IMG/VR virus record: IMGVR_UViG_3300045988_066341
DNA: 64,000 nt
Reading direction: 5' to 3' (one strand)
Source of the DNA: a virus
This document shows, piece after piece, positions 1 to 64,000 of this stretch (positions are counted from its first letter, which is position 1; each line of letters begins with the position of its first letter). The position numbers and the translations under genes are program-made. The notes below the pieces were generated by a model. It was not told the origin of the DNA, did not search any database, and was given only the letters and a program-made list of their open reading frames with translations.

Positions 1-1707
1 TACGGCGTCACTAAAATCCTTATTTATGATCCTACCATCACTCTCGTACGATGTGTCTACACCAGATAATTGAGCGTTAAGAGCCATACTGCCACGAATA
101 GCACGGACAGCGGCGGTGGTCAAGGCGCCGGCATTGGCGTTGTAGGCCTCCACCATCCCCTTGTTCCGGGACATGTCTTGGCTCCATTCCTTTATACCCC
201 CAATAGTCTTTCCACCCATAATCGATCCGATAATCATACCGATACCGATCTCCTTCCATCCTTGGCTAGACCCGTACGTCTCCTTGAACCCATTCTTTAT
301 AGCCTCCATATAGCCTATATTCTGCCGGATAGCCATAGGATTGTATCTTGATTCTACCCAATCCTTGGCGGACTTACTAGCCACTCCCTGAAGACCTTCC
401 TCATACAGACCCTCTGACACTGGGCGCTTGATGATATTGAACGTATTTCCGGCTACCTTCTGCCATTTCTTTGGTGTTATGGCTCTTAACGTACCGTTAT
501 CCATCCTCTCGGCACCTACGCCAAATATATTGCGTTTTATGAACTTATCCACACCAAGATCCATGCCGAACATATCGCCGAACATAGCTATATTGGATAA
601 TGACAATATGCCGACGTTGGCGGCAAATACGGCATTAGCGGCATTGGCATTGTCAGCTCTGAACTTCATAAGCTCCTCATATGGGACTTCCCTTCCATAA
701 GCGTTACGGTAAGACTGCCTGAAATTCTCCTCAGCCTCCATCAGCATGCTTCTGGCCTCGACAGACGCCTCCCACGAGGTAGATGTGCCAAGGAAAGCGA
801 GGGTGTCCAGTCCCTTGCCTATCCTCCGTCCCGTACGGGCGGCCCTAAGGTAGACACCGAACGCTTTCTTGGTATCCGAAGCCGCTTTGCCTATCCTAGC
901 CAAAGCCACACCCGCCCTAGCTCCCGTACGAGCTAAGTTCATCAATCCAGCGCCGGAATATACGGCTGACGATAACATGGCTCCAGCGGTAAAAGCAAGA
1001 CCGGATAAAAAATCGTTAGACCAGAAATTAGCCGTAGTCATGCTTTGAAGGAAATTCATATCCCGCTCCTCACGATTGTAATAATGAGCAAGACCGTAAT
1101 CCATCTTCTTGTCCTGATCATCCAACCATCTCGTGAAATCGTTATCAAAAACAGCGTTAAAATTACCTCTGGATACACCGGCGTAAATACCATAAAAAGG
1201 CTGAATAACACCACCTAATCCATACAAAGCGGCTTTACCTACAAATTTCCCCAAACCTCTCATCCATTTCTCAGTCCTACCTTGACTCCTAGATAAACGT
1301 GTGTCGTTATCTACACCGGGGATATAAGACTCGTATTTAGGTATCCAAGTACCGCTACTAAGTCGATACCTTGAATCCTCCAACGATATCTCCGGACCAG
1401 TAAGATTAAACCTGCCCTTATAGCTTTGATCAGAAGCCATATATCCTAATGGGGACATATGTTTCATATCATCATAATAATTTGTCTTAACAGTATTCTT
1501 GATCCTCTCCGACAATGACGGTATCTGGGACTTTGATCTCTCGGAAGCGGAATACGGATCCAATACCGGAGGCAGGTCACGATCCGGTATATCATAGGGA
1601 TCCGTACCAATAGCCTTTATATTATCTACGTTTATGGTAGGATATCTGTACTTCTCGGCAAGATCCTTTCCGTTAGAGGTATTATTATAGATTTCCATTG
1701 TTTCCAT
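1..1707 (-). CDS. large virion-associated protein, partial (C-terminus runs off the window edge)
   Basis: My own minus-strand translation from ATG 1707 (or 1698) stays open to nt 1 (METMEIYNNTSNGKDLAEKYRYPTINVDN...). It is absent from the ORF track because it has no stop inside the window. It has Gly/Ala-rich hydrophobic stretches and follows two other very large genes in the same operon. Confidence 0.6.
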   Translation of the reverse strand, partial: METMEIYNNTSNGKDLAEKYRYPTINVDNIKAIGTDPYDIPDRDLPPVLDPYSASERSKSQIPSLSERIKNTVKTNYYDDMKHMSPLGYMASDQSYKGRFNLTGPEISLEDSRYRLSSGTWIPKYESYIPGVDNDTRLSRSQGRTEKWMRGLGKFVGKAALYGLGGVIQPFYGIYAGVSRGNFNAVFDNDFTRWLDDQDKKMDYGLAHYYNREERDMNFLQSMTTANFWSNDFLSGLAFTAGAMLSSAVYSGAGLMNLARTGARAGVALARIGKAASDTKKAFGVYLRAARTGRRIGKGLDTLAFLGTSTSWEASVEARSMLMEAEENFRQSYRNAYGREVPYEELMKFRADNANAANAVFAANVGILSLSNIAMFGDMFGMDLGVDKFIKRNIFGVGAERMDNGTLRAITPKKWQKVAGNTFNIIKRPVSEGLYEEGLQGVASKSAKDWVESRYNPMAIRQNIGYMEAIKNGFKETYGSSQGWKEIGIGMIIGSIMGGKTIGGIKEWSQDMSRNKGMVEAYNANAGALTTAAVRAIRGSMALNAQLSGVDTSYESDGRIINKDFSDAV

Positions 1708-4681
1708 TATTTCCACTATTTCCGTTATTCCTGTTTCTTATCTCCTGATCAATCATATCAGCTATGGGCGAGATGAAGCTCTCGAAATCATCAGTAGTAG
1801 ATCTTCCCTCGCTCCTCCAATACACCTCATTCTCCTTGCTAAGTATCTGTTGCCATGCCATGACCAAATAATACTGCGGGCAGAAGTCGATCTTCCTTGC
1901 TACCTCATCAGCATAGTTAACGCCATCCAGATCAATTGAATACAACGGGGTATTACCCTCTCTAGCCCCTCCTTTGCTATATATATCAACATTTATCCCA
2001 GAAGAACCATTATTATACTTATATCCGGAAGCCCTTAACTCGTACATAGAAGCGTTATCGAACAACACGTCAGTAGCGATCATCATCTGATTCTTCCTGA
2101 TATTCCCGTCATTTATATTCGTAAACATATCTATATAAGGCATTACCGTGTCCTTGGCCCCGCTAGCGTAAGCGAATGGAGCTACCAACAATGACTTAGC
2201 CATCTTCCCATAAGCGTTGTTGCTTGAGCTGGCGAAAGATATGGGTACGACACCGGAATCATAGGTCTCGGACGGGATGCTTACATCCTCTTTGTAGAAA
2301 GTAAGTCCATTCGCAGCCAGATCAGCCTCGCTTACCTCAACAACAGATCGACCATCACCTCCATTATTGCCAATGATCTGATAATTACCATCACCTATAG
2401 GGGATATGGTAAACGTTATCTTCGTATTGGCATTATCCTTATCCTTAGGAATAAAACCGCCACCACGGGTAAATAGGTCACTAACCTTTATATAATCTTT
2501 CTCTTCTTGACTTTTAGACGGATAATCACCGGAGAAGATATACTCACGCTCGGCATACTCATGACGATATTGTCTCAGGTAATCCTCGCCAGCACGTTTA
2601 GCGTCATCAGCGATCCTACCTAAATCCCCACGACTCCATTTATGTCTTAATAAATCATTCCTCTCTTTATGAGCCTCATCATATATAGCGGTAGCGACAG
2701 CGATCGCCCTGTTATCCCCGGCAAACCTATCTCTTATTTCCTCAATGTGCTTATTCTTACTAGCCCCAGATACGGCAAGAGACATTATAGATTCAATATC
2801 ATCAAGCGAAAAAGACGTTCCCATTAAATCATTCACACGATCCAATAAGACACCTGATTGACCCGAATCCATTGATACATGAGGCATTTCTCCTTCAACA
2901 CCGTAATTAATAGTATTTATATTATCATTTAACAAAGAGCTGTAAGCGGACAACTTACTCCAATCATTTAATGTTATATCGTTTATACCATTTATATCAA
3001 AAACCTTATCGCCATTGTTATTAATATCTCCAAGATTGAATGTGCCGAATCCATAACTAATATCTATACCTGACCCACTGTCCGATCTAGCTTCTCTCTG
3101 AATTATAGTATCAATACCATCCAAAACAGCATTGCTCGCCTTATTGAATCCATCATTGATCTTATTATACTTCCCTCTTTGGGTATTTAATCCAAGAAGC
3201 TTCAAATAACTATCCTGACCATTGTAATCAAGCAACTCGTTCCTTGACCCTCCATTGGCCTTGAAATAAGCCATGATAACCTGATCGTTATCCATATCCT
3301 TGACCACGTTACTATTCTCAGGATCAGACGCCCATGCGTCGATCTTCCTTCTAGCGTCATCTGATAATGACTTAACGAAATTACCCATGCCGGTAGTCAC
3401 CGCCTTCTCGTTGGCTATGAACCCGTTCATGAACTCATCGCTTATGCTCACATCGTCAAGGTTTGCGCTCTTGGTAACCACGGTAGGCCCGGTCGTGTCA
3501 TCACCTCCGCCACCTCCATTCTCCGACTTACCCGATTTGCTGGCTCTCATCAACGCTGCTTTCTCCATGGCTAGATTATGCCTTTTTGTCTCATTAAACT
3601 TAGCTCTATCCATCATCTGCTGATTAGCCTTGAAATAATAATCATCAACACCCAACGTCTCGTATGAGTTATTATAAGACCATCTCAGCCCGACGCCACG
3701 AAGGAACTGCTGTCGTACCATGAACATGCCGGCTCGCTCCGGGCTGTAGTTGCTACCGATAACGCCCTCGGCCTCCTCCACGAAATCATTTCTCTGCTTG
3801 ATAATATCCGCCAGCTCCGACTCCAACTTAGCCCTCTTGGCCTTGTCATTGCCAACGCCCTTTAGCTTGGCTCGTATGGATTCTTCCTTGACACTGAAAT
3901 CATCAATATACCCTTTAAGGAAATCTGAGGTGCTTTGAACATTAAATAAGTCAGGATTCGTTCTAGCCATATATCTTCCCTCTAATTGCATCTGAGCCTT
4001 ACCGTTCTCAGATATAGAAGCCATGGCTATATCCCTGACCTGAGCGTAACTCATCTCATCTATATACATCTCACGCATCTCGCCCGTCCTGTTGCCATTG
4101 GCATCAGTCACCGGTACATTGACTTTCTTCCCCTTGTTAAGGGAGATGAAATTCTTCATCTTCTCATCAATCTCAGCGTGGTAATCCGTATAAGGGGTAT
4201 AATGTATAGGATTAAGACGTGTCCCTACCTGACCGTCATTCATCCAAGCCACGGCATCCGCAAAAGCCTCAGCCTCGTTTATAGGACTATACATCTTGGG
4301 ATTGTTCAGCTTCATATCCTCCATCTTCTCGCTAAAAGCCCGGATCTCCCTAGTACCGGAAATAGCATTCAACACACGGGTATCCAGAGCTTCTCCAAGA
4401 CGAGCCTGTATGCTTCTGGCTATACCGTCGGAAGCCAAATTAGATTTACGATACACGTTATTCACGTCCTGTATCAGCCCATTTAACCTATTCTGAAGAT
4501 ATTCCCTATCCTGAGGTTTTATAATGTCAGAATTGATAATATAATCAGCATACTCGTTTATAGCCTGCCGATTGGTATCTATCTTCTGCTGCATGTACCC
4601 CATCCCCTGCATCATGACATCCATGTTGTAGGGCGATACATACTTGCCGTAATTCCTTAATATACTATATTGTGAAGCCAT
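1685..4681 (-). CDS. large virion-associated (internal/ejection-type) protein, 998 aa, function unresolved
   Basis: Uninterrupted 998-aa ORF packed 3 nt from the upstream gene. It has a low-complexity N/G tail (NRNNGNSGNNGNNGNL). Placement after a lysozyme-domain virion protein suggests an ejected or internal protein. Confidence 0.6.
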   Translation of the reverse strand: MASQYSILRNYGKYVSPYNMDVMMQGMGYMQQKIDTNRQAINEYADYIINSDIIKPQDREYLQNRLNGLIQDVNNVYRKSNLASDGIARSIQARLGEALDTRVLNAISGTREIRAFSEKMEDMKLNNPKMYSPINEAEAFADAVAWMNDGQVGTRLNPIHYTPYTDYHAEIDEKMKNFISLNKGKKVNVPVTDANGNRTGEMREMYIDEMSYAQVRDIAMASISENGKAQMQLEGRYMARTNPDLFNVQSTSDFLKGYIDDFSVKEESIRAKLKGVGNDKAKRAKLESELADIIKQRNDFVEEAEGVIGSNYSPERAGMFMVRQQFLRGVGLRWSYNNSYETLGVDDYYFKANQQMMDRAKFNETKRHNLAMEKAALMRASKSGKSENGGGGGDDTTGPTVVTKSANLDDVSISDEFMNGFIANEKAVTTGMGNFVKSLSDDARRKIDAWASDPENSNVVKDMDNDQVIMAYFKANGGSRNELLDYNGQDSYLKLLGLNTQRGKYNKINDGFNKASNAVLDGIDTIIQREARSDSGSGIDISYGFGTFNLGDINNNGDKVFDINGINDITLNDWSKLSAYSSLLNDNINTINYGVEGEMPHVSMDSGQSGVLLDRVNDLMGTSFSLDDIESIMSLAVSGASKNKHIEEIRDRFAGDNRAIAVATAIYDEAHKERNDLLRHKWSRGDLGRIADDAKRAGEDYLRQYRHEYAEREYIFSGDYPSKSQEEKDYIKVSDLFTRGGGFIPKDKDNANTKITFTISPIGDGNYQIIGNNGGDGRSVVEVSEADLAANGLTFYKEDVSIPSETYDSGVVPISFASSSNNAYGKMAKSLLVAPFAYASGAKDTVMPYIDMFTNINDGNIRKNQMMIATDVLFDNASMYELRASGYKYNNGSSGINVDIYSKGGAREGNTPLYSIDLDGVNYADEVARKIDFCPQYYLVMAWQQILSKENEVYWRSEGRSTTDDFESFISPIADMIDQEIRNRNNGNSGNNGNNGNL

Positions 4682-4684
4682 CCT

Positions 4685-7285
4685 TTATCCTTTCTTGCCT
4701 TTAGTTACTTCCTGAGCAGGATATAATCTCCTATAACTCAATATATCTCCTTGAGGATCAGCGATTAATTGTCCATTGGGACCAATCTTTACATCCCCAA
4801 ATATAGACCTTAATGTATTCATGGTCGTAGCCGTATTCCACTTCTGCTGGATCTCGTCATTTACGCTATCGAAATACCTAGCCCAGTTCTCGTCATTTAT
4901 AGCCAATCCCTGCAATATCCGTTGCTGGTAAGCTTGACGTTGGGCTATATTCTTATCATACGTATCAGCCCAAGTACGGGCGTTTACATTATCAGCCCAA
5001 GCCCTTTGAGCCACGTTCCCTTGTTCTACCTCATTAATGTATCTACCTATATTGGAACTCATGATAGCCTGTAAGTTGGATGATAAAGCCCCTCTCTGGG
5101 AATCCGGGACATTACCCATCTGATCCAATTGTGATTGGAAAGCACGATTGGTCTCAACCATATACTGATCAGCCGATCTCAACACCGGATCCACGGTAGG
5201 AGCGTAATGCCTTTCCAGACCTTCCGTTGTCACGGCTCCCGGGGTCATCCTAAATACCTCGGGGAAGTCAAGACCGCCACCCACTATATTCCTGCCTCCA
5301 TTGCCGCTGTTCGACTTACCGGCATTTGTATTGGTCTTAGGGAGTGTATTGGGATCAATCAGCTCAGGCATATCCAGTTTAACATCAGGTTCCTCCACAT
5401 CACCTATATCCATAGGACCTGGAGCCACCTTATGAGGGTCAAGTATAAAATCAAGACCTTCCATTCCTTTCATGGATCTCAATGCCTGCATCTTAAGCAT
5501 ATCCTCGCCAAGTATCTTATTAACGACATCCTTGTTCTTGTCAGAGAATAGTTGGCTAAAATGGGTGATACCAGCATCGTTAAGAGCCTTATGCTGTTCC
5601 TCTGTAACAACGTCTAGACCGATCATAGGGCGAGATGTGGTAAACAAACCTAATTTATTGTCTCTCATCCTATCATGATATGCGGCTTTCTTGTCTTCCG
5701 GGTAATTACCTTGACTATCCTCACCGCCAAAGGAAACGAGCGTCGTGTAATCCCGAAGCGCCTCGGCGTTGGCGATGATCGGGTTCTCAGCCGTAGCCAA
5801 GCCCATCCAGCTACTTGTCTGACCGTAGATAGCGTCTTGCAACGCCCTAGCCCTAGTGCCCTCTGAAGCTCCCATATAAGCATCGTAAGCGACCGGATTG
5901 AATGTCTTATAATAATTCAACCTCTCATCCGTATTAATACCTCCATAAGAGCCATCAGTTCCTTGGCGCTGATAACCGAAATAGTTAGGATCATTGTTGA
6001 ACCTATTCTCGATCGGGCGGAAAGTTAATTTACGACCGAACAAAGACGTGCCTCCTATCTCCATCTTCTGGCGAATACCAGCCACTTTCTTAAGCAGCTC
6101 TTTCTTAGCCTCAGCTATATCCTCCTCCGTAAGACCGTATTCTTTCATGGATCTGGATATGATGTTATCTATCTCACCTCCCTTGGCGAAATACGTATCC
6201 TCATCCTTCTTCATCTTCAGGTCTTCCTGCTCCTTGTATATGATATTAGCGAAGTCCGTAAATCTTCCTTCTAAGCCATTAACGGTATCGTTGCTATCAT
6301 TTATAGCCTTAGATAATACGGAGGCGTTTAAACGCCTTGTATTCTCATCATCTATCTTATCGTTCTTCTTCAACTTCTCTAACGCCTTCTTCTGGTCATC
6401 GTAAGCCGATTTAAGACCGATCTTAGCCTTATACCTATCCATTAACGTAGCGTATGTGTCCTTAGGCGTGGCCTTAATCCCATACGTATCCCTAATGTAT
6501 TTGGCGAAGTCCGGCTCTATGGTGGTATCATCGGTAATAACCTTCGTACCCTGCTCCAAAGAAACGGGCGTTCCTCCATCGGCATGCTTCTGCCCCATGG
6601 CCTCCATCGGCGCCTCCCCGGGCTGCTCCACGTACTCGCCCTTCTCGACCTCTACGTTGGCTTGATCTTCCATCGACTTAGGTAACGGATATAGATACTC
6701 ACCGGTAAGGCTACCGCTATCGAATCTATTATTAGGCCCTAGATAAACACCACCTCCATCCTTATACCGCATCTGAGATTGCCGTCTCTGCCTAGCCTCT
6801 CGCTCTTGAGCTAACCTGATATTAGTACGAGTGCCTTGCTCTGACGCCATCCCTGAGAATACGTTCCTTACCAACCCTAAGACACCGCCGATGCCTGACA
6901 TTACAGTACCCACGACATTAGCTGTCTTAACCCCGGTGGATAAATCACCGTATCCCTCGCTTCTCATACGCCCTATACCACGACCCATCTGGGTAAACCT
7001 AGATCCTATATCATCAGCACCATAGTAAGGGATAGTGGTAAAATCAAAAACATCCGTACTACCAGACTTATCAACCTTCTTATTACTGTCAACCAAAGCG
7101 CTCAAATCACTTGTATCAATGGTATTAATATCAGGCTGCTGAATATCAAATCCTATCTGGGTAGACGAAACCAAAGGCTCCACTCCAATACCCTGAAGAC
7201 CAACAACATTACCGGGCATGATAGGGGTGACTTCCCCAGCCTCTTGATATTTAGGTATCTTCCTCTTGATTACATATTTGCCCAT
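4685..7285 (-). CDS. large virion-associated protein, 866 aa, function unresolved
   Basis: Long ORF with a TATCTTTG box 24 nt upstream of the ATG. I recognise no catalytic motif. Confidence 0.6.
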   Translation of the reverse strand: MGKYVIKRKIPKYQEAGEVTPIMPGNVVGLQGIGVEPLVSSTQIGFDIQQPDINTIDTSDLSALVDSNKKVDKSGSTDVFDFTTIPYYGADDIGSRFTQMGRGIGRMRSEGYGDLSTGVKTANVVGTVMSGIGGVLGLVRNVFSGMASEQGTRTNIRLAQEREARQRRQSQMRYKDGGGVYLGPNNRFDSGSLTGEYLYPLPKSMEDQANVEVEKGEYVEQPGEAPMEAMGQKHADGGTPVSLEQGTKVITDDTTIEPDFAKYIRDTYGIKATPKDTYATLMDRYKAKIGLKSAYDDQKKALEKLKKNDKIDDENTRRLNASVLSKAINDSNDTVNGLEGRFTDFANIIYKEQEDLKMKKDEDTYFAKGGEIDNIISRSMKEYGLTEEDIAEAKKELLKKVAGIRQKMEIGGTSLFGRKLTFRPIENRFNNDPNYFGYQRQGTDGSYGGINTDERLNYYKTFNPVAYDAYMGASEGTRARALQDAIYGQTSSWMGLATAENPIIANAEALRDYTTLVSFGGEDSQGNYPEDKKAAYHDRMRDNKLGLFTTSRPMIGLDVVTEEQHKALNDAGITHFSQLFSDKNKDVVNKILGEDMLKMQALRSMKGMEGLDFILDPHKVAPGPMDIGDVEEPDVKLDMPELIDPNTLPKTNTNAGKSNSGNGGRNIVGGGLDFPEVFRMTPGAVTTEGLERHYAPTVDPVLRSADQYMVETNRAFQSQLDQMGNVPDSQRGALSSNLQAIMSSNIGRYINEVEQGNVAQRAWADNVNARTWADTYDKNIAQRQAYQQRILQGLAINDENWARYFDSVNDEIQQKWNTATTMNTLRSIFGDVKIGPNGQLIADPQGDILSYRRLYPAQEVTKGKKG

Positions 7286-7308
7286 ATCAAATTAATTTCG
7301 TTCTGACA

Positions 7309-7316
7309 CAAAGATA
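7309..7316 (-). promoter_or_regulatory. Bacteroidota-type -7 promoter box (TATCTTTG)
   Basis: The minus strand reads TATCTTTG (TAnnTTTG), 24 nt upstream of ATG 7285 and just downstream of the 7321..7361 terminator. Confidence 0.5.
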
Positions 7317-7320
7317 ATCT

Positions 7321-7361
7321 AAAAAAACGGAGACTCACCATTTATATAACGATGAGTCTCT
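7321..7361 (-). terminator. rho-independent terminator after KilA-N gene 1
   Basis: Stem GAGACTCA/TGAGTCTC (8 bp plus G.U) is followed on the minus strand by T7 (plus-strand A-run 7321..7327). It lies 7 nt after stop 7368. Confidence 0.6.
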
Positions 7362-7367
7362 TTAATA

Positions 7368-8120
7368 CTAATATTTTAAAGCCGCAACAGGATTACCCCA
7401 TTTCTTCTTCCATTCATGCCCAAGATAGTCTATAAGCTTATCATAAGTATCTATAAAGCCTCCATCTATAATGCCGGTAATAACATTCTCTACAGCTACT
7501 ATGTCGTTTAACTGATTCTTTGTGGCCGTATTCCTTATCCCACTCTCATGCTTGTTAAAGACGATAAAATTAATAGCCTTAGCTACCCTTGATATCTTAT
7601 CAGACAACTGACTCTTGTCGCTAACCAACCTGGCGACGGCCGAACTCATCTTGATATAAGCCTCGCCAGCGGCATTCCTGTCCTCTATGAATCCATCATG
7701 CAACCATATTATCACCTTGGCGTATATCTCTGGATCCAATTCCAATGCTACCATAACAAAAAAATACGGATTTACATACCATTTCTGACCCTCCCCCTTT
7801 CCTCTTCGGTAAGCCATTCCGTATTTTTTGAGATCGGTTATCTTATTGATTTTCAATTCATGGTTTTGTACCGTAAGATTTCTTACAGTACATATATCAT
7901 TAATACTCAGCTCCCTAACAAGAGCTTTCATCTTTTCCTGAAATCCATTAGTAGCAAACAAATGATCAAGCCTTCTAGACTCCAACCCCATAGATTTACG
8001 TTTTTCATTCAAGGCTTCCATAACTTCCGTTATGCATACAAACCCGTCCTTGGACATAACAGAAATGTTCCTACCTAATAATTCCCTACTCTCTGATGAT
8101 AAAATCAAATTACTTTTCAT
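7368..8120 (-). CDS. KilA-N domain DNA-binding protein (moron-like), paralog of 32740..33423
   Basis: Shares ...KWYVNPYFFVMVALELDPEIYAKVIIWLHDGFIEDRNAAGEAYIKMSSAVARLV with ...IWMHPLLFIKFAMWINPRFEVQVLKFVHDQLIDYRDKAGDAYRRMSSALSKIV in the paralog. The W-x-H/N-P...W...P-x-F pattern is typical of KilA-N. It has its own promoter box and terminator. Confidence 0.6.
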   Translation of the reverse strand: MKSNLILSSESRELLGRNISVMSKDGFVCITEVMEALNEKRKSMGLESRRLDHLFATNGFQEKMKALVRELSINDICTVRNLTVQNHELKINKITDLKKYGMAYRRGKGEGQKWYVNPYFFVMVALELDPEIYAKVIIWLHDGFIEDRNAAGEAYIKMSSAVARLVSDKSQLSDKISRVAKAINFIVFNKHESGIRNTATKNQLNDIVAVENVITGIIDGGFIDTYDKLIDYLGHEWKKKWGNPVAALKY

Positions 8121-8149
8121 ACCTTTACTAAAAGTTTTAAATTAATAAA

Positions 8150-8192
8150 TGCGCCTATCCGCTCGTGATGAGTAGGTAGGCGCACAAATATA
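8150..8192 (-). promoter_or_regulatory. TATATTTG -7 box abutting a 35-nt interrupted inverted repeat, upstream of KilA-N gene 1
   Basis: The box lies at 8185..8192. The inverted repeat TGCGCCTA...TAGGCGCA (8150..8184) has an inner CTC/GAG stem. The same layout recurs at 33462..33502. Confidence 0.4.
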
Positions 8193-8282
8193 AGCAATAC
8201 TAATATTATTACAAAATATAATAGCCTATATTATAGATAATAAAATCTTGAAATTTTACATATCTCAAATAATTACAAGATG

Positions 8283-8684
8283 CTAGATCCTTTTTACAAA
8301 CAGTGATCCTATAGCTTTCACCAGATCGTAGAAGCCGGCACTACTGAACCCAACAGCTACCCCATACAGCAATGCCTCCCACCATTCACTCCCTATAAGC
8401 AATGGAGACACCTTTAGAAACCACGCTAATATACAAACCAGCATACCTATGACTACGGCGGATAGGACTTTAGCCCACTTATGGGTGTCAATATACGGCA
8501 CAACCTTGGCTAACTGCGTAGCTGACATCGTGACGAAAGCCATGATGCCGGTGAAGGTAGTTAAATCAATAGTGATAGCCCCTTCTGATGGGATTACCTC
8601 TTGCGCCATCAAAACGAACGGCGTCAATAACATAGCAAATAAAAACAACAATCTTTTCATATCTAAAACGTTTAATAATTTCAC
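8283..8684 (-). CDS. small integral membrane protein (holin-like?)
   Basis: Signal/TM-like start MKRLLFLFAMLLTPFVLMAQ (alternative start 8660) plus at least two further hydrophobic helices. Confidence 0.5.
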   Translation of the reverse strand: MKLLNVLDMKRLLFLFAMLLTPFVLMAQEVIPSEGAITIDLTTFTGIMAFVTMSATQLAKVVPYIDTHKWAKVLSAVVIGMLVCILAWFLKVSPLLIGSEWWEALLYGVAVGFSSAGFYDLVKAIGSLFVKRI

Positions 8685-8694
8685 AAATGTAGTA

Positions 8695-11001
8695 TTAATT
8701 TCGAGTTCTACTCATACCTTTTATGTTAAGACTTAACCCCGGTATCATATTAAGCACCAGCTGCCTTTTTGCCTGTTCTCTACGCATACGCTCAGCTTCC
8801 GCTACCTGTGCCTCTGATTGGGGATCGTTCTTGATGTTGTTAGCGATATCCTCTATAGCTTTCTTGTTGGCGCCTGATTGAGCTAGCATCTTATATAACA
8901 GGTCTTGACCTTCCTTCTCCCACCAGCTATCCACGGCAGGATGGGAAGCCAAAGAAGGGCCGGCGGGGGCTACCGTCTCAGGCACGGGCTGATGACCTCC
9001 GTCTCCCGTACCAGAATCCCGCTGCCCGAACTCGTATCTCATTGGCTCGTTCTCCGGGACACCGTATCTGTTGGAGAACATATCGGCGAACTCAAACCGC
9101 TTCTCGTTTCTTAATGTCGATCCAAGGGGTCTTCCGTATCCTTGATTCCATGCTACGGTAGCGTCCTTATAATTCGTGGCGTTATCAAAATCAGCTTTCG
9201 AATACATATAGTAATTATATATATTGCCTTGAGCGTCCTTATCAAAGAACTTGCCTTGGTTCATGTAGTTCCAACCTAGCCCCGGTACACGACCTTGATA
9301 CTCATCCACAAGATAATCCAGTTGTTGGGTCAATGTCGGTTTCTTACCATACCTGCGCTGTAGCTCCTTCTTCCTCGGTCCAAGCCATTGTTGGATGCCA
9401 AAATCACCGGCGGCTCCTAGGGCTTCGGTGTCCCCTCCGGACTCGGCGGCGATGTTCGACAGGATACCGATAGCTTGCGTTTGTGGTATTCCCTTCTTGT
9501 CGGTCAGATAATCCCATATCTCGTCATATACAGCCATCTTACTATCCTCTGATCTACGAGGATCAATTACATACTTGCCAGAACCATAAGCCCTCCCTGT
9601 ATTTACCGAACCTCCTCTATCCTTTTTATCAATACTACCATCTATCTTAAATACATCCCCATTCAAAAGAAACTGGACAGCGGGATTGAAATCATATACA
9701 TCCCTATATCTGTATCCGCCCATATCCTTGTCACGATATATCGTATAATCACCAAGTACACTATGAGGACCCGTCTCGTTCTTATCAAGTCTACGATCCC
9801 TATAATTATACTCATTCACGACACCATACCCCTTATCATAAAGAGACCTCAACCCTTTTATATTCATCTCGTCCGCTGATATGGCACCCTCTCTTACCCT
9901 TTTCAGATCCTTATATTCCCTCTGAATCCTCTCATACTCCTCTGGATCGGCATCACTTAAAGCTTTTATAAGTCCTTCATTGTATTCCTTAGTTTCCTTA
10001 TCAAACAGACTCCTATTCACATCAATCCTATTCCTTACGATAGACGAATCAGGTATCATCCTATTAGATAATTCCTTTCGTATACTATACGTACCATCAC
10101 CATTATCTATCAATACAGACTCATCGTAAGGGAGTTTATTATATTTAGCCCAAGCCTCATCACTAGTTCTTGTGCCTAAATCATCATTATCACTATCGCT
10201 ATATAACTTGTTATTAAAATCACCAGATATATATTTCCCGAACATCTTCATAAAATGAACAGGATACTCATACCATTCCGGATTCTTCCCCATAGGATCT
10301 ATTGATGAATACGCAGCTTTATTTATGCGAGTAGGGCCATCAGTATACCTTGAATTAGCGATATCATATATTATTGACAAAACCGGGTGAGCAGAAGCTA
10401 CGTAATTATCCAATACCCTGCTCCCGAATCTAGGTCTATCAAGAACAGACTCTCTTGTTTCTCCTCCATCTTGCTTCCTCTCAATTTTTTCTCCCCATAG
10501 CCCATATTTCTTCCTAGGCCATATGCCGTCTATGGCATCCACATAACCAACGGGATGCTCCCCTTCCAGACGCCGGTCCCGTCGCTCGTCCGCTGGGTAC
10601 AGGGCGTTGGCCAACGGCTGCGTGATATGACCCAACCCCTTATCCTTGGAACTCGACATAGCATCCACCACAGTCCGATATACAGGTCTTAATTTCTCAG
10701 GTAAATATAGCCCCGCCTCATCAACCAACTCACCGATCTTCTTATTTATACCCCTGATACTGAAATTATAATTACCCATGCCATTATTCAACGGGGACAA
10801 CGCACCTCTTATCCCATTCATGCCTTTAACTGCGGCTCCTCCGCTAAGGATATCAAACTCCGGGGACACGTTTCTCAAAGGACTATCATCCATACCCCTG
10901 AAATACATAGGACGCTCGCCTCTTACGACACGATCAAGATCCTCCTTATATAAATCCTTTATCCATGAAGGAATTTCCTCTGGTTTATCTTTCTTAGCCA
11001 T
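8695..11001 (-). CDS. virion-associated peptidoglycan hydrolase (phage tail lysozyme-type domain), 768 aa
   Basis: The segment GIPQTQAIGILSNIAAESGGDTEALGAAGDFGIQQWLGPRKKELQRRYG matches the GNxxxES...G-x-x-QW...R signature I know from phage tail lysozyme domains. A TATCTTTG box lies 16 nt upstream. Confidence 0.6.
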   Translation of the reverse strand: MAKKDKPEEIPSWIKDLYKEDLDRVVRGERPMYFRGMDDSPLRNVSPEFDILSGGAAVKGMNGIRGALSPLNNGMGNYNFSIRGINKKIGELVDEAGLYLPEKLRPVYRTVVDAMSSSKDKGLGHITQPLANALYPADERRDRRLEGEHPVGYVDAIDGIWPRKKYGLWGEKIERKQDGGETRESVLDRPRFGSRVLDNYVASAHPVLSIIYDIANSRYTDGPTRINKAAYSSIDPMGKNPEWYEYPVHFMKMFGKYISGDFNNKLYSDSDNDDLGTRTSDEAWAKYNKLPYDESVLIDNGDGTYSIRKELSNRMIPDSSIVRNRIDVNRSLFDKETKEYNEGLIKALSDADPEEYERIQREYKDLKRVREGAISADEMNIKGLRSLYDKGYGVVNEYNYRDRRLDKNETGPHSVLGDYTIYRDKDMGGYRYRDVYDFNPAVQFLLNGDVFKIDGSIDKKDRGGSVNTGRAYGSGKYVIDPRRSEDSKMAVYDEIWDYLTDKKGIPQTQAIGILSNIAAESGGDTEALGAAGDFGIQQWLGPRKKELQRRYGKKPTLTQQLDYLVDEYQGRVPGLGWNYMNQGKFFDKDAQGNIYNYYMYSKADFDNATNYKDATVAWNQGYGRPLGSTLRNEKRFEFADMFSNRYGVPENEPMRYEFGQRDSGTGDGGHQPVPETVAPAGPSLASHPAVDSWWEKEGQDLLYKMLAQSGANKKAIEDIANNIKNDPQSEAQVAEAERMRREQAKRQLVLNMIPGLSLNIKGMSRTRN

Positions 11002-11016
11002 AAATCATGTTTTTCA

Positions 11017-11024
11017 CAAAGATA
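11017..11024 (-). promoter_or_regulatory. -7 promoter box (TATCTTTG)
   Basis: TAnnTTTG on the minus strand, 16 nt upstream of ATG 11001. Confidence 0.5.
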
Positions 11025-11092
11025 GGAATAATAGCATGTAGATTAAAACAGTAAGCGGATACATGATTCATATCATCTACCCGCCTACATCC

Positions 11093-11269
11093 TCAATGCA
11101 TATGATAAGCCGCTAAGGCTTTCTTAGCCGAATCCCTCGACTTGTACTTGGCCGGCCATAATTTACCGGTCTTGTTGCTAACCACTCGCCAATTACTCCC
11201 TACTTTCTTAATGCATCCTGACTTCGGGCATTCGCCCTTCTTCTTACCGCTAGCTTTTCCTGTTGCCAT
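11093..11269 (-). CDS. small basic protein, 58 aa
   Basis: Translated by hand and below the ORF-track cutoff: MATGKASGKKKGECPKSGCIKKVGSNWRVVSNKTGKLWPAKYKSRDSAKKALAAYHMH, ending in a TGA stop. It fills an otherwise empty 280-nt gap. Confidence 0.4.
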   Translation of the reverse strand: MATGKASGKKKGECPKSGCIKKVGSNWRVVSNKTGKLWPAKYKSRDSAKKALAAYHMH

Positions 11270-11281
11270 AACATCAAATAT

Positions 11282-12232
11282 TTAAATTACAATAGTACTT
11301 ACCTCATAAGTATCATAATTAATTTTTATCTTACTCATTTTTGAAGAATTCGGATCAAAAAATACCAAATAAGCGGCATCATAAATATAACTTGCTATGA
11401 TATATGAATTAAAAGCCGCCGTAAAACCGGAGCCAGATATCACTCGTGAAAGATACATATGATAATTATTTAGAATATAACTTTTTATATCATCATATTT
11501 TGATTTGGTTATAGATGATACTATATCAATAGTGCCAGGTTCTAATAGATAACTTGATATGTCTATACCTCTTATATCATGATATAACCCATTATCCATC
11601 AATGCTTTATTCCCAGTCCCTTTCAACTTAAGATGAAGCTGATTATCAAAATTTATATTATCTTCTGTATTCCCAAAAGACCTTACAATAACTATCTCAG
11701 TGTTATCTGATGATGCTATATTTAAAGAAGAATTAATATATTCAACATTCAAATTAGGGTAAACAGATATAGATATATCTGAAAATCCCATATTAAGGGA
11801 ATTATTTGAAGCGCTGATATAAATAGTGATACAATCATTCCTTTGATCATTAAAAACCATCAAATCATTAATATTCACGCCACCTAACGCTTCTACAAAA
11901 GAATTGTTAGGTCTTATCATCCTGACATTGGACGTAGAACTACCATCAAACAACGACTTTATAGTATTATATTGAGATTGAGGCAAAGTAGTAGATTGAT
12001 CTCCTACAAGCTGTAAGATGATAGCTAAAAAAGCATCCTCATCATCACTTTTAGCTACTGCGTCCTTTCACGTACCATCACCACAAAGGAACCTACCCTC
12101 ATCCCCCTTAGCAGGAGCCGGCACCAATCCCGCAGCGCCAGCCCCGGACGCCGTGGCGCCAACCATATCCTTGACCTTATCAAGTCTACTGTCTATTTGA
12201 TTACCATCGTACTTACCAATAAAATCCTCCAT
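11282..12232 (-). CDS. tail-fibre-like protein interrupted by one in-frame TGA (12068..12070) at a conserved Trp position
   Basis: ATG 12232 gives ...GAAGLVPAPAKGDEGRFLCGDGT, then TGA. The same frame then continues directly into ORF 11282..11986, whose listed start is only a TTG. Confidence 0.55.
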
Positions 12233-12267
12233 ATCGTTTTAATATACAAGGGAGAGGCGGCAAAATA

Positions 12268-12276
12268 CCCCCCCCC
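12268..12276. repeat. C9 (G9 on the coding strand) homopolymer tract
   Basis: Nine consecutive C in the 58-nt gap between the giant gene stop (12291) and ATG 12232. It abuts the -7-like element TATTTTG. Confidence 0.9.
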
Positions 12277-12290
12277 TATATGTTAATAAA

Positions 12291-15200
12291 TCAATAAACT
12301 TTCTCCTCATTGCTAAACCAACGAACTATCATCTTGAACCGACTCTCAATGTCATTCACGAACCTAGCCAAGAACCAATCGCCACGAAGACGATCACGCC
12401 ACCTCCGGTGATAATCGACGGCCCTAGGGTCGATCTTCCGGTCAATATCATTCACGTCCTTGATCCATACCGGGAGGTTATTAGTATCGTCTTTGACCTC
12501 GTTAAAATAGTCATTTATATTTATCTTCTGATCAACCTCCGTCACCAGTATCTCACGGCTATCGTCATTGGTTACAGGATACCTTAACCGCTGGCTCATA
12601 TCGTTCTTGTCGGCGATAACCATCCGAAGTTCACCGCTGTTGTTCGTATCATTATAAAACCATGCCTTATTGAATCCAGTAGTCCTAAGAATTTGGTAAT
12701 TAACCTCATCCTGATATCTTCTGGCATCCATCCGATATTGGTAGTTGGTGAGGATCTTATTCACGTACTGCTCACGTACCGGAACCTCTATAACAAACGG
12801 ATATAGCTTACCATAAAATACTTGATACGATTGGTTGGTCAATCCATGAGACCATAACCCTATCTCCTGACTTTCACTTGAGTAGTTCTTTCCAGACTGG
12901 AAATAATGCTGGTGCTCGATATAATAATCAGGGGTGTAGGATAAATATGATTTCCACTCACCCTTCAGGCAGTTATATCCAACGGTGAACGAGACGTCCG
13001 TGAAATGGCTGGCGTCCTGTAGCTCCACCGCCTGCCCGTTCCTGTAGAACCGGCCGCCACGGAATTGGTACTCGCTCGGATTCCCTACCGGTATATAATC
13101 TTTCTTGGTTATCAGAACCCTCTTAAACCTATTATCCCAACCCATGGACAACCCTATACCAAAAAACTTGTTATCAATATCATAATAAGACAACTCAGCG
13201 TCCGTATCAGCGTTATATATCCGGCTACGGATGATCTTCATCTGAAGATGCTCATTAAACCAGTTTCTAAGCCCCGGTGTGACCTCCGTAAGATTCCTAC
13301 CATTAGAATCTACCTTAAACACCTGACCACGCCTTAAATCGACCCAAAAATGCCCAAACTCGCAACTGATCATATCCCGGCTCTGGGTCCCGGAATATCC
13401 TAACGTCGTATTATTATACTCGATACCACGAGAGGCGAAAAGACCACCTGTCCCTAGCTCGCTACTCTCCGGGGATATTCTCTCCGCCAACACGTCTATG
13501 GCATTGTACAACCCTACCTGATTCTCAAAACGAGCCAGTATCTGATCCGACTCTATCCCTTTCATGCTTATAAGTTTCCCGAAAGATGTCTTGAACTCAT
13601 GGTAATCCATAGGCTTGTACGACAGCCAAGGATCGGTCATGCCGTTCTCCGACACGTCGGCGGTGCTCCATATGACGCCGTTGGGTCTTTGGTAAGCGCA
13701 GTCCCAAAAATTGCTATCATACGTCTCTGGTAATGACCTGCCACCTAACGTAAATCGATTCTTATACACAGGACTTATCTTAAACACATTATCCCTTGAT
13801 ATAGGGACATTACGCTCCTGAGTCCATGATATATAATCCCCCACCTCCGGATAGAACCCCTCGTAAGGCTCAGGTCCGGCTATACGGAAATTGCAATTGA
13901 TCTCAGACTCCACAAGAAACTGAGGTATGCCATAGAAGTATAGGAAGAAACGACCGCTAAGATACATATCTCCGGTCTTGCAAACCATCTCATAAGCGCT
14001 CTTCCGGCTAGGGAAAGAGTATAGCGATCCGGTATCCGTATCGGTCTTATTAAGATAATCCTCCCCGGTGTCGTAATTAACAAAATAACGGGGATACCCG
14101 ATGTTCCGATAATCATAATAAGGGAATGGTATCATGTCCCCCTGACCAAACTGAGTCAAGTAAAACATAGGCATCTTCCTCTTAAGTGAGAATCTTGATA
14201 TAAATACATCACCTCCAAAAACAGGTTTACGCTTATCCTTATCCATCAACCCGCAACCACCTAACGATACCCACCTGATATCCTCTATCTGTCCGTATTG
14301 AGCCGGAGAATATTTCTTTATCCTCATATAGGGGCAGGATACGAAAGATTCACGTGTCATAAAATGAGGCGTCATACCAGCCACCTCATCGTTACGAATA
14401 TTACACTCATCCTGAATACGGCTGGTATCGTAACTTGAAACCAACTCCGGATATTCAAGCATATATTTATCCATACCAAATGACATGAATAACGAGTGCT
14501 CACGATCGAGGTTGTTTATGATAATAGGCTTACCGCCTACGGTCTCCCCTTGCGAAGAGATATCTGTTACCGGATATAACCCGCTCTTGATATATTTAGC
14601 CGTTGACAATCCACGTAACTCTGACTCCCCTATTTTTTGGTAAAATAAATTATAATGAGCGACAGAAGTATAATAATAAGCATAGTTCCGTCTAGGTCCC
14701 CTATCTATCAATGCCGTTAACCACTGATACCTGTACTTGCCTATATCCACCACGGACTGGGCTGTGGCCTTGGCGATACCCGTAGCCAGACGGATAGCCG
14801 TCAGCGCTATGCCGACAGGGTTGGCTAAAAAGAACACGCCTCCACCGACATATTGCTGTGAAGCCGACTGATATGTATACTCAGCTATAGCGGATATTAA
14901 ATTAGCCATAGCCTCCACCGTAGCCAATGATGTTGCCATACTGTAAGCCTTACTCCCTAATATCGTCCATTTAGGGTGATCCTCCACTTCCCTGAATATA
15001 CCGGAGGATTTACCTAATTGATAACCATCAACAAGGCACTCGGTGGGAGCGTCAGGCTTGTTAAAGGCAATATCAGGGCTTAAGAATGAATACCAGATAT
15101 TACCCCTCCTGTTAAACGGATGCGTTATAAATTTCTCACGATTAATATCCTTATAGATATACATATCATCAGACAAATCGTTGTAAGGGTAATTAGGATA

Positions 15201-18200
15201 AAGGTTAGCCGATCCGTCGGGATCATCGTACTTAAACATATCATAAGCCAGACCAGTTCCGATAACGCTCTTATCCAACGTCCTATCGCCCCTATACAAC
15301 TCATATCCTATTATAGAATCTCTTCTAACCTTATCTATAAGACCGTTCTCTACCGCTATATCCAGAAACTCATTAACGATATCGTCATCAAGCATCACCC
15401 CCATAGGATAAATATAGGAGTCAACTCCATATTGACCGGTCAGTTGAGACGGATTACCCATAAAAGGAGCGACAGAGTTATCCGGGAACTTGTAATGACG
15501 TATAGGTCTCTGACAAAACGTGGTTGACGTATTTGGGTACTCAGCGTTACCCCCATTACCGGTGAAATAAGACTTACCCCCAACTGATTTAGGAGACCCA
15601 TAGTATTTCATCAAAGAATCTATTATGTCCTTCCTCTTTGATCCTCCCGATGATATCCCGATCTTACTTGAATCATACAACTCAAAATTAGCCGGATACT
15701 TATTGGTAGACTCCCAATATCCGAAATCACCGTACTGATATGGTCTGGGAGCGCAGTCAGCGGGTTTATCCCCACATGAGATACATTTCGCCTCATAGGT
15801 AACGAATCTCCTTAATTTCAATTCTTTTGTGAAGAAGAATACGTATTTCACCTCCAGTGGCCGAATGCCAAAACAGAACGGGGCAGGGAAGATGGCGGTG
15901 CCGGCCGTATAGAATCCGGCAAGCTCCTTCATGTCCTGCCTCATGGCGAAACCGGTGAAGAACACGCATACCGCAGGCTCGATGCAAACATATATCTTAT
16001 GGAAAGTAGTCTTGTCATCATTCCAGAACAAGTACTTTGGCATCATAAATATCTTATGATCCACGTAATTCACTATAACACCTTTCTTGGCATCATTAGC
16101 CAAAGGATTAGGAGCCACGGTACCTTCCTTGTCCGAGAAAAACGTTATACGAACCTTATTGTATGATGACGAGTCGCCGATCGGATAATTATAGTTACCC
16201 ATCATCTCTATATACATAATACCGTTATCAGGATCGGATAAACCACTTATGTATTTCTCGTAATCCAACTCCACCCATCTGGCGTATGAGGATACATGTG
16301 GATAGAACTTGAAATAAGTCAAGTTGCTTCTACCGAACCAATTGGTCTTGGCGTCAATATCATTCTGCATAGACACACGACCTTCCCAGTCAGTAGTTAT
16401 ACCGGTATTAAACTTAGAATTATCACCATCGCCAAAAAGACACATGGCGTTCTCGATACCAAACTGACTCTCATATTGGGGGAAATAAGCCTCCATCGTA
16501 TCCATTAACTGATCAAGCATCGTCTCCGTATGCTTCTTTCCTTCCCATCCGGGATATTGATACAAATATGTGCACTTACCCAATGACCTACCCCCTTGGA
16601 ATGTAGGAAGTTGAACATCGTTAATAGTAGGATTCACGTGAGGATCACCTACCGAACACCCATTAGTACATATACCCTCATCATATAACTGCCGGACATT
16701 AGACATATCCTGACACAAGACCAAGGCGGAGGAGTCTATATCAGACGGGAATTTATCCTCATCCTGACCATCCAACCATTCCTGAACCAGATCTATGATA
16801 TTCTTACCTCCACTGGAGTAATTATCGAAATCACACAATACAGAAAACTTCCTTTGAGACTCGGCGTTACTTTGTATTAATGTCGTAGGTTCGGTCTCCA
16901 CGTAATCACTAGCCAGCTTATACGTAAAATCAATCCTAGAATCTACCAAAGAGTTTTTATCCAATATAGTCCTGGTCTCTATTCTCTCGATATTATCACA
17001 TCCACTAGGGAAATCAGGAGCCTTTATACCATCTTGATCTTCCGGCAACGATATAGCCGCACATAACTCATCAGTAATGCCTACATTGGATTCTATAAGA
17101 TCACACAGATTCTCTATATTGTCAGCGATATAATCAATAACATCATCTACCGTAACATCTTCCCCCATCGTGTTGATAACGAATTGGGTCTCTCCTACCG
17201 TGGCATATTCCTGCTCTACATACCTGAGTTGCTTGACATCTAGCTGATTCTTGCATTCTCCTCCAAAATCATCAAATCCCCAAGACGGATCGTTTATAAT
17301 CTTTGCCGTATTCTTAAACTGCCAAAGATGACGGCGGCTGTTCCCGGCGCACTGCGGGTTGTTCTCCAGCACCGAAGCAGCCGACAGGTCGTCAGAGTTA
17401 CCGTCCTCATCAACGATAACCTCCATCTCCTCCCTTGTGGCCGGACGAGGGATAAGCGGGAATCTAGCCGTCCTGTATCCTGTATTGGTAAAGAATCTTA
17501 TACCCAACGGATATACCTCGTCACGCATGAAAGAGGCGTATTTAGAGCAAGCCACACCGTCTTTATACAAATTCTCCGTGGCTATAGATGTCTGCCATTT
17601 AACGAAATGACCCAAGAAGTTAACGACCGGTTGAAGATTCCATTCGTTCTCCACGGTCAAGCCGTATTGAAGAAGACGATTCCCGACAGACGTCATGCCT
17701 CTGGCTGTCTTATATACCGGTATTTCCTTGGATAACTTCTCCATGGTCGTACGCTCGCTATACTGATCCGTAAGGTAATAGATGGTCCTTTCCGTTATCG
17801 GATGTATACCTTCTATGAAATACTCAAGAACCGGGCTTTGCTCACCATTAAACCCAACCGTGTTCTGTATAACACCTATCTTATAATGAGATACCTGCTT
17901 GTCTATATTGGATACAGTAAGGCGGATACCCATATTGGTTGACTTACCCCATAAACCATCACGGATAACCATATCTTGGCGATCGAATAACATGATTGGG
18001 TTGGTCAATGAGCAATATCCGGTCTTCTCTATCCCGAACTCATCGCACAACGCCACGCAGAACTGGTAGGTCCCGGCACGCAAGCTCCCCCCGAACTCCA
18101 CGACCTCGGGCTCCACGCACGGGACCGTCAGCAACGGGAACACCAGCAGCTTCTCGCAGGCCAGCCTACACCTCTCTATTGGCTTGTCATCCCCACATGT

Positions 18201-18809
18201 CTTATACCCATGGTAATGATACCAAAAATCACCATCATCATCCGGATTAAGAGCCTTATCGACCATAACATATCGCTGGGGATTATATCCATCGGTCCAG
18301 TATATCACCTTCCCGCATTTCTCGTCCTTGATCTCTATATCGAAGATCGGATGATGAATGGAGAAATTAAGACAAGGGTCATCAACCCAGTCCTCTATCA
18401 GGATCTCCATCAAATCACATATCTCATCAAAACGACCATCCGACTCCTCAAGCCTCTCGCCAAGGATACGATGGATGTCCTTTCCCGATCCAGCCAATTG
18501 ATCCTCCACGGTCTTGATATAATCCAATGACCGCATGAACGTGATCTTAGACGTATTATCATCCGGATTGGATAGAAAGAAATAAGTGTTATCACCAGCT
18601 ATGTCATTCTTATACCCAATAACCTTATAGCCATCAAATCGCTTACATAAAAGGGTACTAGGCTCGTTCTGGATCTTAAGCTGGCTTCCATCGTCACCCT
18701 CTATGGTAGCGTTCAAGGCGAAACTATATTCAGACGGGGATAGATCCTGTGGATGCTTATCCCTGTTCATCCCGGAGTCGGGAACCGCTATGTTAGAGTT
18801 ATTTTGCAC
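12291..18809 (-). CDS. giant virion structural protein (about 2170 aa), function unresolved
   Basis: One uninterrupted ORF. I place the start at GTG 18809, 17 nt below a TATATTTG box, with ATG 18770 as the alternative. ATG 18854 in the track lies upstream of that promoter, in IS-flanking DNA. Confidence 0.7.
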   Translation of the reverse strand: MQNNSNIAVPDSGMNRDKHPQDLSPSEYSFALNATIEGDDGSQLKIQNEPSTLLCKRFDGYKVIGYKNDIAGDNTYFFLSNPDDNTSKITFMRSLDYIKTVEDQLAGSGKDIHRILGERLEESDGRFDEICDLMEILIEDWVDDPCLNFSIHHPIFDIEIKDEKCGKVIYWTDGYNPQRYVMVDKALNPDDDGDFWYHYHGYKTCGDDKPIERCRLACEKLLVFPLLTVPCVEPEVVEFGGSLRAGTYQFCVALCDEFGIEKTGYCSLTNPIMLFDRQDMVIRDGLWGKSTNMGIRLTVSNIDKQVSHYKIGVIQNTVGFNGEQSPVLEYFIEGIHPITERTIYYLTDQYSERTTMEKLSKEIPVYKTARGMTSVGNRLLQYGLTVENEWNLQPVVNFLGHFVKWQTSIATENLYKDGVACSKYASFMRDEVYPLGIRFFTNTGYRTARFPLIPRPATREEMEVIVDEDGNSDDLSAASVLENNPQCAGNSRRHLWQFKNTAKIINDPSWGFDDFGGECKNQLDVKQLRYVEQEYATVGETQFVINTMGEDVTVDDVIDYIADNIENLCDLIESNVGITDELCAAISLPEDQDGIKAPDFPSGCDNIERIETRTILDKNSLVDSRIDFTYKLASDYVETEPTTLIQSNAESQRKFSVLCDFDNYSSGGKNIIDLVQEWLDGQDEDKFPSDIDSSALVLCQDMSNVRQLYDEGICTNGCSVGDPHVNPTINDVQLPTFQGGRSLGKCTYLYQYPGWEGKKHTETMLDQLMDTMEAYFPQYESQFGIENAMCLFGDGDNSKFNTGITTDWEGRVSMQNDIDAKTNWFGRSNLTYFKFYPHVSSYARWVELDYEKYISGLSDPDNGIMYIEMMGNYNYPIGDSSSYNKVRITFFSDKEGTVAPNPLANDAKKGVIVNYVDHKIFMMPKYLFWNDDKTTFHKIYVCIEPAVCVFFTGFAMRQDMKELAGFYTAGTAIFPAPFCFGIRPLEVKYVFFFTKELKLRRFVTYEAKCISCGDKPADCAPRPYQYGDFGYWESTNKYPANFELYDSSKIGISSGGSKRKDIIDSLMKYYGSPKSVGGKSYFTGNGGNAEYPNTSTTFCQRPIRHYKFPDNSVAPFMGNPSQLTGQYGVDSYIYPMGVMLDDDIVNEFLDIAVENGLIDKVRRDSIIGYELYRGDRTLDKSVIGTGLAYDMFKYDDPDGSANLYPNYPYNDLSDDMYIYKDINREKFITHPFNRRGNIWYSFLSPDIAFNKPDAPTECLVDGYQLGKSSGIFREVEDHPKWTILGSKAYSMATSLATVEAMANLISAIAEYTYQSASQQYVGGGVFFLANPVGIALTAIRLATGIAKATAQSVVDIGKYRYQWLTALIDRGPRRNYAYYYTSVAHYNLFYQKIGESELRGLSTAKYIKSGLYPVTDISSQGETVGGKPIIINNLDREHSLFMSFGMDKYMLEYPELVSSYDTSRIQDECNIRNDEVAGMTPHFMTRESFVSCPYMRIKKYSPAQYGQIEDIRWVSLGGCGLMDKDKRKPVFGGDVFISRFSLKRKMPMFYLTQFGQGDMIPFPYYDYRNIGYPRYFVNYDTGEDYLNKTDTDTGSLYSFPSRKSAYEMVCKTGDMYLSGRFFLYFYGIPQFLVESEINCNFRIAGPEPYEGFYPEVGDYISWTQERNVPISRDNVFKISPVYKNRFTLGGRSLPETYDSNFWDCAYQRPNGVIWSTADVSENGMTDPWLSYKPMDYHEFKTSFGKLISMKGIESDQILARFENQVGLYNAIDVLAERISPESSELGTGGLFASRGIEYNNTTLGYSGTQSRDMISCEFGHFWVDLRRGQVFKVDSNGRNLTEVTPGLRNWFNEHLQMKIIRSRIYNADTDAELSYYDIDNKFFGIGLSMGWDNRFKRVLITKKDYIPVGNPSEYQFRGGRFYRNGQAVELQDASHFTDVSFTVGYNCLKGEWKSYLSYTPDYYIEHQHYFQSGKNYSSESQEIGLWSHGLTNQSYQVFYGKLYPFVIEVPVREQYVNKILTNYQYRMDARRYQDEVNYQILRTTGFNKAWFYNDTNNSGELRMVIADKNDMSQRLRYPVTNDDSREILVTEVDQKININDYFNEVKDDTNNLPVWIKDVNDIDRKIDPRAVDYHRRWRDRLRGDWFLARFVNDIESRFKMIVRWFSNEEKVY

Positions 18810-18825
18810 GACATTATCTTTTTCG

Positions 18826-18833
18826 CAAATATA
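18826..18833 (-). promoter_or_regulatory. -7 promoter box (TATATTTG) for the giant gene
   Basis: TAnnTTTG on the minus strand, 17 nt upstream of GTG 18809. Confidence 0.45.
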
Positions 18834-18839
18834 ACAAAT

Positions 18840-19050
18840 CCTGCGGATAATCACTTATGTGGCGGATTCTATTGACATACTCCCATCACTAAAGCAAATG
18901 GGATTCTTGGATACAGACGCAAGAAACCCCGATATTACTATCGCTGGAATTACTCTTGCTCTCCAATTCGGAAATGCCCTTCCGAAGTATATTACGGGCC
19001 GCAAGAACATCACGGTCGTTGATAGACTCGCATTTTGGACAACACCATGT
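18840..19050 (-). ncRNA. predicted omega-RNA (reRNA) region of the TnpB element; boundaries not resolved
   Basis: Position only. TnpB guide RNAs are encoded across the 3' end of tnpB and the right transposon end. I cannot define the scaffold by eye. Confidence 0.25.
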
Positions 19051-20028
19051 GCGATCTCTCAACGACAAGTTTTTATTAACAAACCCGCATTCACAAGTCT
19101 TTGAGGAAGGATACCATTTGTCAATCTTATGTACTATCACTCCATACTTTGAAGCGATATACGTAAGTTTGTTAATAAAAGAAGAATGACTGAGATCAGA
19201 AACTTTCTTTCCCCACAAACGTTTCATTCCTTCAATGTTTAGATCTTCAATGAAAATATAATCATATCGCTTGCACAATTCATGAGCTAATTTCCATTGA
19301 AAATCAGATCGAAAATCGTTTATTTTACGATACGCTTGTTGAAGTTCAAACAGTCTTCTTTTTCTATTATTGGATCCTTTCTTCGCATTAGAAAACTTTC
19401 TATTTAGTTTTCTAATCTTGTTTTGATATTGCTTGAAGAATAATGGAGACCCAATTTTGTTACCATCACTTTTAGTTAGGTAAGTTTTCAGACCAAAATC
19501 CAATCCTACAGATGCACCATCATATGTCTTTCTGTAAGAGTTTGCAGGATTGTAATCTGTAACTATAATCAAACTAAAACGATAGCAGGTTTCTCTGACT
19601 ATTCTTATTTGTTTAACATTACCTTCATATGCTCTACTGTATGAAAACTTAAAACGTTTCTTTCCTTTGTTGATTGTGAGAATATTACCATTTAGAGTAA
19701 ACCCTCCTTGTTTAAAAACAAAAGAGTTGAAACAATCTGATCTTTTAAACTTAGGTGGTCTCTTTGATTTTCTTTTAAAGAAACGATTATAAGATTCATC
19801 AAGACGTTCAAGTATTTCTTGTGTTGTTTGAGAATGAAGAAGATTTCTTTTAATTCTTTTAGCAAAATGCTTCTTCATTTTACCAATTGAGATATATTTC
19901 CCAAACAGTTTATAGTATCTACGTTGTAGAGCTAAAGCATGATTCCATACAAAACAACATTCACGAAGCATTTTATCAAGATACTTCGTTTTCTTGGATC
20001 TGTATATATTATATTTGTAGGAAATCAT
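18889..20028 (-). CDS. tnpB: TnpB RNA-guided endonuclease (IS200/IS605 accessory protein, OrfB)
   Basis: RuvC triad contexts are SVGLDFGLK, YIFIEDLNIEG and NDRDVLAARNI. The zinc finger is CECG...CCPKC. N-terminus and length (379 aa) are typical. Confidence 0.9.
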   Translation of the reverse strand: MISYKYNIYRSKKTKYLDKMLRECCFVWNHALALQRRYYKLFGKYISIGKMKKHFAKRIKRNLLHSQTTQEILERLDESYNRFFKRKSKRPPKFKRSDCFNSFVFKQGGFTLNGNILTINKGKKRFKFSYSRAYEGNVKQIRIVRETCYRFSLIIVTDYNPANSYRKTYDGASVGLDFGLKTYLTKSDGNKIGSPLFFKQYQNKIRKLNRKFSNAKKGSNNRKRRLFELQQAYRKINDFRSDFQWKLAHELCKRYDYIFIEDLNIEGMKRLWGKKVSDLSHSSFINKLTYIASKYGVIVHKIDKWYPSSKTCECGFVNKNLSLRDRTWCCPKCESINDRDVLAARNILRKGISELESKSNSSDSNIGVSCVCIQESHLL

Positions 20029-20115
20029 TTTTTTATTTGTAATTTTGATTCAAAATTAATCAAACCAATTCATCCACCTTCTAAAGTATGGTGGTTTTGT
20101 TGGTTAAATAATCAT

Positions 20116-20149
20116 AAAAAATCCTCCAGACTTTCACAAGTCAGGAGGA
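20116..20149 (-). terminator. rho-independent terminator after gene 20197..20697
   Basis: Stem TCCTCCAGAC/GTCAGGAGGA (9 of 10 pairs) with an 8-nt loop, followed on the minus strand by T6. Confidence 0.55.
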
Positions 20150-20196
20150 GAACTAAATACTTTTAAACGCTCGTGTAAAGTACAAAAACACAACAA

Positions 20197-20697
20197 TTAC
20201 AAATTTTTACCCATGTAGTTCGATTGCTTATCGGCATCCTCTACAGATATGTAAAAGAAACCGTTAGTCACGTATCTCTCATTGACATCCACAAAATCAG
20301 TAGATCCTTTGTCCACTCCTTTCTTCGATCCCTCATCACACACAGCTACCAGACTATTAAAGTCATTGGAATAACCAACGACAACACCATGTATGTCACG
20401 ATTCCGAGGATCGAATACGTACCTCATCTTACATCTGTCATAAGCTAACTCTAAAGAGCTTTTGCTTAACCTCTCATCTAATCCAGCACCCGCTACCAAG
20501 GCCAAAACGCTCTTTGATATGTCACTCATGGTGGTATCCTTGGTCGGAGCCTTAGGCATAGAAACGCCTTCCATGACAAAATCCAACGCCTTATCTACAA
20601 GACCATCGAAATCATCATCTCTTATATAATCCTTAAGTACCTCCAGTATATATAACCGGACATGGAGTTCGTTATTTACATCATTCAATGTGACCAT
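20197..20697 (-). CDS. hypothetical protein, 166 aa
   Basis: Start moved to ATG 20697 (MVTLNDVNNEL...), 16 nt below a TAGCTTTG box. The track start 20736 lies upstream of that box. Confidence 0.5.
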   Translation of the reverse strand: MVTLNDVNNELHVRLYILEVLKDYIRDDDFDGLVDKALDFVMEGVSMPKAPTKDTTMSDISKSVLALVAGAGLDERLSKSSLELAYDRCKMRYVFDPRNRDIHGVVVGYSNDFNSLVAVCDEGSKKGVDKGSTDFVDVNERYVTNGFFYISVEDADKQSNYMGKNL

Positions 20698-20712
20698 AAT
20701 ACTAGTTTTCGG

Positions 20713-20720
20713 CAAAGCTA
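20713..20720 (-). promoter_or_regulatory. -7 promoter box (TAGCTTTG)
   Basis: TAnnTTTG on the minus strand, 16 nt upstream of ATG 20697. Confidence 0.4.
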
Positions 20721-20768
20721 GATTATTCCTGCGCAATAAAAGATCAAATATGTCATAAGTAAAGGACT

Positions 20769-20808
20769 AAAAAACAAAAAAACTCCCCCATCCTCACGGA
20801 CGAGAGAG
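20769..20808 (-). terminator. rho-independent terminator after 20841..21560
   Basis: On the minus strand there is an 11-bp stem (including G.U pairs) capped by a GTGA tetraloop, then TTTTTTGTTTTT. Confidence 0.6.
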
Positions 20809-20840
20809 CTGATAGATATTTGTATTATGAAAAAGAATAA

Positions 20841-21560
20841 TTACTCACCTATTCTTACAATACAGTCACGAGACTCCTTGTTGTAGATCATCGTGCCTAC
20901 CTTAGAATACAAGGTCTTTATATTTTGCCAATTATCCTCACCATGAGCGGATACGTTAGTGGGAGCGTCACCGGTATAAACCTCCTCGCCTCCGATATTG
21001 ACAAAATCATATCCACGTTTCTCCATAGAACCGCCCTTATATGCCGTGAACCTGATAGTGACATCACCTTTCTCACGACCACCATACCAGTTACCGTATA
21101 TACTGCATCTGATCTCAAGAGGTAATTTATCATAATTATCACCATCCAACAACGGTCCCATCTGGATCAAAGCTGCCTCATTACCCGATTCCATGTTATC
21201 ACCACCATGGATGAGATAATCACCTACCCGTTCCTGCGTGGTCTGGTACTGTTTACTCCAACCAACCAGCTTGCCGTCAACATCCGGGAGGCCGGTGTTA
21301 TCGAAACCGGTAGCCGTGTCAAAGTCAATGCCGTCCTCGTCAGCCCAGATATACCTAAGCACTAGGTAGTCGAACTCCGGGATAATAACCACCGGGACCG
21401 ACTCCTGCCTGCACACGAACGTCTTCTCCTCCTTGGTGCCTTCTTTTATAACCTTGTACGTAGCCTGACGTATCTCTCCAGTCTCATTGATATCAGCGGT
21501 AACCCTAACCTCAGCAGGTCCGGTACCACTTGTCTTATCTAAATGTATCCAATCAGCCAT
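20841..21560 (-). CDS. BACON-like domain virion protein sharing a domain with the 799-aa fibre protein
   Basis: The N-terminus ADWIHLDKTSGTGPAEVRVTADINETGEIRQATYKV is BACON-like. The rest aligns with the central part of 44518..46917 (VGW...GGDN..SG.E...YKGG[ST]M...GY[DN]F[VI]N.GG..VY). Confidence 0.55.
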   Translation of the reverse strand: MADWIHLDKTSGTGPAEVRVTADINETGEIRQATYKVIKEGTKEEKTFVCRQESVPVVIIPEFDYLVLRYIWADEDGIDFDTATGFDNTGLPDVDGKLVGWSKQYQTTQERVGDYLIHGGDNMESGNEAALIQMGPLLDGDNYDKLPLEIRCSIYGNWYGGREKGDVTIRFTAYKGGSMEKRGYDFVNIGGEEVYTGDAPTNVSAHGEDNWQNIKTLYSKVGTMIYNKESRDCIVRIGE

Positions 21561-21574
21561 ATCATCGTATTTTG

Positions 21575-22459
21575 TTAAACCAGTTTAATATACTTATCAA
21601 AAGCGTTGGGCCACATACGCTCATAAGACAGCATCCTCCTCCTATTATCCTCAGCCAGCTCCCGGTAATCATTCAAGGTAATCATCGACATCTTAAGCTC
21701 TTTCATGGCCCTAGCGAACTTACCCGGCTCCTGCTGGGCGTATAGTTTATAAGCATCACCAGCCCCTTGTATCAAACCGTTAACGGCGGCGTTCTCGAAG
21801 ATCTTCATCTTGATATACGTCTCGACATAATCCTCAAGATAACCTAACGCCGTTTCAGGTATATACGGGAGACCGTCATCATCCTTGGGTGTAGCACGAT
21901 ATATGATGTAAATAAATCCATCAAACCCAGTATACATAGTATTGCCAGATATAGTTATATCATAATTATCCCAAGCATATTTATCCCGATACTTGTCGGA
22001 GGCGCAATCACGTCTCAACCCACGACCTATAGACAGCCTTACGGGGTGATGGTAATGGAAGCGAACCTCGTGAGACCCGATATATAGCTTCTCCGTGATC
22101 GTCTTCTCAAACTCCTCCTTACAGCACTCCGTGCAGGAGTTCCAACGGAAGCCGCGCTCGGTGCGCTCGACCCAGCCGATCTCGTGTTGGAGGTCAGCCT
22201 TAGCCTTATCGCCCCCCGGAATCTCACAGACAAGAGGCTCACACCTATAGGCGTCAAGCATGTCGAAGAAATCGGAAGGTAATACCGCCTGTTTGTTGCT
22301 GGTCTTGACAATCGCCTCGGACATGACGGCTATAACACCCCCAAACCTTTTTAAAGCGATCTCAGCCCACCTATAAACAGATGAGGTATCTATAGCCCCG
22401 CTATCATCGTATTTATGTAAATCGGCCTTGATCTCGGCCAATAAGCCCTTTATCGTCAT
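21575..22459 (-). CDS. hypothetical virion-module protein, 294 aa
   Basis: Start moved to ATG 22459 (MTIKGLLAEIK...), 17 nt below a TATCTTTG box. The track's 5' extension runs through the upstream terminator. Confidence 0.55.
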   Translation of the reverse strand: MTIKGLLAEIKADLHKYDDSGAIDTSSVYRWAEIALKRFGGVIAVMSEAIVKTSNKQAVLPSDFFDMLDAYRCEPLVCEIPGGDKAKADLQHEIGWVERTERGFRWNSCTECCKEEFEKTITEKLYIGSHEVRFHYHHPVRLSIGRGLRRDCASDKYRDKYAWDNYDITISGNTMYTGFDGFIYIIYRATPKDDDGLPYIPETALGYLEDYVETYIKMKIFENAAVNGLIQGAGDAYKLYAQQEPGKFARAMKELKMSMITLNDYRELAEDNRRRMLSYERMWPNAFDKYIKLV

Positions 22460-22475
22460 ATTTAAGTCTTTTGCA

Positions 22476-22483
22476 CAAAGATA
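22476..22483 (-). promoter_or_regulatory. -7 promoter box (TATCTTTG)
   Basis: TAnnTTTG on the minus strand, 17 nt upstream of ATG 22459. Confidence 0.5.
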
Positions 22484-22502
22484 TGTATTTGAATCCGTGA
22501 TA

Positions 22503-22540
22503 CAAAAAAAATCCAGTCTACCCTCACGGGCTAACTGGAT
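22503..22540 (-). terminator. rho-independent terminator after 22552..23019
   Basis: Stem ATCCAGT/ACTGGAT plus an inner CCC/GGG stem with a GTGA loop on the minus strand, followed by T8. Confidence 0.55.
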
Positions 22541-22551
22541 CACAAAAACTT

Positions 22552-23019
22552 CTACAGTTTGTAAACCCATTTAACTCCAAATACCTTACTCTCCGATTCA
22601 ACCTCCCGGTACAAGAACTTATATCTCCTACCTGATTCCATAGCCAACCTACACTCCCTGTTCAACGCCGGAGAAATATAGAGATGGAAATACTTGTTCC
22701 GAGGCATAAAATCAATACACGTATGGACATAAGAATATCCACCCGTTCCACGTCTGTTAATAGTACCGGTAAGCTTATTTAGATATATCTTACGATTAGG
22801 ATTTATCTTATGGCACAGATAACCGATGTTGTTTATATAAACCCCACCCTCATTCTCCAGATACTTATCACGTATGGCCCTCCATATCAAGGACTGGCAT
22901 TCGAGAATATCATTCTTGTCCACGATCGTATGTTTCCTTCTCTTGCCGTTCTTAGACATAATAGATCTATAAAAACGGAGAAAGTACTGATCAAGTATTT
23001 TAAATGACTTTGTTTTCAT
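22552..23019 (-). CDS. hypothetical protein, 155 aa
   Basis: ORF only, with no motif I recognise. TATATTTG at 23024..23031 sits only 5 nt from the ATG, so the transcript may be leaderless. Confidence 0.45.
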   Translation of the reverse strand: MKTKSFKILDQYFLRFYRSIMSKNGKRRKHTIVDKNDILECQSLIWRAIRDKYLENEGGVYINNIGYLCHKINPNRKIYLNKLTGTINRRGTGGYSYVHTCIDFMPRNKYFHLYISPALNRECRLAMESGRRYKFLYREVESESKVFGVKWVYKL

Positions 23020-23081
23020 ATCACAAATATAACGATTTCATCCTAATACAAGAAATTTATACACAAAAATATACCGCCTGC

Positions 23082-23177
23082 ACCAAGGACGAGGCAAACA
23101 GAATAGCCGACAGCAACCTACAGTCAGACGGTATCTCTTACGCTAATGGCTTGGCGCAGGCCGATAGATGCGATTGC
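23082..23177 (+). repeat. inverted repeat copy A of the cassette-switch site
   Basis: 96 nt with 6 mismatches to the reverse complement of 25366..25461. The last 43 nt are identical. Confidence 0.9.
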
Positions 23178-23450
23178 CTCGAAACATGGAGCGCTTACGC
23201 TAGCGGAAGTTTTAATGGACAATGCTTAAGTATATCCGTAAGTTATGATAATCCATGTGGTAAATCTAAAACAGCATCATTTGATGTATATTATACTAGA
23301 TCTGAACCATCTGGAGATGTAGAATATTTCTCTACCACTAAAACAGTCACCATACCATCCGGATCGGGAACGGTATCAGGCGGAAGTGATTGTGTTAGCA
23401 ATGCTACAAGCATGTATGTATCTAATCCAAGTCAAGGTGGAGGCTGTTAA
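23178..23450 (+). other. silent alternative C-terminal tip cassette A (90 aa, no start of its own)
   Basis: Encodes LETWSAYASGSFNGQCLSISVSYDNPCGKS...TVTIPSGSGTVSGG...SQGGGC, in frame with repeat copy A. It is homologous to, but highly diverged from, the expressed tip at 25078..25365. Confidence 0.75.
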
Positions 23451-23454
23451 AAAC

Positions 23455-23486
23455 AAAAAGGAGAGGTTGATTATCCTCTCCTTTTT
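23455..23486. terminator. bidirectional terminator hairpin attached to cassette A
   Basis: AAAAAGGAGAGG, an 8-nt loop, then CCTCTCCTTTTT. The arms are identical to those of the hairpin at 25027..25058. Confidence 0.65.
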
Positions 23487-23757
23487 ATATAAACCTAAGA
23501 TCTTTTCTATTAGTATGATTTAATATCCTACTAATATGTCTGGTACTTAATCCCGTTCTTTCCTTTATCTTATCATAGATATAACCCTTGGATACGTAAG
23601 CTGATATATCCCCAAGATCCTTTATGATCTTGTCATACATATCGTGCACCTCATTATATCTTATGATAGAGCTGTCTCTCATCCCTCTTTCGCCTATACC
23701 GTCAACTATGGCGTCATTGAAACCAAAGAAATTGATTATTGATCTTATTAGATTCAT
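23485..23757 (-). CDS. small helix-turn-helix protein, 90 aa, inside the invertible segment
   Basis: Start placed at ATG 23757, directly after the upstream stop. The C-terminal ERTGLSTRHISRILNH looks like an HTH. Confidence 0.45.
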   Translation of the reverse strand: MNLIRSIINFFGFNDAIVDGIGERGMRDSSIIRYNEVHDMYDKIIKDLGDISAYVSKGYIYDKIKERTGLSTRHISRILNHTNRKDLRFI

Positions 23758-23758
23758 G

Positions 23759-24454
23759 TTATTGAATTTTTTGTGTTTTCTTATTAATATCCATATCCGG
23801 GTTCTCATCCGTAGGGATCTGCAATTTGGTTACAGTTTCCCTTAATGTTTCGGAAACCACATATTCAAGAAGTTTGTCTGGGCATATGAAATCATAATCC
23901 CATTGAGATGTACATGGCTTATCTTTTTCAGCTCCACATCCCCCTAGCTCTAACGCCGCTTTTCTGTCGAGAGTTATAAGATCAACATTTATAGCCTCTA
24001 TGTTAATATCTGGTATATAGATATATCCATCATTGACATAATAATAGTATTGATCTATATTCCCGTATTTACGTTCCTTGTTGTTAGCGTATTTTCTTAA
24101 CGATATGGAGGTAAATATAATATCATCCATGATATTTGATACTTTGATGATAGCCGGACCTATACGGGTATATATCATATCGGGCAATCTTTTCTTGGAT
24201 CTCATAAGTATCCTGCATAGTTTAAACTCATCAAAACAACAATCAATTTTCCGAACCCTCTCCATCTCCATGCAATTGATATGAGTATACAGTGATTCCT
24301 CGCCGAACAAGGTTCCATCAGCATACTTCTGGGCTATATATGATCTTGCCTTTTGTCTTCCTATGGATAATATCCATCTCCTACTGACATGAGCGTCCTT
24401 ATTGATGGAGTTCATATCATTTATGATTCTAGATACAAATTCTGAATTTTTCAT
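23759..24454 (-). CDS. hypothetical virion-module protein, 231 aa
   Basis: ORF only, with no recombinase motifs. Confidence 0.5.
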   Translation of the reverse strand: MKNSEFVSRIINDMNSINKDAHVSRRWILSIGRQKARSYIAQKYADGTLFGEESLYTHINCMEMERVRKIDCCFDEFKLCRILMRSKKRLPDMIYTRIGPAIIKVSNIMDDIIFTSISLRKYANNKERKYGNIDQYYYYVNDGYIYIPDINIEAINVDLITLDRKAALELGGCGAEKDKPCTSQWDYDFICPDKLLEYVVSETLRETVTKLQIPTDENPDMDINKKTQKIQ

Positions 24455-24492
24455 ATGCTAAATACTGAGGAGGGGATATACCCCTCCGGTTA

Positions 24493-24594
24493 TTACTTCT
24501 TTTTCTTAACCTTGCCTCCACATTTCAGTTGAGGTTTCTTTTTCTCGGAGACCTTGCCTCCATTAGCCATTTTCTTTTTCTTATTGCAAGCCAT
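24493..24594 (-). CDS. possible Lys-rich micropeptide, 33 aa
   Basis: Hand translation MACNKKKKMANGGKVSEKKKPQLKCGGKVKKKK. It is followed by the hairpin GGAGGGG/CCCCTCC. Support is weak. Confidence 0.2.
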   Translation of the reverse strand: MACNKKKKMANGGKVSEKKKPQLKCGGKVKKKK

Positions 24595-24682
24595 AACTTA
24601 ATGTATTAATATTAACGATACAATATTAATGATTTTAATTAATAGATAAACAATACGCATTGAATAAGCTAAATTCACATCA

Positions 24683-24738
24683 AGTCAGACGGCACCTCTT
24701 ACGCTAATGGCTTGGCGCAGGCGGATAGATGTGATTGT
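24683..24738 (+). repeat. inverted repeat copy B of the cassette-switch site
   Basis: 56 nt with 3 mismatches to the reverse complement of 25366..25421. The first 40 nt are identical. Confidence 0.9.
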
Positions 24739-25011
24739 CCACAAAATTGGAGTGCCAACGTGGTAGACTACAGTGAAAGCGGAAGTTGTATTAACTTTAC
24801 TGTGGAATACAGTAATCCGTGTAGTTCCAGCAAAACCATAACAGTGACAGGAGGAGCGGAAGCGAATACCTCCACGGGTATGGAGATGACCACTAGTACT
24901 ACGGTTACGATAGGTACTGGTAGTGGATCTACTAGTGGTAGAATGTGTTTTCAAGCGGCCATAAGACCAGGAACGGCGCATGCGGCTTGTACCACAGGTG
25001 GACAATGCTGA
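24739..25011 (+). other. silent alternative C-terminal tip cassette B (90 aa, no start of its own)
   Basis: Encodes PQNWSANVVDYSESGSCINFTVEYSNPCSS...TVTIGTGSGSTSG...TTGGQC. The frame opens only 4 codons before the repeat, just after a TAA. Confidence 0.75.
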
Positions 25012-25026
25012 TAATGTATATACAAT

Positions 25027-25058
25027 AAAAAGGAGAGGTTAGTTAGCCTCTCCTTTTT
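25027..25058. terminator. bidirectional terminator shared by the expressed gene and cassette B
   Basis: AAAAAGGAGAGG, an 8-nt loop, then CCTCTCCTTTTT, lying between convergent stops 25011 (+) and 25075 (-). Confidence 0.65.
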
Positions 25059-25074
25059 ATTATATATCAGACTC

Positions 25075-28000
25075 TTAACATTGACCACCAGCTCTTCCAC
25101 TTATATTGATAGAATTACATGGATATCCACGATCAAAAGATATCGTGGCCTTTTTAGTGCCTGATCCAGTAGGTATAGTTACTGTCGTACTCCCGATAGT
25201 AGTTCCTGAGCTTGAGGCTGTTACCGTCAAACTCTTCTGCGTAGTACATTCATTACTATACGTAATCTCGACCTCTACTCTTAGCGCTGAAGTGCCCGAA
25301 GGAGCGCCATTGCAAGGATCACCATCGGCATAAGCGTTGGCTGACCAATTCTTCGTTGGCTCCACGCAATCGCATCTATCGGCCTGCGCCAAGCCATTAG
25401 CGTAAGAGGTGCCGTCTGACTGTAGGTTATTGTCGGCTATCCTATTTGCCTCGTCCTTGGTACAAGCCTCATATTTACCAGCGATTTGCTTATAACTGAT
25501 AGTCTTAGGAGTACAGTTGCTAGGACAGTTCGTGGCCTTGACATTTCCCCATCGGTCATCATTGCCAACCTTAGAAGGGCATGTCTTAGCATTAACAAGA
25601 ATCTGAAGAGCCTCCTTAGCGCTAGAATAAGCATCATAAGCGGCGCTAGACGCATCTTTAGCCGTGCTCCTGCAATATTCTCCGGCAGAAACAACCTTCA
25701 TAGGGCTACTAGGAGCGCATACATCACCACATTCGCCCGAACATCCCTTACATACCTCATTGGTATAGATAGTGTAGTCATATGGATTACAACAATGCTC
25801 ACCGCCATTCTGCCAATATCCCGTAGGATCACACTCGCTAGAATAATGCTCCTCGCTATTACCATTATTACACCTGCTATTATCCATACGGTATGTATTA
25901 TCACATCCGCATCCACAAGATCTTGAATCGGACTCAACCAACTCATCTTGATCTAAGGCTGAAGAACAAGGATTGGTCTGATTCCTACTCCTACGATAAT
26001 CGCATCCACTACAATAATAATTCCAATCATCATAAGATGGGGTATCATCGTCATCTGCGCAATCACCATTCTTGTTAGCGTAAGCCTGAGCGGCGGTCTT
26101 AGTCGCCGTATCATTCTTGAAAGCGTTTTGAACCTTGCTGTCGGCATCCGCCTGAGATACGGTAGATGTCAACGCTGACAATCCTAAGGCACTATAAGGA
26201 ACGGATAGAGCGACACCATGTTTACATGTACCACAATTATCCTTATAGAACGTAGCGCTTCCAGTACCGGTCCACACACAAGTGCCATGCTGGTTAGCGT
26301 AATCCTGTCCTCTCTGGTCTAGGATCTGCTCTGCCTTGCTCCTGGCATCAGCCAAAGAAACCTTGCTGGTGATAGGCGTACCGCCGTTGGCTTGCGTAGA
26401 GGTCACCGTTATTCTCTGACCAACCCCGCTTCCGGCGCAATTGTTCTTATAGAAGTCACGGCTTGCCACGTAAGTCCAAGTACATCCACCGTTCTTATTG
26501 GCGTAGTTCTGTCCATCGGCTCCACGAACAGCATTCTCGGCCTTCTTATTAGCGTCAGCCAAAGATATGTTGGAGGTATACGGATGTCCCGGCAGCCTGT
26601 CGCTACTTACGGATACCATGTCGCCTACGCCGCCATCAGCGCAATTGTTCTTCTGAACCTGACCGGTATAGCTTCCTGTCCAAGTACAAGTGCCCTTCGA
26701 GTTGGCCACGGCCTGACCCTGAGAGTTCACGGCGGCCAATGCCTTGGCGTTAGCGTCAGCTTGGGATACACATGACTTAAACTTACCATCAGAGCTAGGA
26801 CTTGGATCCGTAACATCATTCTGAGTTACGGTAACAGAGCTTCCAACTCCACCATCCGCACATTGACGGGTAAAGGCCTTGGATGCCGTACCAAACCAGA
26901 AACATGTATTATTACCACCAGCTATATACCGCTCTTGATTATCAGGATCAGTATAACAGGTATTGGTGTTACGTTGATGTAACTGAGAGATACAGTCCTT
27001 ACATACAGTCTCTATAGTCTCCCATACCGGTTGCTCGGTCTTCGTATGGCACGTATCATCGTAGTTCTTGTTGACGAACGCCTGACCCATTCTGTCGATA
27101 TAGGCCTTAGCCAAAGCGTCTGCCTCTTCCTGAGAACGGGTTGAGGTGAAGAACTGACCCATAAGATCCGGGGTTACGGTAATAGGATCAGCGTACTGAC
27201 AAGTAGGACATTTAGGAGTGAACTCCTTGCTATAATTACCTACATATATCTTCAGCTCATCACAAGTACCACGATCATTGGCTATAGCCTGACCTTGCGC
27301 CTTGACAGCGGCCTTGGCAAGCTCATCGGCGGCGAACTGGCTCTCATAAGAATAGAACGGACCACCAGTGACATCAGCCTCCGTAACGTTAACAGATGAA
27401 GGTATCAATCCGGATGGACAATTATTCTTCTCGAACACCTCACTATAATGACCGGTGTACTTAGGAGCCTCATGGCAAGTACCACGCTCATCGGCAACCC
27501 TCTGTCCTTGATTCATGACAGCGGCCATAGCCACCAAGTTAGCCTCATCCTGCGATACGCAAGACTGGAACGGATGACCATCGACCATATCCTGTGTCAC
27601 GGTGAACGGATCTCCTATCTGATTAGCTCCACAATTGCTCTTAGTGAACTCGAAGCTAGCCCTACCGGTATACATAGTAGCGTCAGAACAAGTACCCCTG
27701 GTGTTAGCCAAAGCCTGTCCTTGAGCCTGTACGGCGGTCATGGCCATAGCGTCAGCGGCGGTCTGGGAGTCGTTAGACTGGAATGGGTGTCCTTCTACCA
27801 TATCTTGGGAGATCGTCACCTTAGATCCGATCTTACACTCACCACAGTTGTTTCTCGTGAACTCCAAGGAAGCACGGCCGGTGTACGTACAAAGGGCGTG
27901 GATATTGGCAAGGGCCTGTCCTTGGGCGTCAACGGCGGCCTTGGCCTTATTATTGGCATCCTCCTGAGATACGGTAGACGTGAACGGATAACCGTCAACC

Positions 28001-29538
28001 ATCCTATCATTTACCGTATAAGTACCACCAGTGCCAGTACCACAATTGTTACGGGTAAACGTACGTGTATAAGTACCGGTATATACAGGCACCTTCTCGC
28101 ACTTACCTTTCACGTTAGCCACATCCTGACCTTGAGCCTCGACGGCGGCCTTAGCCTTATTGTTGGCGTCTTCCTGAGATACGGTAGACCTGAAATCCCC
28201 TGTCACCATAGTCTCATCCACGGTAACCTTGGTTCCGTACTGAGTCTTATCGCAATTGTTTCTGGTAAATTCCTTGCTATACTTACCGTAGTAGATCGTC
28301 TTCTCCTTACACTCACCTTCTAGGTTGGCTTGTTGCTGGGCGTTAGCCTCAAGATCAGCCTTAGCCTTATCATCAGCGTCCTTCTGGGAGATAATAGAGA
28401 AGTACTTACCAGCGGAAACGACATAAGTATAAGGTTGACCGATATGGAACTCATCACAATTATTTCTCGTGACTGTCTTCTCCATCCTTACGTTATAGTA
28501 TACGTTAGTCTGACAGTCGCCACGCTCGTTGGTGATAGCCTGACCTTGCGCCTCGACAGCGTCCTGCGCCAGCTTGTTGGCGGCATCCTGCGATACCGTA
28601 GAAGTGAACGGATATCCAGAACACATCTTCTCGTCCACAGTGAAGTCAACAGGAGTAGAACCCTCAGGGCAGTTGGTTCTCTGGAATACCTTGGAGTACG
28701 ATCCGGTAAATACCGGTATCTTCTCACAGTTACCCTTGATATTCGCTATATCCTGACCTTGAGCCTCGACAGCAGCCCTTGCTAGGCTATTAGCGTCTTC
28801 CTGAGACACGATGGATCTGAAGTCTCCCGTAACCATCGTCTCGTTAACAACCACATCCGTACCGTATTGGGTGGAATCACAATTGTTACGGGTAAAGGTC
28901 TTGCTAAACTTACCATAATAGATATTCTCCTTAGGCTTACACTCACCCTCCAAATTGGCTTGTTGTTGACCGTTCTTCTCAATGTCCTCAATAGCCTTCC
29001 TATCGGCGTCCTCCTGAGAGATGGAAGATACGTACTTTCCCTCAGGAATGATATAAACATATTCCTGACCGTCACTGAACTTATCGCAATTATTACGTAT
29101 AAACGTCTTTCTCTGCTCCTCGTTATACCAGATATCAGTTATACACTCACCATGCTCGTTGGCGTATTTCTGACCGTTCAGGGCTATATCCTCCATAGCC
29201 TTGGCGTCTGCGTCCTCCTGCGAGATAAACGACTTGTAAGTCCTTTCCTCGACCGTATACAACACCACCGATCCATGCTGGTTGGCCAGACAGTCGTCCT
29301 TAGTGAACGGCTGAACCATCTTGATATTATAATAAACGGGCTTGGCGTCCTGAGCTATCATATACTCCTTGACAATATTACCGTCCTTTGACGTTATACG
29401 GAACTTAGCCGTACAGATCTGACCGGTATAATTAGCCTTGTATACGATATTAAGCTTATTATCGCCTACCCCATGGCTCTTGTCGTTAATGGCAAAGCAA
29501 TTACCCTCGACACAATTCTTATCTATTTCCCTTGCCAT
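25075..29538 (-). CDS. 1487-aa Cys-rich tandem-repeat fibre-like protein with a switchable C-terminal tip
   Basis: About 16 repeats of 68-75 aa, with consensus F[TQ][RK]NNC...VSQ[ED]DAN.KA.AAV.AQGQ..AN..G.C. These are followed by a Cys-dense linker and a 96-aa tip ending GGQC. Confidence 0.8.
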   Translation of the reverse strand: MAREIDKNCVEGNCFAINDKSHGVGDNKLNIVYKANYTGQICTAKFRITSKDGNIVKEYMIAQDAKPVYYNIKMVQPFTKDDCLANQHGSVVLYTVEERTYKSFISQEDADAKAMEDIALNGQKYANEHGECITDIWYNEEQRKTFIRNNCDKFSDGQEYVYIIPEGKYVSSISQEDADRKAIEDIEKNGQQQANLEGECKPKENIYYGKFSKTFTRNNCDSTQYGTDVVVNETMVTGDFRSIVSQEDANSLARAAVEAQGQDIANIKGNCEKIPVFTGSYSKVFQRTNCPEGSTPVDFTVDEKMCSGYPFTSTVSQDAANKLAQDAVEAQGQAITNERGDCQTNVYYNVRMEKTVTRNNCDEFHIGQPYTYVVSAGKYFSIISQKDADDKAKADLEANAQQQANLEGECKEKTIYYGKYSKEFTRNNCDKTQYGTKVTVDETMVTGDFRSTVSQEDANNKAKAAVEAQGQDVANVKGKCEKVPVYTGTYTRTFTRNNCGTGTGGTYTVNDRMVDGYPFTSTVSQEDANNKAKAAVDAQGQALANIHALCTYTGRASLEFTRNNCGECKIGSKVTISQDMVEGHPFQSNDSQTAADAMAMTAVQAQGQALANTRGTCSDATMYTGRASFEFTKSNCGANQIGDPFTVTQDMVDGHPFQSCVSQDEANLVAMAAVMNQGQRVADERGTCHEAPKYTGHYSEVFEKNNCPSGLIPSSVNVTEADVTGGPFYSYESQFAADELAKAAVKAQGQAIANDRGTCDELKIYVGNYSKEFTPKCPTCQYADPITVTPDLMGQFFTSTRSQEEADALAKAYIDRMGQAFVNKNYDDTCHTKTEQPVWETIETVCKDCISQLHQRNTNTCYTDPDNQERYIAGGNNTCFWFGTASKAFTRQCADGGVGSSVTVTQNDVTDPSPSSDGKFKSCVSQADANAKALAAVNSQGQAVANSKGTCTWTGSYTGQVQKNNCADGGVGDMVSVSSDRLPGHPYTSNISLADANKKAENAVRGADGQNYANKNGGCTWTYVASRDFYKNNCAGSGVGQRITVTSTQANGGTPITSKVSLADARSKAEQILDQRGQDYANQHGTCVWTGTGSATFYKDNCGTCKHGVALSVPYSALGLSALTSTVSQADADSKVQNAFKNDTATKTAAQAYANKNGDCADDDDTPSYDDWNYYCSGCDYRRSRNQTNPCSSALDQDELVESDSRSCGCGCDNTYRMDNSRCNNGNSEEHYSSECDPTGYWQNGGEHCCNPYDYTIYTNEVCKGCSGECGDVCAPSSPMKVVSAGEYCRSTAKDASSAAYDAYSSAKEALQILVNAKTCPSKVGNDDRWGNVKATNCPSNCTPKTISYKQIAGKYEACTKDEANRIADNNLQSDGTSYANGLAQADRCDCVEPTKNWSANAYADGDPCNGAPSGTSALRVEVEITYSNECTTQKSLTVTASSSGTTIGSTTVTIPTGSGTKKATISFDRGYPCNSINISGRAGGQC
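25366..25461 (-). repeat. expressed-copy inverted repeat of the cassette-switch site
   Basis: Encodes TKDEANRIADNNLQSDGTSYANGLAQADRCDC. The 27-nt core (25382..25408) is identical in all three copies. Confidence 0.9.
25462..29307 (-). repeat. in-frame tandem array of about 16 domain repeats
   Basis: Repeats were delimited by eye from the protein. Repeats 2-4 and 5-7 look like a higher-order triplet duplication. Confidence 0.75.
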
Positions 29539-29539
29539 A

Positions 29540-30346
29540 TTATCCTTCAGTTATTCTCCATGAAACATCATCTCCGGCCTCTACCCTCACGATTTGGGTA
29601 TCACCATCCTTATTAAGCGTCAACCTTTGCGGATCCACGTTGAAGGGTGGTTCCGGTTCCGGCTCACTACCATCACCGCAAGTGCAACATACCAGCTCGA
29701 TATCATACTCGGTATTTGACTTGATATCGATGACAACCTGACCGTTCTCACTAGTTACGTTATCAAAGTCATGATCAAGTATGATATAAGGTATATCATT
29801 AGGCTGTTGATTGATATTAACAACCTTACCGTTCAAGACAAACATCTCATGATGTTGTTCGTTATCCATATTCTTAGGCATAGCTATGACAAAGCTAGCC
29901 TCATACAAATCAGTGGCTCCGGGATCCTCAGGATCGGCATACACTATATATCTGCTATCCTCTTCCGGAACCTTCATGGATAAGCCATTCACGTTCATGG
30001 AGACTATATAAGACTTGCTCACCGAGCCACCAAGGGTAAGACAGGAGGCCTTGACCGAGGCGGAGTTAAGCTTGGCGTTGATGACCGCCGTCCCGCCCTC
30101 CATATCGAACATGATATTGGTCGGATCCACGCTTACCCGCTCCATGCCCTTCTGGGTTATGGTAGCGAGCTTCGTAACCTTGCCTTTCTCGACCGCTACG
30201 TAAGTCTCCCTAGGCAACCTACCCATCCATCCCGGCTCTACCTTAATAGCCACCTTGTCGGGGCCGGTACCGGAAATCTTGTCGTAGGACACCCATGAGG
30301 AGCCTTGCTCGATCTTGGCAAGAATATCTTTTAAATTACTAGCCAT
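29540..30346 (-). CDS. BACON-like domain virion protein, 268 aa
   Basis: SSWVSYDKISGTGPDKVAIKVEPGWMGRLPRETYVAV fits the BACON pattern W...SG.G...V.V......R.A. Confidence 0.55.
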   Translation of the reverse strand: MASNLKDILAKIEQGSSWVSYDKISGTGPDKVAIKVEPGWMGRLPRETYVAVEKGKVTKLATITQKGMERVSVDPTNIMFDMEGGTAVINAKLNSASVKASCLTLGGSVSKSYIVSMNVNGLSMKVPEEDSRYIVYADPEDPGATDLYEASFVIAMPKNMDNEQHHEMFVLNGKVVNINQQPNDIPYIILDHDFDNVTSENGQVVIDIKSNTEYDIELVCCTCGDGSEPEPEPPFNVDPQRLTLNKDGDTQIVRVEAGDDVSWRITEG

Positions 30347-30347
30347 A

Positions 30348-30662
30348 TCAATCCGCTTGCGTTATAGTCCATTTATCACTCTTGCCGACAATAATCTCAA
30401 GGATCTTCTCTCCACCCTCAGGAGGATACTCGAAGTTAGTAGGCTTAATCTCAAATACGCTGGCGCCTCCACAACCAAGATCACAGATCATATCCGGCAA
30501 CCATCCCTCCTCAAAAAACCGTTCTATAAGCTCCCTGACAGCCTCTGAAAAAGAATCAAGCTCTAACCTGTCTACGGGAAGAGATCCCTTCTTGAGGGTC
30601 TCACCACATACCCAGCCGTCACACTCGGAAGCCAAGACCGTATCGTACACTCTTTTAGCCAT
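30348..30662 (-). CDS. hypothetical small protein, 104 aa
   Basis: ORF packed 1 nt from its neighbour. The C-terminal segment looks Ig/BACON-like. Confidence 0.45.
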   Translation of the reverse strand: MAKRVYDTVLASECDGWVCGETLKKGSLPVDRLELDSFSEAVRELIERFFEEGWLPDMICDLGCGGASVFEIKPTNFEYPPEGGEKILEIIVGKSDKWTITQAD

Positions 30663-31071
30663 AACATGAGGTATTTAAAATATTGCTATTCAATGTAGTA
30701 TATACGATATTAACATCAGTGAACTCATCACCCATGCAATATTTCTTCTTAAACTTAACGGACCTGCCAGAAACGACATATCCGTCATTAGGGACGATAG
30801 TACCACAATAGGTAACACTGAGCACATTCAACGGCTCGTATCTTAATCTGACAGCTTGAACGCCCTTGAACGAGTCACGCTGGATGGACGCCGTGGCGCC
30901 AGATACGGCAACCAGCTTCCTTACCAGAGACTCGATTACGTTATTCATGCCATCACCGTTCCTGATATCTGCCTCAGGAAACGACTGGCCGTCATATATG
31001 ATCTGGGAGCTGTAGATACTACATTCGTTCCCCGGTCTATATTCCGGCTTACATGGATTACAATTTCTCAT
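30655..31071 (-). CDS. small Cys-rich protein, family member A
   Basis: The N-terminus MRNCNPCKPEYRPGNECSIYSSQIIYDGQSF...MNNVIESLVRKL shares a motif with 31076..31315, 31309..31710 and 33567..33827. Confidence 0.5.
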   Translation of the reverse strand: MRNCNPCKPEYRPGNECSIYSSQIIYDGQSFPEADIRNGDGMNNVIESLVRKLVAVSGATASIQRDSFKGVQAVRLRYEPLNVLSVTYCGTIVPNDGYVVSGRSVKFKKKYCMGDEFTDVNIVYTTLNSNILNTSCYG

Positions 31072-31075
31072 ATTA

Positions 31076-31315
31076 TCAAATTAATTTATTGATCATTCTT
31101 CTTAACTCGGATATCTCCGCATCCCTATCCCGTATAGCCTTTATCATAGCGTTAAGGACATCAGACATATCACAATTAGGGGACAATCCCAGCGACTCCA
31201 CACGTACCTTATCACCGGGGTAAATACAATCGGTACTCATGTACGTAGAGCACGGTACTTTCGTGTCGTCTACAGTAGGTCTGTATTGTTTTTTGTTGCA
31301 ACCGTTCATCACCAA
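31076..31315 (-). CDS. small Cys-rich protein with C-terminal coiled coil, family member B
   Basis: ...PCSTYMSTDCIYPGDKVRVESLGL...MSDVLNAMIKAIRDRDAEISELRRMINKLI. Confidence 0.5.
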   Translation of the reverse strand: MVMNGCNKKQYRPTVDDTKVPCSTYMSTDCIYPGDKVRVESLGLSPNCDMSDVLNAMIKAIRDRDAEISELRRMINKLI

Positions 31316-31710
31316 ACCTCCTCTTCAGTTCCGCTATCCCCGCCGCTACCACCGGCGTTGACAAGCTCGTTTATAATCCTCTTCAAATCCAGAACCTCAC
31401 GATGGTATAAATCTATCTGCTTATCCCTAGACGCTATAATACGCCTCAATGAGTCTATAACGACAGAAATGTCAGTACCTTTCTCTATGCCATCCGCTAC
31501 CAACTCATCGCCTGAGTACAAGACGCATTTATCATACAAGGTTATAGGACATCCATAACCAACACAAGGTTCGTCCTGACAATCCCGATCGCAAGGATCA
31601 CAAGGATCATCATAACATTTGTTAAGAAACTTATCTATCTTAACGCCATGACAACACTCTTCGGGACGTTCCCGTGAATGATCATGACAACAACCACCTG
31701 AATTACACAT
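31309..31710 (-). CDS. small very Cys-rich protein with coiled coil, family member C
   Basis: MCNSGGCCHDH...CDPCDRDCQDEPCVGYGC...CVLYSGDELVADGI...ISVVIDSLRRII...LDLKRIINELV. A TATCTTTG box lies 24 nt upstream. Confidence 0.55.
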   Translation of the reverse strand: MCNSGGCCHDHSRERPEECCHGVKIDKFLNKCYDDPCDPCDRDCQDEPCVGYGCPITLYDKCVLYSGDELVADGIEKGTDISVVIDSLRRIIASRDKQIDLYHREVLDLKRIINELVNAGGSGGDSGTEEEVW

Positions 31711-31733
31711 ATGAATAATATTAATGTTTTTAG

Positions 31734-31741
31734 CAAAGATA
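31734..31741 (-). promoter_or_regulatory. -7 promoter box (TATCTTTG)
   Basis: 24 nt upstream of ATG 31710. Confidence 0.45.
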
Positions 31742-31853
31742 CTTATTTGGTTTGATTATAAGACAACAAGACGTATGAAACAATAAGAGGTAGAGACCAT
31801 AAGCCCCTACCTCCAAACACTAATCTAACATTATGGAAAACACAAACGCATTC

Positions 31854-32699
31854 TTACCAATAACATTGATCCTCTTGATCAATATTCTCAATCCATTTCT
31901 CGCACTCAAGATTAAGATCAGCGTACTCCTGCCCCTCTACCATCAAAACCTCACGGGCTTTGGCGTTGGCATCCTCTACTGATATCCATGATCTAAACCT
32001 ATTGGCTTTGATAGAATAATATACCCTACCTGATTTATATCCAAACGGACATACCTTCTCAAACCAATCACCGATCGTAGTATTATAGAATACAGGGGAG
32101 CAACTACCTTCGGAGTTAGCCTTCTCCTGACCTTCTTTCATGAACTTCCTATAAGCTAACGTATCAGCATCAATCTGGGATATATCAGATATGACAGCTC
32201 CGGCTGGCAATTCATACACAATACCTTCTTTACCTGATGTCCCGGTCTCACAATCGTTCTTGTAAAACAAGCCACGAAGAGGCTGTGAGGCCCAGTCCTC
32301 GCAGCAAGCCCCAACGGCGTTGGCCTCCCCCTGCCCGATCCTTCCAAGCTCAACCATCGCCTTATCATTGGCGTCTTTCTTGGATACGTATGACACAAAC
32401 CTACCTTTCTCTACACATATCTGTTCCTTGGATCCCTTACCGCTTACGCAATTGTTCTTGATAAACTCATCGCATACCTGATCATTATACCATACAGCCG
32501 GTATTATGTCGGCATATGTGTTGGCGTAATCCTGACCGTTGGCATTGACATCATCCTCAGCCTTACTATCAGCCTCCTCCTGCGTATCGCCAAAATAAAC
32601 ATTGGCCGGGACCCGGTAGTCAACAGAGCCGCCCACGTACCCGGCAGGCGGGTTGTTTTTGGTGAACGTCCGTACTATTTCTTTATTACTGTATATCAT
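31854..32699 (-). CDS. four-repeat paralog of the 1487-aa repeat protein, 281 aa
   Basis: Four copies of the same F.KNNC...S..DA[ND].KA....GQ..AN..G.C repeat. Confidence 0.65.
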   Translation of the reverse strand: MIYSNKEIVRTFTKNNPPAGYVGGSVDYRVPANVYFGDTQEEADSKAEDDVNANGQDYANTYADIIPAVWYNDQVCDEFIKNNCVSGKGSKEQICVEKGRFVSYVSKKDANDKAMVELGRIGQGEANAVGACCEDWASQPLRGLFYKNDCETGTSGKEGIVYELPAGAVISDISQIDADTLAYRKFMKEGQEKANSEGSCSPVFYNTTIGDWFEKVCPFGYKSGRVYYSIKANRFRSWISVEDANAKAREVLMVEGQEYADLNLECEKWIENIDQEDQCYW

Positions 32700-32716
32700 T
32701 ACGATTCACTTTGTTA

Positions 32717-32724
32717 CAAAGATA
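32717..32724 (-). promoter_or_regulatory. -7 promoter box (TATCTTTG)
   Basis: 18 nt upstream of ATG 32699. Confidence 0.5.
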
Positions 32725-32739
32725 CAATTTAAAATCAAA

Positions 32740-33423
32740 TTACAAAGGAAGAGCCTTTTTGCTTCTCAAAACCTTATACAGATAATCCCTTAACTGTTCC
32801 TCGGTAACTATATATCCAAATTCAATCATCTTAGCTATATCAATCTCCAGCTCCATCAACTCCTTAGCCTTGGCCTCCTCGCCAACGGAATTTCTTATCA
32901 TAGTCTCATGAAGACCGTAAACTATTATATTCAAAGATCTAGCTAAATCCTGTATTTTATCTTTAAACCTTGATGAGTCCACGATTTTAGATAAAGCGGA
33001 AGACATTCTCCTATAAGCATCACCAGCCTTATCTCTGTAATCTATAAGTTGATCATGTACAAACTTCAAAACCTGAACCTCAAATCTAGGATTTATCCAC
33101 ATGGCGAATTTTATAAATAACAAAGGATGCATCCATATCTTATCAGGTGTCTTGCCATGTTTTGTAACTCTACCTTTTACTTTTACAAATAACTGATTAT
33201 CACCATTGTCCATTTTTGGACTATGGCTTTCATCATCCTTTAGAGCTTCTAAAAATTCTATGGTTTTAGGACTATCTATAAATACAGAAAACTTTCTTCT
33301 TATGTTATCGGGATTATCATTCCATTGCTTAAGTAAACTGTTGGCATCAAAATAACCATCACTAGTTCTTTGAAAAACGTTAAAATCACCCATTTTTCTT
33401 GTCAAAACATTTACCGTCTTCAT
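32740..33423 (-). CDS. KilA-N domain DNA-binding protein (moron-like), paralog of 7368..8120
   Basis: See 7368..8120. The same conserved block is present, with the same upstream box-plus-inverted-repeat layout. Confidence 0.6.
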   Translation of the reverse strand: MKTVNVLTRKMGDFNVFQRTSDGYFDANSLLKQWNDNPDNIRRKFSVFIDSPKTIEFLEALKDDESHSPKMDNGDNQLFVKVKGRVTKHGKTPDKIWMHPLLFIKFAMWINPRFEVQVLKFVHDQLIDYRDKAGDAYRRMSSALSKIVDSSRFKDKIQDLARSLNIIVYGLHETMIRNSVGEEAKAKELMELEIDIAKMIEFGYIVTEEQLRDYLYKVLRSKKALPL

Positions 33424-33461
33424 TTTTTAATCTAATTTTGAAGTTAATAATTAATTACTTT

Positions 33462-33502
33462 ATGTCCACTCCCTCGTGAGAGTCAGTGGACATACAAAAA
33501 TA
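33462..33502 (-). promoter_or_regulatory. TATTTTTG -7 box abutting a 32-nt interrupted inverted repeat, upstream of KilA-N gene 2
   Basis: The box lies at 33495..33502. The inverted repeat ATGTCCACT...AGTGGACAT (33462..33493) has an inner CTC/GAG stem. Confidence 0.4.
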
Positions 33503-33542
33503 GCCAATCGAAATGATAAACACAAATCGATTGGCTATTTTT
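33496..33542. terminator. 16-bp perfect hairpin, bidirectional terminator after 33567..33827
   Basis: AAAAATAGCCAATCGA, a 15-nt loop, then TCGATTGGCTATTTTT. T-runs are present in both orientations. Confidence 0.6.
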
Positions 33543-33566
33543 AATATCCCAAAATCAGGACATTAA

Positions 33567-33827
33567 TCACCCATTGCAAATCTTATCCTCTAAAGCATAA
33601 AGAACTTTCGCTACGGTCTTATCGCCACTTACCTTCACGCAAGACTCACCAAGATCCCGGACATCTATAGCCTCCCTGATACGGGTAAGCTCGTCATATA
33701 TCTCCTCTATCACGTCGGAGATCATAACGCACTCACCAGAGTCCTTATATTTTGACCACTCTGGGAGATCACCCTCGTAAGGCACGCAAGTGGACGGGGT
33801 TATATGTGAACAACTGTATTTTTTCAT
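33567..33827 (-). CDS. small Cys-rich protein, family member D
   Basis: ...CSHITPSTCVPYEGDLPEW...ISDVIEEIYDELTRIREAI shares the C..Y.GD...[IM][SN].V[IL]..[LMI] pattern. Confidence 0.45.
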   Translation of the reverse strand: MKKYSCSHITPSTCVPYEGDLPEWSKYKDSGECVMISDVIEEIYDELTRIREAIDVRDLGESCVKVSGDKTVAKVLYALEDKICNG

Positions 33828-34066
33828 ACTAGTAACCTGTTAATATGTTCCTTTAACGATCTTATCTCATCCGGGCATAACCCGCAATCATTATCGCATA
33901 ATGACCTTTGCAGACGAATTATCTTCCCCCAATAAGATACATCGGGCTTGTCTCCGATCCTATACCTATGATACCTCATGTATCTACCCCATTGGCAAGA
34001 TAACCATTCATCTACAGCCTTACATAGATCTATTCTATCAAGGCTTGATATACTTTGTGCGCCCAT
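33824..34066 (-). CDS. hypothetical Cys-containing small protein, 80 aa
   Basis: ORF with a 4-nt overlap with the downstream gene. Confidence 0.4.
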   Translation of the reverse strand: MGAQSISSLDRIDLCKAVDEWLSCQWGRYMRYHRYRIGDKPDVSYWGKIIRLQRSLCDNDCGLCPDEIRSLKEHINRLLV

Positions 34067-34388
34067 CGAGTATCTCCTTTCTCATTTCCTGTACCTCCTC
34101 ATCAGGCGGGCATCCATATGGCAGGTTCTTGATCCACTCACGGATCTTCTTCTGCATGTTGAGATAGACGATACCCACGTCACCTATGGTACGGGTCTGT
34201 TTGTATATGCTCACCACGTCACGCTCCATGGTCTTCAACGGATCGAGCATGACCATACAACCGGCGGTGCTCCTAGAAGCGTATTCCATATCGCTAACAA
34301 CGGTAGAGGAAGCACGATTCATCATACTTCTCTCAATCCTTTCTCTCTCGGCCTTTAACGCCTTTTCCTTACAAGTATTACAACCCAC
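34038..34388 (-). CDS. hypothetical protein, 116 aa
   Basis: ORF only. Confidence 0.4.
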   Translation of the reverse strand: MGCNTCKEKALKAERERIERSMMNRASSTVVSDMEYASRSTAGCMVMLDPLKTMERDVVSIYKQTRTIGDVGIVYLNMQKKIREWIKNLPYGCPPDEEVQEMRKEILDGRTKYIKP

Positions 34389-34406
34389 GACTAAATATTT
34401 TTATGT

Positions 34407-35285
34407 TCAACAATCCACGCAATTAGTAGCCATCTCAAGAAGCTCTCCGACACGATCAATGATCTCATGAGCCGCCTCTATATTATCCAACCTGACGTTA
34501 GCTTCCGCTACAGTCATAAGCGTCTCCATCTCCTGTATCTTATTTATAAGATCCTTATCCTTATCCTCGCATAGGATATCAGTCTTAATCCATAGCCGAT
34601 CAAGACGTCTGCGTATAAGATCCGTCTTAAGATACTTGCGACTGAAGTTGTAAGTAGAGGGGCTACCTATGATCTTGATATCATATATACCATCAGGTAG
34701 ATCAAGATACTTGACATTACAATCATCGTAATTAAAGCAATTAAGGCCTAATGTTAGGCTAGTAAAGGTATTGACCTGATTCTTGCCAAGGAACAACGTA
34801 ACGGGGTCGGACATGCCCGGCGTAGTGATCTCGATAATCGCCTTCCTGTCCTCCAGTAGCCCCCACTCGGACTCATCCAATACCTGAAGCACCTTAGGAT
34901 CACGTGTCTCTAGTACCTGAAATGACAGCCGAATATCATTCATATTAACCTTCTTGTCGTACCGGCACAAGCTATCGTCATAACGAGCCTGCATATCAAG
35001 ATCCGGGACATCGGTATAATATGTCTTGACCTCATGCCCGTTGATAAATACCGATGTTATCTGGCAAACATGAGACCTAGCGACATCGAAAAACACCATC
35101 CTTACATTACCCTCATAATCAACGCCAGATGTCGGGTATGTTAGTATCTGGGTATTATACTCACCATCGTTACGTCTAGCCACGACAGTAATAACGATAG
35201 GTTTCTCTATATCGTAATCATCCATGATAATCCTTGCGGCAAACTTATCATGAATTATCTTCGGTATGATATTTATCTGGTTCAT
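34407..35285 (-). CDS. hypothetical protein, 292 aa
   Basis: ORF with a TATCTTTG box 17 nt upstream. Confidence 0.55.
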   Translation of the reverse strand: MNQINIIPKIIHDKFAARIIMDDYDIEKPIVITVVARRNDGEYNTQILTYPTSGVDYEGNVRMVFFDVARSHVCQITSVFINGHEVKTYYTDVPDLDMQARYDDSLCRYDKKVNMNDIRLSFQVLETRDPKVLQVLDESEWGLLEDRKAIIEITTPGMSDPVTLFLGKNQVNTFTSLTLGLNCFNYDDCNVKYLDLPDGIYDIKIIGSPSTYNFSRKYLKTDLIRRRLDRLWIKTDILCEDKDKDLINKIQEMETLMTVAEANVRLDNIEAAHEIIDRVGELLEMATNCVDC

Positions 35286-35301
35286 CTTAATATCTTTTTC
35301 A

Positions 35302-35309
35302 CAAAGATA
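35302..35309 (-). promoter_or_regulatory. -7 promoter box (TATCTTTG)
   Basis: 17 nt upstream of ATG 35285. Confidence 0.5.
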
Positions 35310-35336
35310 CTAATTTGAACAATATAACAAATGAAG

Positions 35337-35864
35337 CTATAAGATAAGAGCTGCAAGTAGATCTTCCTCACTAAGAAGAATACCTCCATTAATAGCCATA
35401 AACATGGCTAGATAAAGATAAAGAGACTTAAGATCATAGGTGAGCATCCTACTTCTAAGAGCCACAATAAACCTATTAAGATCGGTATTATCCCCAGCTA
35501 CCGACATGTAACTTTTAAAAAGAAAAGTATCGTATATAGGATCAGATATAGATAAACCAGCATTATTATAAGAGATATCACACTTCTCTACCCATAATCT
35601 AATACATTTAATAATCAAATCTTTTACAACCGACTTATTCAACATACATCCGAATCTTACCAAAGCCACGATGTCACCCCACTTCTGACCATAAACATCC
35701 CTTATTACATACATAGCTCCATTTAACGGGTCTTTTACGATAGACGATAAAATATTCTTGCATCCAATAGAATCGGATAGCTCTTGGATGTTAAACATAT
35801 CATTATCATGGTTAAAAACAATAGATATATCACCGCTTCTTATGACACTTAAGTTATCCATCAT
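35337..35864 (-). CDS. hypothetical protein, 175 aa
   Basis: ORF with a 4-nt overlap with the upstream gene. Confidence 0.45.
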   Translation of the reverse strand: MMDNLSVIRSGDISIVFNHDNDMFNIQELSDSIGCKNILSSIVKDPLNGAMYVIRDVYGQKWGDIVALVRFGCMLNKSVVKDLIIKCIRLWVEKCDISYNNAGLSISDPIYDTFLFKSYMSVAGDNTDLNRFIVALRSRMLTYDLKSLYLYLAMFMAINGGILLSEEDLLAALIL

Positions 35865-36811
35865 GAATCCTCCATAAAAGAGCAGACATCAAAATAATTA
35901 TCAAGAGAGCAGAGGTCAGGAACATATCCCTTCTTCCCGTTCTCTATATCAGAAGCAGCCCTATCAGCAAAAGCCCTTAGCTCCAATAAGCTTACACCTA
36001 AAAACTCTAATGCCGATTTCAAATACTTATACAAGGATGAGATCTTCATTTCTTTAAACCCCTCGCGAACTAGACGATCATTGAATTTCTTAAAAAGAAC
36101 CTTGTTATTTCTTCCATCAACCCTATTACCATCATTCTTAAGCCCACCATCAGACTTAACGATCTTCTTTATACTATTGACTGACTTCATATCAATAATA
36201 CTGACCATAATCATGACCTTATGATCTACAGCAGCCTTTCTAGCCTTGTTAGCTCTTTCCTTAGAACTAACAGAAGGAGTATCTTCATCACCTCCAATAT
36301 ATCTAAATTTAGCCTTGCTTACGAAACATGATGGATATATCTTACGCATATTCCATTTGTAGTTATAATCACCAATGGATCTCATAATTGAGAGTTCATT
36401 GTCAACAACCAACGAAACCATGCTATAAGCCTTCTCAAAACACTTAAAAGAACCTACATGCTCATAAATGAACCGGTATGTCATGCCTAGCTTAAAGTCA
36501 TTATCAGATATCCTGTTAAACGCAATAGCTCTATCAAAGTTGATGATAATAGCCATGATAATCTTAAGCCTAAAATAAGGAGGTATATAGATGTTGTTAG
36601 GATCAATATCCCTTGGATTAGCCGTGGTATAGTCAGCACCAGCGAAAGTATCTCTACGTTTCTTGAAATTACGTGGATATATAGGCTGACCTTTAGACAG
36701 CTTAATACAAGAGCGTCCCTCAGCTATCTGCTTCTTCTCAGCCTCAGTATATACAGGAAATTCTTTTATCATAGAAGAACATTTCCTCATGTAATTCAAG
36801 TCAAACTTCAT
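35861..36811 (-). CDS. hypothetical protein, 316 aa, first gene of the left-hand block
   Basis: ORF with a TATATTTG box 23 nt upstream. It is preceded by the 0.74-kb non-coding gap. Confidence 0.5.
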   Translation of the reverse strand: MKFDLNYMRKCSSMIKEFPVYTEAEKKQIAEGRSCIKLSKGQPIYPRNFKKRRDTFAGADYTTANPRDIDPNNIYIPPYFRLKIIMAIIINFDRAIAFNRISDNDFKLGMTYRFIYEHVGSFKCFEKAYSMVSLVVDNELSIMRSIGDYNYKWNMRKIYPSCFVSKAKFRYIGGDEDTPSVSSKERANKARKAAVDHKVMIMVSIIDMKSVNSIKKIVKSDGGLKNDGNRVDGRNNKVLFKKFNDRLVREGFKEMKISSLYKYLKSALEFLGVSLLELRAFADRAASDIENGKKGYVPDLCSLDNYFDVCSFMEDS

Positions 36812-36833
36812 ATCACCATTATCTTAAACACTT

Positions 36834-36841
36834 CAAATATA
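36834..36841 (-). promoter_or_regulatory. -7 promoter box (TATATTTG)
   Basis: 23 nt upstream of ATG 36811. Confidence 0.45.
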
Positions 36842-37240
36842 CGAAAAAGATATGATTCTTGGAAGTAAAAACTTAGCTAATTTTACTACATATCAATGAT
36901 ATTATATCAATAATACGGTAAGTGTCTGAAACACAGTTGTCCATTTTGTGACATGTGTATTAAGAAGCTTCGCTACCCTCTCTAAGAAAATCCATTATAA
37001 ACTATTCTTGCCTTTAATAACCGCTTATTGTTAATTAATAACTTGACTAATGAATTGATGTTAGCTAACGCATTTTATTATTCAAAGTATACGACTAAAA
37101 ATAATTAACTTAAAAACCAGTAGTATATCTGTAAATAAAGATCTTAATAATACCACCCAAAATACTTTATGTTTAAATTATCTACATATTTATCACATCT
37201 TCTTGTTCGATCTTATTCGCATAATTACTACCTATGTTAA

Positions 37241-37465
37241 ATGTTAATGAATTTATATACTTACTTCTTTTCTGCGCTAAAGCGTGAAGTGCCAAAGGAA
37301 ATCGGCAGGGTGGATCGTGAGTCGCTCCGCTCCTGGCCGGCCATGGAAGGCAACCACCAGCCCCACGCCATGACGCCGCCACCTTGTTCATTGGCTTCCA
37401 ACAAGAGTCACCTAAAAACAATACTTGTCTATACAATTATCTCTACGGTTCCAGAAGTTAAATAA
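37241..37465 (+). CDS. possible small ORF (74 aa) spanning the GC-rich island; could instead be a structured RNA
   Basis: In this frame 23 of 26 consecutive island codons (ATC..CCG) end in G or C, with GC3 > GC1 > GC2. I recognise no motif, and the start is uncertain. Confidence 0.25.
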   Translation: MLMNLYTYFFSALKREVPKEIGRVDRESLRSWPAMEGNHQPHAMTPPPCSLASNKSHLKTILVYTIISTVPEVK

Positions 37466-37538
37466 GAACTATTTGGCTTTAAGGAAAGTTATTAGTTAAA
37501 AAGATGGTCGATTAAGTCATCTGGTCAAATAAAATCCT

Positions 37539-37546
37539 TATATTTG
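37539..37546 (+). promoter_or_regulatory. -7 promoter box (TATATTTG) for the tRNA
   Basis: The plus-strand TAnnTTTG ends 6 nt before tRNA position 1, so the transcript would start at or next to the mature 5' end. Confidence 0.5.
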
Positions 37547-37552
37547 CGATAC

Positions 37553-37625
37553 GGTCGGTTGGATGAGTTGGTTTAGTCGGTGGTCTGCAAAACCATACAC
37601 CTCGGTTCGAATCCGGGACTGACCT
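37553..37625 (+). tRNA. tRNA-Cys (anticodon GCA), 73 nt, no encoded CCA
   Basis: Folded by hand. Acceptor stem GGTCGGT/ACTGACC has one G.U. The D-loop carries A14 and G18-G19. The anticodon stem GTGGT/ACCAT closes loop CTGCAAA. There is a 4-nt variable loop and T-arm CTCGG-TTCGAAT-CCGGG. Discriminator U73 fits Cys identity. Confidence 0.8.
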
Positions 37626-37657
37626 CGCATTTGCAATCCTTTCTGGGGTGATAACCC

Positions 37658-37695
37658 ACAGGTGTATAAGGCGCCTTGTACACCTGTTATTTTAT
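37658..37695. terminator. bidirectional terminator hairpin after the tRNA (+) and the spanin gene (-)
   Basis: ACAGGTGTA/TACACCTGT (9 bp) encloses the palindrome AAGGCGCCTT, followed by TATTTTAT on the plus strand. It overlaps stop 37687 of the minus-strand gene. Confidence 0.6.
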
Positions 37696-38199
37696 CAATC
37701 CTAATCTTTTCAATAATACGAACAATACAACTAGTATACCTAAGATCGAGATAAAGATAATAGCTGTAGGCCACTTTGACTCATCCTTATCATCCACATC
37801 CTTAGATTTGATATCTATCTTATTATCCATATTCTTTATATCATTCCTCGTCTTATCAATACCAAGGGAGTCGGCTGTCACGGTGCTATCACGCCGGCCA
37901 ATGACGATATGGGTATCTGTCTGCGAGGACACCGGTCGCTCCCCCGTGGCAGGATCAACATCCTTGTCCGTATCGAACTTCCTCTCCGTTATAATAATAT
38001 CGGCATTAAGGTCAGAGGTCTTTATCTCCACCATCTTGCGGTCTATAACTTCGTTTATCATCGTCTCTATCCTGCTTATCAGCCGGCTATCAATAGACGC
38101 CTCGCTAACCTGCCTCCTGCTTCCACAAGAGGACAGGAATAGTGACAGACCTAAACAAACAATCGCCCTAAGACTTATCCTTAACCTCATCATCGGCAA
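37687..38199 (-). CDS. unimolecular spanin-like lipoprotein
   Basis: N-terminal signal with lipobox LFLSSC, and a C-terminal TM helix WPTAIIFISILGILVVLFVLL. It is the last gene of the lysis cassette and overlaps the holin 3' end by 32 nt. Confidence 0.6.
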   Translation of the reverse strand: MPMMRLRISLRAIVCLGLSLFLSSCGSRRQVSEASIDSRLISRIETMINEVIDRKMVEIKTSDLNADIIITERKFDTDKDVDPATGERPVSSQTDTHIVIGRRDSTVTADSLGIDKTRNDIKNMDNKIDIKSKDVDDKDESKWPTAIIFISILGILVVLFVLLKRLGLIK

Positions 38200-38731
38200 T
38201 TTTCTTTATATCGTCAAACGTCTCATCAGGTATGTTCTTGGAAAAACTAAACATCTTGAATACGTTTATCCTCTTAAACACGGCCTTGAATACCTTCACC
38301 AAATAAGCGTCAGAGAAAGCATCCCCTATCGTATTCAAGAAAAGCATCACATATCCAACAAGGGCTATATACACCCCATATTTGGTAACGGTAAGTATCA
38401 TGCTAGCCTCCTCCTCGATCGGGTATAACGTCTTATATATAACACATAATGTCATTACTATAAAACAAGACAAAGCGAACTCCTTAAGAATATCAGTAAA
38501 CCTGACCTCCCTAAACCATCTCTTAAAACTAAACCTTCTTCTACGACTCCGTCGGAGCTTCCAGCCCCTTATGCTTTGCGCTAACCTAGCTAAAAAATTA
38601 GCTATTAATACTATAAGTAATACAATTAATAAATGGTGTACCGGCTGGAAATAAGCCCAACAAGAGGCACCATACGCAAGCGCAATATTCCACAAAGCCC
38701 CTACTCGCTCTATCATGTCTTTGTCTTTCAT
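38168..38731 (-). CDS. holin-like multi-pass membrane protein
   Basis: Start moved to ATG 38731 (MKDKDMIERVG...), 16 nt below a TAACTTTG box. It has several hydrophobic helices and sits between the endolysin and the spanin. Confidence 0.55.
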   Translation of the reverse strand: MKDKDMIERVGALWNIALAYGASCWAYFQPVHHLLIVLLIVLIANFLARLAQSIRGWKLRRSRRRRFSFKRWFREVRFTDILKEFALSCFIVMTLCVIYKTLYPIEEEASMILTVTKYGVYIALVGYVMLFLNTIGDAFSDAYLVKVFKAVFKRINVFKMFSFSKNIPDETFDDIKKIADDEVKDKS

Positions 38732-38746
38732 TTTATACCCTACTCG

Positions 38747-38754
38747 CAAAGTTA
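38747..38754 (-). promoter_or_regulatory. -7 promoter box (TAACTTTG)
   Basis: 16 nt upstream of ATG 38731. Confidence 0.4.
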
Positions 38755-38774
38755 ACTACTATACCATTAAGTAC

Positions 38775-39224
38775 CTAAAACACCACGGCGTGTATACCAT
38801 TCCTCGTATCAAGGCTGTCAAAATGCAACCAATTCACCTTCCCTTCAAGCCGGAAAGGATATGGCAACATATCTTGATGATCCAAAATCAAGCCTCTAGC
38901 CTGTTCCGCCGTCATTGACTTGACATCGAAATCCCCAGCCTTACCCAACACATGAGCGGATAGATAAACATCTTTCTTATCCTTGACTATCTGGCAGATG
39001 TTGCATCTAAGACCACGTTGGGAAAACTGCCCCTGCTTGTCCCAATTATTACAATACATAGGCTGTTTGATTATATCCCTCCGTAATATAAGAAGATTAT
39101 GGAGAAAAGCAGTATCAAGAAACTGCCACGATCTGTCCTTCCACTTATTGTATGTATGAGGACACACCAATTCCACTATATCAAAATACGAACCTAGTTC
39201 TTTTATAATATCATTTCTATTCAT
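38775..39224 (-). CDS. endolysin, peptidase M15 (VanY / D-Ala-D-Ala carboxypeptidase-like)
   Basis: SAHVLGKAGD matches S-x-H-x-x-G-x-A-x-D, with the second zinc ligand in NWLHFD. Start set at ATG 39224 (MNRNDIIKELG...), because the track's longer ORF overlaps the upstream gene. Confidence 0.8.
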   Translation of the reverse strand: MNRNDIIKELGSYFDIVELVCPHTYNKWKDRSWQFLDTAFLHNLLILRRDIIKQPMYCNNWDKQGQFSQRGLRCNICQIVKDKKDVYLSAHVLGKAGDFDVKSMTAEQARGLILDHQDMLPYPFRLEGKVNWLHFDSLDTRNGIHAVVF

Positions 39225-39228
39225 ATTA

Positions 39229-39912
39229 TCAATTTTTAAAGTAATGCAAAATAATAATACCACGATAACCTGATCCTCCTCGACCGCTCGTAGCTCCACT
39301 ATTAGACGCTTTAGAGGCTCCTCCTCCACCACCTCCATAATAAGTGGCATCATCTCCATTTTTGCCATTAATAGTAACACCCTTAATATCCTCGACCCCA
39401 GCTCCATCACCTCCTCCGTGATTTCCGCCTTTCCCTCCGGATAAAAAGCCCATATTCCATCCTCTTGTATAAGCTCCCGATCCACCACCAGCTCCCATAG
39501 GGTAAGGATAACGATCAGGATACTTATTATTAAAAACATATGATCCATCTTGCCCTGGATTTCCCGGGGAAGGATCATGACCATCCCCTTCAACTCCATA
39601 TCCGCCTCTTCCACCTTTACCGGCAATAGCCTGATATATACCGAATATACTATCACCACCTATATCTCCTACAACCACCCTATATGTAACACCTGGATTT
39701 ACGGGTATAGTCCCAGTTAGTACACCACCTCCGTTACCACCACTCCCGGCATTATATATATCGGAATATCCTCCATTAAGACCTCCGGCGACCAACGCGA
39801 ACTCAACCTCATAGACCCCATCAGGAACCGCCCAATATCCATTATCCTGAGGAGATAATTCCTCGAATACCTCTATTACCTTCCTTTTGGGTAACATCCT
39901 TCTTCTCATCAT
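39229..39912 (-). CDS. glycine-rich tail-associated protein, 227 aa
   Basis: Gly-rich blocks (SGGNGGG, GKGGRGGYG, GAGGGSGA, GGGGGGAS) end in GYRGIIILHY, like the glycine-rich domains of phage tail proteins. Confidence 0.5.
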   Translation of the reverse strand: MMRRRMLPKRKVIEVFEELSPQDNGYWAVPDGVYEVEFALVAGGLNGGYSDIYNAGSGGNGGGVLTGTIPVNPGVTYRVVVGDIGGDSIFGIYQAIAGKGGRGGYGVEGDGHDPSPGNPGQDGSYVFNNKYPDRYPYPMGAGGGSGAYTRGWNMGFLSGGKGGNHGGGDGAGVEDIKGVTINGKNGDDATYYGGGGGGASKASNSGATSGRGGSGYRGIIILHYFKN

Positions 39913-39930
39913 AAGGCAAATAGGATTTTA

Positions 39931-39939
39931 CCCCCCCCC
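39931..39939. repeat. C9 (G9 on the coding strand) homopolymer tract
   Basis: Nine consecutive C in the 59-nt gap, 19 nt upstream of ATG 39912. Confidence 0.9.
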
Positions 39940-39971
39940 AATTTAGTTTTAAAATACTGATATTCATAATA

Positions 39972-41348
39972 TTATTCTGGTTTAATCGTCCATCTCTGGG
40001 CGTAGTTATTTTTTAGCACATATATCTTCTCCATAGGTGTAGCGGGAGACCCGTTGGACGAGCCTTTCACGAATCCCTCTGGGGCCTGCTCCGTGCCGGA
40101 AGGACGCTGGTTTTCGGTTGGATAAGCAGCAACATACATGCTTACCGAAAGACTATAGAACTGGTTCCTCTTCCCATCCTTAGCCACGGATGTCATAGTA
40201 ATCTGATCCCATCCTACAACAAGGTCGTAGAAAGAGTTCACGAAATCATCTGATCTTTTTTGGCTATGAGTGGATGCATTCACGTTAAACCATGTAATAG
40301 CCCTCATCTCATAAATATAATCCGGAAGCTTGTCCATTCTAAGACTATTGCTATGAGCTGCAATGAAACTAGTAAGATGTTCCAATCCCCTTCCAGACAT
40401 ATTATCATCATTCCAATTCGTCCTCCTTTCTCCATTCACCCAGTCATCTAAAAAAGCAAATACCTCAATACTTGTATTTATCTTATCTACCTCAAAAGAA
40501 GGAATGATATTTATATCAAAATAATTCCACATATCAGAAGGACCGGGAGCTATATTCAACGAAGTTAATTTAGGAAGATCATTAAACTCCTTTATATACC
40601 TATCCAAATAGCATGAACTTAAATTAAGAGTCTCAATTTTCTTCATGTTTTTTATATTCCTTACGCCACTCGCTTCTATATCCCTAAGATCAAGCATATT
40701 AAACATATTTAAATAATATACCTCTGTCTTACTGGTTATAGCCTCAGGCATTACAGTCATTCTTTGCCCTACATTTTGAAGATCAATATAAGTTAGCTTT
40801 TTGGATCTTGACAACTTGTCTACAGGTATACCGTCATTAACATACAGCGTATGGGATACGACCAAAAATTCAAGACCTGGAATATCTACGATCAGGAAAG
40901 CCGTCATCTTACAAATTTGAATATTGGCATAATAAATATCACAAGTAAAATCTATCGACACAGCCCGTTGTACGTCCCTCCTTCCATCAGCGTAAAGATG
41001 ATTATCCACGGGTACGTATTGCGATCCATCCTCCTTCCTGAACCACCACGTAGTATTGGGATTTTTCCTGTGTTGTATTGCCAAAGAACGGAATATGATA
41101 CAATATTTATCCTGCCCTTGTACCTTGGTCATAGGAAACTGTTCCTTTATTCCATCCCCCCAATCCACATTAGCCATACCGGGCTTTCTGGATATAAACT
41201 CAACATACGTATTAAAAGGATTACCAACGACAGGATCGGGTACATAATTATAATCATCGGTATAATAATTTCTAAGTGCCCTATCCCATGTGGTGAACCA
41301 CACGAACTTGTTGGATGATGCCTCATATTTATATAATGTCTTAGCCAT
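39972..41348 (-). CDS. LRR-like tail fibre/receptor-binding paralog 3 (458 aa, lacks the C-terminal extension)
   Basis: Shares with the two upstream genes VDWGDG.KEQFP, RKNP...WW[FY][RY]K[ED]DGS[QE]Y[IV]PV, a central LxxLxL-type segment and RPSG..QAPEGF[VI]KG.SNG.P.TPME..YVL.NNY. Confidence 0.6.
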   Translation of the reverse strand: MAKTLYKYEASSNKFVWFTTWDRALRNYYTDDYNYVPDPVVGNPFNTYVEFISRKPGMANVDWGDGIKEQFPMTKVQGQDKYCIIFRSLAIQHRKNPNTTWWFRKEDGSQYVPVDNHLYADGRRDVQRAVSIDFTCDIYYANIQICKMTAFLIVDIPGLEFLVVSHTLYVNDGIPVDKLSRSKKLTYIDLQNVGQRMTVMPEAITSKTEVYYLNMFNMLDLRDIEASGVRNIKNMKKIETLNLSSCYLDRYIKEFNDLPKLTSLNIAPGPSDMWNYFDINIIPSFEVDKINTSIEVFAFLDDWVNGERRTNWNDDNMSGRGLEHLTSFIAAHSNSLRMDKLPDYIYEMRAITWFNVNASTHSQKRSDDFVNSFYDLVVGWDQITMTSVAKDGKRNQFYSLSVSMYVAAYPTENQRPSGTEQAPEGFVKGSSNGSPATPMEKIYVLKNNYAQRWTIKPE

Positions 41349-42951
41349 TACCTATCTTGTTAAAATATTCTACAATAACATTCCTATCCAATCCCATAGA
41401 ATCACATAAATACTCTCCTTCTGGTTGGCCCCCAAACGATAATACCTTATCCGTATCATGAGCTAAAACATCTCCATTGCCTACAAAGGTACGCCCATCA
41501 TCAAATACGATAAGCTTATATGGCTTATATGACCTCGTGTCAATATCAGAAGATCGTATTGACCTTAACACCGAAGCCTCTGGTGCCATACTAAACCTCC
41601 ATCCATAATTATTCATAAGCACATAAACCATCTCCATAGGAGTCGATGGAGAGCCATTAGACTGACCCTTTATAAAACCAGAGGGAGCCTGTAATACGCC
41701 ACTAGGTCTTTTATCATCAGGATTGGAAGCTAAATACATACTTAGATACAATCCATAAAACTGATTTCTTTTGCCATCGGAAGCAGAGGAAGACATAGTG
41801 AGATAATCAAACCCCATCACCCTCTCATATAATGTCGATATAAACGTATCACATCGAACTTGGGTTGACAAGTTGCGATACATATAAAAGCTATTCATAG
41901 ACCTCATCTCATATATATAATCCGGGAGATTACTTACATCTATATTACTATAACTGAATGAAGCGTCGATACGCTCAATGTTTCCCAATCCCTTACCGCT
42001 CATATACGGATGCCAACTCACGACAGGTCCATACCATCTATTTATATGATCGAAAATCTTTAAACTAGAATTTATCTTATCCACCTCATCCATAGCCGGG
42101 CATGTGTTAGGATCAAACGATGATGTGGCATAACCAGGACTTAAATACAATTCTTTTAAATTATTGAATGATAACCATTCCTTAGGATATAGCCTTACTC
42201 TTCCACCAGCTAAATGCAATATCTCCAAATTAGGCCACATGGAAGGGAATTTTCTTATATTGGAAGCTTCGGTATCACTAAAGTCAATAGAATTGTCCAA
42301 AATCAGACCTTTCAATTTAGTTAGTCTATTCCAATCCTCCGGGATGGACTTCAACGTACCCACACCAAACTCACTTAATTTTATACGCTCTATATTTACC
42401 GATCTCATTATCCTACCCTTTGGTATATATGGTACGATCCCAGGAATACTTATAATCAGATGGGCAAGGCCAGGCATATCAAGTATAGGGAATCCTGTCA
42501 TCATTATCCTTGCTGTTTGTACAAATGTAATATCATTCGTAAAAGTCATGGCCACGACCCGCTCTTTATCCAGCCCATCAGCATAAGCATGATTAGGCAC
42601 GGGGATATACTCACTCCCGTCATCCTTATAAAACCACCATGGATGGCTATCCGGATTCTTACGATAACTTATATCCCTTCTCCTGAACATCAACCTATAT
42701 TGACCATATATAGATCCACTCCTAGCCTTTACAAAAGGGAATTGTTCTTTACTCCCATCTCCCCAATCGACCTCGCACATGCCGGGGGTCTTGGAATAAA
42801 ACTCTATACTCTCATTATAATTATTACCATCCAATATAGGATCAGGCACATCATCAGTAGTATCATTCCTGTTAACTCCCCTAAAAGCGTATTTACCCTT
42901 AGTTAAAAAGGTTATAGACCCTTTATTCGTATCCTTACATATCAGCCTCAT
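41341..42951 (-). CDS. LRR-like tail fibre/receptor-binding paralog 2 (536 aa)
   Basis: Same conserved blocks, plus a C-terminal extension of about 90 aa ending VIVEYFNKIGNG. Confidence 0.6.
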   Translation of the reverse strand: MRLICKDTNKGSITFLTKGKYAFRGVNRNDTTDDVPDPILDGNNYNESIEFYSKTPGMCEVDWGDGSKEQFPFVKARSGSIYGQYRLMFRRRDISYRKNPDSHPWWFYKDDGSEYIPVPNHAYADGLDKERVVAMTFTNDITFVQTARIMMTGFPILDMPGLAHLIISIPGIVPYIPKGRIMRSVNIERIKLSEFGVGTLKSIPEDWNRLTKLKGLILDNSIDFSDTEASNIRKFPSMWPNLEILHLAGGRVRLYPKEWLSFNNLKELYLSPGYATSSFDPNTCPAMDEVDKINSSLKIFDHINRWYGPVVSWHPYMSGKGLGNIERIDASFSYSNIDVSNLPDYIYEMRSMNSFYMYRNLSTQVRCDTFISTLYERVMGFDYLTMSSSASDGKRNQFYGLYLSMYLASNPDDKRPSGVLQAPSGFIKGQSNGSPSTPMEMVYVLMNNYGWRFSMAPEASVLRSIRSSDIDTRSYKPYKLIVFDDGRTFVGNGDVLAHDTDKVLSFGGQPEGEYLCDSMGLDRNVIVEYFNKIGNG

Positions 42952-44513
42952 ACCTCTCCCTCCTCTATTCTCCTGAAATACTCGACAACCGGTGAACCGT
43001 CCAATCCCAGATCGTTACAGATATCTATAGCCTCGTATTTGTCAGCGAAATTATACTTACTCATATTATCATCCAATACATCTCCGCTGAACACGGATAC
43101 ATGGCCGTCCTTTACGCCAAGGACGAACGGGGTAATCCTAGACTTCCCAGCCCGCCGTGCCCTCGTAAGGGCGGCCTTGGAAGCCGGGGCAGGTGCCAAG
43201 ATCCACGTCTGCCCGTAGTTGTTGGTAAGCACATACACCTTCTCCATAGGCGTCGTAGGATTACCATTACTAACCCCCTTGACAAACCCCTCAGGGGCTT
43301 GATAAACGCCAGATGGTCTCTTGTTGGTAGGAGCTGCGGAAGTATATAAATCTAAGGTAAGTTTATAAAACTGATTCCTATTACCGTCAGAAGCCGTCTG
43401 TGACATCGTTATATAACTCCACGACATTATCTTATCATAAAATGTATTTACGAATGTATCAGCCCTCTCCTGCGTATTTATAAATGTACCACCATTACAC
43501 AAAGTCCATATCCTAAATTCCCTTACCTCATACAACCAATCTGGGAGATCGTCTACCGGTACCGTGCCTGAACAACAATACGTGCCCTGAATCTTATTCA
43601 ACTTACCTCCTACCAGATCTTGTTTCCATGAGCTACCACTACCCATAAAAGTAACGCCTGTCTTATCATCTCCAACCTTATCCACCTCATCAAATACAGG
43701 TATATTATTCCTATTGCTTATAATGCTTATACCTTTTGCCGGAATAGAATTAAAAGCCGGATCATAAGAAGGAATGTTACACCAGTTGAAGTTAAATTCA
43801 GTAAGATTCTTCCATTCAGAGAATCTTCTCCAATTAGAATCAGGATTATCAGCGAAATTAAAAACACTGTTACATCCGAAATACCTCAGATTTTTCATAT
43901 TTAAAAAACCTTCCGGCCAATTGTCCCAAACACCAGGATGAGAAAAAGACCCCATCTGTATATTACGAAGATTAACGCTCTTACTTATCCTGTCATATGG
44001 GATATCTCCATTTTTTAAAACGGACCTGACCATAGCCAAATAAGTTATATTAGGTAGATTAACTACAGGAAACTTATGGAGGACAATACCATCCATATTG
44101 AACTCCCTATCGATTACGTTAGAGAACCTCATCGTAACCTCCCTACGCCTGATATCGCTATACTTATGTGGAGAAACCGGTATATACTGAGATCCATCCT
44201 CCTTCCTATACCACCATGTAGTATCGTCAGGATTCTTTTTGTACTCAATATCTAAAGACCTGAATACTATCCTATAACTACCGTCAGATATCTTGACAAA
44301 AGGGTATTGATCCTTTGTCCCATCACCCCAATCGACGTCCACGAATCCTGGATTGTTTGCCGAGAACCTGAGATTACGATTAAAAGCACCATAATCTACT
44401 ATCGGATCAGGCACATAATCAGCATCCTTCCCATCATAACAAGGGAACCTGTCCTCATTCACTATAAACGTCACCGAGGACAAGACCGTATCATATCCCA
44501 CTAAAAAAGCCAT
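42948..44513 (-). CDS. LRR-like tail fibre/receptor-binding paralog 1 (521 aa)
   Basis: Same conserved blocks, plus a C-terminal extension ending PVVEYFRRIEEGEV. Confidence 0.6.
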   Translation of the reverse strand: MAFLVGYDTVLSSVTFIVNEDRFPCYDGKDADYVPDPIVDYGAFNRNLRFSANNPGFVDVDWGDGTKDQYPFVKISDGSYRIVFRSLDIEYKKNPDDTTWWYRKEDGSQYIPVSPHKYSDIRRREVTMRFSNVIDREFNMDGIVLHKFPVVNLPNITYLAMVRSVLKNGDIPYDRISKSVNLRNIQMGSFSHPGVWDNWPEGFLNMKNLRYFGCNSVFNFADNPDSNWRRFSEWKNLTEFNFNWCNIPSYDPAFNSIPAKGISIISNRNNIPVFDEVDKVGDDKTGVTFMGSGSSWKQDLVGGKLNKIQGTYCCSGTVPVDDLPDWLYEVREFRIWTLCNGGTFINTQERADTFVNTFYDKIMSWSYITMSQTASDGNRNQFYKLTLDLYTSAAPTNKRPSGVYQAPEGFVKGVSNGNPTTPMEKVYVLTNNYGQTWILAPAPASKAALTRARRAGKSRITPFVLGVKDGHVSVFSGDVLDDNMSKYNFADKYEAIDICNDLGLDGSPVVEYFRRIEEGEV

Positions 44514-44517
44514 ACCA

Positions 44518-46917
44518 TTAATTTATTGAGGTTATATCATAAGACACCCATTCCTTGTATCCGTTAACCATCTCATATACCTTGTTGATGGTCTTACATA
44601 CGACAGCGAATCCGATATCCACGTTAGGGAACTTCTCGTTAAGCTCATCTATTGTAAGCTCCTTGGTTATGCTCTCATCCCACTTACGCATCTCTTTTAC
44701 CTCCATAAGGATCGGTTTACCGGTTATGCCTACACTCATGACCCACTCACCCTCACGATTGGCATCCGCCAGATCGGGGAAGATCGTAACGCCAAAAAGA
44801 TCGGAGAGGGTGAAGTTCTCGCCGGTACGGGTAAAGGATGCCGCCGCCCCCGGTGTAAGAACCACCTCGTTCACGGCCAACAGGCTCGTAAGTTTCTTGG
44901 CTCCTCCTGATACCGTGGCGTTAAACACGACAGTAACATTACCGGTAGCGCTATTAACGAACTTGATCTCATCCTTATCGCTATTTATAGCTTGTAACCT
45001 AGACCCAGATACGATATTTACGATCTCATAATTCTTGTCGTAAGTGCTCTGTAGCGTCACATTACCGTATTTAGTATCGATAAGGGTAATCCACTTAGCC
45101 TTACCACCTACTATCTCAACAAGCTTATAAAACACGTCATTGCCGTCAGCGTCAACCCATCTAGCTATAGCTCCAGGAGCGAAATTAGTCACCTCCCGAT
45201 CTTGGGTATAACTTACAGTGCTTTCCGTAGGCTTATTAGTCAAAGTAACATAAAGGCATTGCTCTACGTCGGCTTCCATCTTAACTATCCCAGCTCCATC
45301 GTAATAATAATCAGGTACATTTTTCTCTCGTATCAACAAGATAGTACCTTCCTTAAGCTTATCGGCGTTAGTAGGATCATCCACAAAAGACTTCATCTGG
45401 ATATAGGTATCAAAGATGATCGACGTACTCTTATCCTCTATCTTCTGATTGATATCATTAACAATATTATTAATCTCATTTTTTGTATAATAAGGGGATA
45501 GATCAACCTTCGGACCTTCCTGCTCTAAAGCCTGAGTTCCATCCCACCAATAATCAGGTACATCCTGCTCCCTAATCCAGAGGCTGTCACCCACACGAAG
45601 CTTAGCCGTGTTCTCCGGGACCGCCAGCCACTCATTCATGGCATCGACCGTATCAAAGATATACGCCGTGTTCTTGCCCTCAGCTATACGTCTTACGACA
45701 GCCAACTCGCTCTCGACATCGCTAAGTCTTTCCTTTATATTATTGATCTCTCGCTCTAACTTATCATAATTATCCTCCTGATCTATAGCGTCACCGATGG
45801 ACATATAAACCTCGTTAGTGAGCTTATTGTAGGTAACACGAGCTACTTTCTCGTAAGATGTCTTATACGATCCGACTCCTTTATGGGTATTACATACAAA
45901 ATCATATGTATTCTGATATACTACAGATCCACCGGTATTTATAAAATTATATCCGTCTTGGCTCATCGTACCTCCCTTGTATCCGACAAGCTCAAAAGAG
46001 CATTTACCCGTGCCTTTAGATCCAAACCATGTAGCGTAGGCCATAAAATACGTCTCTTCAGGTAGGATATCATAATACTTAGCCCTTAAATCCTTCACCG
46101 ACATCCAAACACATTCCTTACCAGACCCGGTATTATCACCACCCCATTTAAGGACTTCCCTAACAGAACTATCTCCATTTCCGGGACCAGACCAACCTAC
46201 AGCAAGATTATCTATGGTGGGAACATTAGAATTAAGAGCTTCCGTCATAGTATCCAAATCCCTTCCAGAGCTTGATTCCCATAAATACCTAAAAGTCACA
46301 AAATCGACATCTCCAATCTTAACACCTCCAGTATTACTAGGATATGTTTTTGTGACTAACTCATAATACCATTTACCGTCACGGAAAGTAACCCTTATCC
46401 TCTCTACTTGTTTAGGGGATATAGAGACATATGATCCTCCAACGGAGATATTATCGCTATCAACCGCACGGGAAGTCCCATCCTTTGGATCCTCAGGATC
46501 TACGGGGGTGTAGATCGTAGCCTGCTTATCTCCGGTGTTGATAATAACTATATAATAGCTATCCCCGTCAAGACCCTCGTCATGAGCCATGGTGACAAAA
46601 CCTTGCTCGCTATCCGGTCTCCATTCAACGACAACCATATGCTTGTCCATAGGTATACCGGAAACGCTGTTAACGTAGTTGGTTGAAGACATGAAAATAG
46701 CATGGTCATCATAAGCCTCATCTACACGTTGATGTTTAGTGGCCAGACCATCAAGACGTGATATCTCAATGGGGTCAATTACCTCAACCCCGTTATAATC
46801 ATACCACTTATATCCTATCATCGTATTCTCACGACGATATTTCCTTTTTCTTATGACCTGACCTCCAGCTAAGGCGTCAATCATAAAATAATCATTACAT
46901 ACTTTAACCATAGCCAT
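44518..46917 (-). CDS. tail fibre-like protein, 799 aa
   Basis: Contains a coiled-coil segment and an internal duplication of about 60 aa (...LWIREQDVPDYWWDG and ...LLIREKNVPDYYYDG). Its central domain is shared with 20841..21560. Confidence 0.55.
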   Translation of the reverse strand: MAMVKVCNDYFMIDALAGGQVIRKRKYRRENTMIGYKWYDYNGVEVIDPIEISRLDGLATKHQRVDEAYDDHAIFMSSTNYVNSVSGIPMDKHMVVVEWRPDSEQGFVTMAHDEGLDGDSYYIVIINTGDKQATIYTPVDPEDPKDGTSRAVDSDNISVGGSYVSISPKQVERIRVTFRDGKWYYELVTKTYPSNTGGVKIGDVDFVTFRYLWESSSGRDLDTMTEALNSNVPTIDNLAVGWSGPGNGDSSVREVLKWGGDNTGSGKECVWMSVKDLRAKYYDILPEETYFMAYATWFGSKGTGKCSFELVGYKGGTMSQDGYNFINTGGSVVYQNTYDFVCNTHKGVGSYKTSYEKVARVTYNKLTNEVYMSIGDAIDQEDNYDKLEREINNIKERLSDVESELAVVRRIAEGKNTAYIFDTVDAMNEWLAVPENTAKLRVGDSLWIREQDVPDYWWDGTQALEQEGPKVDLSPYYTKNEINNIVNDINQKIEDKSTSIIFDTYIQMKSFVDDPTNADKLKEGTILLIREKNVPDYYYDGAGIVKMEADVEQCLYVTLTNKPTESTVSYTQDREVTNFAPGAIARWVDADGNDVFYKLVEIVGGKAKWITLIDTKYGNVTLQSTYDKNYEIVNIVSGSRLQAINSDKDEIKFVNSATGNVTVVFNATVSGGAKKLTSLLAVNEVVLTPGAAASFTRTGENFTLSDLFGVTIFPDLADANREGEWVMSVGITGKPILMEVKEMRKWDESITKELTIDELNEKFPNVDIGFAVVCKTINKVYEMVNGYKEWVSYDITSIN

Positions 46918-46922
46918 TCAGA

Positions 46923-49682
46923 TTAACAGGTTTGACATAAACAAGCCACTATAGTAGCGCCAACAGGAATGGAGGTCAGTGTCGTACCTACCGGGTAGGT
47001 AGGAGAGGATGATTCCATCACCGTTAACGACGTCCGCTCAACGACCATATCGTTATCCACCAACCGACTTCCCTCCACATAGAACCGGCCATCGGCTACC
47101 TCATAGCACTCTCGCACCGGAACCATATGTCTTTGGCTTTTATCAGCGTAATCGCATATCGTGACCTTAGCCCCATCAGGAATAGAAGACAACTCATCTC
47201 CAACACCGTAATCCGGATGATCTGAATATACCACATAAAGCTTGGACTTAATATCCTGCAATGCAGGATTGACCGTCCTAAAGCCCTTTAGATGGATCTT
47301 ATGCCCCCCGATCTCATAACAATCATCTACATCCATGATATTGAGATCACAGCTAATAACGGTCCATCCGTCTATAACAGATTGCGTAGGTGTAGTATTT
47401 AATCTATATGCTGGATCAGTAGACTCTACGATCTTATAATCAAATGTCTTGAGATCAAGATTACCGTTAAGAGACTCTTGCCTCCGGATCTTTACCGTAC
47501 CATTGCCGGTATCATAACAGGTCTCGGTAGTATCTATAAGCCGATCCATGTAATCCGGCTCCTCGCATTCGATACGAGTAAAATTAGATGGAAAAGAGAT
47601 ATATTGAGTACCAATCTTGATATCATTATCCGTAGAACTCAATACATGATGATTATACGACCTAACATGATTTAAAGGGTTGATAACGTAAGTGGATTTA
47701 ATTCTTACCGATCCTCCTGGAGTCGAGTAACATTCTATCGCACTTCTGGTAATACGATCATCCAATCTTTCTATGGCACACCTTTCACGGATAAAAACCG
47801 ATGGGATGCTATTCATCCTATCTCCTAGACCATATCCGTTATCAGACGAGTCCACAATCTCCCAGAACTGGTTTCTTTTCCCAAGATCACCATCATAAGA
47901 CACCACATGTCTCATACGTATGCTCCCGTTTAATGTCCTATAACATTCCTCGATATCAATAGGCATTCTGTCTTCCATATCCGTGAAATCACAAGACACC
48001 AAAGACCATCCGGTAGGCAGGGTGGATATCCGCTGTCCCGGGGTAAAACCGCCGTTATCCGAATCCAGTACCTCGTAGCGGACGTGGCGCTCGTTTGCCT
48101 TGGCATCATAAGACACGACTCTCCTTACCTTGACATTACCCTCACCGCTATCATAACATTCCACGAAAGACTCGATATCACGATCCTCCATATCCTCCAT
48201 CTCGCACACCATGTGATCCCATCCTCCAGGTATGGCATTATATATCCTATCCACGAGAATATCGGGGTTCTCAGATCGTGTAACGACATAAACAGCGCCC
48301 CTTATATCTATATCTCCATCATAAGACGTTATTCTTAATACCTGTACACGACCTTTATCTGTATTATAGCATTCTTTCCTTGACTGAAGCATTCTATCCT
48401 CAAAGTCAACGAAATCACAAGGAACCAAAGAGAATCCGTCTGGGAGGGTAGCTAGGGCGGCTCCTGGGACAAAGTCTGCGTTATCGGAGTCCACTACCTC
48501 GAAACGTGTGTATCTGGCCTTTATCTTGGAGTCATACGACACCATCCTTCGAAGTTTAACGTTTCCGCTACCGCTGTCATAACACTCTATATAGGATTTG
48601 ATATCTCTCTCCTCCATATCGTCAAAATCACAGACTACCCTTATCCAAGTGTCTGGCAAGGAACTGAAGCTGGCGCCCTCAGGTTGTGACGGATCGGTAG
48701 TCTCCAGGACTTTATAACTCTTATCCCTAACTCCTATATTCCCGTCCCATGACGTAAGAACCTCCAGCTTCACCTTACCGGCCGGTGTCTTATAACATTC
48801 TATAGTTACCTCAATATCACGATCCTCCATATCCGTGAAGTCACAAACGACCTCAACCCAGTCATCGCTTATGCTGGTGATAAACTCACCTACCGGATTC
48901 TCAGGATCGGTACTTTGCTTGACGCGATACCATTCCTTTCTGGTACCCATCTCGTAATCAAATATCTTATACCCCTCTATCTGTACCCTTCCGGTCCCGG
49001 TATCAAAGCATTTAAGCACCGGTATTATCTCCCTTTGGGTCATGTCCGGAAAATCACATACTATACGCCTCCACGTATCAGGTATGGCATTATACTTCGT
49101 TCCAATAGGGTTACTATCGTCAGTAGTATTCACCACCTCATAATGAGACACCTCCGGGTTCAGGCGGGGATCAACCGACTCTACGCCCTCTATCTGGACC
49201 TTGCCTCCTTCCGTGGCATAACATTTACTTACGAATATCAACTCCCGATCGGTCATCTCCGCTATACTACAATCTATAGCCACCCACTCGGCAGGAACCT
49301 TATCTAATTCCGTACCGATAGGAGTATCAACATCCGAGGAGTTGACAATAAATATCTTCTCGGCCAGTATCTCCCCCTTATTATTCATATAGGTATGGAT
49401 ACGAGCTTCTACCTGACCACCCGGCGTGCGATAGCATTGGTTGACGATCGACACACGGGCGTCCTTGATGTTAATGAACTGATAGTCCTTTTTAGGGATC
49501 TCGCTTACAAGTCTCTTTACTCCTTTATCATCGAAGTACACGTAACACCCGTCATTCCTCATCATGACCGGATACGTCTTTCCGTCTATGACAACACCTG
49601 AGAAGTCATCTGGCGGAACGGAGAAACCCATGCTACCGAAGATGGAAGCAAGTCTCTTTAAATACTCATTTATCGCAGACAT
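46923..49682 (-). CDS. 919-aa tandem-repeat rod/fibre protein
   Basis: 12 repeats of about 71 aa, each with ECY.T..G.V... and ...P..W..V.CDF.DMEDR.I. Confidence 0.7.
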   Translation of the reverse strand: MSAINEYLKRLASIFGSMGFSVPPDDFSGVVIDGKTYPVMMRNDGCYVYFDDKGVKRLVSEIPKKDYQFINIKDARVSIVNQCYRTPGGQVEARIHTYMNNKGEILAEKIFIVNSSDVDTPIGTELDKVPAEWVAIDCSIAEMTDRELIFVSKCYATEGGKVQIEGVESVDPRLNPEVSHYEVVNTTDDSNPIGTKYNAIPDTWRRIVCDFPDMTQREIIPVLKCFDTGTGRVQIEGYKIFDYEMGTRKEWYRVKQSTDPENPVGEFITSISDDWVEVVCDFTDMEDRDIEVTIECYKTPAGKVKLEVLTSWDGNIGVRDKSYKVLETTDPSQPEGASFSSLPDTWIRVVCDFDDMEERDIKSYIECYDSGSGNVKLRRMVSYDSKIKARYTRFEVVDSDNADFVPGAALATLPDGFSLVPCDFVDFEDRMLQSRKECYNTDKGRVQVLRITSYDGDIDIRGAVYVVTRSENPDILVDRIYNAIPGGWDHMVCEMEDMEDRDIESFVECYDSGEGNVKVRRVVSYDAKANERHVRYEVLDSDNGGFTPGQRISTLPTGWSLVSCDFTDMEDRMPIDIEECYRTLNGSIRMRHVVSYDGDLGKRNQFWEIVDSSDNGYGLGDRMNSIPSVFIRERCAIERLDDRITRSAIECYSTPGGSVRIKSTYVINPLNHVRSYNHHVLSSTDNDIKIGTQYISFPSNFTRIECEEPDYMDRLIDTTETCYDTGNGTVKIRRQESLNGNLDLKTFDYKIVESTDPAYRLNTTPTQSVIDGWTVISCDLNIMDVDDCYEIGGHKIHLKGFRTVNPALQDIKSKLYVVYSDHPDYGVGDELSSIPDGAKVTICDYADKSQRHMVPVRECYEVADGRFYVEGSRLVDNDMVVERTSLTVMESSSPTYPVGTTLTSIPVGATIVACLCQTC
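46926..49451 (-). repeat. in-frame tandem array of 12 repeats of about 213 nt
   Basis: Delimited by eye from the protein sequence. There are two conserved Cys per unit. Confidence 0.75.
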
Positions 49683-49708
49683 AATATCATATTTTAATTC
49701 TACTGCCT

Positions 49709-49716
49709 CAAAGATA
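49709..49716 (-). promoter_or_regulatory. -7 promoter box (TATCTTTG)
   Basis: 27 nt upstream of ATG 49682, directly after the terminator. Confidence 0.45.
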
Positions 49717-49718
49717 AC

Positions 49719-49750
49719 AAAAAAGGGAAGAGAAATGAATCTCTCCCCTT
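49719..49750 (-). terminator. rho-independent terminator after 49783..51756
   Basis: Stem AAGGGAAGAGA/TCTCTCCCCTT (10 of 11 pairs) with a 6-nt loop, then T6 on the minus strand. Confidence 0.6.
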
Positions 49751-49782
49751 TAGGAAATATATGAACGCAAAAAAGGTCGTTC

Positions 49783-51756
49783 TTATTTAGGTTCGGTCAC
49801 GATAGCCGGTCCAAGACCAGCGGCAGCTCCGATCATGTTAATCATCTCCTGAACACCCTCATGAGCGCCATAGCGTACACGTAAGATCAAGTTAACCGGA
49901 TCATCGGCGATAACCTTTCCGAATCCTTGAGCGTATCTATGAGGATTAATCGTGATCTGGAAGTCCACGTATTGGGCTGTTTGTTCAACACGGCTGTATT
50001 CGTTCATGAATGTCCGTCCCATGAAATCCTGATGTTTCGGGAAGCCGTTGAAATGAGCGTAACCCTTCAACTCATCATCCATCATATTGCCGCCAACATG
50101 AGTACGCGGGGCTTTGCTGGACAATCTCTCGAAGTGAAGCTGATCCCACCAAATGGGGGATCCCTCATCAAGAGAATCAGGATAACCACCGCTAGCGCCA
50201 ACGATCTCAACGCTATCCTCTACATAGGTCATTTTATCCATCAAGCACTCTGACGGAGATAATAACATTTCCTTGCCACGGAAACGGATACCGCACTTGC
50301 AGTTAGTGCCAAGTTCCTGAGCCGATTCCAGTTTCTTCCACATACGGTTGCGGTAGGACGCCGGAGCCTTGCTGGTGAAGAGTCCCTCGAACACCTTGTC
50401 GCACTCATCACACAACATGTTAGTATATACCGTTGTCTGGAAGCTATGCTGGCAAGCCGCAGGAGTACCGTAGTCAGTGATCTCCAGTTCCGGGAAAGCC
50501 TGTTTGATTTCCTCCAAAGCACTGTTTCCGCACTCATCATCCGGGATCGTGATATAATACTTCTCGGTGGATACCTTGCAAGAACCACAAGCTGACCATG
50601 AAGCGGTACGAACCGTAGGATTCTCGCACATATCGGATGTCTTAGCCACATAGTAAATGATAGCCGTAGGATTAGCCTCCACGAAAGTAGAGATCTCCTC
50701 ATCCGTCAATTTCTTGGAAGTAGCGGCAATATACAAACCTGATCCCTTGATCTGACTCATCTTATTAACCGTATCGGCTACAACGTTAGGCAATGACTCC
50801 ACCGTAGTAGACATATCGACACCGTCATCCTCCAAGGAGATAGAATACAGATAACCACCCTTAACCTCGGTATAGTTAGGAGGACAATCCGTACATCCTT
50901 TCATGATAGAGATAAGACGTTGAGTATAATCAGCCGGTTTAGCGCCTTTCTTCATCACCTTATAACGTGACATGCTACCCTCGATAGTCTCACGTACGAT
51001 CTTCAATCCTGGATATTGAGCGCGAACCTCAGCCAACGCAAGATCATCACCAGTATCGCATACCTCCATACAATAGAAGTTCACGTCCTCCGTCTCAGGC
51101 TCAGTAGCCTCATTAGTGCATCTTGTAACCGGAATGATATCAATATAATCGGATAATTTACCACCACCGGCAATAGGTTGGTTCTTCATCCGCTCGATAC
51201 ACTTCAATACGGCGGGTAACAAATCAACCTCCTCGCAAGGATCACATTCCTCGCATTGATTAGGGGTATTGTCGCAATCATCCAAGAGGATAGCGTCAAA
51301 GATCTCAACACGACCTCCCTCGTAGCCAAGAAGCTCGAAAGCCCTGCCGGCGAGAATCAAGCGGATAACGATACGGTCGCCCTTGGAAACGGAGAAAGCC
51401 GTGTCGTCAGAGACACCATTGTATCCTAAGATAACGTCATCGACATAAGCGTGATCCTTCTTCGGCCAAGAAGCGTAAATCTCGGTGATCTCATTCAACG
51501 AGAACAATGGCGTGGAAAAATCCTTATCATATATAGAACGGGAAGCCGCTTGTTCATTACGACCGATACGGATCTCATAACGCTTGTCATTACGAGGCTT
51601 ACCGGTAAAATCAATCACGGCCTTACAACCGTTCTCGGAAGTCTCCTTAGTATCATAAATACCAAGCTGACCTTCCTTCAAGAAGATGGAATCAACATCC
51701 ACCATCTTAGCGTGCGGGGGTACGAAAAGTACCCGGTCTTGCGGTCTGTGCAACAT
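49783..51756 (-). CDS. Cys-rich virion structural protein, 657 aa (alternative MCP/auxiliary capsid or tail candidate)
   Basis: Long ORF with its own box and terminator and about 24 Cys, many in CxxC-like pairs. The fold is not assignable by eye. Confidence 0.5.
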   Translation of the reverse strand: MLHRPQDRVLFVPPHAKMVDVDSIFLKEGQLGIYDTKETSENGCKAVIDFTGKPRNDKRYEIRIGRNEQAASRSIYDKDFSTPLFSLNEITEIYASWPKKDHAYVDDVILGYNGVSDDTAFSVSKGDRIVIRLILAGRAFELLGYEGGRVEIFDAILLDDCDNTPNQCEECDPCEEVDLLPAVLKCIERMKNQPIAGGGKLSDYIDIIPVTRCTNEATEPETEDVNFYCMEVCDTGDDLALAEVRAQYPGLKIVRETIEGSMSRYKVMKKGAKPADYTQRLISIMKGCTDCPPNYTEVKGGYLYSISLEDDGVDMSTTVESLPNVVADTVNKMSQIKGSGLYIAATSKKLTDEEISTFVEANPTAIIYYVAKTSDMCENPTVRTASWSACGSCKVSTEKYYITIPDDECGNSALEEIKQAFPELEITDYGTPAACQHSFQTTVYTNMLCDECDKVFEGLFTSKAPASYRNRMWKKLESAQELGTNCKCGIRFRGKEMLLSPSECLMDKMTYVEDSVEIVGASGGYPDSLDEGSPIWWDQLHFERLSSKAPRTHVGGNMMDDELKGYAHFNGFPKHQDFMGRTFMNEYSRVEQTAQYVDFQITINPHRYAQGFGKVIADDPVNLILRVRYGAHEGVQEMINMIGAAAGLGPAIVTEPK

Positions 51757-51794
51757 ATTATCAACTTTTTAGTTCAAAAATCATTTACCTAACG

Positions 51795-51802
51795 CAAACA
51801 TA
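51795..51802 (-). promoter_or_regulatory. -7 promoter box (TATGTTTG)
   Basis: 39 nt upstream of ATG 51756. Confidence 0.35.
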
Positions 51803-51874
51803 ATCATAAACAACATCACCGCAATAAAATAAGGTCGTGAGTATACGACATAATATGATGTTTACATTTTATGT

Positions 51875-51908
51875 AAAACAAAAAGCCTACCCGTTTCCGA
51901 GTAGGCTT
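51875..51908 (-). terminator. rho-independent terminator after 51929..52609
   Basis: Stem AAGCCTAC/GTAGGCTT (8 bp) with a 10-nt loop, then TTTTTGTTTT on the minus strand. Confidence 0.55.
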
Positions 51909-51928
51909 AATGATCAAACTAACGGTGT

Positions 51929-52609
51929 TTATTTAAAGGAAGCCACATTATCCTTATCCATCCTATATCTACTTAGTTCATTCTCGTTAAGGTTGAATTG
52001 CTTGGCGACCATATCCAAAATCTCCTCCACCAAAGGATCGGGCAGCTCAGGGTCGATGTCCGTGGACCGCCCACCGGCGGCGTTGATGTACCCGGCCAGA
52101 TCCACCCGTACCGGATTCCGGTAGTAGGTCATCCTGACCTCGTCTGTGAGGAAGCCGTCCTCATACACCACGACCTTCCCGTCACCTATGGTGTAAAACG
52201 TTTCCCGATAGTCAAAAGAAGGTTTATTATTATCATCCCCAAGAAGCTCATGGACATTCTCGTTCTTAGCCTCCCACATGACAAAATCTCCAACCTCACA
52301 TCCATTATAAGAAAACGCTCCTTTTATATTTGAGAACCATAAATAATCATCAGGAAGACCGAATGATGTCGATTCGGGGTCATCAATATGATTGATCTTA
52401 TTAAGCGATTTCCAGTATACCAGAAGAGTTTGTATAGATCGGATGGTCTCATCATCCTTCCTATTAAGATAGTATCTTATCAACCTATCCTGAGCCTCGT
52501 TGAACAAAAGCACGAACCTCCCAGGATCAAGCTTAATCCCACCATTGGCGAGATTCTGCTCATTCTTCTGCAAAGACCTTAGATACGCTTCTTGGATCGT
52601 CATCGTCAT
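51929..52609 (-). CDS. hypothetical head/neck-module protein, 226 aa
   Basis: ORF with a 4-nt overlap with the upstream gene. The call rests on position only. Confidence 0.45.
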   Translation of the reverse strand: MTMTIQEAYLRSLQKNEQNLANGGIKLDPGRFVLLFNEAQDRLIRYYLNRKDDETIRSIQTLLVYWKSLNKINHIDDPESTSFGLPDDYLWFSNIKGAFSYNGCEVGDFVMWEAKNENVHELLGDDNNKPSFDYRETFYTIGDGKVVVYEDGFLTDEVRMTYYRNPVRVDLAGYINAAGGRSTDIDPELPDPLVEEILDMVAKQFNLNENELSRYRMDKDNVASFK

Positions 52610-53667
52610 TCCTCCGTATTAACCTTATCACCTTCACCTACGTCTTCCTTCTTCTTGACATCCTTAACCTTCTTGGTCTTATCGTCTATATTAGAAATAG
52701 ACATAAGTTCCTCGTACTCATCCAAGACATTAGCCTTTACACTGATAAGATCTTTCTTGGTAGCCAAGAACTCGGCGGACGTACGGGTGTCAGGGCCTAT
52801 GATCTGACCATTATATTGCAAGCCGGATGGAGTCATGTTAATACGACCGTTACGTTGAAGGACGTTTATGATACGATAGAACTCAAGAACTTCCTTAAAA
52901 TCACCCTCCAATGAACGATCCCAGATATCAAGCAGATAATCGATGTTGGTCTTCTTCTCGTTCATCCAGTTTGATAGTGATCCGGTGTAATAATCATCCT
53001 CTGTAAAATCAGGACGGGTCACGATACCGATGTACAGAAGAAGGTCGATGACAGCCTGACGTTCCTTGCCACCTTTCTTAAGGGCGTCGATGAACTTATA
53101 GCTGATATTCATCTTATTGATCTCACGCTGCTGAACGAAATCCTTGGCGTTGTCTTTCTCAATGAAACAGAACATGGAGTTCATGAAAATAGGATCACCA
53201 TCCATTTCCTGAGGAGTCAACATGCCAGAAAATACAGCCAGATATAAATAAAATAACTCAACGGTATTAGCCGTGTTATAAACCTTACCCATATAGATCT
53301 TGTCTTTAGCATCATCCCAAAACTCGAAATTGGTCTGGGAAAGATCCTTCTGGGATATATTCTCAAAAGGCTTCATTATATTATTGACACGCTGATCAAC
53401 CAACTTATCAACCTCATCCTTATCCATGCCATTATAACATCTTGATCTTGGATAAAAACCGGTATTGTAAACCTCTGAGAAATCATCCCACGGGCAACAT
53501 ACGTGAGTAGCATTCTCCGGGAACGGAGCCTTGGCTATATTGGCGTCTTGGAAGGCCTGCGGAGCGCTTCCGTCGTGTTTACCTACTACCTCATACAAGG
53601 TATCTGACATGATATTGAAGCCGTTTACCTCGACCAATACCTTCTTTGATTTTAAAATCTCTTTCAT
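52606..53667 (-). CDS. hypothetical head-module protein, 353 aa
   Basis: ORF only, with a Lys/Glu-rich C-terminal tail. Confidence 0.45.
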   Translation of the reverse strand: MKEILKSKKVLVEVNGFNIMSDTLYEVVGKHDGSAPQAFQDANIAKAPFPENATHVCCPWDDFSEVYNTGFYPRSRCYNGMDKDEVDKLVDQRVNNIMKPFENISQKDLSQTNFEFWDDAKDKIYMGKVYNTANTVELFYLYLAVFSGMLTPQEMDGDPIFMNSMFCFIEKDNAKDFVQQREINKMNISYKFIDALKKGGKERQAVIDLLLYIGIVTRPDFTEDDYYTGSLSNWMNEKKTNIDYLLDIWDRSLEGDFKEVLEFYRIINVLQRNGRINMTPSGLQYNGQIIGPDTRTSAEFLATKKDLISVKANVLDEYEELMSISNIDDKTKKVKDVKKKEDVGEGDKVNTEE

Positions 53668-53692
53668 TTCCTTATTTTTGCGTTACTTTCCT

Positions 53693-53723
53693 AAAAAAAG
53701 AGGAGAGGAATATCCTCCCCTCT
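53693..53723 (-). terminator. rho-independent terminator after the MCP candidate
   Basis: Stem AGAGGAGAGGA/TCCTCCCCTCT (10 of 11 pairs) with a 3-nt loop, then T7 on the minus strand. Confidence 0.6.
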
Positions 53724-53751
53724 AAAAACCAAATTACATATGAAAAAAAAC

Positions 53752-55455
53752 TTAGCCGAAGTAGTTCGGTTGAAGCTCGATGATCAAGAACTTGCTGTTA
53801 TCCATAACCCAAGCCGCGGAAGCTGAGTGACACCAGAATTGCTCTTTCATGCCCGGCAAGGATGATACGATCTCATTTCCGTTGGCTTTGTGCGCCCAAC
53901 GACCGTACTCATAACCCCACCACATGCTTACGCCTTCTGGCTTGATATAAAATACGTTGTTATTCATATTACCTAACTTAGCGTTAGCCGTATTAGGAAT
54001 AGCGGAATATGCGTTAGTCGATCCAGCGTCAGTGATATTCTCAATAATACAAGAATAAGAGGATCTAGGATACATGCCATTCACTAACTCGCTACGATCT
54101 GTCATGTCAGCGTAATCCAAAGAAGGATCGTGCTCGAACTCTACATTTCCGATGCCGGGAAGAAAAGCGCCCTTAACCTGTACCGGACCTAAGATCATAG
54201 CATCATTAGTACCAGAGATAGGATTAGAAGGCAACATACGGTCACTACCCATACCCCAGCTCAAATTACTCAACGTAGTAAAGAAAGCCTCTCTAATCAA
54301 CTTCTCTAAGTTGACCATAGCCATAGCTCCTACCTTGAACTTAATCTTACGCTCCGTAATAGGAAGATCTTGACGACCACGGAAAATATAAGCGGCAGCA
54401 GCCATAAGAGTATCCTTAGTAATACCCATCGGGCGACTATAGTAGATAGTATAACCACGGCGAAGCTGACGGTAGATACCCTCATTCAAATGGATAGGAC
54501 CATTTTGATCCATAATAATACCACCTTCTTGCCACATCAACTGTCTAGCTTCCAGCTTAACCAACTCAGCCATACAGAATACCTCCAGCGTGGACGCTAC
54601 CTTAGCCGTACGTAAATCAAGCCTACCATTAACCGTCCTGCCGATAATAGCCAAATCAGGAATATTGCCCTCATACTCGCTTCTCATAGCATTCATACGA
54701 CGAAGGGCGGTCTCCACGAACTCTGAAGTGCTATTCTGGGCGGCCTGCATGGACTTCATACCAGCATACATAGTGGTCTCACCCTCAACGCCACGGTGGT
54801 TTCCTAAACGGAATTCACAAGTCATAGAACCGGCCTTGTCAGCTCCAGATACCTTAGAGAACTGGGTACTATACTCACCAAGAGCATGACCGATCTTCCA
54901 GTAACGGATACCCGGACGTAATTTCTCTTTAGGGAAGTATTTAGCCTTTCCGCCGATAACACGACCCCAATAACGTGTCAAATCACCTTCTGTCTTAGAC
55001 GGTATCTCACCTGAGATAAGGATATTACAGCCGTTAGCGGCGTCATAGGTGATGACATCATAAGCCGTAAACTCAGATGTATTCAAAACGATATCAAACA
55101 AACTTCCATCAATACCCGGTTTCAGATGATGAGTCGAAGTATCCTCCGCCGTAACTACAGCGAATGTCTTTGTAACGGGAAGATCATAACGGAAAGAAGC
55201 TCCAATACCGTTAACGGAGATCGTAGCGCCGTTATTAATCATACCCATATACATCGGAACGGGGTAATTAGCGATATTAGAGAACAGATTCAACAGACCC
55301 AAATGATTCTTGTCCGGATCCTCATAATACCAGCTCGCCAATGAGCCTAAGTTATGCTCTACGAGCGAAGTCTTATAGTTCTTGGCATCGGTGAAGGCAA
55401 TAACGTTATCGCCATTCACGGTAGCCGGAAAACTTTTTGTCAAAAAAGGGTTCAT
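53752..55455 (-). CDS. major capsid protein candidate, 567 aa
   Basis: The classical order TerL, portal, scaffold-like, then this gene, followed by a strong terminator. I recognise no explicit HK97-fold motif by eye. Confidence 0.45.
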   Translation of the reverse strand: MNPFLTKSFPATVNGDNVIAFTDAKNYKTSLVEHNLGSLASWYYEDPDKNHLGLLNLFSNIANYPVPMYMGMINNGATISVNGIGASFRYDLPVTKTFAVVTAEDTSTHHLKPGIDGSLFDIVLNTSEFTAYDVITYDAANGCNILISGEIPSKTEGDLTRYWGRVIGGKAKYFPKEKLRPGIRYWKIGHALGEYSTQFSKVSGADKAGSMTCEFRLGNHRGVEGETTMYAGMKSMQAAQNSTSEFVETALRRMNAMRSEYEGNIPDLAIIGRTVNGRLDLRTAKVASTLEVFCMAELVKLEARQLMWQEGGIIMDQNGPIHLNEGIYRQLRRGYTIYYSRPMGITKDTLMAAAAYIFRGRQDLPITERKIKFKVGAMAMVNLEKLIREAFFTTLSNLSWGMGSDRMLPSNPISGTNDAMILGPVQVKGAFLPGIGNVEFEHDPSLDYADMTDRSELVNGMYPRSSYSCIIENITDAGSTNAYSAIPNTANAKLGNMNNNVFYIKPEGVSMWWGYEYGRWAHKANGNEIVSSLPGMKEQFWCHSASAAWVMDNSKFLIIELQPNYFG

Positions 55456-55474
55456 AATTATCTATCTTTTAATG

Positions 55475-56632
55475 TTATACACTCTTTGATCCACTCAGAT
55501 CAAGGAAGTTAGCTTCTATAGTATCGTTATCGATATTATTTTTATTCTGCTTTCCTCCCTTATTGCCAGAAAGAAGAGTGATGGTCTTCTTATTGACCTC
55601 CATCTTAGCCTTGTTAGTCTTCTGTTTAAGGAACTCGTCCTTATTCATCAAGAACAAAGCCAGATCAGCGGCCATGTCCGGATTCTTGATAGCCTCCGAA
55701 TAAGCTTTATCTATAGCCGTATGACCTTGATTGTCTATCGGCTTGGTAACGAAATCGACAGCCTTACCTATCATCGTGTCAGTCAACTGAAATCCTGAGC
55801 TTATAGATGTCTTTAGACCTTTCTTATAGACTTTCATCTGCTCAACTAACTCCTGTCTCCTTTTCTCGGACTTCTTTTTCTCCTCCTCGATAAGGTTATC
55901 CATCTCCTTTTTCAGGATATCATGGAATTTATTTGCCTTGGACTCAATAAACTCATCACCCTTGCCAATCATCATCTCCATATTATCCTTTATCTCGTCT
56001 TCCGGCATACCCAACATCTTATAATAATGCTGGATGACCGCAAGCTGATCATTTCTGTTGTTCATATCAAGGTTGTCCAACGGAGCCTGAATACTCTGAT
56101 ATTGGCTTAATAGTTGGCCAACGTTACCACCGGCCTTATCCACCTCTATCATCTTCTTCATGAAATCAGACATCGAGCCGGTATCAACCTTATCCTTTAA
56201 CAACTCATCAGCCTTATCCTTGATCAACCCCTCCACTATATCAAGTAAATCATCTTCTTTTGTGATAGTAGAAAGATCGACTGGCTTATCATCTACCATA
56301 ATATCAAGGTTATCGATACTGTCAATGATACCTCTGGCGGCCATCTTTTCCAAGAAAGATTTCCCGTTAAAACCTGACACCACGTTATTATTATCAGTAC
56401 CGCCTTCGCCAAAGGAATCCGGGTCTGGGTTGGTAGCGTCGCCGCCCTTATCCCCGCCACCGTCAGCCGCTCCGCCGTCGGCAGGCTCTTCCTTGGTATC
56501 ACCTATAGGATTACCATCCTTATCATATTTACCCTCGATATTATTCTTATCGCCATCACCGTCACCACGGTAAAAAAGTTCCTCGACACTCATGGTCTTA
56601 AAACCCTTAGCGAAATCACCCATGTCATTCAT
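55475..56632 (-). CDS. scaffolding-like protein, 385 aa
   Basis: Acidic Gly/Asp-rich N-terminus, then a long helical Lys/Glu-rich region. It lies between the portal and the MCP candidate. Confidence 0.4.
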   Translation of the reverse strand: MNDMGDFAKGFKTMSVEELFYRGDGDGDKNNIEGKYDKDGNPIGDTKEEPADGGAADGGGDKGGDATNPDPDSFGEGGTDNNNVVSGFNGKSFLEKMAARGIIDSIDNLDIMVDDKPVDLSTITKEDDLLDIVEGLIKDKADELLKDKVDTGSMSDFMKKMIEVDKAGGNVGQLLSQYQSIQAPLDNLDMNNRNDQLAVIQHYYKMLGMPEDEIKDNMEMMIGKGDEFIESKANKFHDILKKEMDNLIEEEKKKSEKRRQELVEQMKVYKKGLKTSISSGFQLTDTMIGKAVDFVTKPIDNQGHTAIDKAYSEAIKNPDMAADLALFLMNKDEFLKQKTNKAKMEVNKKTITLLSGNKGGKQNKNNIDNDTIEANFLDLSGSKSV

Positions 56633-56655
56633 ACAATTTCCTTTTTTGCTTTTTA

Positions 56656-56663
56656 CAAAATTA
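56656..56663 (-). promoter_or_regulatory. -7 promoter box (TAATTTTG)
   Basis: 24 nt upstream of ATG 56632. Confidence 0.4.
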
Positions 56664-56766
56664 TCATTAATCTAATTACCAATTAAATCAAACCCATTAT
56701 AGTATATGACAGAATTTTACGCCAAAATGATTACAGATTTTGTAAAAATATTTACAAAACTTGTAA

Positions 56767-59529
56767 TCAATTCTTGTTTATTATTGACGTAAACCTATCT
56801 GTATCAGAACGTTTGTTCCTAGCATCTATCTCCTTTTCCTTTAATTCCAACTTCCTTTTCTCTATCTCCTCACGAGATCTTCGCTCAGCCTCGGCATTAG
56901 CCTGTCTGGTTCTCATATCCTCTTCCTTGATATCAAGATCTCTTTCCCTTAAAGCCCTATCAGCCATAGCCTCGACATAATCCATGCCTTCCGAGTTGTT
57001 CTCGGTCATAGCCGCTTGACCGGCGGCCATTATGCTCTTACCTCGTAAGTCGAAGTTGCCCTTGATATAAGCCAGTTCCTTATCCTTCTCATGCTCATCA
57101 TTACGAGCCTGTTGATCGGCCTCAGCTTGCTGCTGGACAAGTCGCTGTTGATTCTGGTATTCTTCCTGCCTTACACGATCGGCGTAAGATCTAGCATCCC
57201 TTCCGATCTGATTCATCTCAGCCGTTGAGTTGGCGCTCATCATCCTAGTGATATCAAGTAAGTCATTACCTAACGTATTTGTCTGTAATATATATTGTTT
57301 CAAATTCTCCAATTCCAGACGTTTCTTGGAATTAGAGACAGCCATAACATTAAGATGACGTAACGACAAGCTATTATCCGTAAGACTGATGTAAGCCAAG
57401 GAAAGATCGCTGTTCCTGTACATCACGGTCCAATCGTATCCTTCCTTCTGGCATACTTGAGCCACGGCTAGATGAATATCCAATGTCCGTTTCTTGAAGT
57501 CATCGAAATCATTAAAGTAAGTCTGGGTCTGTAACATGGTAGCGTTAACCCCCTGTTTTACGCCCGTAGAACTCTCGTATCTGGTTGACTGACCCATTGC
57601 CTGTTCGGATATACCTATCATCCTATAAGCCATCATATAGGCGTAAGAAGCCATTTCCATACGGGATCTTATCTGATCCGTATTAGTAAGATCATATACA
57701 CCAAACTGGTTATATATGCTACTCATCTGCGGATTCTGGTAAGGATTATTCGTATCATTACCACCTACACCCATAAACGATACAGACTTAACGATCTGCA
57801 TAAAAGTAGCTAAAGCGCCCTTCTTGTCCATCATATCCTTATATTCAGTAGGCAGGAATCCCAAGTCACCTAAGAAGAACTTACCGATCTCCTTCTCGGC
57901 GTTATTGTATAGCTGATTCATAGCAAGGTTATACATCATCTGGAACGGTTGTATGCGATCAGCGAGACTGGCCCCTATAAATCCAGAAACCGGAATGACA
58001 TAATCATACAGACTGCTGTCACCATGTATCTGATGAGGTATTGGATCCCCACCAATATATATAGGCTTATCCATTAAATTACCTCCGGTGATCTTAACGC
58101 CAAACCTAACCTCAGGAACATACTCCAAGATGTAGGTGTTCACCTCAGGATCACCAACGGCTTCGGCCATAACCCTCTTCACTTTCTTGATACCGTTCTT
58201 CTCCAAGAACTCCGGGAGCAGCTCATCGGTAACAAGCTCCTGATCCACCATCCCAGTCTCCGTCATGTAAGTTATTAAGAATACCGGTTTCATGGATACC
58301 CAATATCCCTCCATAACCCTAAAAAGGCGGGAATCTATCTCATATCTCTTGCCATCGGCCATTCCGGAGTTGAAATATCCAAAGGGATGGAAGCGGGGCA
58401 AGAAGCGGGGCTGGGTGTGCTCCTCCCCGTCCGGCCCGAAGGTGTGGTACTCACCCATCGGAACGCCGTAGTAATCCTCAGCGGCGACTATAGATTCATA
58501 GTCATGGTATCCCTTCCATGGGACAACCTCATTCTCGTACATACCGGTAATAGACGGCTTCTTTTTCTTCCAGTCATACCTAGTACCGTCATTAGATACC
58601 CACCCCTCATAATCATCATCACCGCCCATAATACGACGCTTGTCCTTGGCCGTCATCTTATGGCCGTATCTTGATATCAGCTCAACACCCTCGTAATAAT
58701 GAATACGGCCCACATAAGATCCGTATTGCGGGTATTTCACGTCAGGATGGAAAACCTCCATCGGGCTCCATACCTCCGGACGATAGTAGTCGAAGCCAAC
58801 GAAATGATTACGGAACATCTTTCCGCTAAGAAGACGATCCCGGAAATTCTCCCTGTCAAGCTCATCCATATAAAACCGGCTACGGTCGGCCTCGATCGTA
58901 TGATCCCCCCATACCGCCGCCTGCGTCTTCCATCTTGTACTCATGAACCTCTGGATATCATCAGGGGTCATAGACGCCTTGACCTGTTGTATTTGCCGAA
59001 CGTAAGCCTGACGATCCTCCTCGGAATTAAACTCATTGTACGTAGGATCAAGACCGGCCTCTACAAGACGCTGATTAACGATAATATCCCACTGTTCTTG
59101 TATATGACGATGAAGTAAGTTTGACATCGTATCCTCATACTCACTTATAGCCATATCCCCTACCTCGTTAACCGTATACTTATCCTGTAGGTTTGTCAGC
59201 CATCCCTCAAAAGCGTTTACGATACCACCTATGATATCATAATGCTTCAAGAAAGAAGGGATTCTTATATCGCTCCTTAGCTTCTGTACGTTCCTTAACT
59301 GAGGGATGACATCCGCCATCTCCATAAAAGATAACTTACCATCCGCCATCAGATAATAGTCACGGTACATCTGGTTGCGATCATACTGTTTCAATCCTAT
59401 CGCCTCAAGAGCGTCCATACAATCCTCTTTCCACTTCCTGTTCTTTTTCTTCGTGGAAATAGCCTGAGGAGGTAATCCTAATAACGCTCCTTTTGCTGGA
59501 AACGAATGATCTCTATTAAACACTTCCAT
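56767..59529 (-). CDS. portal protein candidate, 920 aa
   Basis: Immediately downstream of TerL, of large size, with a highly charged coiled-coil C-terminus. The call rests on position and size. Confidence 0.55.
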   Translation of the reverse strand: MEVFNRDHSFPAKGALLGLPPQAISTKKKNRKWKEDCMDALEAIGLKQYDRNQMYRDYYLMADGKLSFMEMADVIPQLRNVQKLRSDIRIPSFLKHYDIIGGIVNAFEGWLTNLQDKYTVNEVGDMAISEYEDTMSNLLHRHIQEQWDIIVNQRLVEAGLDPTYNEFNSEEDRQAYVRQIQQVKASMTPDDIQRFMSTRWKTQAAVWGDHTIEADRSRFYMDELDRENFRDRLLSGKMFRNHFVGFDYYRPEVWSPMEVFHPDVKYPQYGSYVGRIHYYEGVELISRYGHKMTAKDKRRIMGGDDDYEGWVSNDGTRYDWKKKKPSITGMYENEVVPWKGYHDYESIVAAEDYYGVPMGEYHTFGPDGEEHTQPRFLPRFHPFGYFNSGMADGKRYEIDSRLFRVMEGYWVSMKPVFLITYMTETGMVDQELVTDELLPEFLEKNGIKKVKRVMAEAVGDPEVNTYILEYVPEVRFGVKITGGNLMDKPIYIGGDPIPHQIHGDSSLYDYVIPVSGFIGASLADRIQPFQMMYNLAMNQLYNNAEKEIGKFFLGDLGFLPTEYKDMMDKKGALATFMQIVKSVSFMGVGGNDTNNPYQNPQMSSIYNQFGVYDLTNTDQIRSRMEMASYAYMMAYRMIGISEQAMGQSTRYESSTGVKQGVNATMLQTQTYFNDFDDFKKRTLDIHLAVAQVCQKEGYDWTVMYRNSDLSLAYISLTDNSLSLRHLNVMAVSNSKKRLELENLKQYILQTNTLGNDLLDITRMMSANSTAEMNQIGRDARSYADRVRQEEYQNQQRLVQQQAEADQQARNDEHEKDKELAYIKGNFDLRGKSIMAAGQAAMTENNSEGMDYVEAMADRALRERDLDIKEEDMRTRQANAEAERRSREEIEKRKLELKEKEIDARNKRSDTDRFTSIINKN

Positions 59530-59551
59530 GATTATTCAATTTTATTTACAA

Positions 59552-59559
59552 CAAAGATA
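59552..59559 (-). promoter_or_regulatory. -7 promoter box (TATCTTTG)
   Basis: 23 nt upstream of ATG 59529. Confidence 0.45.
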
Positions 59560-59579
59560 GGCGTTTAATTGACATTCAT

Positions 59580-62500
59580 TTACCTAAAAGCTCCTATAGA
59601 TACCGATCCAAAGGCAGAGGCATATACCTCATGGTGTTTATAAGCGTCTTCCTTGCGGGCATTATTCATCTCCTCGATCTTCGATTTAGGCATGTAATTG
59701 TTATCGTCAAAATATCTGGAGAGAACCAACGCATGCCCGAACGCTATTATCCTATCGACGTTCAATCCGGGCTTGTACTGTATTATCTCATCCAGTAGGG
59801 CTATATCATCAATCAACTCAATACCCTTGACAGTTATATCAAGACCAGTCTGATCATCATAACCAATAACGAAATCCTGCCAGCAATAATCCACGACGCA
59901 CGAGAATAGCAGGTTCTGGTTGCCGGGGGTAGGGTATAGCCCCAGCTTGCTGTTCTGCCGGGAGCCGGCCTTCACATACTTATTGGCTATTGCCTCACCA
60001 GCAAACAGAAAGAAAGACGCTGGCATACCACTTTTACGGTTAAGATACTGCTCATACATCTGGTCAGCGTTCTCCATAAGACATATAGCACCATATCCTT
60101 TCTGAAGCACCTCGCACGTACGGCAAAACTGATCTATGGATGATGGGCGGGATACGTATGAAGCCACTATTCTATAGGCATAAGGATCTCGAATACCAAC
60201 ACGTCTCTTGAATACATAAAAAGCACCTAATGAAGGGGTATCAGACTTGGCCTGTTTATAAGGGTCGCAATTGTGAACAGATATATTCCTTAATAAATAA
60301 TTATTCGTATCACATTCAAAATTATACACAGGACCGGTATACTTTTCTTTAGTTATAGATGATATCCTGACATATATATACTTATTATCATTACTAATAA
60401 ATATACCTGTGGAAGGACTTTTTCTTGTGCTGGTATCCATACATACTTTAGACAATTTAGATATATAATCAGGAGTTAATGTCTCAACCAACTTCATGAA
60501 ATACACAGTATAGTTATGGCCTATCCTTAAATGATAACATGATCTTTGAGATTTAACCTTATTGCCATCTATATATTCAGCCCTATTTTTTTTCATTATG
60601 GATATACCTCCAACTACTCCAAGAGATAACAATATATCCTGTATACCCTCAAGAAGATCCATACTGACACTTACGAAATCCATGCCCGAATAATTGCGAA
60701 AATCATTATGGATAGATCCATCCGTATCCAGATATCCATGAATTAAACTAACCTTCATGCTAAACGGGAGGTATTTAGCAAATTCAGGAATATATTTACC
60801 ATAACAATATTTACCAAAATTATTAACAAGCCACTCGCTTAGATAAACATGCTTAAAATTTAATTCCCAATTACCCTTCCTGCATCTCTCCGAAGGCTTA
60901 ATACCAAAAAGATTATCTATAACCTTGTAATACCTATCCCTCTCTTCTGGATAGTCAAAACAAATAGCCATCTGTACACGACACTGCTTATCAATCCATC
61001 CATTCCCTAGCCACATCCCGACAAACCACCAAAAATCATCAGAAAGCATATAATCCCTAAATCCCGGAATATCCATCCTTTCTTCGGCATACATATTTGG
61101 GATCCTTGTCCACTGTCCCTCTTTTATATCCTTGACAGGTATGTAATCAAACTTGAATAAATCTTCCCTAACCCTTCTCCCTACGGTCTTATGATCAGAA
61201 ACAAAAATAGGATGATCAGAAGTAAATCTATTTATTCTTACGCCATTATACATCTTTATCGAATAAAGATCCTCTTCGACCATATTTCTGACAAGTCTCT
61301 TGCGTATCCTAACATTATCCCCTTCATTATTAACCAAGAAATCATCATAGTCAACATCCTCTACATTCTTATATCCATCAGGGGTCAACACCCTTTCTCC
61401 GGGAGGCATACATCCTGCGACATAAATAAAATCATCAAACCTATTAGATTGAGGCATCTCAAATATCTGGACAGGAGCGTCAATAACACCGCCGCTAAAC
61501 GGGAAACCAGCCAATTGCTTATTCGATTTAGTAGTACCAAGCTTATTTCCCGATTCAAGAAAAACATCACACAACATGCCGCTATATTGCCCTGACTCAA
61601 GAAGATCATTCTTATGCTTGATAGCGTACTCGACCGGAAATAGGTTCTGGGATGAGCTTAAAAAACAGTCGTCAATCGTAAATGGATAGAACATGGTATG
61701 AGAGGTATAAGCTACCCTATCTTTCGTAGATAGCTTCTTCCGTTCCTCGTTAAGCTTATTGGTACTGGCTTCAAAATCCGTGGCATCAATCTTAATCTTA
61801 TTAAGCTTCTTGTCATCAGGCTTACCAAGATAATCGCCCAATCCTATAGTTCTCTTAACACCGGAGTTAGCCATCTGACCGGGAACGAACATCGCCCATT
61901 TCCGTTCTTTCCATGTTTTCCCTTTCATGGCTCTACGATTTAAAATATCCCAGTCCATAACCAGAAGATTGTAGGTCTCAGGATCAGAAAACATTTCTTG
62001 AGCGTCCTTGGATAATTCTACCTCACCACCAGTACCAGCCAAGATAGGGCTAAGACGCCAGCCGTAAGGAGTGTCGTAGGAAGGCATAGCGGCAGTGTAC
62101 GGCTTCTTGATAGGTCCCTTACCAACCTCGTCGAAAATAGCCGTAGCCGGTGTCAAACCAGCCGTCTTCTGAGTGGAGGTCTTCCTACCCATGTTGATGT
62201 TGGCTATAGAGATAATGGCATGGATATCACGTACGCCATTGGACATCCTCTTGCCTAATGTAACGCCCGAACTCCAGTCGGTCTTGGTCCTGTTGATCCT
62301 GAAAAAAGGATGCACATGATCAAGACCATACTCACAATACTCACCTATATTAGATAAATCGCTATCGCTGAAACCTACCACGGAATGGCTAAGCCCGATC
62401 GTCATGGTAGCGTTCATCTGGAGAAGTGATGACATGATGGTCGTATTATGGGATACGACAAAATTGGTAGTAAGAAACTGATGAGATTTATTATCTACCT

Positions 62501-63512
62501 CAATACAAGTAGCCTTATACTTCCCGTAATAATCTATATCGGATATCCTAAGTCTGTTATGGGTCTTGGATATATACATATCATCGCCATCCATGACGCA
62601 ATAATATCCCATAGACCAGAATATTCTTCTTACGAAGGATATAATATACTCACTTTTGTAAACGACCTTAAAACGATCGTCACCAGTACTTATGCCGCAA
62701 GCTATCTTCATGAATGAGCTTATAAACAACTCCTTCTGTTTTTTGGATGAATAAATAATATCATCCATCTCCTTATTGCTTAACTCGAAGATCCTGTCGG
62801 TAGATCCACAAAGGAAAGAGGCGGTCAGAGACCCAAGGAGCTGGGGCGACATCAGCCACCGCCGCTCGGGGAAATCCACGGCCTCCCCTATGTCTATAGT
62901 CATCTTCTGGAAGTCAGAGTGGATGATACCCATAGTGCTCATGACTTTATAATCACCATGATATTTAACCTTCCACTGATGTTGACCGCAACATACTATA
63001 CTGCGCCCGTCCTCAAACGTCACCTTATACATATCAACGAACCCTTGAGGGTATACGCCTACTATAGTCGTAAGCTTACCATCATCGCCATATATGATAT
63101 CCCCGATATCAGCGAACCCTATCTTCTTAGGTCCATAAGGAGTATATATCAGCTCCGAGTCCAGAAGGGCCTTCCCAAAACGACGGGTACCGAACATCCC
63201 CAGCCCTTTCTTCTCCTGACGGGCACGTTGGTACATCTCAGCGAAAAACCATTCATTATCACGTAACCGGCTGATAGCAGGAACACGCTCCCCATTTGGA
63301 AGATCTTGAAATACGGGAAAGAAATTAACATGCCAATAAAGCCATGGCGGGATGAACGTACCGTTGATAGTCACCCCGTTCTTGACCTTATAAGCCTCCT
63401 CCGTGAAGAACTGCTTAACATCATCATCTTGATCCTCCCAGCCGAACAAATCGTTCCACACTGGAGGATTCTTCATGTTTACATAAAATTCTGGACTCGT
63501 GCTTAAACTCAT
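59580..63512 (-). CDS. terL: terminase large subunit precursor carrying two inteins (mature about 687 aa)
   Basis: Walker A GTRRFGK|T is split by intein 1. Walker B is TAIFDEVG, and the coupling motif is LAGTGG. The nuclease motif FIYVAG|CDPY is split by intein 2. Confidence 0.85.
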   Translation of the reverse strand: MSLSTSPEFYVNMKNPPVWNDLFGWEDQDDDVKQFFTEEAYKVKNGVTINGTFIPPWLYWHVNFFPVFQDLPNGERVPAISRLRDNEWFFAEMYQRARQEKKGLGMFGTRRFGKALLDSELIYTPYGPKKIGFADIGDIIYGDDGKLTTIVGVYPQGFVDMYKVTFEDGRSIVCCGQHQWKVKYHGDYKVMSTMGIIHSDFQKMTIDIGEAVDFPERRWLMSPQLLGSLTASFLCGSTDRIFELSNKEMDDIIYSSKKQKELFISSFMKIACGISTGDDRFKVVYKSEYIISFVRRIFWSMGYYCVMDGDDMYISKTHNRLRISDIDYYGKYKATCIEVDNKSHQFLTTNFVVSHNTTIMSSLLQMNATMTIGLSHSVVGFSDSDLSNIGEYCEYGLDHVHPFFRINRTKTDWSSGVTLGKRMSNGVRDIHAIISIANINMGRKTSTQKTAGLTPATAIFDEVGKGPIKKPYTAAMPSYDTPYGWRLSPILAGTGGEVELSKDAQEMFSDPETYNLLVMDWDILNRRAMKGKTWKERKWAMFVPGQMANSGVKRTIGLGDYLGKPDDKKLNKIKIDATDFEASTNKLNEERKKLSTKDRVAYTSHTMFYPFTIDDCFLSSSQNLFPVEYAIKHKNDLLESGQYSGMLCDVFLESGNKLGTTKSNKQLAGFPFSGGVIDAPVQIFEMPQSNRFDDFIYVAGCMPPGERVLTPDGYKNVEDVDYDDFLVNNEGDNVRIRKRLVRNMVEEDLYSIKMYNGVRINRFTSDHPIFVSDHKTVGRRVREDLFKFDYIPVKDIKEGQWTRIPNMYAEERMDIPGFRDYMLSDDFWWFVGMWLGNGWIDKQCRVQMAICFDYPEERDRYYKVIDNLFGIKPSERCRKGNWELNFKHVYLSEWLVNNFGKYCYGKYIPEFAKYLPFSMKVSLIHGYLDTDGSIHNDFRNYSGMDFVSVSMDLLEGIQDILLSLGVVGGISIMKKNRAEYIDGNKVKSQRSCYHLRIGHNYTVYFMKLVETLTPDYISKLSKVCMDTSTRKSPSTGIFISNDNKYIYVRISSITKEKYTGPVYNFECDTNNYLLRNISVHNCDPYKQAKSDTPSLGAFYVFKRRVGIRDPYAYRIVASYVSRPSSIDQFCRTCEVLQKGYGAICLMENADQMYEQYLNRKSGMPASFFLFAGEAIANKYVKAGSRQNSKLGLYPTPGNQNLLFSCVVDYCWQDFVIGYDDQTGLDITVKGIELIDDIALLDEIIQYKPGLNVDRIIAFGHALVLSRYFDDNNYMPKSKIEEMNNARKEDAYKHHEVYASAFGSVSIGAFR
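60270..61412 (-). mobile_element. intein 2 (381 aa) with LAGLIDADG homing-endonuclease domain, in the TerL nuclease domain
   Basis: Residues 701-1081. It starts CMPPGERVLTPDG, has block B TSDHPIF, carries dodecapeptides FVGMWLGNGWI and LIHGYLDTDGSI, and ends ISVHN, followed by +1 Cys. Confidence 0.85.
62445..63170 (-). mobile_element. intein 1 (242 aa), Ala1 class-3-like, in the TerL P-loop
   Basis: Residues 115-356. It starts ALLDSELIYTPYG, has block B GRSIVCCGQHQW and block F KATCIEV, and ends FVVSHN, followed by +1 Thr. Confidence 0.8.
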
Positions 63513-63829
63513 GATCGCATATTTTTTAATACGGATTCTATACCACCGGAAACCTGTCCCTTACGTTCCTTCTTCTGGACATTGCTTACACTCCTGTATA
63601 CATCCATAATCCCACTCTTCTCCATATACGAGTCATTCCATACGTTGATCTTATCGATCAGCTTGGATATGAAATCGAACGCCCTAGCCATATCCTCAGG
63701 CTTCTCCTTATCCCATGGATGCTTGGCGATATACGTCTTGGCGTCATCCACGGCCTTGGATATGACCTCAAGATTATCGTTTACCCGATCGACGTCCTTA
63801 CTCGTCGGCTTTCGTCTTCCCTGTGGCAT
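63509..63829 (-). CDS. hypothetical protein, 106 aa (small terminase candidate by position only)
   Basis: 4-nt overlap with the terL start. I recognise no motif. Confidence 0.3.
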   Translation of the reverse strand: MPQGRRKPTSKDVDRVNDNLEVISKAVDDAKTYIAKHPWDKEKPEDMARAFDFISKLIDKINVWNDSYMEKSGIMDVYRSVSNVQKKERKGQVSGGIESVLKNMRS

Positions 63830-64000
63830 TGGCTTTCATATCCTTAAACTCGTTATACTGTTTCATAAGAAGCTCATAAGATTGAACAACCCCGATCTTA
63901 CTTACTTCCGTCACGCTCATGTCATGGAACATATCCTCAAGCTCCTTGTCAGCATATCTAAGACGTTCCTTGTCATCATAAAACACGAATCCAGACGTTC
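63798..64000 (-). CDS. hypothetical protein, partial (5' end probably beyond the window)
   Basis: The frame stays open from 63986 to nt 64000 (...TSGFVFYDDKERLRY...). The track start is a GTG. Confidence 0.35.
   Translation of the reverse strand, partial: TSGFVFYDDKERLRYADKELEDMFHDMSVTEVSKIGVVQSYELLMKQYNEFKDMKANATGKTKADE

What the first reader, a model, noticed from the sequence alone, without database searches (positions are those of the whole stretch)
11282..12232. Fibre-like gene interrupted by a single in-frame TGA where a conserved Trp is expected
Translation from ATG 12232 gives MEDFIGKYDGNQIDSRLDKVKDMVGATASGAGAAGLVPAPAKGDEGRFLCGDGT, then TGA (12070..12068). The same frame continues without a break (KDAVAKSDDEDAFLAIILQLVGDQSTTLPQSQYNTIKS...) into ORF 11282..11986, whose listed start is only a TTG. 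From memory, many phage tail-fibre N-termini carry the motif G-L-V-P-x-P ... F-L-x-G-D-G-T-W. The stop sits exactly on that Trp, and TGG to TGA is a single transition. There are three readings. It could be a nonsense mutation or a sequencing error. It could be programmed UGA read-through that gives a short and a long product. Or it could be local UGA=Trp decoding, as in the stop-codon-recoded gut phages. TGA clearly terminates other genes here (for example 39229..39912 and 11093..11269). I see no other in-frame TGA in more than 55 kb of ORFs, so genome-wide recoding is unlikely.
Basis: partly seen in the sequence, partly recalled or inferred. Interest (0 to 1): 0.65.

Follow-up and report, generated by a model that had tools for sequence, protein, structure and literature searches.

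The report
Nonsense allele of accessory fibre gene
The in-frame TGA is a real G-to-A nonsense mutation on a near-invariant tryptophan of a dispensable fibre-like gene in a very common human-gut phage, a gene that wild relatives often break or lack, so this is ordinary gene inactivation and not a special decoding trick.

Summary
On the minus strand, ATG 12232 opens a 316-codon frame broken only by TGA at 12070..12068.

Close relatives carry TGG there. All 78 copies found by an allele-neutral pattern scan have TGG. The tryptophan ends a roughly 36-residue repeat (..GLVPAP..FLRGDGTW) and is kept in 556 of 564 copies across diverse proteins.

The TGA is not a sequencing error. The exact 54-residue product is called on at least 23 contigs from independent samples, in at least three gene backgrounds. 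One further contig has TAG at the same codon.

It is one of many ways this gene is broken:
- Slips in G4, G5 and T6 runs.
- 2-, 7- and 145-nt deletions.
- Products that stop at codon 74.

Of 63 complete copies, 18 are truncated. The neighbouring structural gene is intact in 119 of 120 loci. pN/pS is 0.68 for this gene against 0.04 for the neighbour. At least 117 IMG/VR relatives lack the whole 1-kb cassette.

One TGA lineage also carries a downstream frameshift, and both flanking genes end in TGA. Programmed read-through and recoding are therefore not supported.

Side finding: two poly-G tracts upstream of surface-protein genes vary in length among relatives.

The parts
11282..12232 (-). Full 316-codon frame of the fibre-like gene, interrupted at codon 55. 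The TAA stop is at 11284..11282.
   Evidence: 316-aa orthologues at 98-99% identity.
12068..12070 (-). In-frame TGA replacing Trp55. TGG in relatives; the G-to-A change is at 12068.
   Evidence: DNA alignment A1. 57/57 and 21/21 TGG in pattern scans. TGA or TAG alleles on at least 23 contigs.
12059..12172 (-). One copy (residues 21-58) of a widespread ~36-residue repeat, ..GAT..AG..GLVPAP..G....FL.GDGTW... It is Gly/Ala/Pro-rich, which contributes to the ~53% GC of this stretch.
   Evidence: phrog_4302 hit at E=3e-7 and 2.5e-8. Profile search: 5881 representative proteins, up to 14 copies each. W in 556/564 copies. GC profile.
11285..12067 (-). The 261 untranslated codons downstream of the stop. 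AT-rich body (27-33% GC) of two helix-plus-beta modules separated by a second, degenerate linker motif (KALMDNGLYHD).
12027..12032 (-). T6 run (gene nt 201-206), the commonest site of frameshift alleles in relatives (T5, T7, T8). It is T6 in this window.
   Evidence: The 68-aa T5 product is seen on 210 contigs.
12103..12107 (-). G5 run hit by +G frameshifts in relatives (44-aa products). Intact in this window.
12142..12145 (-). G4 run hit by a +G frameshift in relatives (41-aa product). Intact in this window.
12268..12276 (-). G9 tract in the 58-nt intergenic leader, 35 nt upstream of the ATG. Its length ranges from G6 to G14 among relatives.
11287..12290 (-). The accessory cassette (leader plus gene, 1004 nt). 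Cassette-less relatives have 14 nt (GGTGATTATATACC) in its place. The gene's TAA lies in the shared flank.
   Evidence: L001 comparison. The empty-site junction is found exactly in 117 IMG/VR contigs.
12291..18854 (-). Upstream neighbour: 2187-aa virion structural protein, ending in TGA. Used as the constraint control.
   Evidence: phrog_37948. Intact in 119/120 loci. pN/pS 0.04.
11093..11269 (-). Downstream neighbour: 58-aa basic protein, ending in TGA. It directly follows the big gene where the cassette is absent.

Best explanation
The TGA is a genuine, naturally circulating nonsense allele (TGG to TGA, Trp55) of an accessory fibre-like gene. The gene sits in the tail and structural module of a roughly 150-kb uncultured human-gut phage.

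Translation stops after 54 residues, at the last residue of the protein's single ~36-residue GLVPAP..FL.GDGTW repeat. The two AT-rich distal modules are therefore not made, apart from whatever trace near-cognate tRNA-Trp misreading of UGA allows. The phage stays viable because the gene is dispensable.

The gene is a 1-kb cassette that most relatives lack. It evolves under weak constraint and is repeatedly knocked out in the wild by nonsense mutations, homopolymer slips and deletions.

Shown here:
- The substitution itself.
- Its presence in many independent samples and in several gene backgrounds.
- The spectrum and frequency of other knock-outs.
- The cassette's presence/absence polymorphism.
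- Relaxed constraint on the gene.
- Normal use of TGA as a terminator in this genome.

Inferred:
- That the protein is a virion fibre.
- That the mutant particle lacks it.
- That loss is neutral or locally advantageous.
For: - Eight close relatives have TGG where the window has TGA, in an otherwise almost identical 340 nt.
- Allele-neutral scans with GGTGATGGTACGTRRAAGGACGC give 57/57 TGG in IMG/VR and 21/21 TGG in metagenome contigs.
- W55 is nearly invariant in the family and in 556/564 repeat copies elsewhere.
- The exact 54-aa product is called on at least 23 contigs (29 index blocks) from different samples. One of them is a 154,495-nt scaffold identical to the window over 1130 nt and its flanks.
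- In each TGA background, the nearest TGG allele differs within the gene only by that base: window vs L056/L024, L017 vs L073, L012 vs L083. L011 has TAG at the same codon.
- Other knock-outs: +G in the G4 and G5 runs; a 2-nt deletion; T5, T7 and T8 at the T6 run; T7 at a second T6 run; 7-nt and 145-nt deletions; 73-aa products consistent with a stop at codon 74; and a 56-aa fusion to the downstream gene.
- 18 of 63 complete copies are truncated. The last 2400 nt of the neighbouring gene show a problem in 1 of 120 loci.
- pN/pS is 0.68 for this gene and 0.04 for the neighbour.
- The cassette is absent from L001 and from 117 IMG/VR contigs.
- L017/L018 carry TGA plus a T5 frameshift.
- TGA ends 8 of 36 long ORFs, and no other gene is split by TGA.
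Against: - No reads, transcripts or proteomics were available, so the loss of the protein is inferred.
- The UGA-A context is, from memory of E. coli work, relatively leaky. Misreading by tRNA-Trp would restore the wild-type protein exactly, so the allele may be a knock-down and not a null.
- All TGA alleles examined keep the downstream 234-codon ORF open, which a very young pseudogene or a still-used coding region would both show.
- About 70 kb of the ~154-kb genome was not scanned for a suppressor tRNA.
- W55-stop alleles were found by searching for their exact product. Their recurrence is solid, but their share among all knock-outs is not measured without bias.
Confidence: 0.85

Rival explanations
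1. The locus is a contingency (phase-variable) locus. A hypervariable poly-G tract in the leader, slippage-prone runs in the 5' coding region and easy nonsense hits keep the phage population mixed for presence or absence of this accessory fibre. Selection by host receptor variation or by a defence system that senses the protein would repeatedly favour OFF variants. The TGA is one OFF, or leaky low-dose, state. This extends the best explanation rather than excluding it.
For: - The G9 tract 35 nt upstream of the ATG ranges from G6 to G14 among otherwise near-identical relatives.
- A second G9 tract lies upstream of another surface-type (glycine-rich) gene and ranges from G7 to G19. These are the only G/C runs of 7 or more in 64 kb.
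- The same T6 run is hit as T5, T7 and T8 on several haplotypes. The T5 product is on 210 contigs and occurs with at least 5 N-terminal haplotypes.
- 29% of copies are OFF, while intact copies persist.
- Precedent: Campylobacter phages use hypermutable poly-G tracts in receptor-binding genes (Sorensen et al. 2021, Cell Rep 35:109214, listed in the references of PMC10877375).
Against: - G4, G5 and T6 runs are short for classical hypermutable tracts.
- Double-hit alleles (TGA+T5; +G and T5) and large deletions are not reversible.
- Poly-G length shows no evident relation to ORF state.
- Poly-G lengths in Illumina assemblies are error-prone.
- pN/pS of 0.68 fits plain relaxed constraint.
- No promoter could be assigned.
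Confidence: 0.2
2. Programmed UGA read-through gives a short 54-residue product and a minor full-length product, as in the Qbeta coat/A1 system.
For: - The downstream frame is open for 261 codons.
- The stop is UGA followed by A.
- The amino acid that near-cognate tRNA-Trp would insert is the wild-type residue.
- TGA was seen in at least 3 backgrounds and TAG in only one.
Against: - The stop is not conserved: 78 of 78 allele-neutral relatives have TGG.
- TAG, frameshift and deletion alleles occur at or near the same place.
- L017/L018 combine TGA with a downstream frameshift.
- There is no unusual RNA structure downstream (z = 0.27).
Confidence: 0.04
3. The N-terminal repeat is deliberately uncoupled. 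The 5' disruptions remove the anchor, while the distal modules are still made from an internal start (TTG codon 83, or ATG codon 105).
For: - Most disruptions lie upstream of codon 83.
- The 234-codon downstream ORF is intact in all TGA alleles examined.
Against: - Disruptions also occur at codons 171, 190, 217, 232 and 292.
- The 5' clustering follows the G4, G5 and T6 runs located there.
- The first in-frame ATG is 50 codons downstream, and no start signal was identified.
Confidence: 0.05
4. The phage reads TGA as Trp, through code-4-like recoding of late genes with a suppressor tRNA, as in some large crAss-like gut phages.
For: - Opal recoding with tRNA-Sup(TCA) is documented in large gut phages. 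One example is phage Lera, with 41 ORFs carrying in-frame TGA (PMC12386605).
- The capsid gene of relatives has a faint Crass_capsid hit.
- About 70 kb of the genome was not scanned.
Against: - No other gene in 64 kb of packaging and structural genes is split by TGA. Terminase, portal and capsid are all intact.
- TGA ends 8 of 36 long ORFs, including both neighbours.
- The only tRNA found is tRNA-Cys(GCA). None was found in about 10 kb beyond each end in relatives.
- Relatives use TGG at this site.
Confidence: 0.02
5. The TGA is a sequencing or assembly error.
For: It is a single-base difference from close relatives.
Against: - The identical truncated product is called on at least 23 contigs from different studies and assemblers.
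- These include three samples sharing one divergent TGA haplotype (L012, L013, L016).
- They also include a scaffold identical to the window.
Confidence: 0.02

Closest known systems
The frameshifted side-tail-fibre gene stf of laboratory lambda (lambda PaPa; Hendrix and Duda 1992, recalled from memory)
   Same: An accessory fibre gene in the tail module is inactivated by a point lesion. The phage stays viable and intact alleles exist in relatives. The consequence would be a change in adsorption, not lethality.
   Different: Here the lesion is a nonsense codon. It circulates in natural gut populations. It is one of dozens of independent knock-outs of a cassette that most relatives lack altogether. 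The protein family is unrelated and uncharacterised.
Qbeta coat/A1 UGA read-through by tRNA-Trp (recalled from memory)
   Same: A UGA codon with an open downstream frame. tRNA-Trp would be the likely misreader.
   Different: In Qbeta the stop is conserved and the read-through product is essential. Here the stop is a rare allele of a Trp codon, is not conserved, and co-occurs with a downstream frameshift in one lineage.
Stop-codon recoding in gut phages (Borges et al., bioRxiv 10.1101/2021.08.26.457843; opal-recoded Zeta crAss-like phage Lera, PMC12386605)
   Same: A human-gut phage of more than 100 kb, with a TGA where homologues have Trp, in a late or structural gene.
   Different: Recoded phages have tens of genes with in-frame stops and usually a suppressor tRNA. 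This genome has a single case, uses TGA as a normal terminator, and shows no suppressor tRNA in the part examined.
Hypermutable poly-G tracts in Campylobacter phage receptor-binding genes (Sorensen et al. 2021, Cell Rep 35:109214, cited in PMC10877375)
   Same: Length-variable poly-G tracts associated with genes for virion surface proteins. Populations are mixed for an intact or broken receptor-binding gene.
   Different: There the tracts lie inside the ORFs and switching was shown experimentally. Here the long tracts are intergenic, the coding runs are short, and reversibility is untested.
PHROG 4302 (function unknown): proteins carrying the ~36-residue GLVPAP..FLRGDGTW repeat
   Same: Residues 21-58 match the family's repeat, and the interrupted codon is its conserved Trp.
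   Different: Typical members carry 4 to 14 tandem copies in proteins of 500-2500 residues. This protein has one good copy plus a degenerate one that acts as an inter-module linker.

Membership tests
Loss-of-function allele (nascent pseudogene) of an accessory phage gene | Orthologues carry a sense codon where this copy has a stop | tested here: met
   TGG in 8 of 8 close relatives and in 78 of 78 pattern-scan hits. W in 316-aa orthologues.
Loss-of-function allele (nascent pseudogene) of an accessory phage gene | The gene is dispensable: viable relatives lack it or carry other disruptions | tested here: met
   The empty site occurs in L001 and in 117 IMG/VR contigs. 18 of 63 complete copies are truncated by many different lesions.
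Loss-of-function allele (nascent pseudogene) of an accessory phage gene | Weak purifying selection compared with neighbouring genes | tested here: met
   pN/pS 0.68 vs 0.04. The neighbour is intact in 119 of 120 loci.
Loss-of-function allele (nascent pseudogene) of an accessory phage gene | The full-length protein is absent from particles of the mutant | not testable with these tools
   Needs proteomics of a TGA-bearing phage.
Programmed stop-codon read-through (Qbeta A1 type) | The stop codon is conserved at that position among relatives | tested here: not met
   0 of 78 allele-neutral relatives have a stop there.
Programmed stop-codon read-through (Qbeta A1 type) | The downstream frame is kept intact wherever the stop is present | tested here: not met
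   L017/L018 have TGA plus a T6-to-T5 frameshift 36 nt downstream. The other TGA alleles keep the frame.
Programmed stop-codon read-through (Qbeta A1 type) | Both a short and an extended product are detected | not testable with these tools
   Needs a reporter assay or proteomics.
TGA-to-Trp recoded phage (code 4-like) | Many conserved genes contain in-frame TGA | tested here: not met
   The only real same-frame split by TGA in 64 kb is this one.
TGA-to-Trp recoded phage (code 4-like) | TGA is avoided as a terminator of late genes | tested here: not met
   TGA ends 8 of 36 long ORFs, including both neighbours of this gene.
TGA-to-Trp recoded phage (code 4-like) | A phage-encoded suppressor tRNA with anticodon UCA | tested here: inconclusive
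   Only tRNA-Cys(GCA) in the window. None in about 10 kb beyond each end in relatives. About 70 kb of the genome was not examined.
Simple-sequence contingency (phase-variable) locus | A repeat tract in the promoter, leader or ORF that varies in length among close relatives | tested here: met
   The leader tract ranges from G6 to G14. The T6 run is seen as T5, T7 and T8. Caveat: assembly error at poly-G.
Simple-sequence contingency (phase-variable) locus | Reversible ON/OFF switching within a clonal population | not testable with these tools
   Needs clonal lysates or deep read data.
Simple-sequence contingency (phase-variable) locus | Tract length correlates with expression state | tested here: inconclusive
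   No relation between poly-G length and ORF integrity. Expression was not measurable.
GLVPAP..FLRGDGTW repeat proteins (PHROG 4302) | A significant match to the repeat, including its terminal Trp | tested here: met
   E=3e-7 and 2.5e-8 on residues 21-58. Repeat copies in 136 of 146 top representative proteins, W in 556 of 564. In the window itself the Trp codon is the TGA.
Phage tail fibre (annotated families) | A match to an annotated tail-fibre family or to a solved fibre structure | tested here: not met
   No Pfam, NCBIfam or PDB hit. The AF2 model was too poor to search (pLDDT 52.9). Only some other repeat-bearing proteins also hit tail-fibre PHROGs or Phage_head_fibr. 'Fibre-like' therefore rests on gene context.

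The most novel reading that the evidence does not exclude
A highly prevalent gut phage may keep an accessory fibre cassette as a contingency locus. A conserved packaging-module protein of this phage is indexed in 9158 blocks of the public collection. A hypervariable poly-G tract in the leader, with a twin upstream of a glycine-rich surface-protein gene, together with slippage-prone coding runs and recurrent nonsense hits, would generate standing ON/OFF, or leaky low-dose, heterogeneity. The UGA-A allele would be a knock-down that tRNA-Trp misreading partly restores to the exact wild-type protein.
Probability: 0.15. Interest if true: 0.6.

Novelty: new member of a known kind. Interest (0 to 1): 0.3.

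Why it matters
For annotation, this gene should be called a disrupted (pseudo) gene. It should not be recorded as two genes, as a read-through gene, or as evidence of an alternative genetic code.

For phage biology, the single stop is ordinary. The population picture behind it is more useful:
- The host-interaction cassette is present in only about a third of relatives.
- It is broken in about 29% of carriers, by dozens of independent lesions.
- It evolves almost neutrally.

This marks the cassette as a candidate for conditionally useful or conditionally harmful host-recognition equipment. The two length-variable poly-G tracts give a concrete, testable lead for phase-variable expression in an uncultured gut phage.

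The work also shows that a very widespread ~36-residue repeat (5881 representative proteins) has no functional annotation.

Tried and rejected
- **Structure.** The AlphaFold2 model from a 30-sequence alignment was poor (mean pLDDT 52.9). No fold search was run, because a low-confidence model gives meaningless matches.
- **Sequence searches for function.** The family profile against PDB gave only a chance-level hit (E=0.042). Pfam and NCBIfam gave nothing above threshold.
- **Annotated phages.** tblastn of the N-terminal 68 residues against annotated phage genomes gave no match even at E<=10. This is probably low-complexity masking, so the 'tail-fibre' annotation of the motif could not be checked that way.
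- **Literature.** A full-text search for 'GDGTW' found nothing relevant.
- **Promoters and terminators.** The sigma-70 promoter scan was at the shuffle expectation and no terminator-like site was found.
- **RNA structure.** The region downstream of the stop is unremarkable (z = 0.27).
- **Cassette boundaries.** No convincing terminal repeats at the cassette ends. There is only an 18-nt 16/18 direct repeat lying inside the gene's two ends, of marginal significance by my estimate.
- **Other nonsense products.** The cluster listing then showed that such products exist.
- **Selenocysteine.** Not pursued, because orthologues have Trp.
- **Diversity-generating retroelement.** Not pursued, because the change is G-to-A at one codon and the other lesions are indels.
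- **GC break at the stop as a recombination scar.** Considered and set aside. The Gly/Ala/Pro-rich repeat can account for much of the high GC of the first 165 nt.

Full report
**Observation.** On the minus strand, an ATG at 12232 opens a frame of 54 sense codons (MEDFIGKYDGNQ...GRFLCGDGT). This is followed by TGA at 12070..12068, then 261 further open codons to TAA at 11284..11282. The catalogued downstream ORF (11282..11986) begins only at a TTG. Across the 64-kb window this is the only genuine case on the coding strand of two long same-frame segments separated by a single TGA. TGA ends 8 of 36 long minus-strand ORFs. Both immediate neighbours end in TGA: the 2187-aa structural gene at 12293..12291 and the 58-aa gene at 11095..11093.

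**What relatives have at this codon.** A protein search with the stop replaced by Trp returned more than 1800 homologues. The best are 316 residues long, 98-99% identical, and have W at position 55. To exclude gene callers that might have used code 4, I aligned the DNA of eight close relatives. All have TGG where the window has TGA, in an otherwise almost invariant 340 nt. I then scanned with a 23-mer that allows any of TGG, TGA, TAG or TAA at the codon. It found 57 IMG/VR contigs and 21 metagenome contigs, all with TGG. The stop is therefore one G-to-A transition at 12068 on a codon that is Trp in the great majority of copies.

**The motif.** A profile of the family was searched against 1.84 billion representative proteins. 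It matched 5881 of them at E<=0.001. In nearly all non-orthologous hits, only profile positions of about 21-58 match, and they match up to 14 times per protein. Inspection shows a tandem repeat of roughly 36 residues..TGAT..AG..GLVPAP..G....FLRGDGTW... Among 146 diverse proteins, 136 carry it. The last residue is Trp in 556 of 564 copies. However, it is an internal repeat or linker and not specifically an N-terminal signature. In this family a degenerate second copy (KALMDNGLYHD) separates the two distal modules, and 475-478-residue variants insert a further module after the first copy. The only library family that covers the repeat is PHROG 4302, of unknown function. Some repeat-bearing proteins also hit tail-fibre PHROGs, Phage_head_fibr or BppL_N.

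**Is it a fibre?** For the window's protein itself, Pfam, NCBIfam and PDB give nothing. An AlphaFold2 model was too poor to use (mean pLDDT 52.9). 'Fibre-like' therefore rests on gene context. The gene lies between a 2187-aa virion structural protein and a tail-lysozyme-domain protein, in a block that also holds portal, terminase and other structural genes.

**Not an error, and not unique.** The exact 54-residue product is called on at least 23 contigs (29 index blocks) from independent studies and assemblers. One is a 154,495-nt scaffold identical to the window across the locus and its flanks. Aligning these loci showed the following:
- TGA occurs in the window's haplotype, in a second close haplotype (L010/L015), in L017/L018, and in a 90%-identical background with a different C-terminus (L012/L013/L016).
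- TAG occurs at the same codon in L011.

In each TGA background, the nearest TGG allele differs within the gene only by that base, while flanks differ by tens of substitutions. The nonsense change therefore arose several times, or was moved by very short recombination tracts. These alleles were found by searching for their own product. Their existence and recurrence are secure, but nothing can be said about a special preference for this codon. Indeed, 73-residue products consistent with a stop at codon 74 also exist, on three haplotypes.

**A gene that is broken again and again.** The catalogue of other lesions in relatives is:
- +G in a G4 run (41 aa).
- +G in a G5 run (44 aa).
- A 2-nt deletion (45 aa).
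- A T6 run changed to T5, T7 or T8 (68, 88 and 69 aa).
- T7 at a second T6 run (292 aa).
- A 7-nt deletion and a 145-nt deletion.
- A rearranged 3' half.
- A 56-residue product that fuses codon 44 to the end of the downstream gene.

The 68-residue T5 product alone is recorded on 210 contigs and occurs with at least five N-terminal haplotypes. Some alleles carry two lesions: L017/L018 have TGA plus T5, and L022 has +G plus T5. In the allele-neutral samples, 18 of 63 complete copies are truncated. The last 2400 nt of the neighbouring structural gene show a problem in only 1 of 120 loci. Among intact alleles, pN/pS is 0.68 (0.80 for the distal part), against 0.04 for the neighbour.

**An accessory cassette.** In MT837925.1 the 2187-aa gene is followed directly by the 58-aa gene. 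There, 14 nt stand where the window has 1004 nt (11287..12290). That exact empty-site junction occurs in 117 IMG/VR contigs, against 57 with the cassette's W55 23-mer. The phage itself is extremely common: a conserved 106-aa protein from the packaging module is indexed in 9158 blocks of the collection. The body of the cassette is 27-33% GC against 42.6% for the window. The first 165 nt are about 53% GC. Their Gly/Ala/Pro-rich repeat can explain much of that, so I do not treat the composition break at the stop as a recombination scar.

**Decoding alternatives.** Genuine opal recoding in large gut phages looks very different. Phage Lera has 41 ORFs with in-frame TGA, including terminase and structural genes, plus a tRNA-Sup(TCA) (PMC12386605). 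Here terminase, portal, capsid and all other long genes are uninterrupted. TGA is a common terminator. ARAGORN and Rfam find only a tRNA-Cys(GCA). Relatives show no tRNA in about 10 kb beyond either end of the window. About 70 kb of the genome remains unscanned. Programmed read-through is contradicted on three counts: the stop is not conserved, equivalent TAG, frameshift and deletion alleles exist, and the L017/L018 lineage has a frameshift 36 nt downstream that read-through could not rescue. The RNA downstream of the stop has no unusual structure (z = 0.27). From memory of E. coli work, UGA followed by A is comparatively leaky and is misread by tRNA-Trp. Any misreading would regenerate the wild-type protein, so the allele could be a knock-down rather than a strict null. 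This is an inference and was not tested.

**Conclusion on mechanism.** The most likely account (confidence about 0.85) is a genuine nonsense allele of a dispensable, weakly constrained accessory gene. Translation ends at the last residue of the repeat, the distal modules are not made, and the phage remains viable and transmissible. The same TGA haplotype is present in three different samples. Whether the many knock-outs are neutral decay or are favoured is not resolved. They might be favoured by host receptor changes or by a defence system that senses the protein.

**Side observation.** The leader of this gene contains a G9 tract (12268..12276) whose length ranges from G6 to G14 among near-identical relatives. 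The only other G/C run of 7 or more in the window is a second G9 tract (39931..39939). It lies 18 nt upstream of a 227-aa glycine-rich protein gene and ranges from G7 to G19. Combined with the repeatedly slipped T6 run, this suggests a contingency-locus reading, for which Campylobacter phages provide a precedent (Sorensen et al. 2021, cited in PMC10877375). Points against it are that the coding runs are short, several lesions are irreversible, poly-G length shows no relation to ORF state, and poly-G lengths in short-read assemblies are unreliable. I give this extension about 0.2.

**Verdict.** The finding is real and well explained. As a single event it is ordinary: a nonsense mutation in an accessory gene. 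It is neither recoding nor programmed read-through. It is a new instance of a known kind of event, in an unannotated protein family. The population pattern and the poly-G tracts are the parts worth following up.

Noticed in passing
window 12268..12276 (minus strand): G9 tract in the 58-nt leader, 35 nt upstream of the fibre-like gene's ATG. Its length ranges from G6 to G14 among relatives that are otherwise nearly identical here. It may be a phase-variable promoter or leader tract, or partly assembly noise.
   Followed up: yes
window 39931..39939 (minus strand), upstream of ORF 39229..39912: A second G9 tract, 18 nt upstream of the ATG of a 227-aa glycine-rich protein. Among 66 IMG/VR relatives it ranges from G7 to G19 and is sometimes interrupted by A or T. 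These two are the only G/C runs of 7 or more in the 64 kb.
   Followed up: partly
window 12059..12172, and proteins P0124-P0269: The ~36-residue repeat ..GLVPAP..FLRGDGTW.. occurs in 5881 representative proteins, up to 14 copies each. It is covered only by PHROG 4302 (unknown function). No Pfam, NCBIfam or PDB entry matched it.
   Followed up: partly
window 11287..12290 vs L001 4091..4106: The whole gene plus leader is a 1004-nt cassette that replaces 14 nt of an empty site. The empty site is found exactly in 117 IMG/VR contigs. The cassette's ORF borrows its TAA stop from the shared flank.
   Followed up: yes
P0275 (56 aa; cluster of N-terminal fragments): A natural deletion allele fuses codon 44 of the fibre-like gene to the last 12 codons of the downstream 58-aa gene (..PAKGD-SAKKALAAYHMH). 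This removes most of the cassette and most of the small gene.
   Followed up: no
window 11286..11303 and 12200..12217: An 18-nt direct repeat (16 of 18 identical) lies just inside the two ends of the gene. By my rough estimate it is of marginal significance. The empty site does not contain it.
   Followed up: no
window 18889..20028 (minus strand): A 379-aa ORF matches transposase family phrog_506 (E=4e-89). It sits immediately upstream of the 2187-aa structural gene, inside the structural block.
   Followed up: no
window 59580..63512 (minus strand): The large terminase ORF is 1310 aa, with its terminase matches split between the two ends. The middle hits ribonucleotide-reductase-like and helicase-loader-like families, and relatives have a 929-aa version. 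This suggests an intein or other insertion.
   Followed up: no
window 37553..37626 (plus strand): The only tRNA is tRNA-Cys(GCA), on the strand opposite to the long gene-sized ORFs. Cys-tRNA is near-cognate to UGA at the third position, but nothing suggests a role here.
   Followed up: partly
window 53752..55455 (567-aa ORF) and loci L363-L365: The 567-aa protein downstream of the portal has a faint precomputed Crass_capsid (PF23898) hit in relatives. The phage may be distantly related to Crassvirales, although one public record of a fragment labels it Herelleviridae sp..
   Followed up: no

What the first reader, a model, noticed from the sequence alone, without database searches (positions are those of the whole stretch)
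23082..25461. Shufflon-like inversion system that could swap the C-terminal tip of the 1487-aa repeat fibre protein
The expressed gene 25075..29538 (minus) ends ...KYEACTKDEANRIADNNLQSDGTSYANGLAQADRCDC, followed by a 96-aa tip (25078..25365) ending GGQC. On the opposite strand sit two partial frames with no start codon and no promoter, and both open with the same peptide. Cassette A reads ...KYTACTKDEANRIADSNLQSDGISYANGLAQADRCDC. Cassette B reads ...SDGTSYANGLAQADRCDC and is preceded 4 codons upstream by an in-frame TAA. Each then encodes a different 90-aa tip (23178..23450 and 24739..25011). The three tips keep a few landmarks: NWSA/TWSA, Y-[SD]-N-[PE]-C, TVTI-x-[ST]-GSG and a terminal GG[QG]C. 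Otherwise they are divergent, and I cannot align them at the nucleotide level. The segment in front of the tips, by contrast, is an inverted repeat. 25366..25461 versus 23082..23177 is 96 nt with 6 mismatches, and the last 43 nt are identical. 25366..25421 versus 24683..24738 is 56 nt with 3 mismatches. A 27-nt core, ctcttacgctaatggcttggcgcaggc, is identical in all three copies. The silent copies are inverted relative to the expressed gene. A crossover in the core would therefore invert the intervening 0.6 kb (for B) or 2.2 kb (for A, which carries genes 23485..24454 and cassette B). Either inversion would fuse a new tip in frame onto the 16-repeat shaft. This is the logic of the Mu G and P1 C segments and of the R64 shufflon, applied here to a putative receptor-binding tip, so it would give programmed host-range or phase variation. 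No serine or tyrosine recombinase is recognisable in this window. The enzyme must be elsewhere in the genome, host-encoded, or novel. A 90-aa HTH protein (23485..23757) lies inside the invertible segment.
Basis: partly seen in the sequence, partly recalled or inferred. Interest (0 to 1): 0.9.

Follow-up and report, generated by a model that had tools for sequence, protein, structure and literature searches.

The report
Invertible tail-fibre tip cassettes, crAss-like phage
A large crAss-like gut phage keeps two silent, upside-down copies of the end piece of its long tail fibre, and public assemblies show genomes in which DNA flipping has swapped these end pieces onto the fibre, apparently without any dedicated flipping enzyme, which would let the phage change what it binds to.

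Summary
A 27-nt core occurs three times (0 expected by chance). It sits in a 96-116-nt inverted repeat and a 56-79-nt inverted repeat. Each copy is followed by a different ~90-aa tip and a hairpin terminator.

The window is a ~154-kb epsilon-type crAss-like phage. The gene is a fibre with 16 DUF5977 repeats. Both predicted inversions exist in public assemblies:
- The 0.6-kb flip appears in L099 and L120.
- The 2.2-kb flip, which also turns the Ring-2 structural gene, appears in L064, L371 and L372 and in shaft-tip A contigs from six other assemblies.

Flipped genomes are 98-100% identical to unflipped ones inside the segment, so flipping is recent and recurrent. At least 11 tip classes circulate among the three positions.

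I found no serine or tyrosine recombinase in about 140 of 154 kb. The repeat copies evolve in concert within genomes. A sister lineage has the same layout built on an unrelated repeat sequence. The phage encodes RecA and a Holliday-junction resolvase.

Best reading: a Mu/P1-like tip switch driven by homologous recombination. This is a new variant of a known kind. Still untested are within-sample mixtures, the switching rate, and receptor binding by the tips.

The parts
25075..29538 (-). Expressed fibre gene: N-terminal region, 16 DUF5977 repeats, Cys-rich region, repeat-encoded joint, tip E.
   Evidence: The ORF is 1487 aa. Pfam DUF5977 scores 8.4e-223 with 16 stretches. The homologous fibre in phage csAssE-Sib is 41% identical.
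25361..25476 (-). Repeat copy S, at the 3' end of the shaft. It encodes ...KYEACTKDEANRIADNNLQSDGTSYANGLAQADRCDC. The zone shared by all three copies is about -13 to +41 around the core at 25382-25408.
25078..25365 (-). Tip E, currently fused to the shaft (96 aa, ends GGQC).
   Evidence: The AF2 model is a 7-strand beta-sandwich with block-mean pLDDT 71-96. In IMG/VR loci tip E is on the shaft 20 times and in a silent position 5 times.
25024..25060 (.). Bidirectional hairpin terminator shared by tips E and B. It stays between them after the 0.6-kb inversion.
   Evidence: D15, I3, I4. Folding gives -27 to -28 kcal/mol and z = -7.6 on both strands.
24739..25011 (+). Silent tip B cassette. It has no in-frame start upstream of the repeat, and a TAA lies 4 codons before the repeat.
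   Evidence: Tip B is fused to the shaft in L099 and L120.
24659..24738 (+). Repeat copy R2, next to the Ring-2 gene. Effective homology is 24683-24738.
   Evidence: (I2).
24493..24596 (-). Small lysine-rich ORF upstream of Ring-2, followed by an AT-rich stretch (24597-24680). An internal promoter for Ring-2 must lie in that stretch if both orientations are viable (inferred).
   Evidence: Read directly from the sequence. A 47-aa gene is called at this place in L370. No promoter was shown.
23759..24454 (-). crAss Ring-2 tail protein gene, carried inside the 2.2-kb invertible segment.
   Evidence: Pfam CrAss_Ring_2 scores 1.9e-25 and phrog_9863 scores 1.5e-28. The gene is inverted relative to its flanks in 8 of 75 loci.
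23485..23757 (-). 90-aa ORF of unknown function, translationally coupled to Ring-2. It is clade-specific and absent from the cassette-less relative csAssE-Sib.
   Evidence: The protein is helical with mean pLDDT 65 and has no significant fold or sequence hit.
23452..23488 (.). Bidirectional hairpin terminator after tip A. It would terminate the fibre gene after the 2.2-kb inversion, and it terminates the 90-aa ORF now.
   Evidence: D15. z = -4.8 on both strands.
23178..23450 (+). Silent tip A cassette.
   Evidence: In IMG/VR loci it is silent 48 times and on the shaft once. Seven further shaft-tip A contigs come from metagenomes.
23067..23182 (+). Repeat copy P155, next to the 155-aa gene.
   Evidence: (I1).
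23024..23071 (-). Two Bacteroidota-type TAnnTTTG promoter-like motifs upstream of the 155-aa / Ring-1 genes, just outside or at the edge of the invertible segment.
   Evidence: This is a motif match only.

Best explanation
**What it is.** This is a tail-fibre tip switch that works by DNA inversion.
- The last conserved coding segment of the fibre shaft encodes ...KY-x-ACTKDEANRIAD-x-NLQSDG-x-SYANGLAQADRCDC. It is present three times: once at the end of the expressed gene, and twice in inverted orientation in front of promoterless tip cassettes.
- Each cassette is followed by a bidirectional terminator.
- Reciprocal crossover between the shaft copy and an inverted copy flips either 0.6 kb or 2.2 kb. 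The larger segment includes the Ring-2 gene and the 90-aa ORF.
- Either flip joins a different ~90-aa beta-sandwich tip in frame to the 16-repeat shaft and parks the displaced tip in the silent position.
- Successive flips move tips among all three positions.

**How the exchange most likely happens.** It is most likely ordinary homologous recombination acting on 47-130 nt of perfect identity. The phage's own RecA and Holliday-junction resolvase would carry it out during replication, rather than a dedicated site-specific invertase.

**Shown.** The anatomy, the existence and recurrence of both isomers in nature, gene conversion of the repeats, and the presence of RecA and a resolvase.

**Inferred.**
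- RecA catalyses the flip.
- Flipping happens within a population at a useful rate.
- The tip binds the host receptor.
- Ring-2 has its own promoter inside the segment.
- The essential Ring-2 gene between the two directly oriented silent copies makes deletion products inviable and so preserves the cassettes.
For: **Anatomy.**

**Isomers.**
- 0.6-kb flip: L099 and L120.
- 2.2-kb flip: L371, L064 and L088, L372-L378 and L036.
- P0146 is a 634-nt shaft-flank + A-type-tip fragment.
- 8 of 75 loci have the Ring-2 segment inverted.

**Recurrence.** Each inverted genome's nearest neighbour over the 950-nt internal segment is an unflipped genome at 98.3-100% identity. The median over all pairs is 96%. 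This implies at least 5 independent events.

**Shuffling of tips.**
- Classes seen on the shaft in IMG/VR loci: E, G, F, B, A, I.
- At the R2 position: B, F, G, E, H.
- At the P155 position: A, G, E, H.
- ORFs at the P155 position in the protein database carry A, B, E, F, G, I, K, L and M tips.

**Homology-driven exchange.**
- Repeat copies within a genome are more alike than copies between genomes (permutation p = 0.0002). This holds even for the flank-side part, -66 to -14, which a fixed crossover in the core could never move.
- The sister lineage L368/L369 has the same three-site layout on an unrelated repeat (...NGDKAALTAAAQADAQRLAQEKANAMECDC) at 96-100% identity between copies.
- Pfam RecA scores 2.6e-90, with a Holliday-junction resolvase (phrog_1770, 8e-18) next to it, plus PD-(D/E)XK and other exonucleases.
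- No serine or tyrosine recombinase hit in the window, in +-10 kb, or in a further ~57 kb of the same phage clade. None is annotated in the 151-kb relative csAssE-Sib.

**Selection.** 46 of 46 complete silent A cassettes keep an open frame to the stop (43 at the modal length, 3 with a 9-nt insertion), with pN/pS 0.48. For B, 22 of 25 are at the modal length and 2 are truncated, with pN/pS 0.64.
Against: - All isomer evidence comes from consensus assemblies, mostly short-read. Repeats of 50-130 nt can break or mis-orient assembly graphs. The IMG/VR shaft-tip A junction L016 is a contig end, and L036 also begins at a repeat.
- No reads were available, so mixtures within one sample were not shown.
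- About 12 kb of the genome was not seen, and only ORFs of 120 aa or more were scanned.
- Many proteins have no family hit, so a novel or divergent recombinase, or a host invertase, is not excluded.
- All repeat types share the TGCGATTGC (CDC) codons, which could be a minimal site.
- Gene conversion of the repeats could run in parallel with a site-specific enzyme.
- Homologous recombination should also delete between the two directly oriented copies. I did not look for such products.
- Tip function is inferred from position and fold only. Foldseek gave no hit better than E = 0.005.
- The protein database does not index the long fibre proteins, so there is no large census of shaft-fused tips.
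Confidence: 0.6

Rival explanations
1. The layout and outcome are the same, but the flip is catalysed by a dedicated site-specific recombinase. This could be a serine or tyrosine invertase encoded in the unseen ~12 kb, an unrecognised phage protein (for example the 90-aa or 155-aa ORF products, or another orphan), or one of the many invertases of a Bacteroidales host. It would act on a short site inside the repeat.
For: - This is how every characterised phage fibre inversion (Mu Gin, P1 Cin, e14 Pin, p15B Min) and the R64 shufflon work (established knowledge; reviewed in PMC9881135).
- The first 15 nt of the core are nearly invariant among partner copies that were not used as the search bait.
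- Both repeat types end in TGCGATTGC.
- The 90-aa ORF is clade-specific and came in together with cassette A between Ring-2 and the 155-aa gene.
- Many phage ORFs have no family hit.
Against: - No Resolvase, Recombinase or Phage_integrase hit appeared in about 140 of 154 kb or in the relative's annotation (29, 31, 32, 51).
- The 155-aa protein has a syntenic homologue in csAssE-Sib, which has no cassettes or inverted repeats.
- 90 aa is too small for a known recombinase and has no fold match.
- The repeat is far longer than any known core site.
- An unrelated repeat serves in the sister lineage.
- Flank-side markers are homogenised between copies, which a fixed crossover cannot do.
Confidence: 0.25
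2. There is no ongoing switch. The cassettes are leftovers of rare evolutionary rearrangements or exchanges between co-infecting relatives. Alternatively, the 'isomers' are assembly artefacts at the repeats. In either case each phage lineage is in practice fixed for one tip.
For: - Consensus assemblies are strongly skewed. Tip A is silent 48 times and on the shaft once, and tip B is silent 26 times and on the shaft 1-2 times.
- Several loci begin exactly at the repeat, which is typical of graph breaks.
- The F/G pairs with the longest perfect tracts are the ones near 50:50, as orientation errors would also predict.
- L374 looks chimeric.
- Deletion variants that destroy the core of cassette A exist (P0129).
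Against: - Full traversals of both repeats with unique sequence on each side occur in independent assemblies made with different assemblers (L064, L099, L120, L371, L372).
- Orientation is not random: 3-12% of loci are flipped for the A and E/B pairs.
- Flipped and unflipped genomes can be 100% identical inside the segment.
- The displaced tip is always found at the reciprocal position.
- Concerted evolution of the repeats requires repeated exchange.
- Silent cassettes stay intact.
Confidence: 0.1
3. The 'silent' cassettes are independent small genes. Examples are the 148-aa ORF starting at ATG 23004, or the 'MECDC...' ORFs of the sister lineage. Their products would act separately, for instance as soluble tip domains or decoys, and inversion would be incidental.
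For: - Gene callers call the P155-position ORF in hundreds of assemblies (P0121-P0123 and others).
- The ORF is open from an ATG.
- In the type-2 lineage the R2 cassette has an in-frame ATG inside the repeat.
Against: - The 21-codon leader is the antisense of the promoter and start region of the 155-aa gene.
- No TAnnTTTG motif was found on the + strand anywhere in 22900-25600. Sigma-70-type matches there are no more frequent than in shuffles.
- Cassette B in this window has a stop 4 codons before the repeat and no ATG.
- Every cassette begins with the shaft's own last segment, in the shaft's frame, which only makes sense as a splice point.
- The same tips are found fused to the shaft elsewhere.
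Confidence: 0.05

Closest known systems
Mu G segment / Gin, P1 C segment / Cin, e14 Pin, and the p15B Min multiple-inversion region (serine-invertase tail-fibre switches)
   Same: A constant N-terminal fibre part lies outside an invertible segment, and alternative C-terminal parts lie inside it in opposite orientation. Inversion splices a new C-terminus in frame. As in p15B Min, more than two crossover sites allow nested inversions and many isomers. The expected outcome is a change of host range.
   Different: - No Gin/Cin-type invertase gene lies beside the segment or elsewhere in about 140 kb.
- The repeats are 56-116 nt of coding sequence rather than 26-bp gix/cix sites, and they differ completely between sister lineages.
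- No paired chaperone (U/U') genes are present.
- The segment carries an essential virion gene (Ring-2).
- The host phage is a crAss-like podovirus of the gut, with no integrase detected in the ~140 kb examined.
R64 / IncI1 shufflon (Rci tyrosine recombinase acting on 19-bp sfx repeats in pilV)
   Same: Several C-terminal cassettes for one adhesin-type gene are shuffled by inversion between repeats that lie in the coding sequence.
   Different: No Rci-like tyrosine recombinase and no sfx-like 19-bp consensus were found. There are three sites rather than seven. The repeats are long and undergo gene conversion.
Campylobacter fetus sap locus: recA-dependent nested inversions among S-layer gene cassettes (from my own knowledge of Dworkin, Shedd and Blaser, J Bacteriol 1997; I could not retrieve the paper here)
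   Same: Programmed-looking variation is achieved by homologous recombination between long conserved coding segments of oppositely oriented cassettes. There is one expression site, the inversions are nested, and no dedicated invertase is involved.
   Different: In sap the conserved segment is at the 5' end and a promoter is moved, the repeats are about 600 bp, and the system is bacterial. Here the conserved segment is the 3' joint of a phage fibre shaft, the repeats are 50-130 nt, and RecA is phage-encoded. RecA dependence is not tested.
Gene-altering programmed inversions such as Type I R-M hsdS switches (surveyed in PMC9881135)
   Same: There is gene/pseudogene size asymmetry, inverted repeats inside coding sequence, and C-terminal specificity-domain swapping. 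Phage tail fibre genes are listed among the enriched targets.
   Different: Those loci normally have an adjacent tyrosine or serine recombinase and are chromosomal or prophage-borne. In that paper crAss appears only in a cited reference title, about host phase variation.
Diversity-generating retroelements on crAss-like and other phage fibres
   Same: The purpose is the same: diversifying the distal end of a receptor-binding protein. The nearest sequenced relative, csAssE-Sib, uses a DGR on another fibre.
   Different: There is no reverse transcriptase and no TR/VR pair at this locus. The three tips differ throughout (51-55% nucleotide identity), not at adenines only.
Large inverted-repeat genome isomerism in Anabaena cyanophages (bioRxiv 10.64898/2026.02.14.705889)
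   Same: Phage segments flanked by inverted repeats are found in both orientations. [quoted passage not shown]
   Different: In the cyanophages a ~30-kb block flips between 400-700-nt repeats with no gene splicing. Here the flip rewrites a fibre gene.

Membership tests
Serine-invertase fibre switches (Mu Gin / P1 Cin / p15B Min) | A serine invertase gene (Resolvase N-terminal domain plus HTH) adjacent to the invertible segment | tested here: not met
   Pfam gave no such hit in any tested window ORF of 120 aa or more. None is in the precomputed Pfam for +-10 kb. None appeared in a further ~57 kb of the same phage clade. About 12 kb remains unseen.
Serine-invertase fibre switches (Mu Gin / P1 Cin / p15B Min) | Short (~26 bp) imperfectly palindromic crossover sites conserved across members | tested here: not met
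   The repeats are 56-116 nt. The sister lineage uses an unrelated repeat. I compared them with hix/gix sequences only from memory and saw no resemblance.
Serine-invertase fibre switches (Mu Gin / P1 Cin / p15B Min) | Constant N-terminal fibre part outside the invertible DNA and alternative C-terminal parts inside it | tested here: met
Serine-invertase fibre switches (Mu Gin / P1 Cin / p15B Min) | Recombinational enhancer and Fis dependence | not testable with these tools
   This needs biochemistry.
R64-type shufflon | Rci-family tyrosine recombinase | tested here: not met
   No Phage_integrase hit appeared in the same searches as listed above.
R64-type shufflon | Multiple segments bounded by a common repeat, giving several C-termini for one gene | tested here: met
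   There are three repeat copies and nested 0.6-kb and 2.2-kb inversions. At least 11 tip classes circulate in the population.
RecA-dependent nested inversion (Campylobacter fetus sap type) | Oppositely oriented cassettes sharing a long conserved coding segment, with a single expression site | tested here: met
RecA-dependent nested inversion (Campylobacter fetus sap type) | Inversion requires RecA | not testable with these tools
   The evidence is indirect only. A phage RecA (2.6e-90) and a Holliday-junction resolvase are present. Gene conversion is seen along the whole repeat. The repeat sequence is interchangeable between lineages.
Diversity-generating retroelement | Reverse transcriptase plus a template repeat differing from the variable repeat at adenines | tested here: not met
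   No RT hit appeared among the ORFs scanned. The tips are 51-55% identical over their whole length. The relative csAssE-Sib has an annotated DGR elsewhere.
Crassvirales (crAss-like phages), epsilon-type large genomes | crAss-specific structural genes in conserved order | tested here: met
   Pfam CrAss_Ring_1, CrAss_Ring_2 and Crass_capsid all hit. The window is syntenic with the 151-kb phage csAssE-Sib. Contigs of the same phage are about 150-160 kb.

The most novel reading that the evidence does not exclude
This is a recombinase-free, phage-RecA-driven, multi-cassette inversion switch for the receptor-binding tip of a virulent crAss-like phage. Each burst would then contain a minority of virions with alternative tips. 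That would be a phage counterpart to the phase-variable surfaces of its Bacteroidales host. The essential Ring-2 gene, placed between the directly oriented cassettes, would act as a built-in guard against cassette loss.
Probability: 0.4. Interest if true: 0.85.

Novelty: new variant of a known kind. Interest (0 to 1): 0.78.

Why it matters
crAss-like phages are among the most abundant viruses of the human gut. They coexist for years with hosts that vary their capsules and surface proteins by DNA inversion. How the phages keep up is an open question, and so far only DGRs and point mutation have been invoked.

A tip-swapping inversion in a widespread ~154-kb crAss-like lineage would give the phage side its own bet-hedging device. 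The lineage appears in hundreds of contigs, and one cluster of the 90-aa ORF product alone has 2367 member sequences.

It would also show that the Mu/P1 design can be rebuilt without an invertase, using only repeats and general recombination.

Practically, it defines a natural, modular splice point (...DRCDC) and a library of at least 11 exchangeable tips for engineering or predicting host range. It also warns that assemblies of these phages break or mis-orient here.

Tried and rejected
- **GenBank phages.** Megablast of the locus against GenBank phages found nothing. Only unannotated fragments and the distant csAssE-Sib turned up.
- **155-aa neighbour as invertase.** Rejected. It has a syntenic homologue in a phage without cassettes and no family hit.
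- **90-aa ORF as a Hin-like HTH or directionality factor.** Nothing supports this beyond two C-terminal helices.
- **TnpB (18889-20028) as the enzyme.** Rejected. It is a mobile IS605-type element found at different places in different genomes, including inside the segment.
- **IS1595 transposase.** It was seen in one contig. It is an insertion sequence, not an invertase.
- **412-aa orphan in the early region.** No hit in Pfam, PHROGs, NCBIfam or PDB, and no recombinase motif by eye.
- **Protein-database census of shaft-fused tips.** This failed because the long fibre proteins are not retrieved by the index.
- **First attempt to reach the rest of the genome through a csAssE-Sib protein.** It returned only csAssE-Sib-like contigs.
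- **Fold searches of the tip.** They gave only generic beta-sandwich / CBM-like similarities, with no hit better than E = 0.005.
- **Core in bacterial genomes.** It is absent from 185,579 species genomes, so there is no host or prophage clue.
- **Fine mapping of crossover points.** Not possible, because the copies are identical over the relevant stretch.
- **Literature.** Seven searches found no description of this system.

Full report
**1. The observation**

The finding is accurate.
- The fibre ORF 25075-29538(-) encodes 1487 aa with 16 DUF5977 stretches.
- The 27-nt core CTCTTACGCTAATGGCTTGGCGCAGGC occurs at 23135(+), 24696(+) and 25382(-) and nowhere else, even allowing 3 mismatches. Shuffles gave 0 matches.
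- The repeat finder extends the arms to 116 nt (89%) and 79 nt (84%).
- Past the ...DRCDC codons identity falls to 51-55% in nucleotides and 37-41% in protein.
- Each tip is followed by a strong hairpin with U tracts on both strands (z = -4.8 to -7.6). The one at 25024-25060 is shared tail-to-tail by tips B and E.

Two corrections apply. Cassette A lies in a mechanical ORF with an ATG at 23004. The 'HTH' label of the 90-aa ORF could not be verified.

**2. Context**

The window is a crAss-like phage.
- Pfam finds CrAss_Ring_1 at 21575-22570, CrAss_Ring_2 at 23759-24454 and Crass_capsid at 53752-55455.
- The only related complete GenBank genome is phage csAssE-Sib (151 kb). Its fibre is 41% identical, and gene order is shared.
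- Contigs of the same phage are about 150-160 kb, so the window is about 40% of the genome.
- The 2.2-kb segment contains the Ring-2 tail gene, the 90-aa ORF and cassette B.
- csAssE-Sib has no inverted repeats or cassettes after its fibre. It lacks the 90-aa ORF. It diversifies a different fibre with a DGR.

**3. Do the predicted inversions exist?**

I classified each core copy by its upstream flank and its downstream tip. The flanks are shaft 'S', Ring-2 side 'R2' and 155-aa-gene side 'P155'.

| Position | Tip classes seen (counts) |
|---|---|
| S (shaft) | E ~20, G ~19, F ~10, B 2, A 1, I 1 |
| R2 | B 26, F 6-7, G 5, E 4, H 1 |
| P155 | A 48, G 2, E 1, H 1 |

*The 0.6-kb flip.* L099 and L120 are the window with 24738-25366 inverted, at 98.6-99.2% identity. 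Tip B is on the shaft and tip E lies next to the Ring-2 flank.

*The 2.2-kb flip.*
- L036 joins the tip E repeat to 23177->21576.
- The ENA scaffold L371 joins 21053-23177 to one contiguous block 25467->23452 at 98.6%.
- A junction-specific scan of metagenome contigs, using a shaft anchor, a gap and a tip A anchor, gave seven contigs from seven different assemblies.
- In L373, L375, L376 and L377 the shaft runs into tip A and its terminator, then the 90-aa ORF and Ring-2 follow in inverted orientation. L378 ends inside the 90-aa ORF.
- L372 (66.9 kb) contains both junctions. L374 has an extra TnpB-associated scramble and may be chimeric.

Over all loci holding the internal segment and a flank, 67 are canonical and 8 are inverted. 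The inverted ones include L064 and L088 from the unbiased core scan.

*Recurrence.* Every inverted genome's closest relative over the 950-nt internal segment is a canonical genome at 98.3-100% identity. L377 and L113 are identical. The overall median is 96%. At least five independent, recent inversions are therefore needed.

*Caveat.* These are consensus assemblies, mostly short-read, and some junctions sit at contig ends (L016, L036). The full traversals in independent assemblies and the non-random orientation frequencies argue against artefact, but I could not examine reads.

**4. A cassette library**

The protein database holds many ORFs that start with the P155 flank (MTLFSYHKYNDFILIQEIYTQ-KYTACTK...). 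They carry tips of classes A, B, E, F, G, I, K, L and M, some with tens to hundreds of member sequences. Together with H and J from IMG/VR, at least 11 tip classes circulate.
- All keep the W-S-A, N-x-C, T-V-T-I-P-x-G-S-G and terminal G-x-C landmarks.
- AF2 on this alignment gives a confident 7-strand beta-sandwich for the tip (block-mean pLDDT 71-96). The repeat-encoded part forms two helices at low confidence.
- Foldseek finds only weak, generic similarity to CBM and glycosidase beta-sandwich domains, with no hit better than E = 0.005. A glycan-binding role is plausible but not shown.
- All 46 complete silent A cassettes keep an open frame to the stop. 43 are at the modal length and 3 carry a 9-nt insertion. 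pN/pS is 0.48.
- For B, 22 of 25 are at the modal length and 2 are truncated. pN/pS is 0.64.

**5. Which enzyme?**

I found no serine or tyrosine recombinase family hit in any of the following:
- the tested window ORFs of 120 aa or more;
- the precomputed Pfam of the 10 kb on each side;
- a walk through about 57 kb more of the same phage clade, in contigs 075272 and 047203.

About 12 kb remains unseen. The relative's full annotation has none either.

What the phage does have:
- a bona fide RecA (Pfam 2.6e-90);
- a Holliday-junction resolvase next to it (phrog_1770, 8e-18);
- a PIF1-like helicase and a clamp;
- PD-(D/E)XK and other exonucleases.

The 155-aa gene beside the segment has a syntenic homologue in cassette-less csAssE-Sib. 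TnpB is a mobile passenger.

**6. Signatures of homology-driven exchange**

(a) In the alignment of 146 repeat copies, flank-linked variation stops at about -13 and tip-linked variation starts at +42 relative to the core. In between, the polymorphisms are linked to neither.

(b) Copies within one genome share derived variants. Within-genome paralogues differ less than between-genome paralogues.

| Copy pair | Interval | Within genome | Between genomes |
|---|---|---|---|
| S vs P155 | -66 to +40 | 6.6 | 11.0 |
| S vs P155 | -66 to -14 | 5.4 | 7.8 |
| S vs R2 | -13 to +40 | 1.8 | 3.3 |

The permutation p is 0.0002 for each. The -66 to -14 part lies on the flank side of the core. A fixed crossover in the core could never transfer it, so conversion or variable crossovers must occur.

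(c) The sister lineage L368/L369 has the same three-site layout, the same terminators and the same tip classes. Its repeat encodes ...NGDKAALTAAAQADAQRLAQEKANAMECDC and is 96-100% identical among its three copies over 73-103 nt. Mixed genomes (L032, L370) retain only 31-43 nt of repeat. What is conserved is identity between copies, not a particular site.

(d) Perfect-identity tracts are 47-80 nt (median) and up to 132 nt. By my knowledge of minimal homology requirements, that is enough for RecA-type recombination. F/G pairs (75 nt) are near 1:1, while B/E pairs (47 nt) are 15:2. This fits length dependence, but selection or assembly could equally explain it.

**7. How it most likely works**

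*Shown:* one expression site, two inverted promoterless cassettes, reciprocal inversions of 0.6 and 2.2 kb that occur repeatedly in nature, and gene conversion of the repeats.

*Inferred:*
- During replication the phage RecA and resolvase (or host equivalents) recombine the shaft repeat with an inverted copy.
- The terminator that follows each cassette then ends the new fibre transcript.
- Ring-2 and the 90-aa ORF must be driven from a promoter inside the segment, in the AT-rich stretch 24597-24680. The evidence is that genomes with the segment inverted are the dominant form in whole-genome contigs (L372; L375 comes from a 152-kb contig).
- The 155-aa / Ring-1 genes have their own TAnnTTTG motifs just outside the segment.
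- Recombination between the two directly oriented silent copies would delete Ring-2 and be lethal, which would keep the array intact.

I put about 0.9 on inversion-mediated tip exchange being real, and about 0.6 on homologous recombination as the mechanism.

**8. Comparison and novelty**

The logic is that of Mu G, P1 C and p15B Min, and of the shufflon. The defining enzymes and sites of those families were looked for and not found, so this is not a member of them.

The closest mechanistic parallel is the recA-dependent nested inversion of Campylobacter fetus sap genes (from my own knowledge). A 2026 preprint describes recombinase-less inverted-repeat isomerism in cyanophages, but without gene splicing.

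Seven literature searches found no description of fibre-tip inversion in Crassvirales. The systematic survey of gene-altering inversions covers bacterial genomes and prophages.

I rate it a new variant of a known kind.

**9. Verdict**

The finding is real, well observed and largely correctly interpreted. The main revision is the mechanism: homology-driven rather than invertase-driven. The main gaps are read-level proof of mixtures within a population, the switching rate, and tip function.

Noticed in passing
window 18889-20028 (-); also L054 8465-9604, L032 1176-2315, L374 5996-7241, L288 10904-12052: A TnpB / IS605 OrfB-type gene (Pfam OrfB_IS605 plus Cas12f1-like TNB). In other genomes of the same phage a near-identical TnpB element (99.4% nucleotide identity in L374) sits inside the invertible segment, between the 90-aa ORF and cassette A. 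A second TnpB lies in the early region. It is evidently mobile within this phage lineage.
   Followed up: partly
window 59580-63512 (-): The 1310-aa protein carries intein-splicing and LAGLIDADG hits in the precomputed Pfam. By synteny with csAssE-Sib it is the large terminase, which is 937 aa there. This looks like an intein-containing TerL.
   Followed up: no
L206 3010-3996 (= L213 10001-10987), about 7 kb beyond the right end of the window; L213 11615-12199: The phage encodes a bacterial-type RecA (2.6e-90) next to a PIF1-like helicase and a Holliday-junction resolvase. The cassette-less relative csAssE-Sib has a RuvC-type resolvase annotated but no RecA.
   Followed up: partly
L368 8066-8168 / 9679-9772 / 10420-10522; L370; L032 3579-3887: A second, unrelated repeat type (...NGDKAALTAAAQADAQRLAQEKANAMECDC) serves the same three positions in a sister lineage. 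Some genomes are hybrids in which the shaft and a cassette carry different repeat types, leaving only 31-43 nt of homology. These may be locked states.
   Followed up: partly
P0129 (129 aa; 6 contigs, longest 143 kb); window 23135-23200 for the repeats involved: This is a variant of cassette A with a 57-nt deletion between two 9-nt direct repeats (CTTACGCTA). The deletion removes most of the core and the DRCDC codons, so the cassette should no longer be able to recombine with the shaft.
   Followed up: no
window 31854-32699 (-): A second, short DUF5977 protein (281 aa, 4 repeats) lies a few genes upstream of the fibre. KilA-N proteins are at 32740-33423 and, more weakly, 7368-8120.
   Followed up: no
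L380 14890-15819 (contig IMGVR_UViG_3300045988_075272): An IS1595-family DDE transposase (3.8e-45) lies in the early region of one genome of this phage.
   Followed up: no
L001, L003, L010, L016, L021, L029, L033, L036, L079, L095, L106, L119 (locus ends); P0007 and similar clusters: Many stored loci begin within 40 nt of the core. Thousands of Logan/ENA contigs of 1.3-1.6 kb carry just the piece between the two direct repeat copies. Assemblies of this phage systematically break at the repeats.
   Followed up: partly
L121 7491-8066 and 8159-9556 (csAssE-Sib 45751-47816): The nearest sequenced relative has an annotated DGR (VR, TR, reverse transcriptase) on a different putative tail fibre and no inversion cassettes. 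Two related phages thus use different ways of diversifying fibres.
   Followed up: no
window 24493-24596 (-): A 33-codon, very lysine-rich ORF (MACNKKKKMANGGKVSEKKKPQLKCGGKVKKKK) lies between cassette B and Ring-2. A 47-aa gene is called at this place in a related contig (L370).
   Followed up: no
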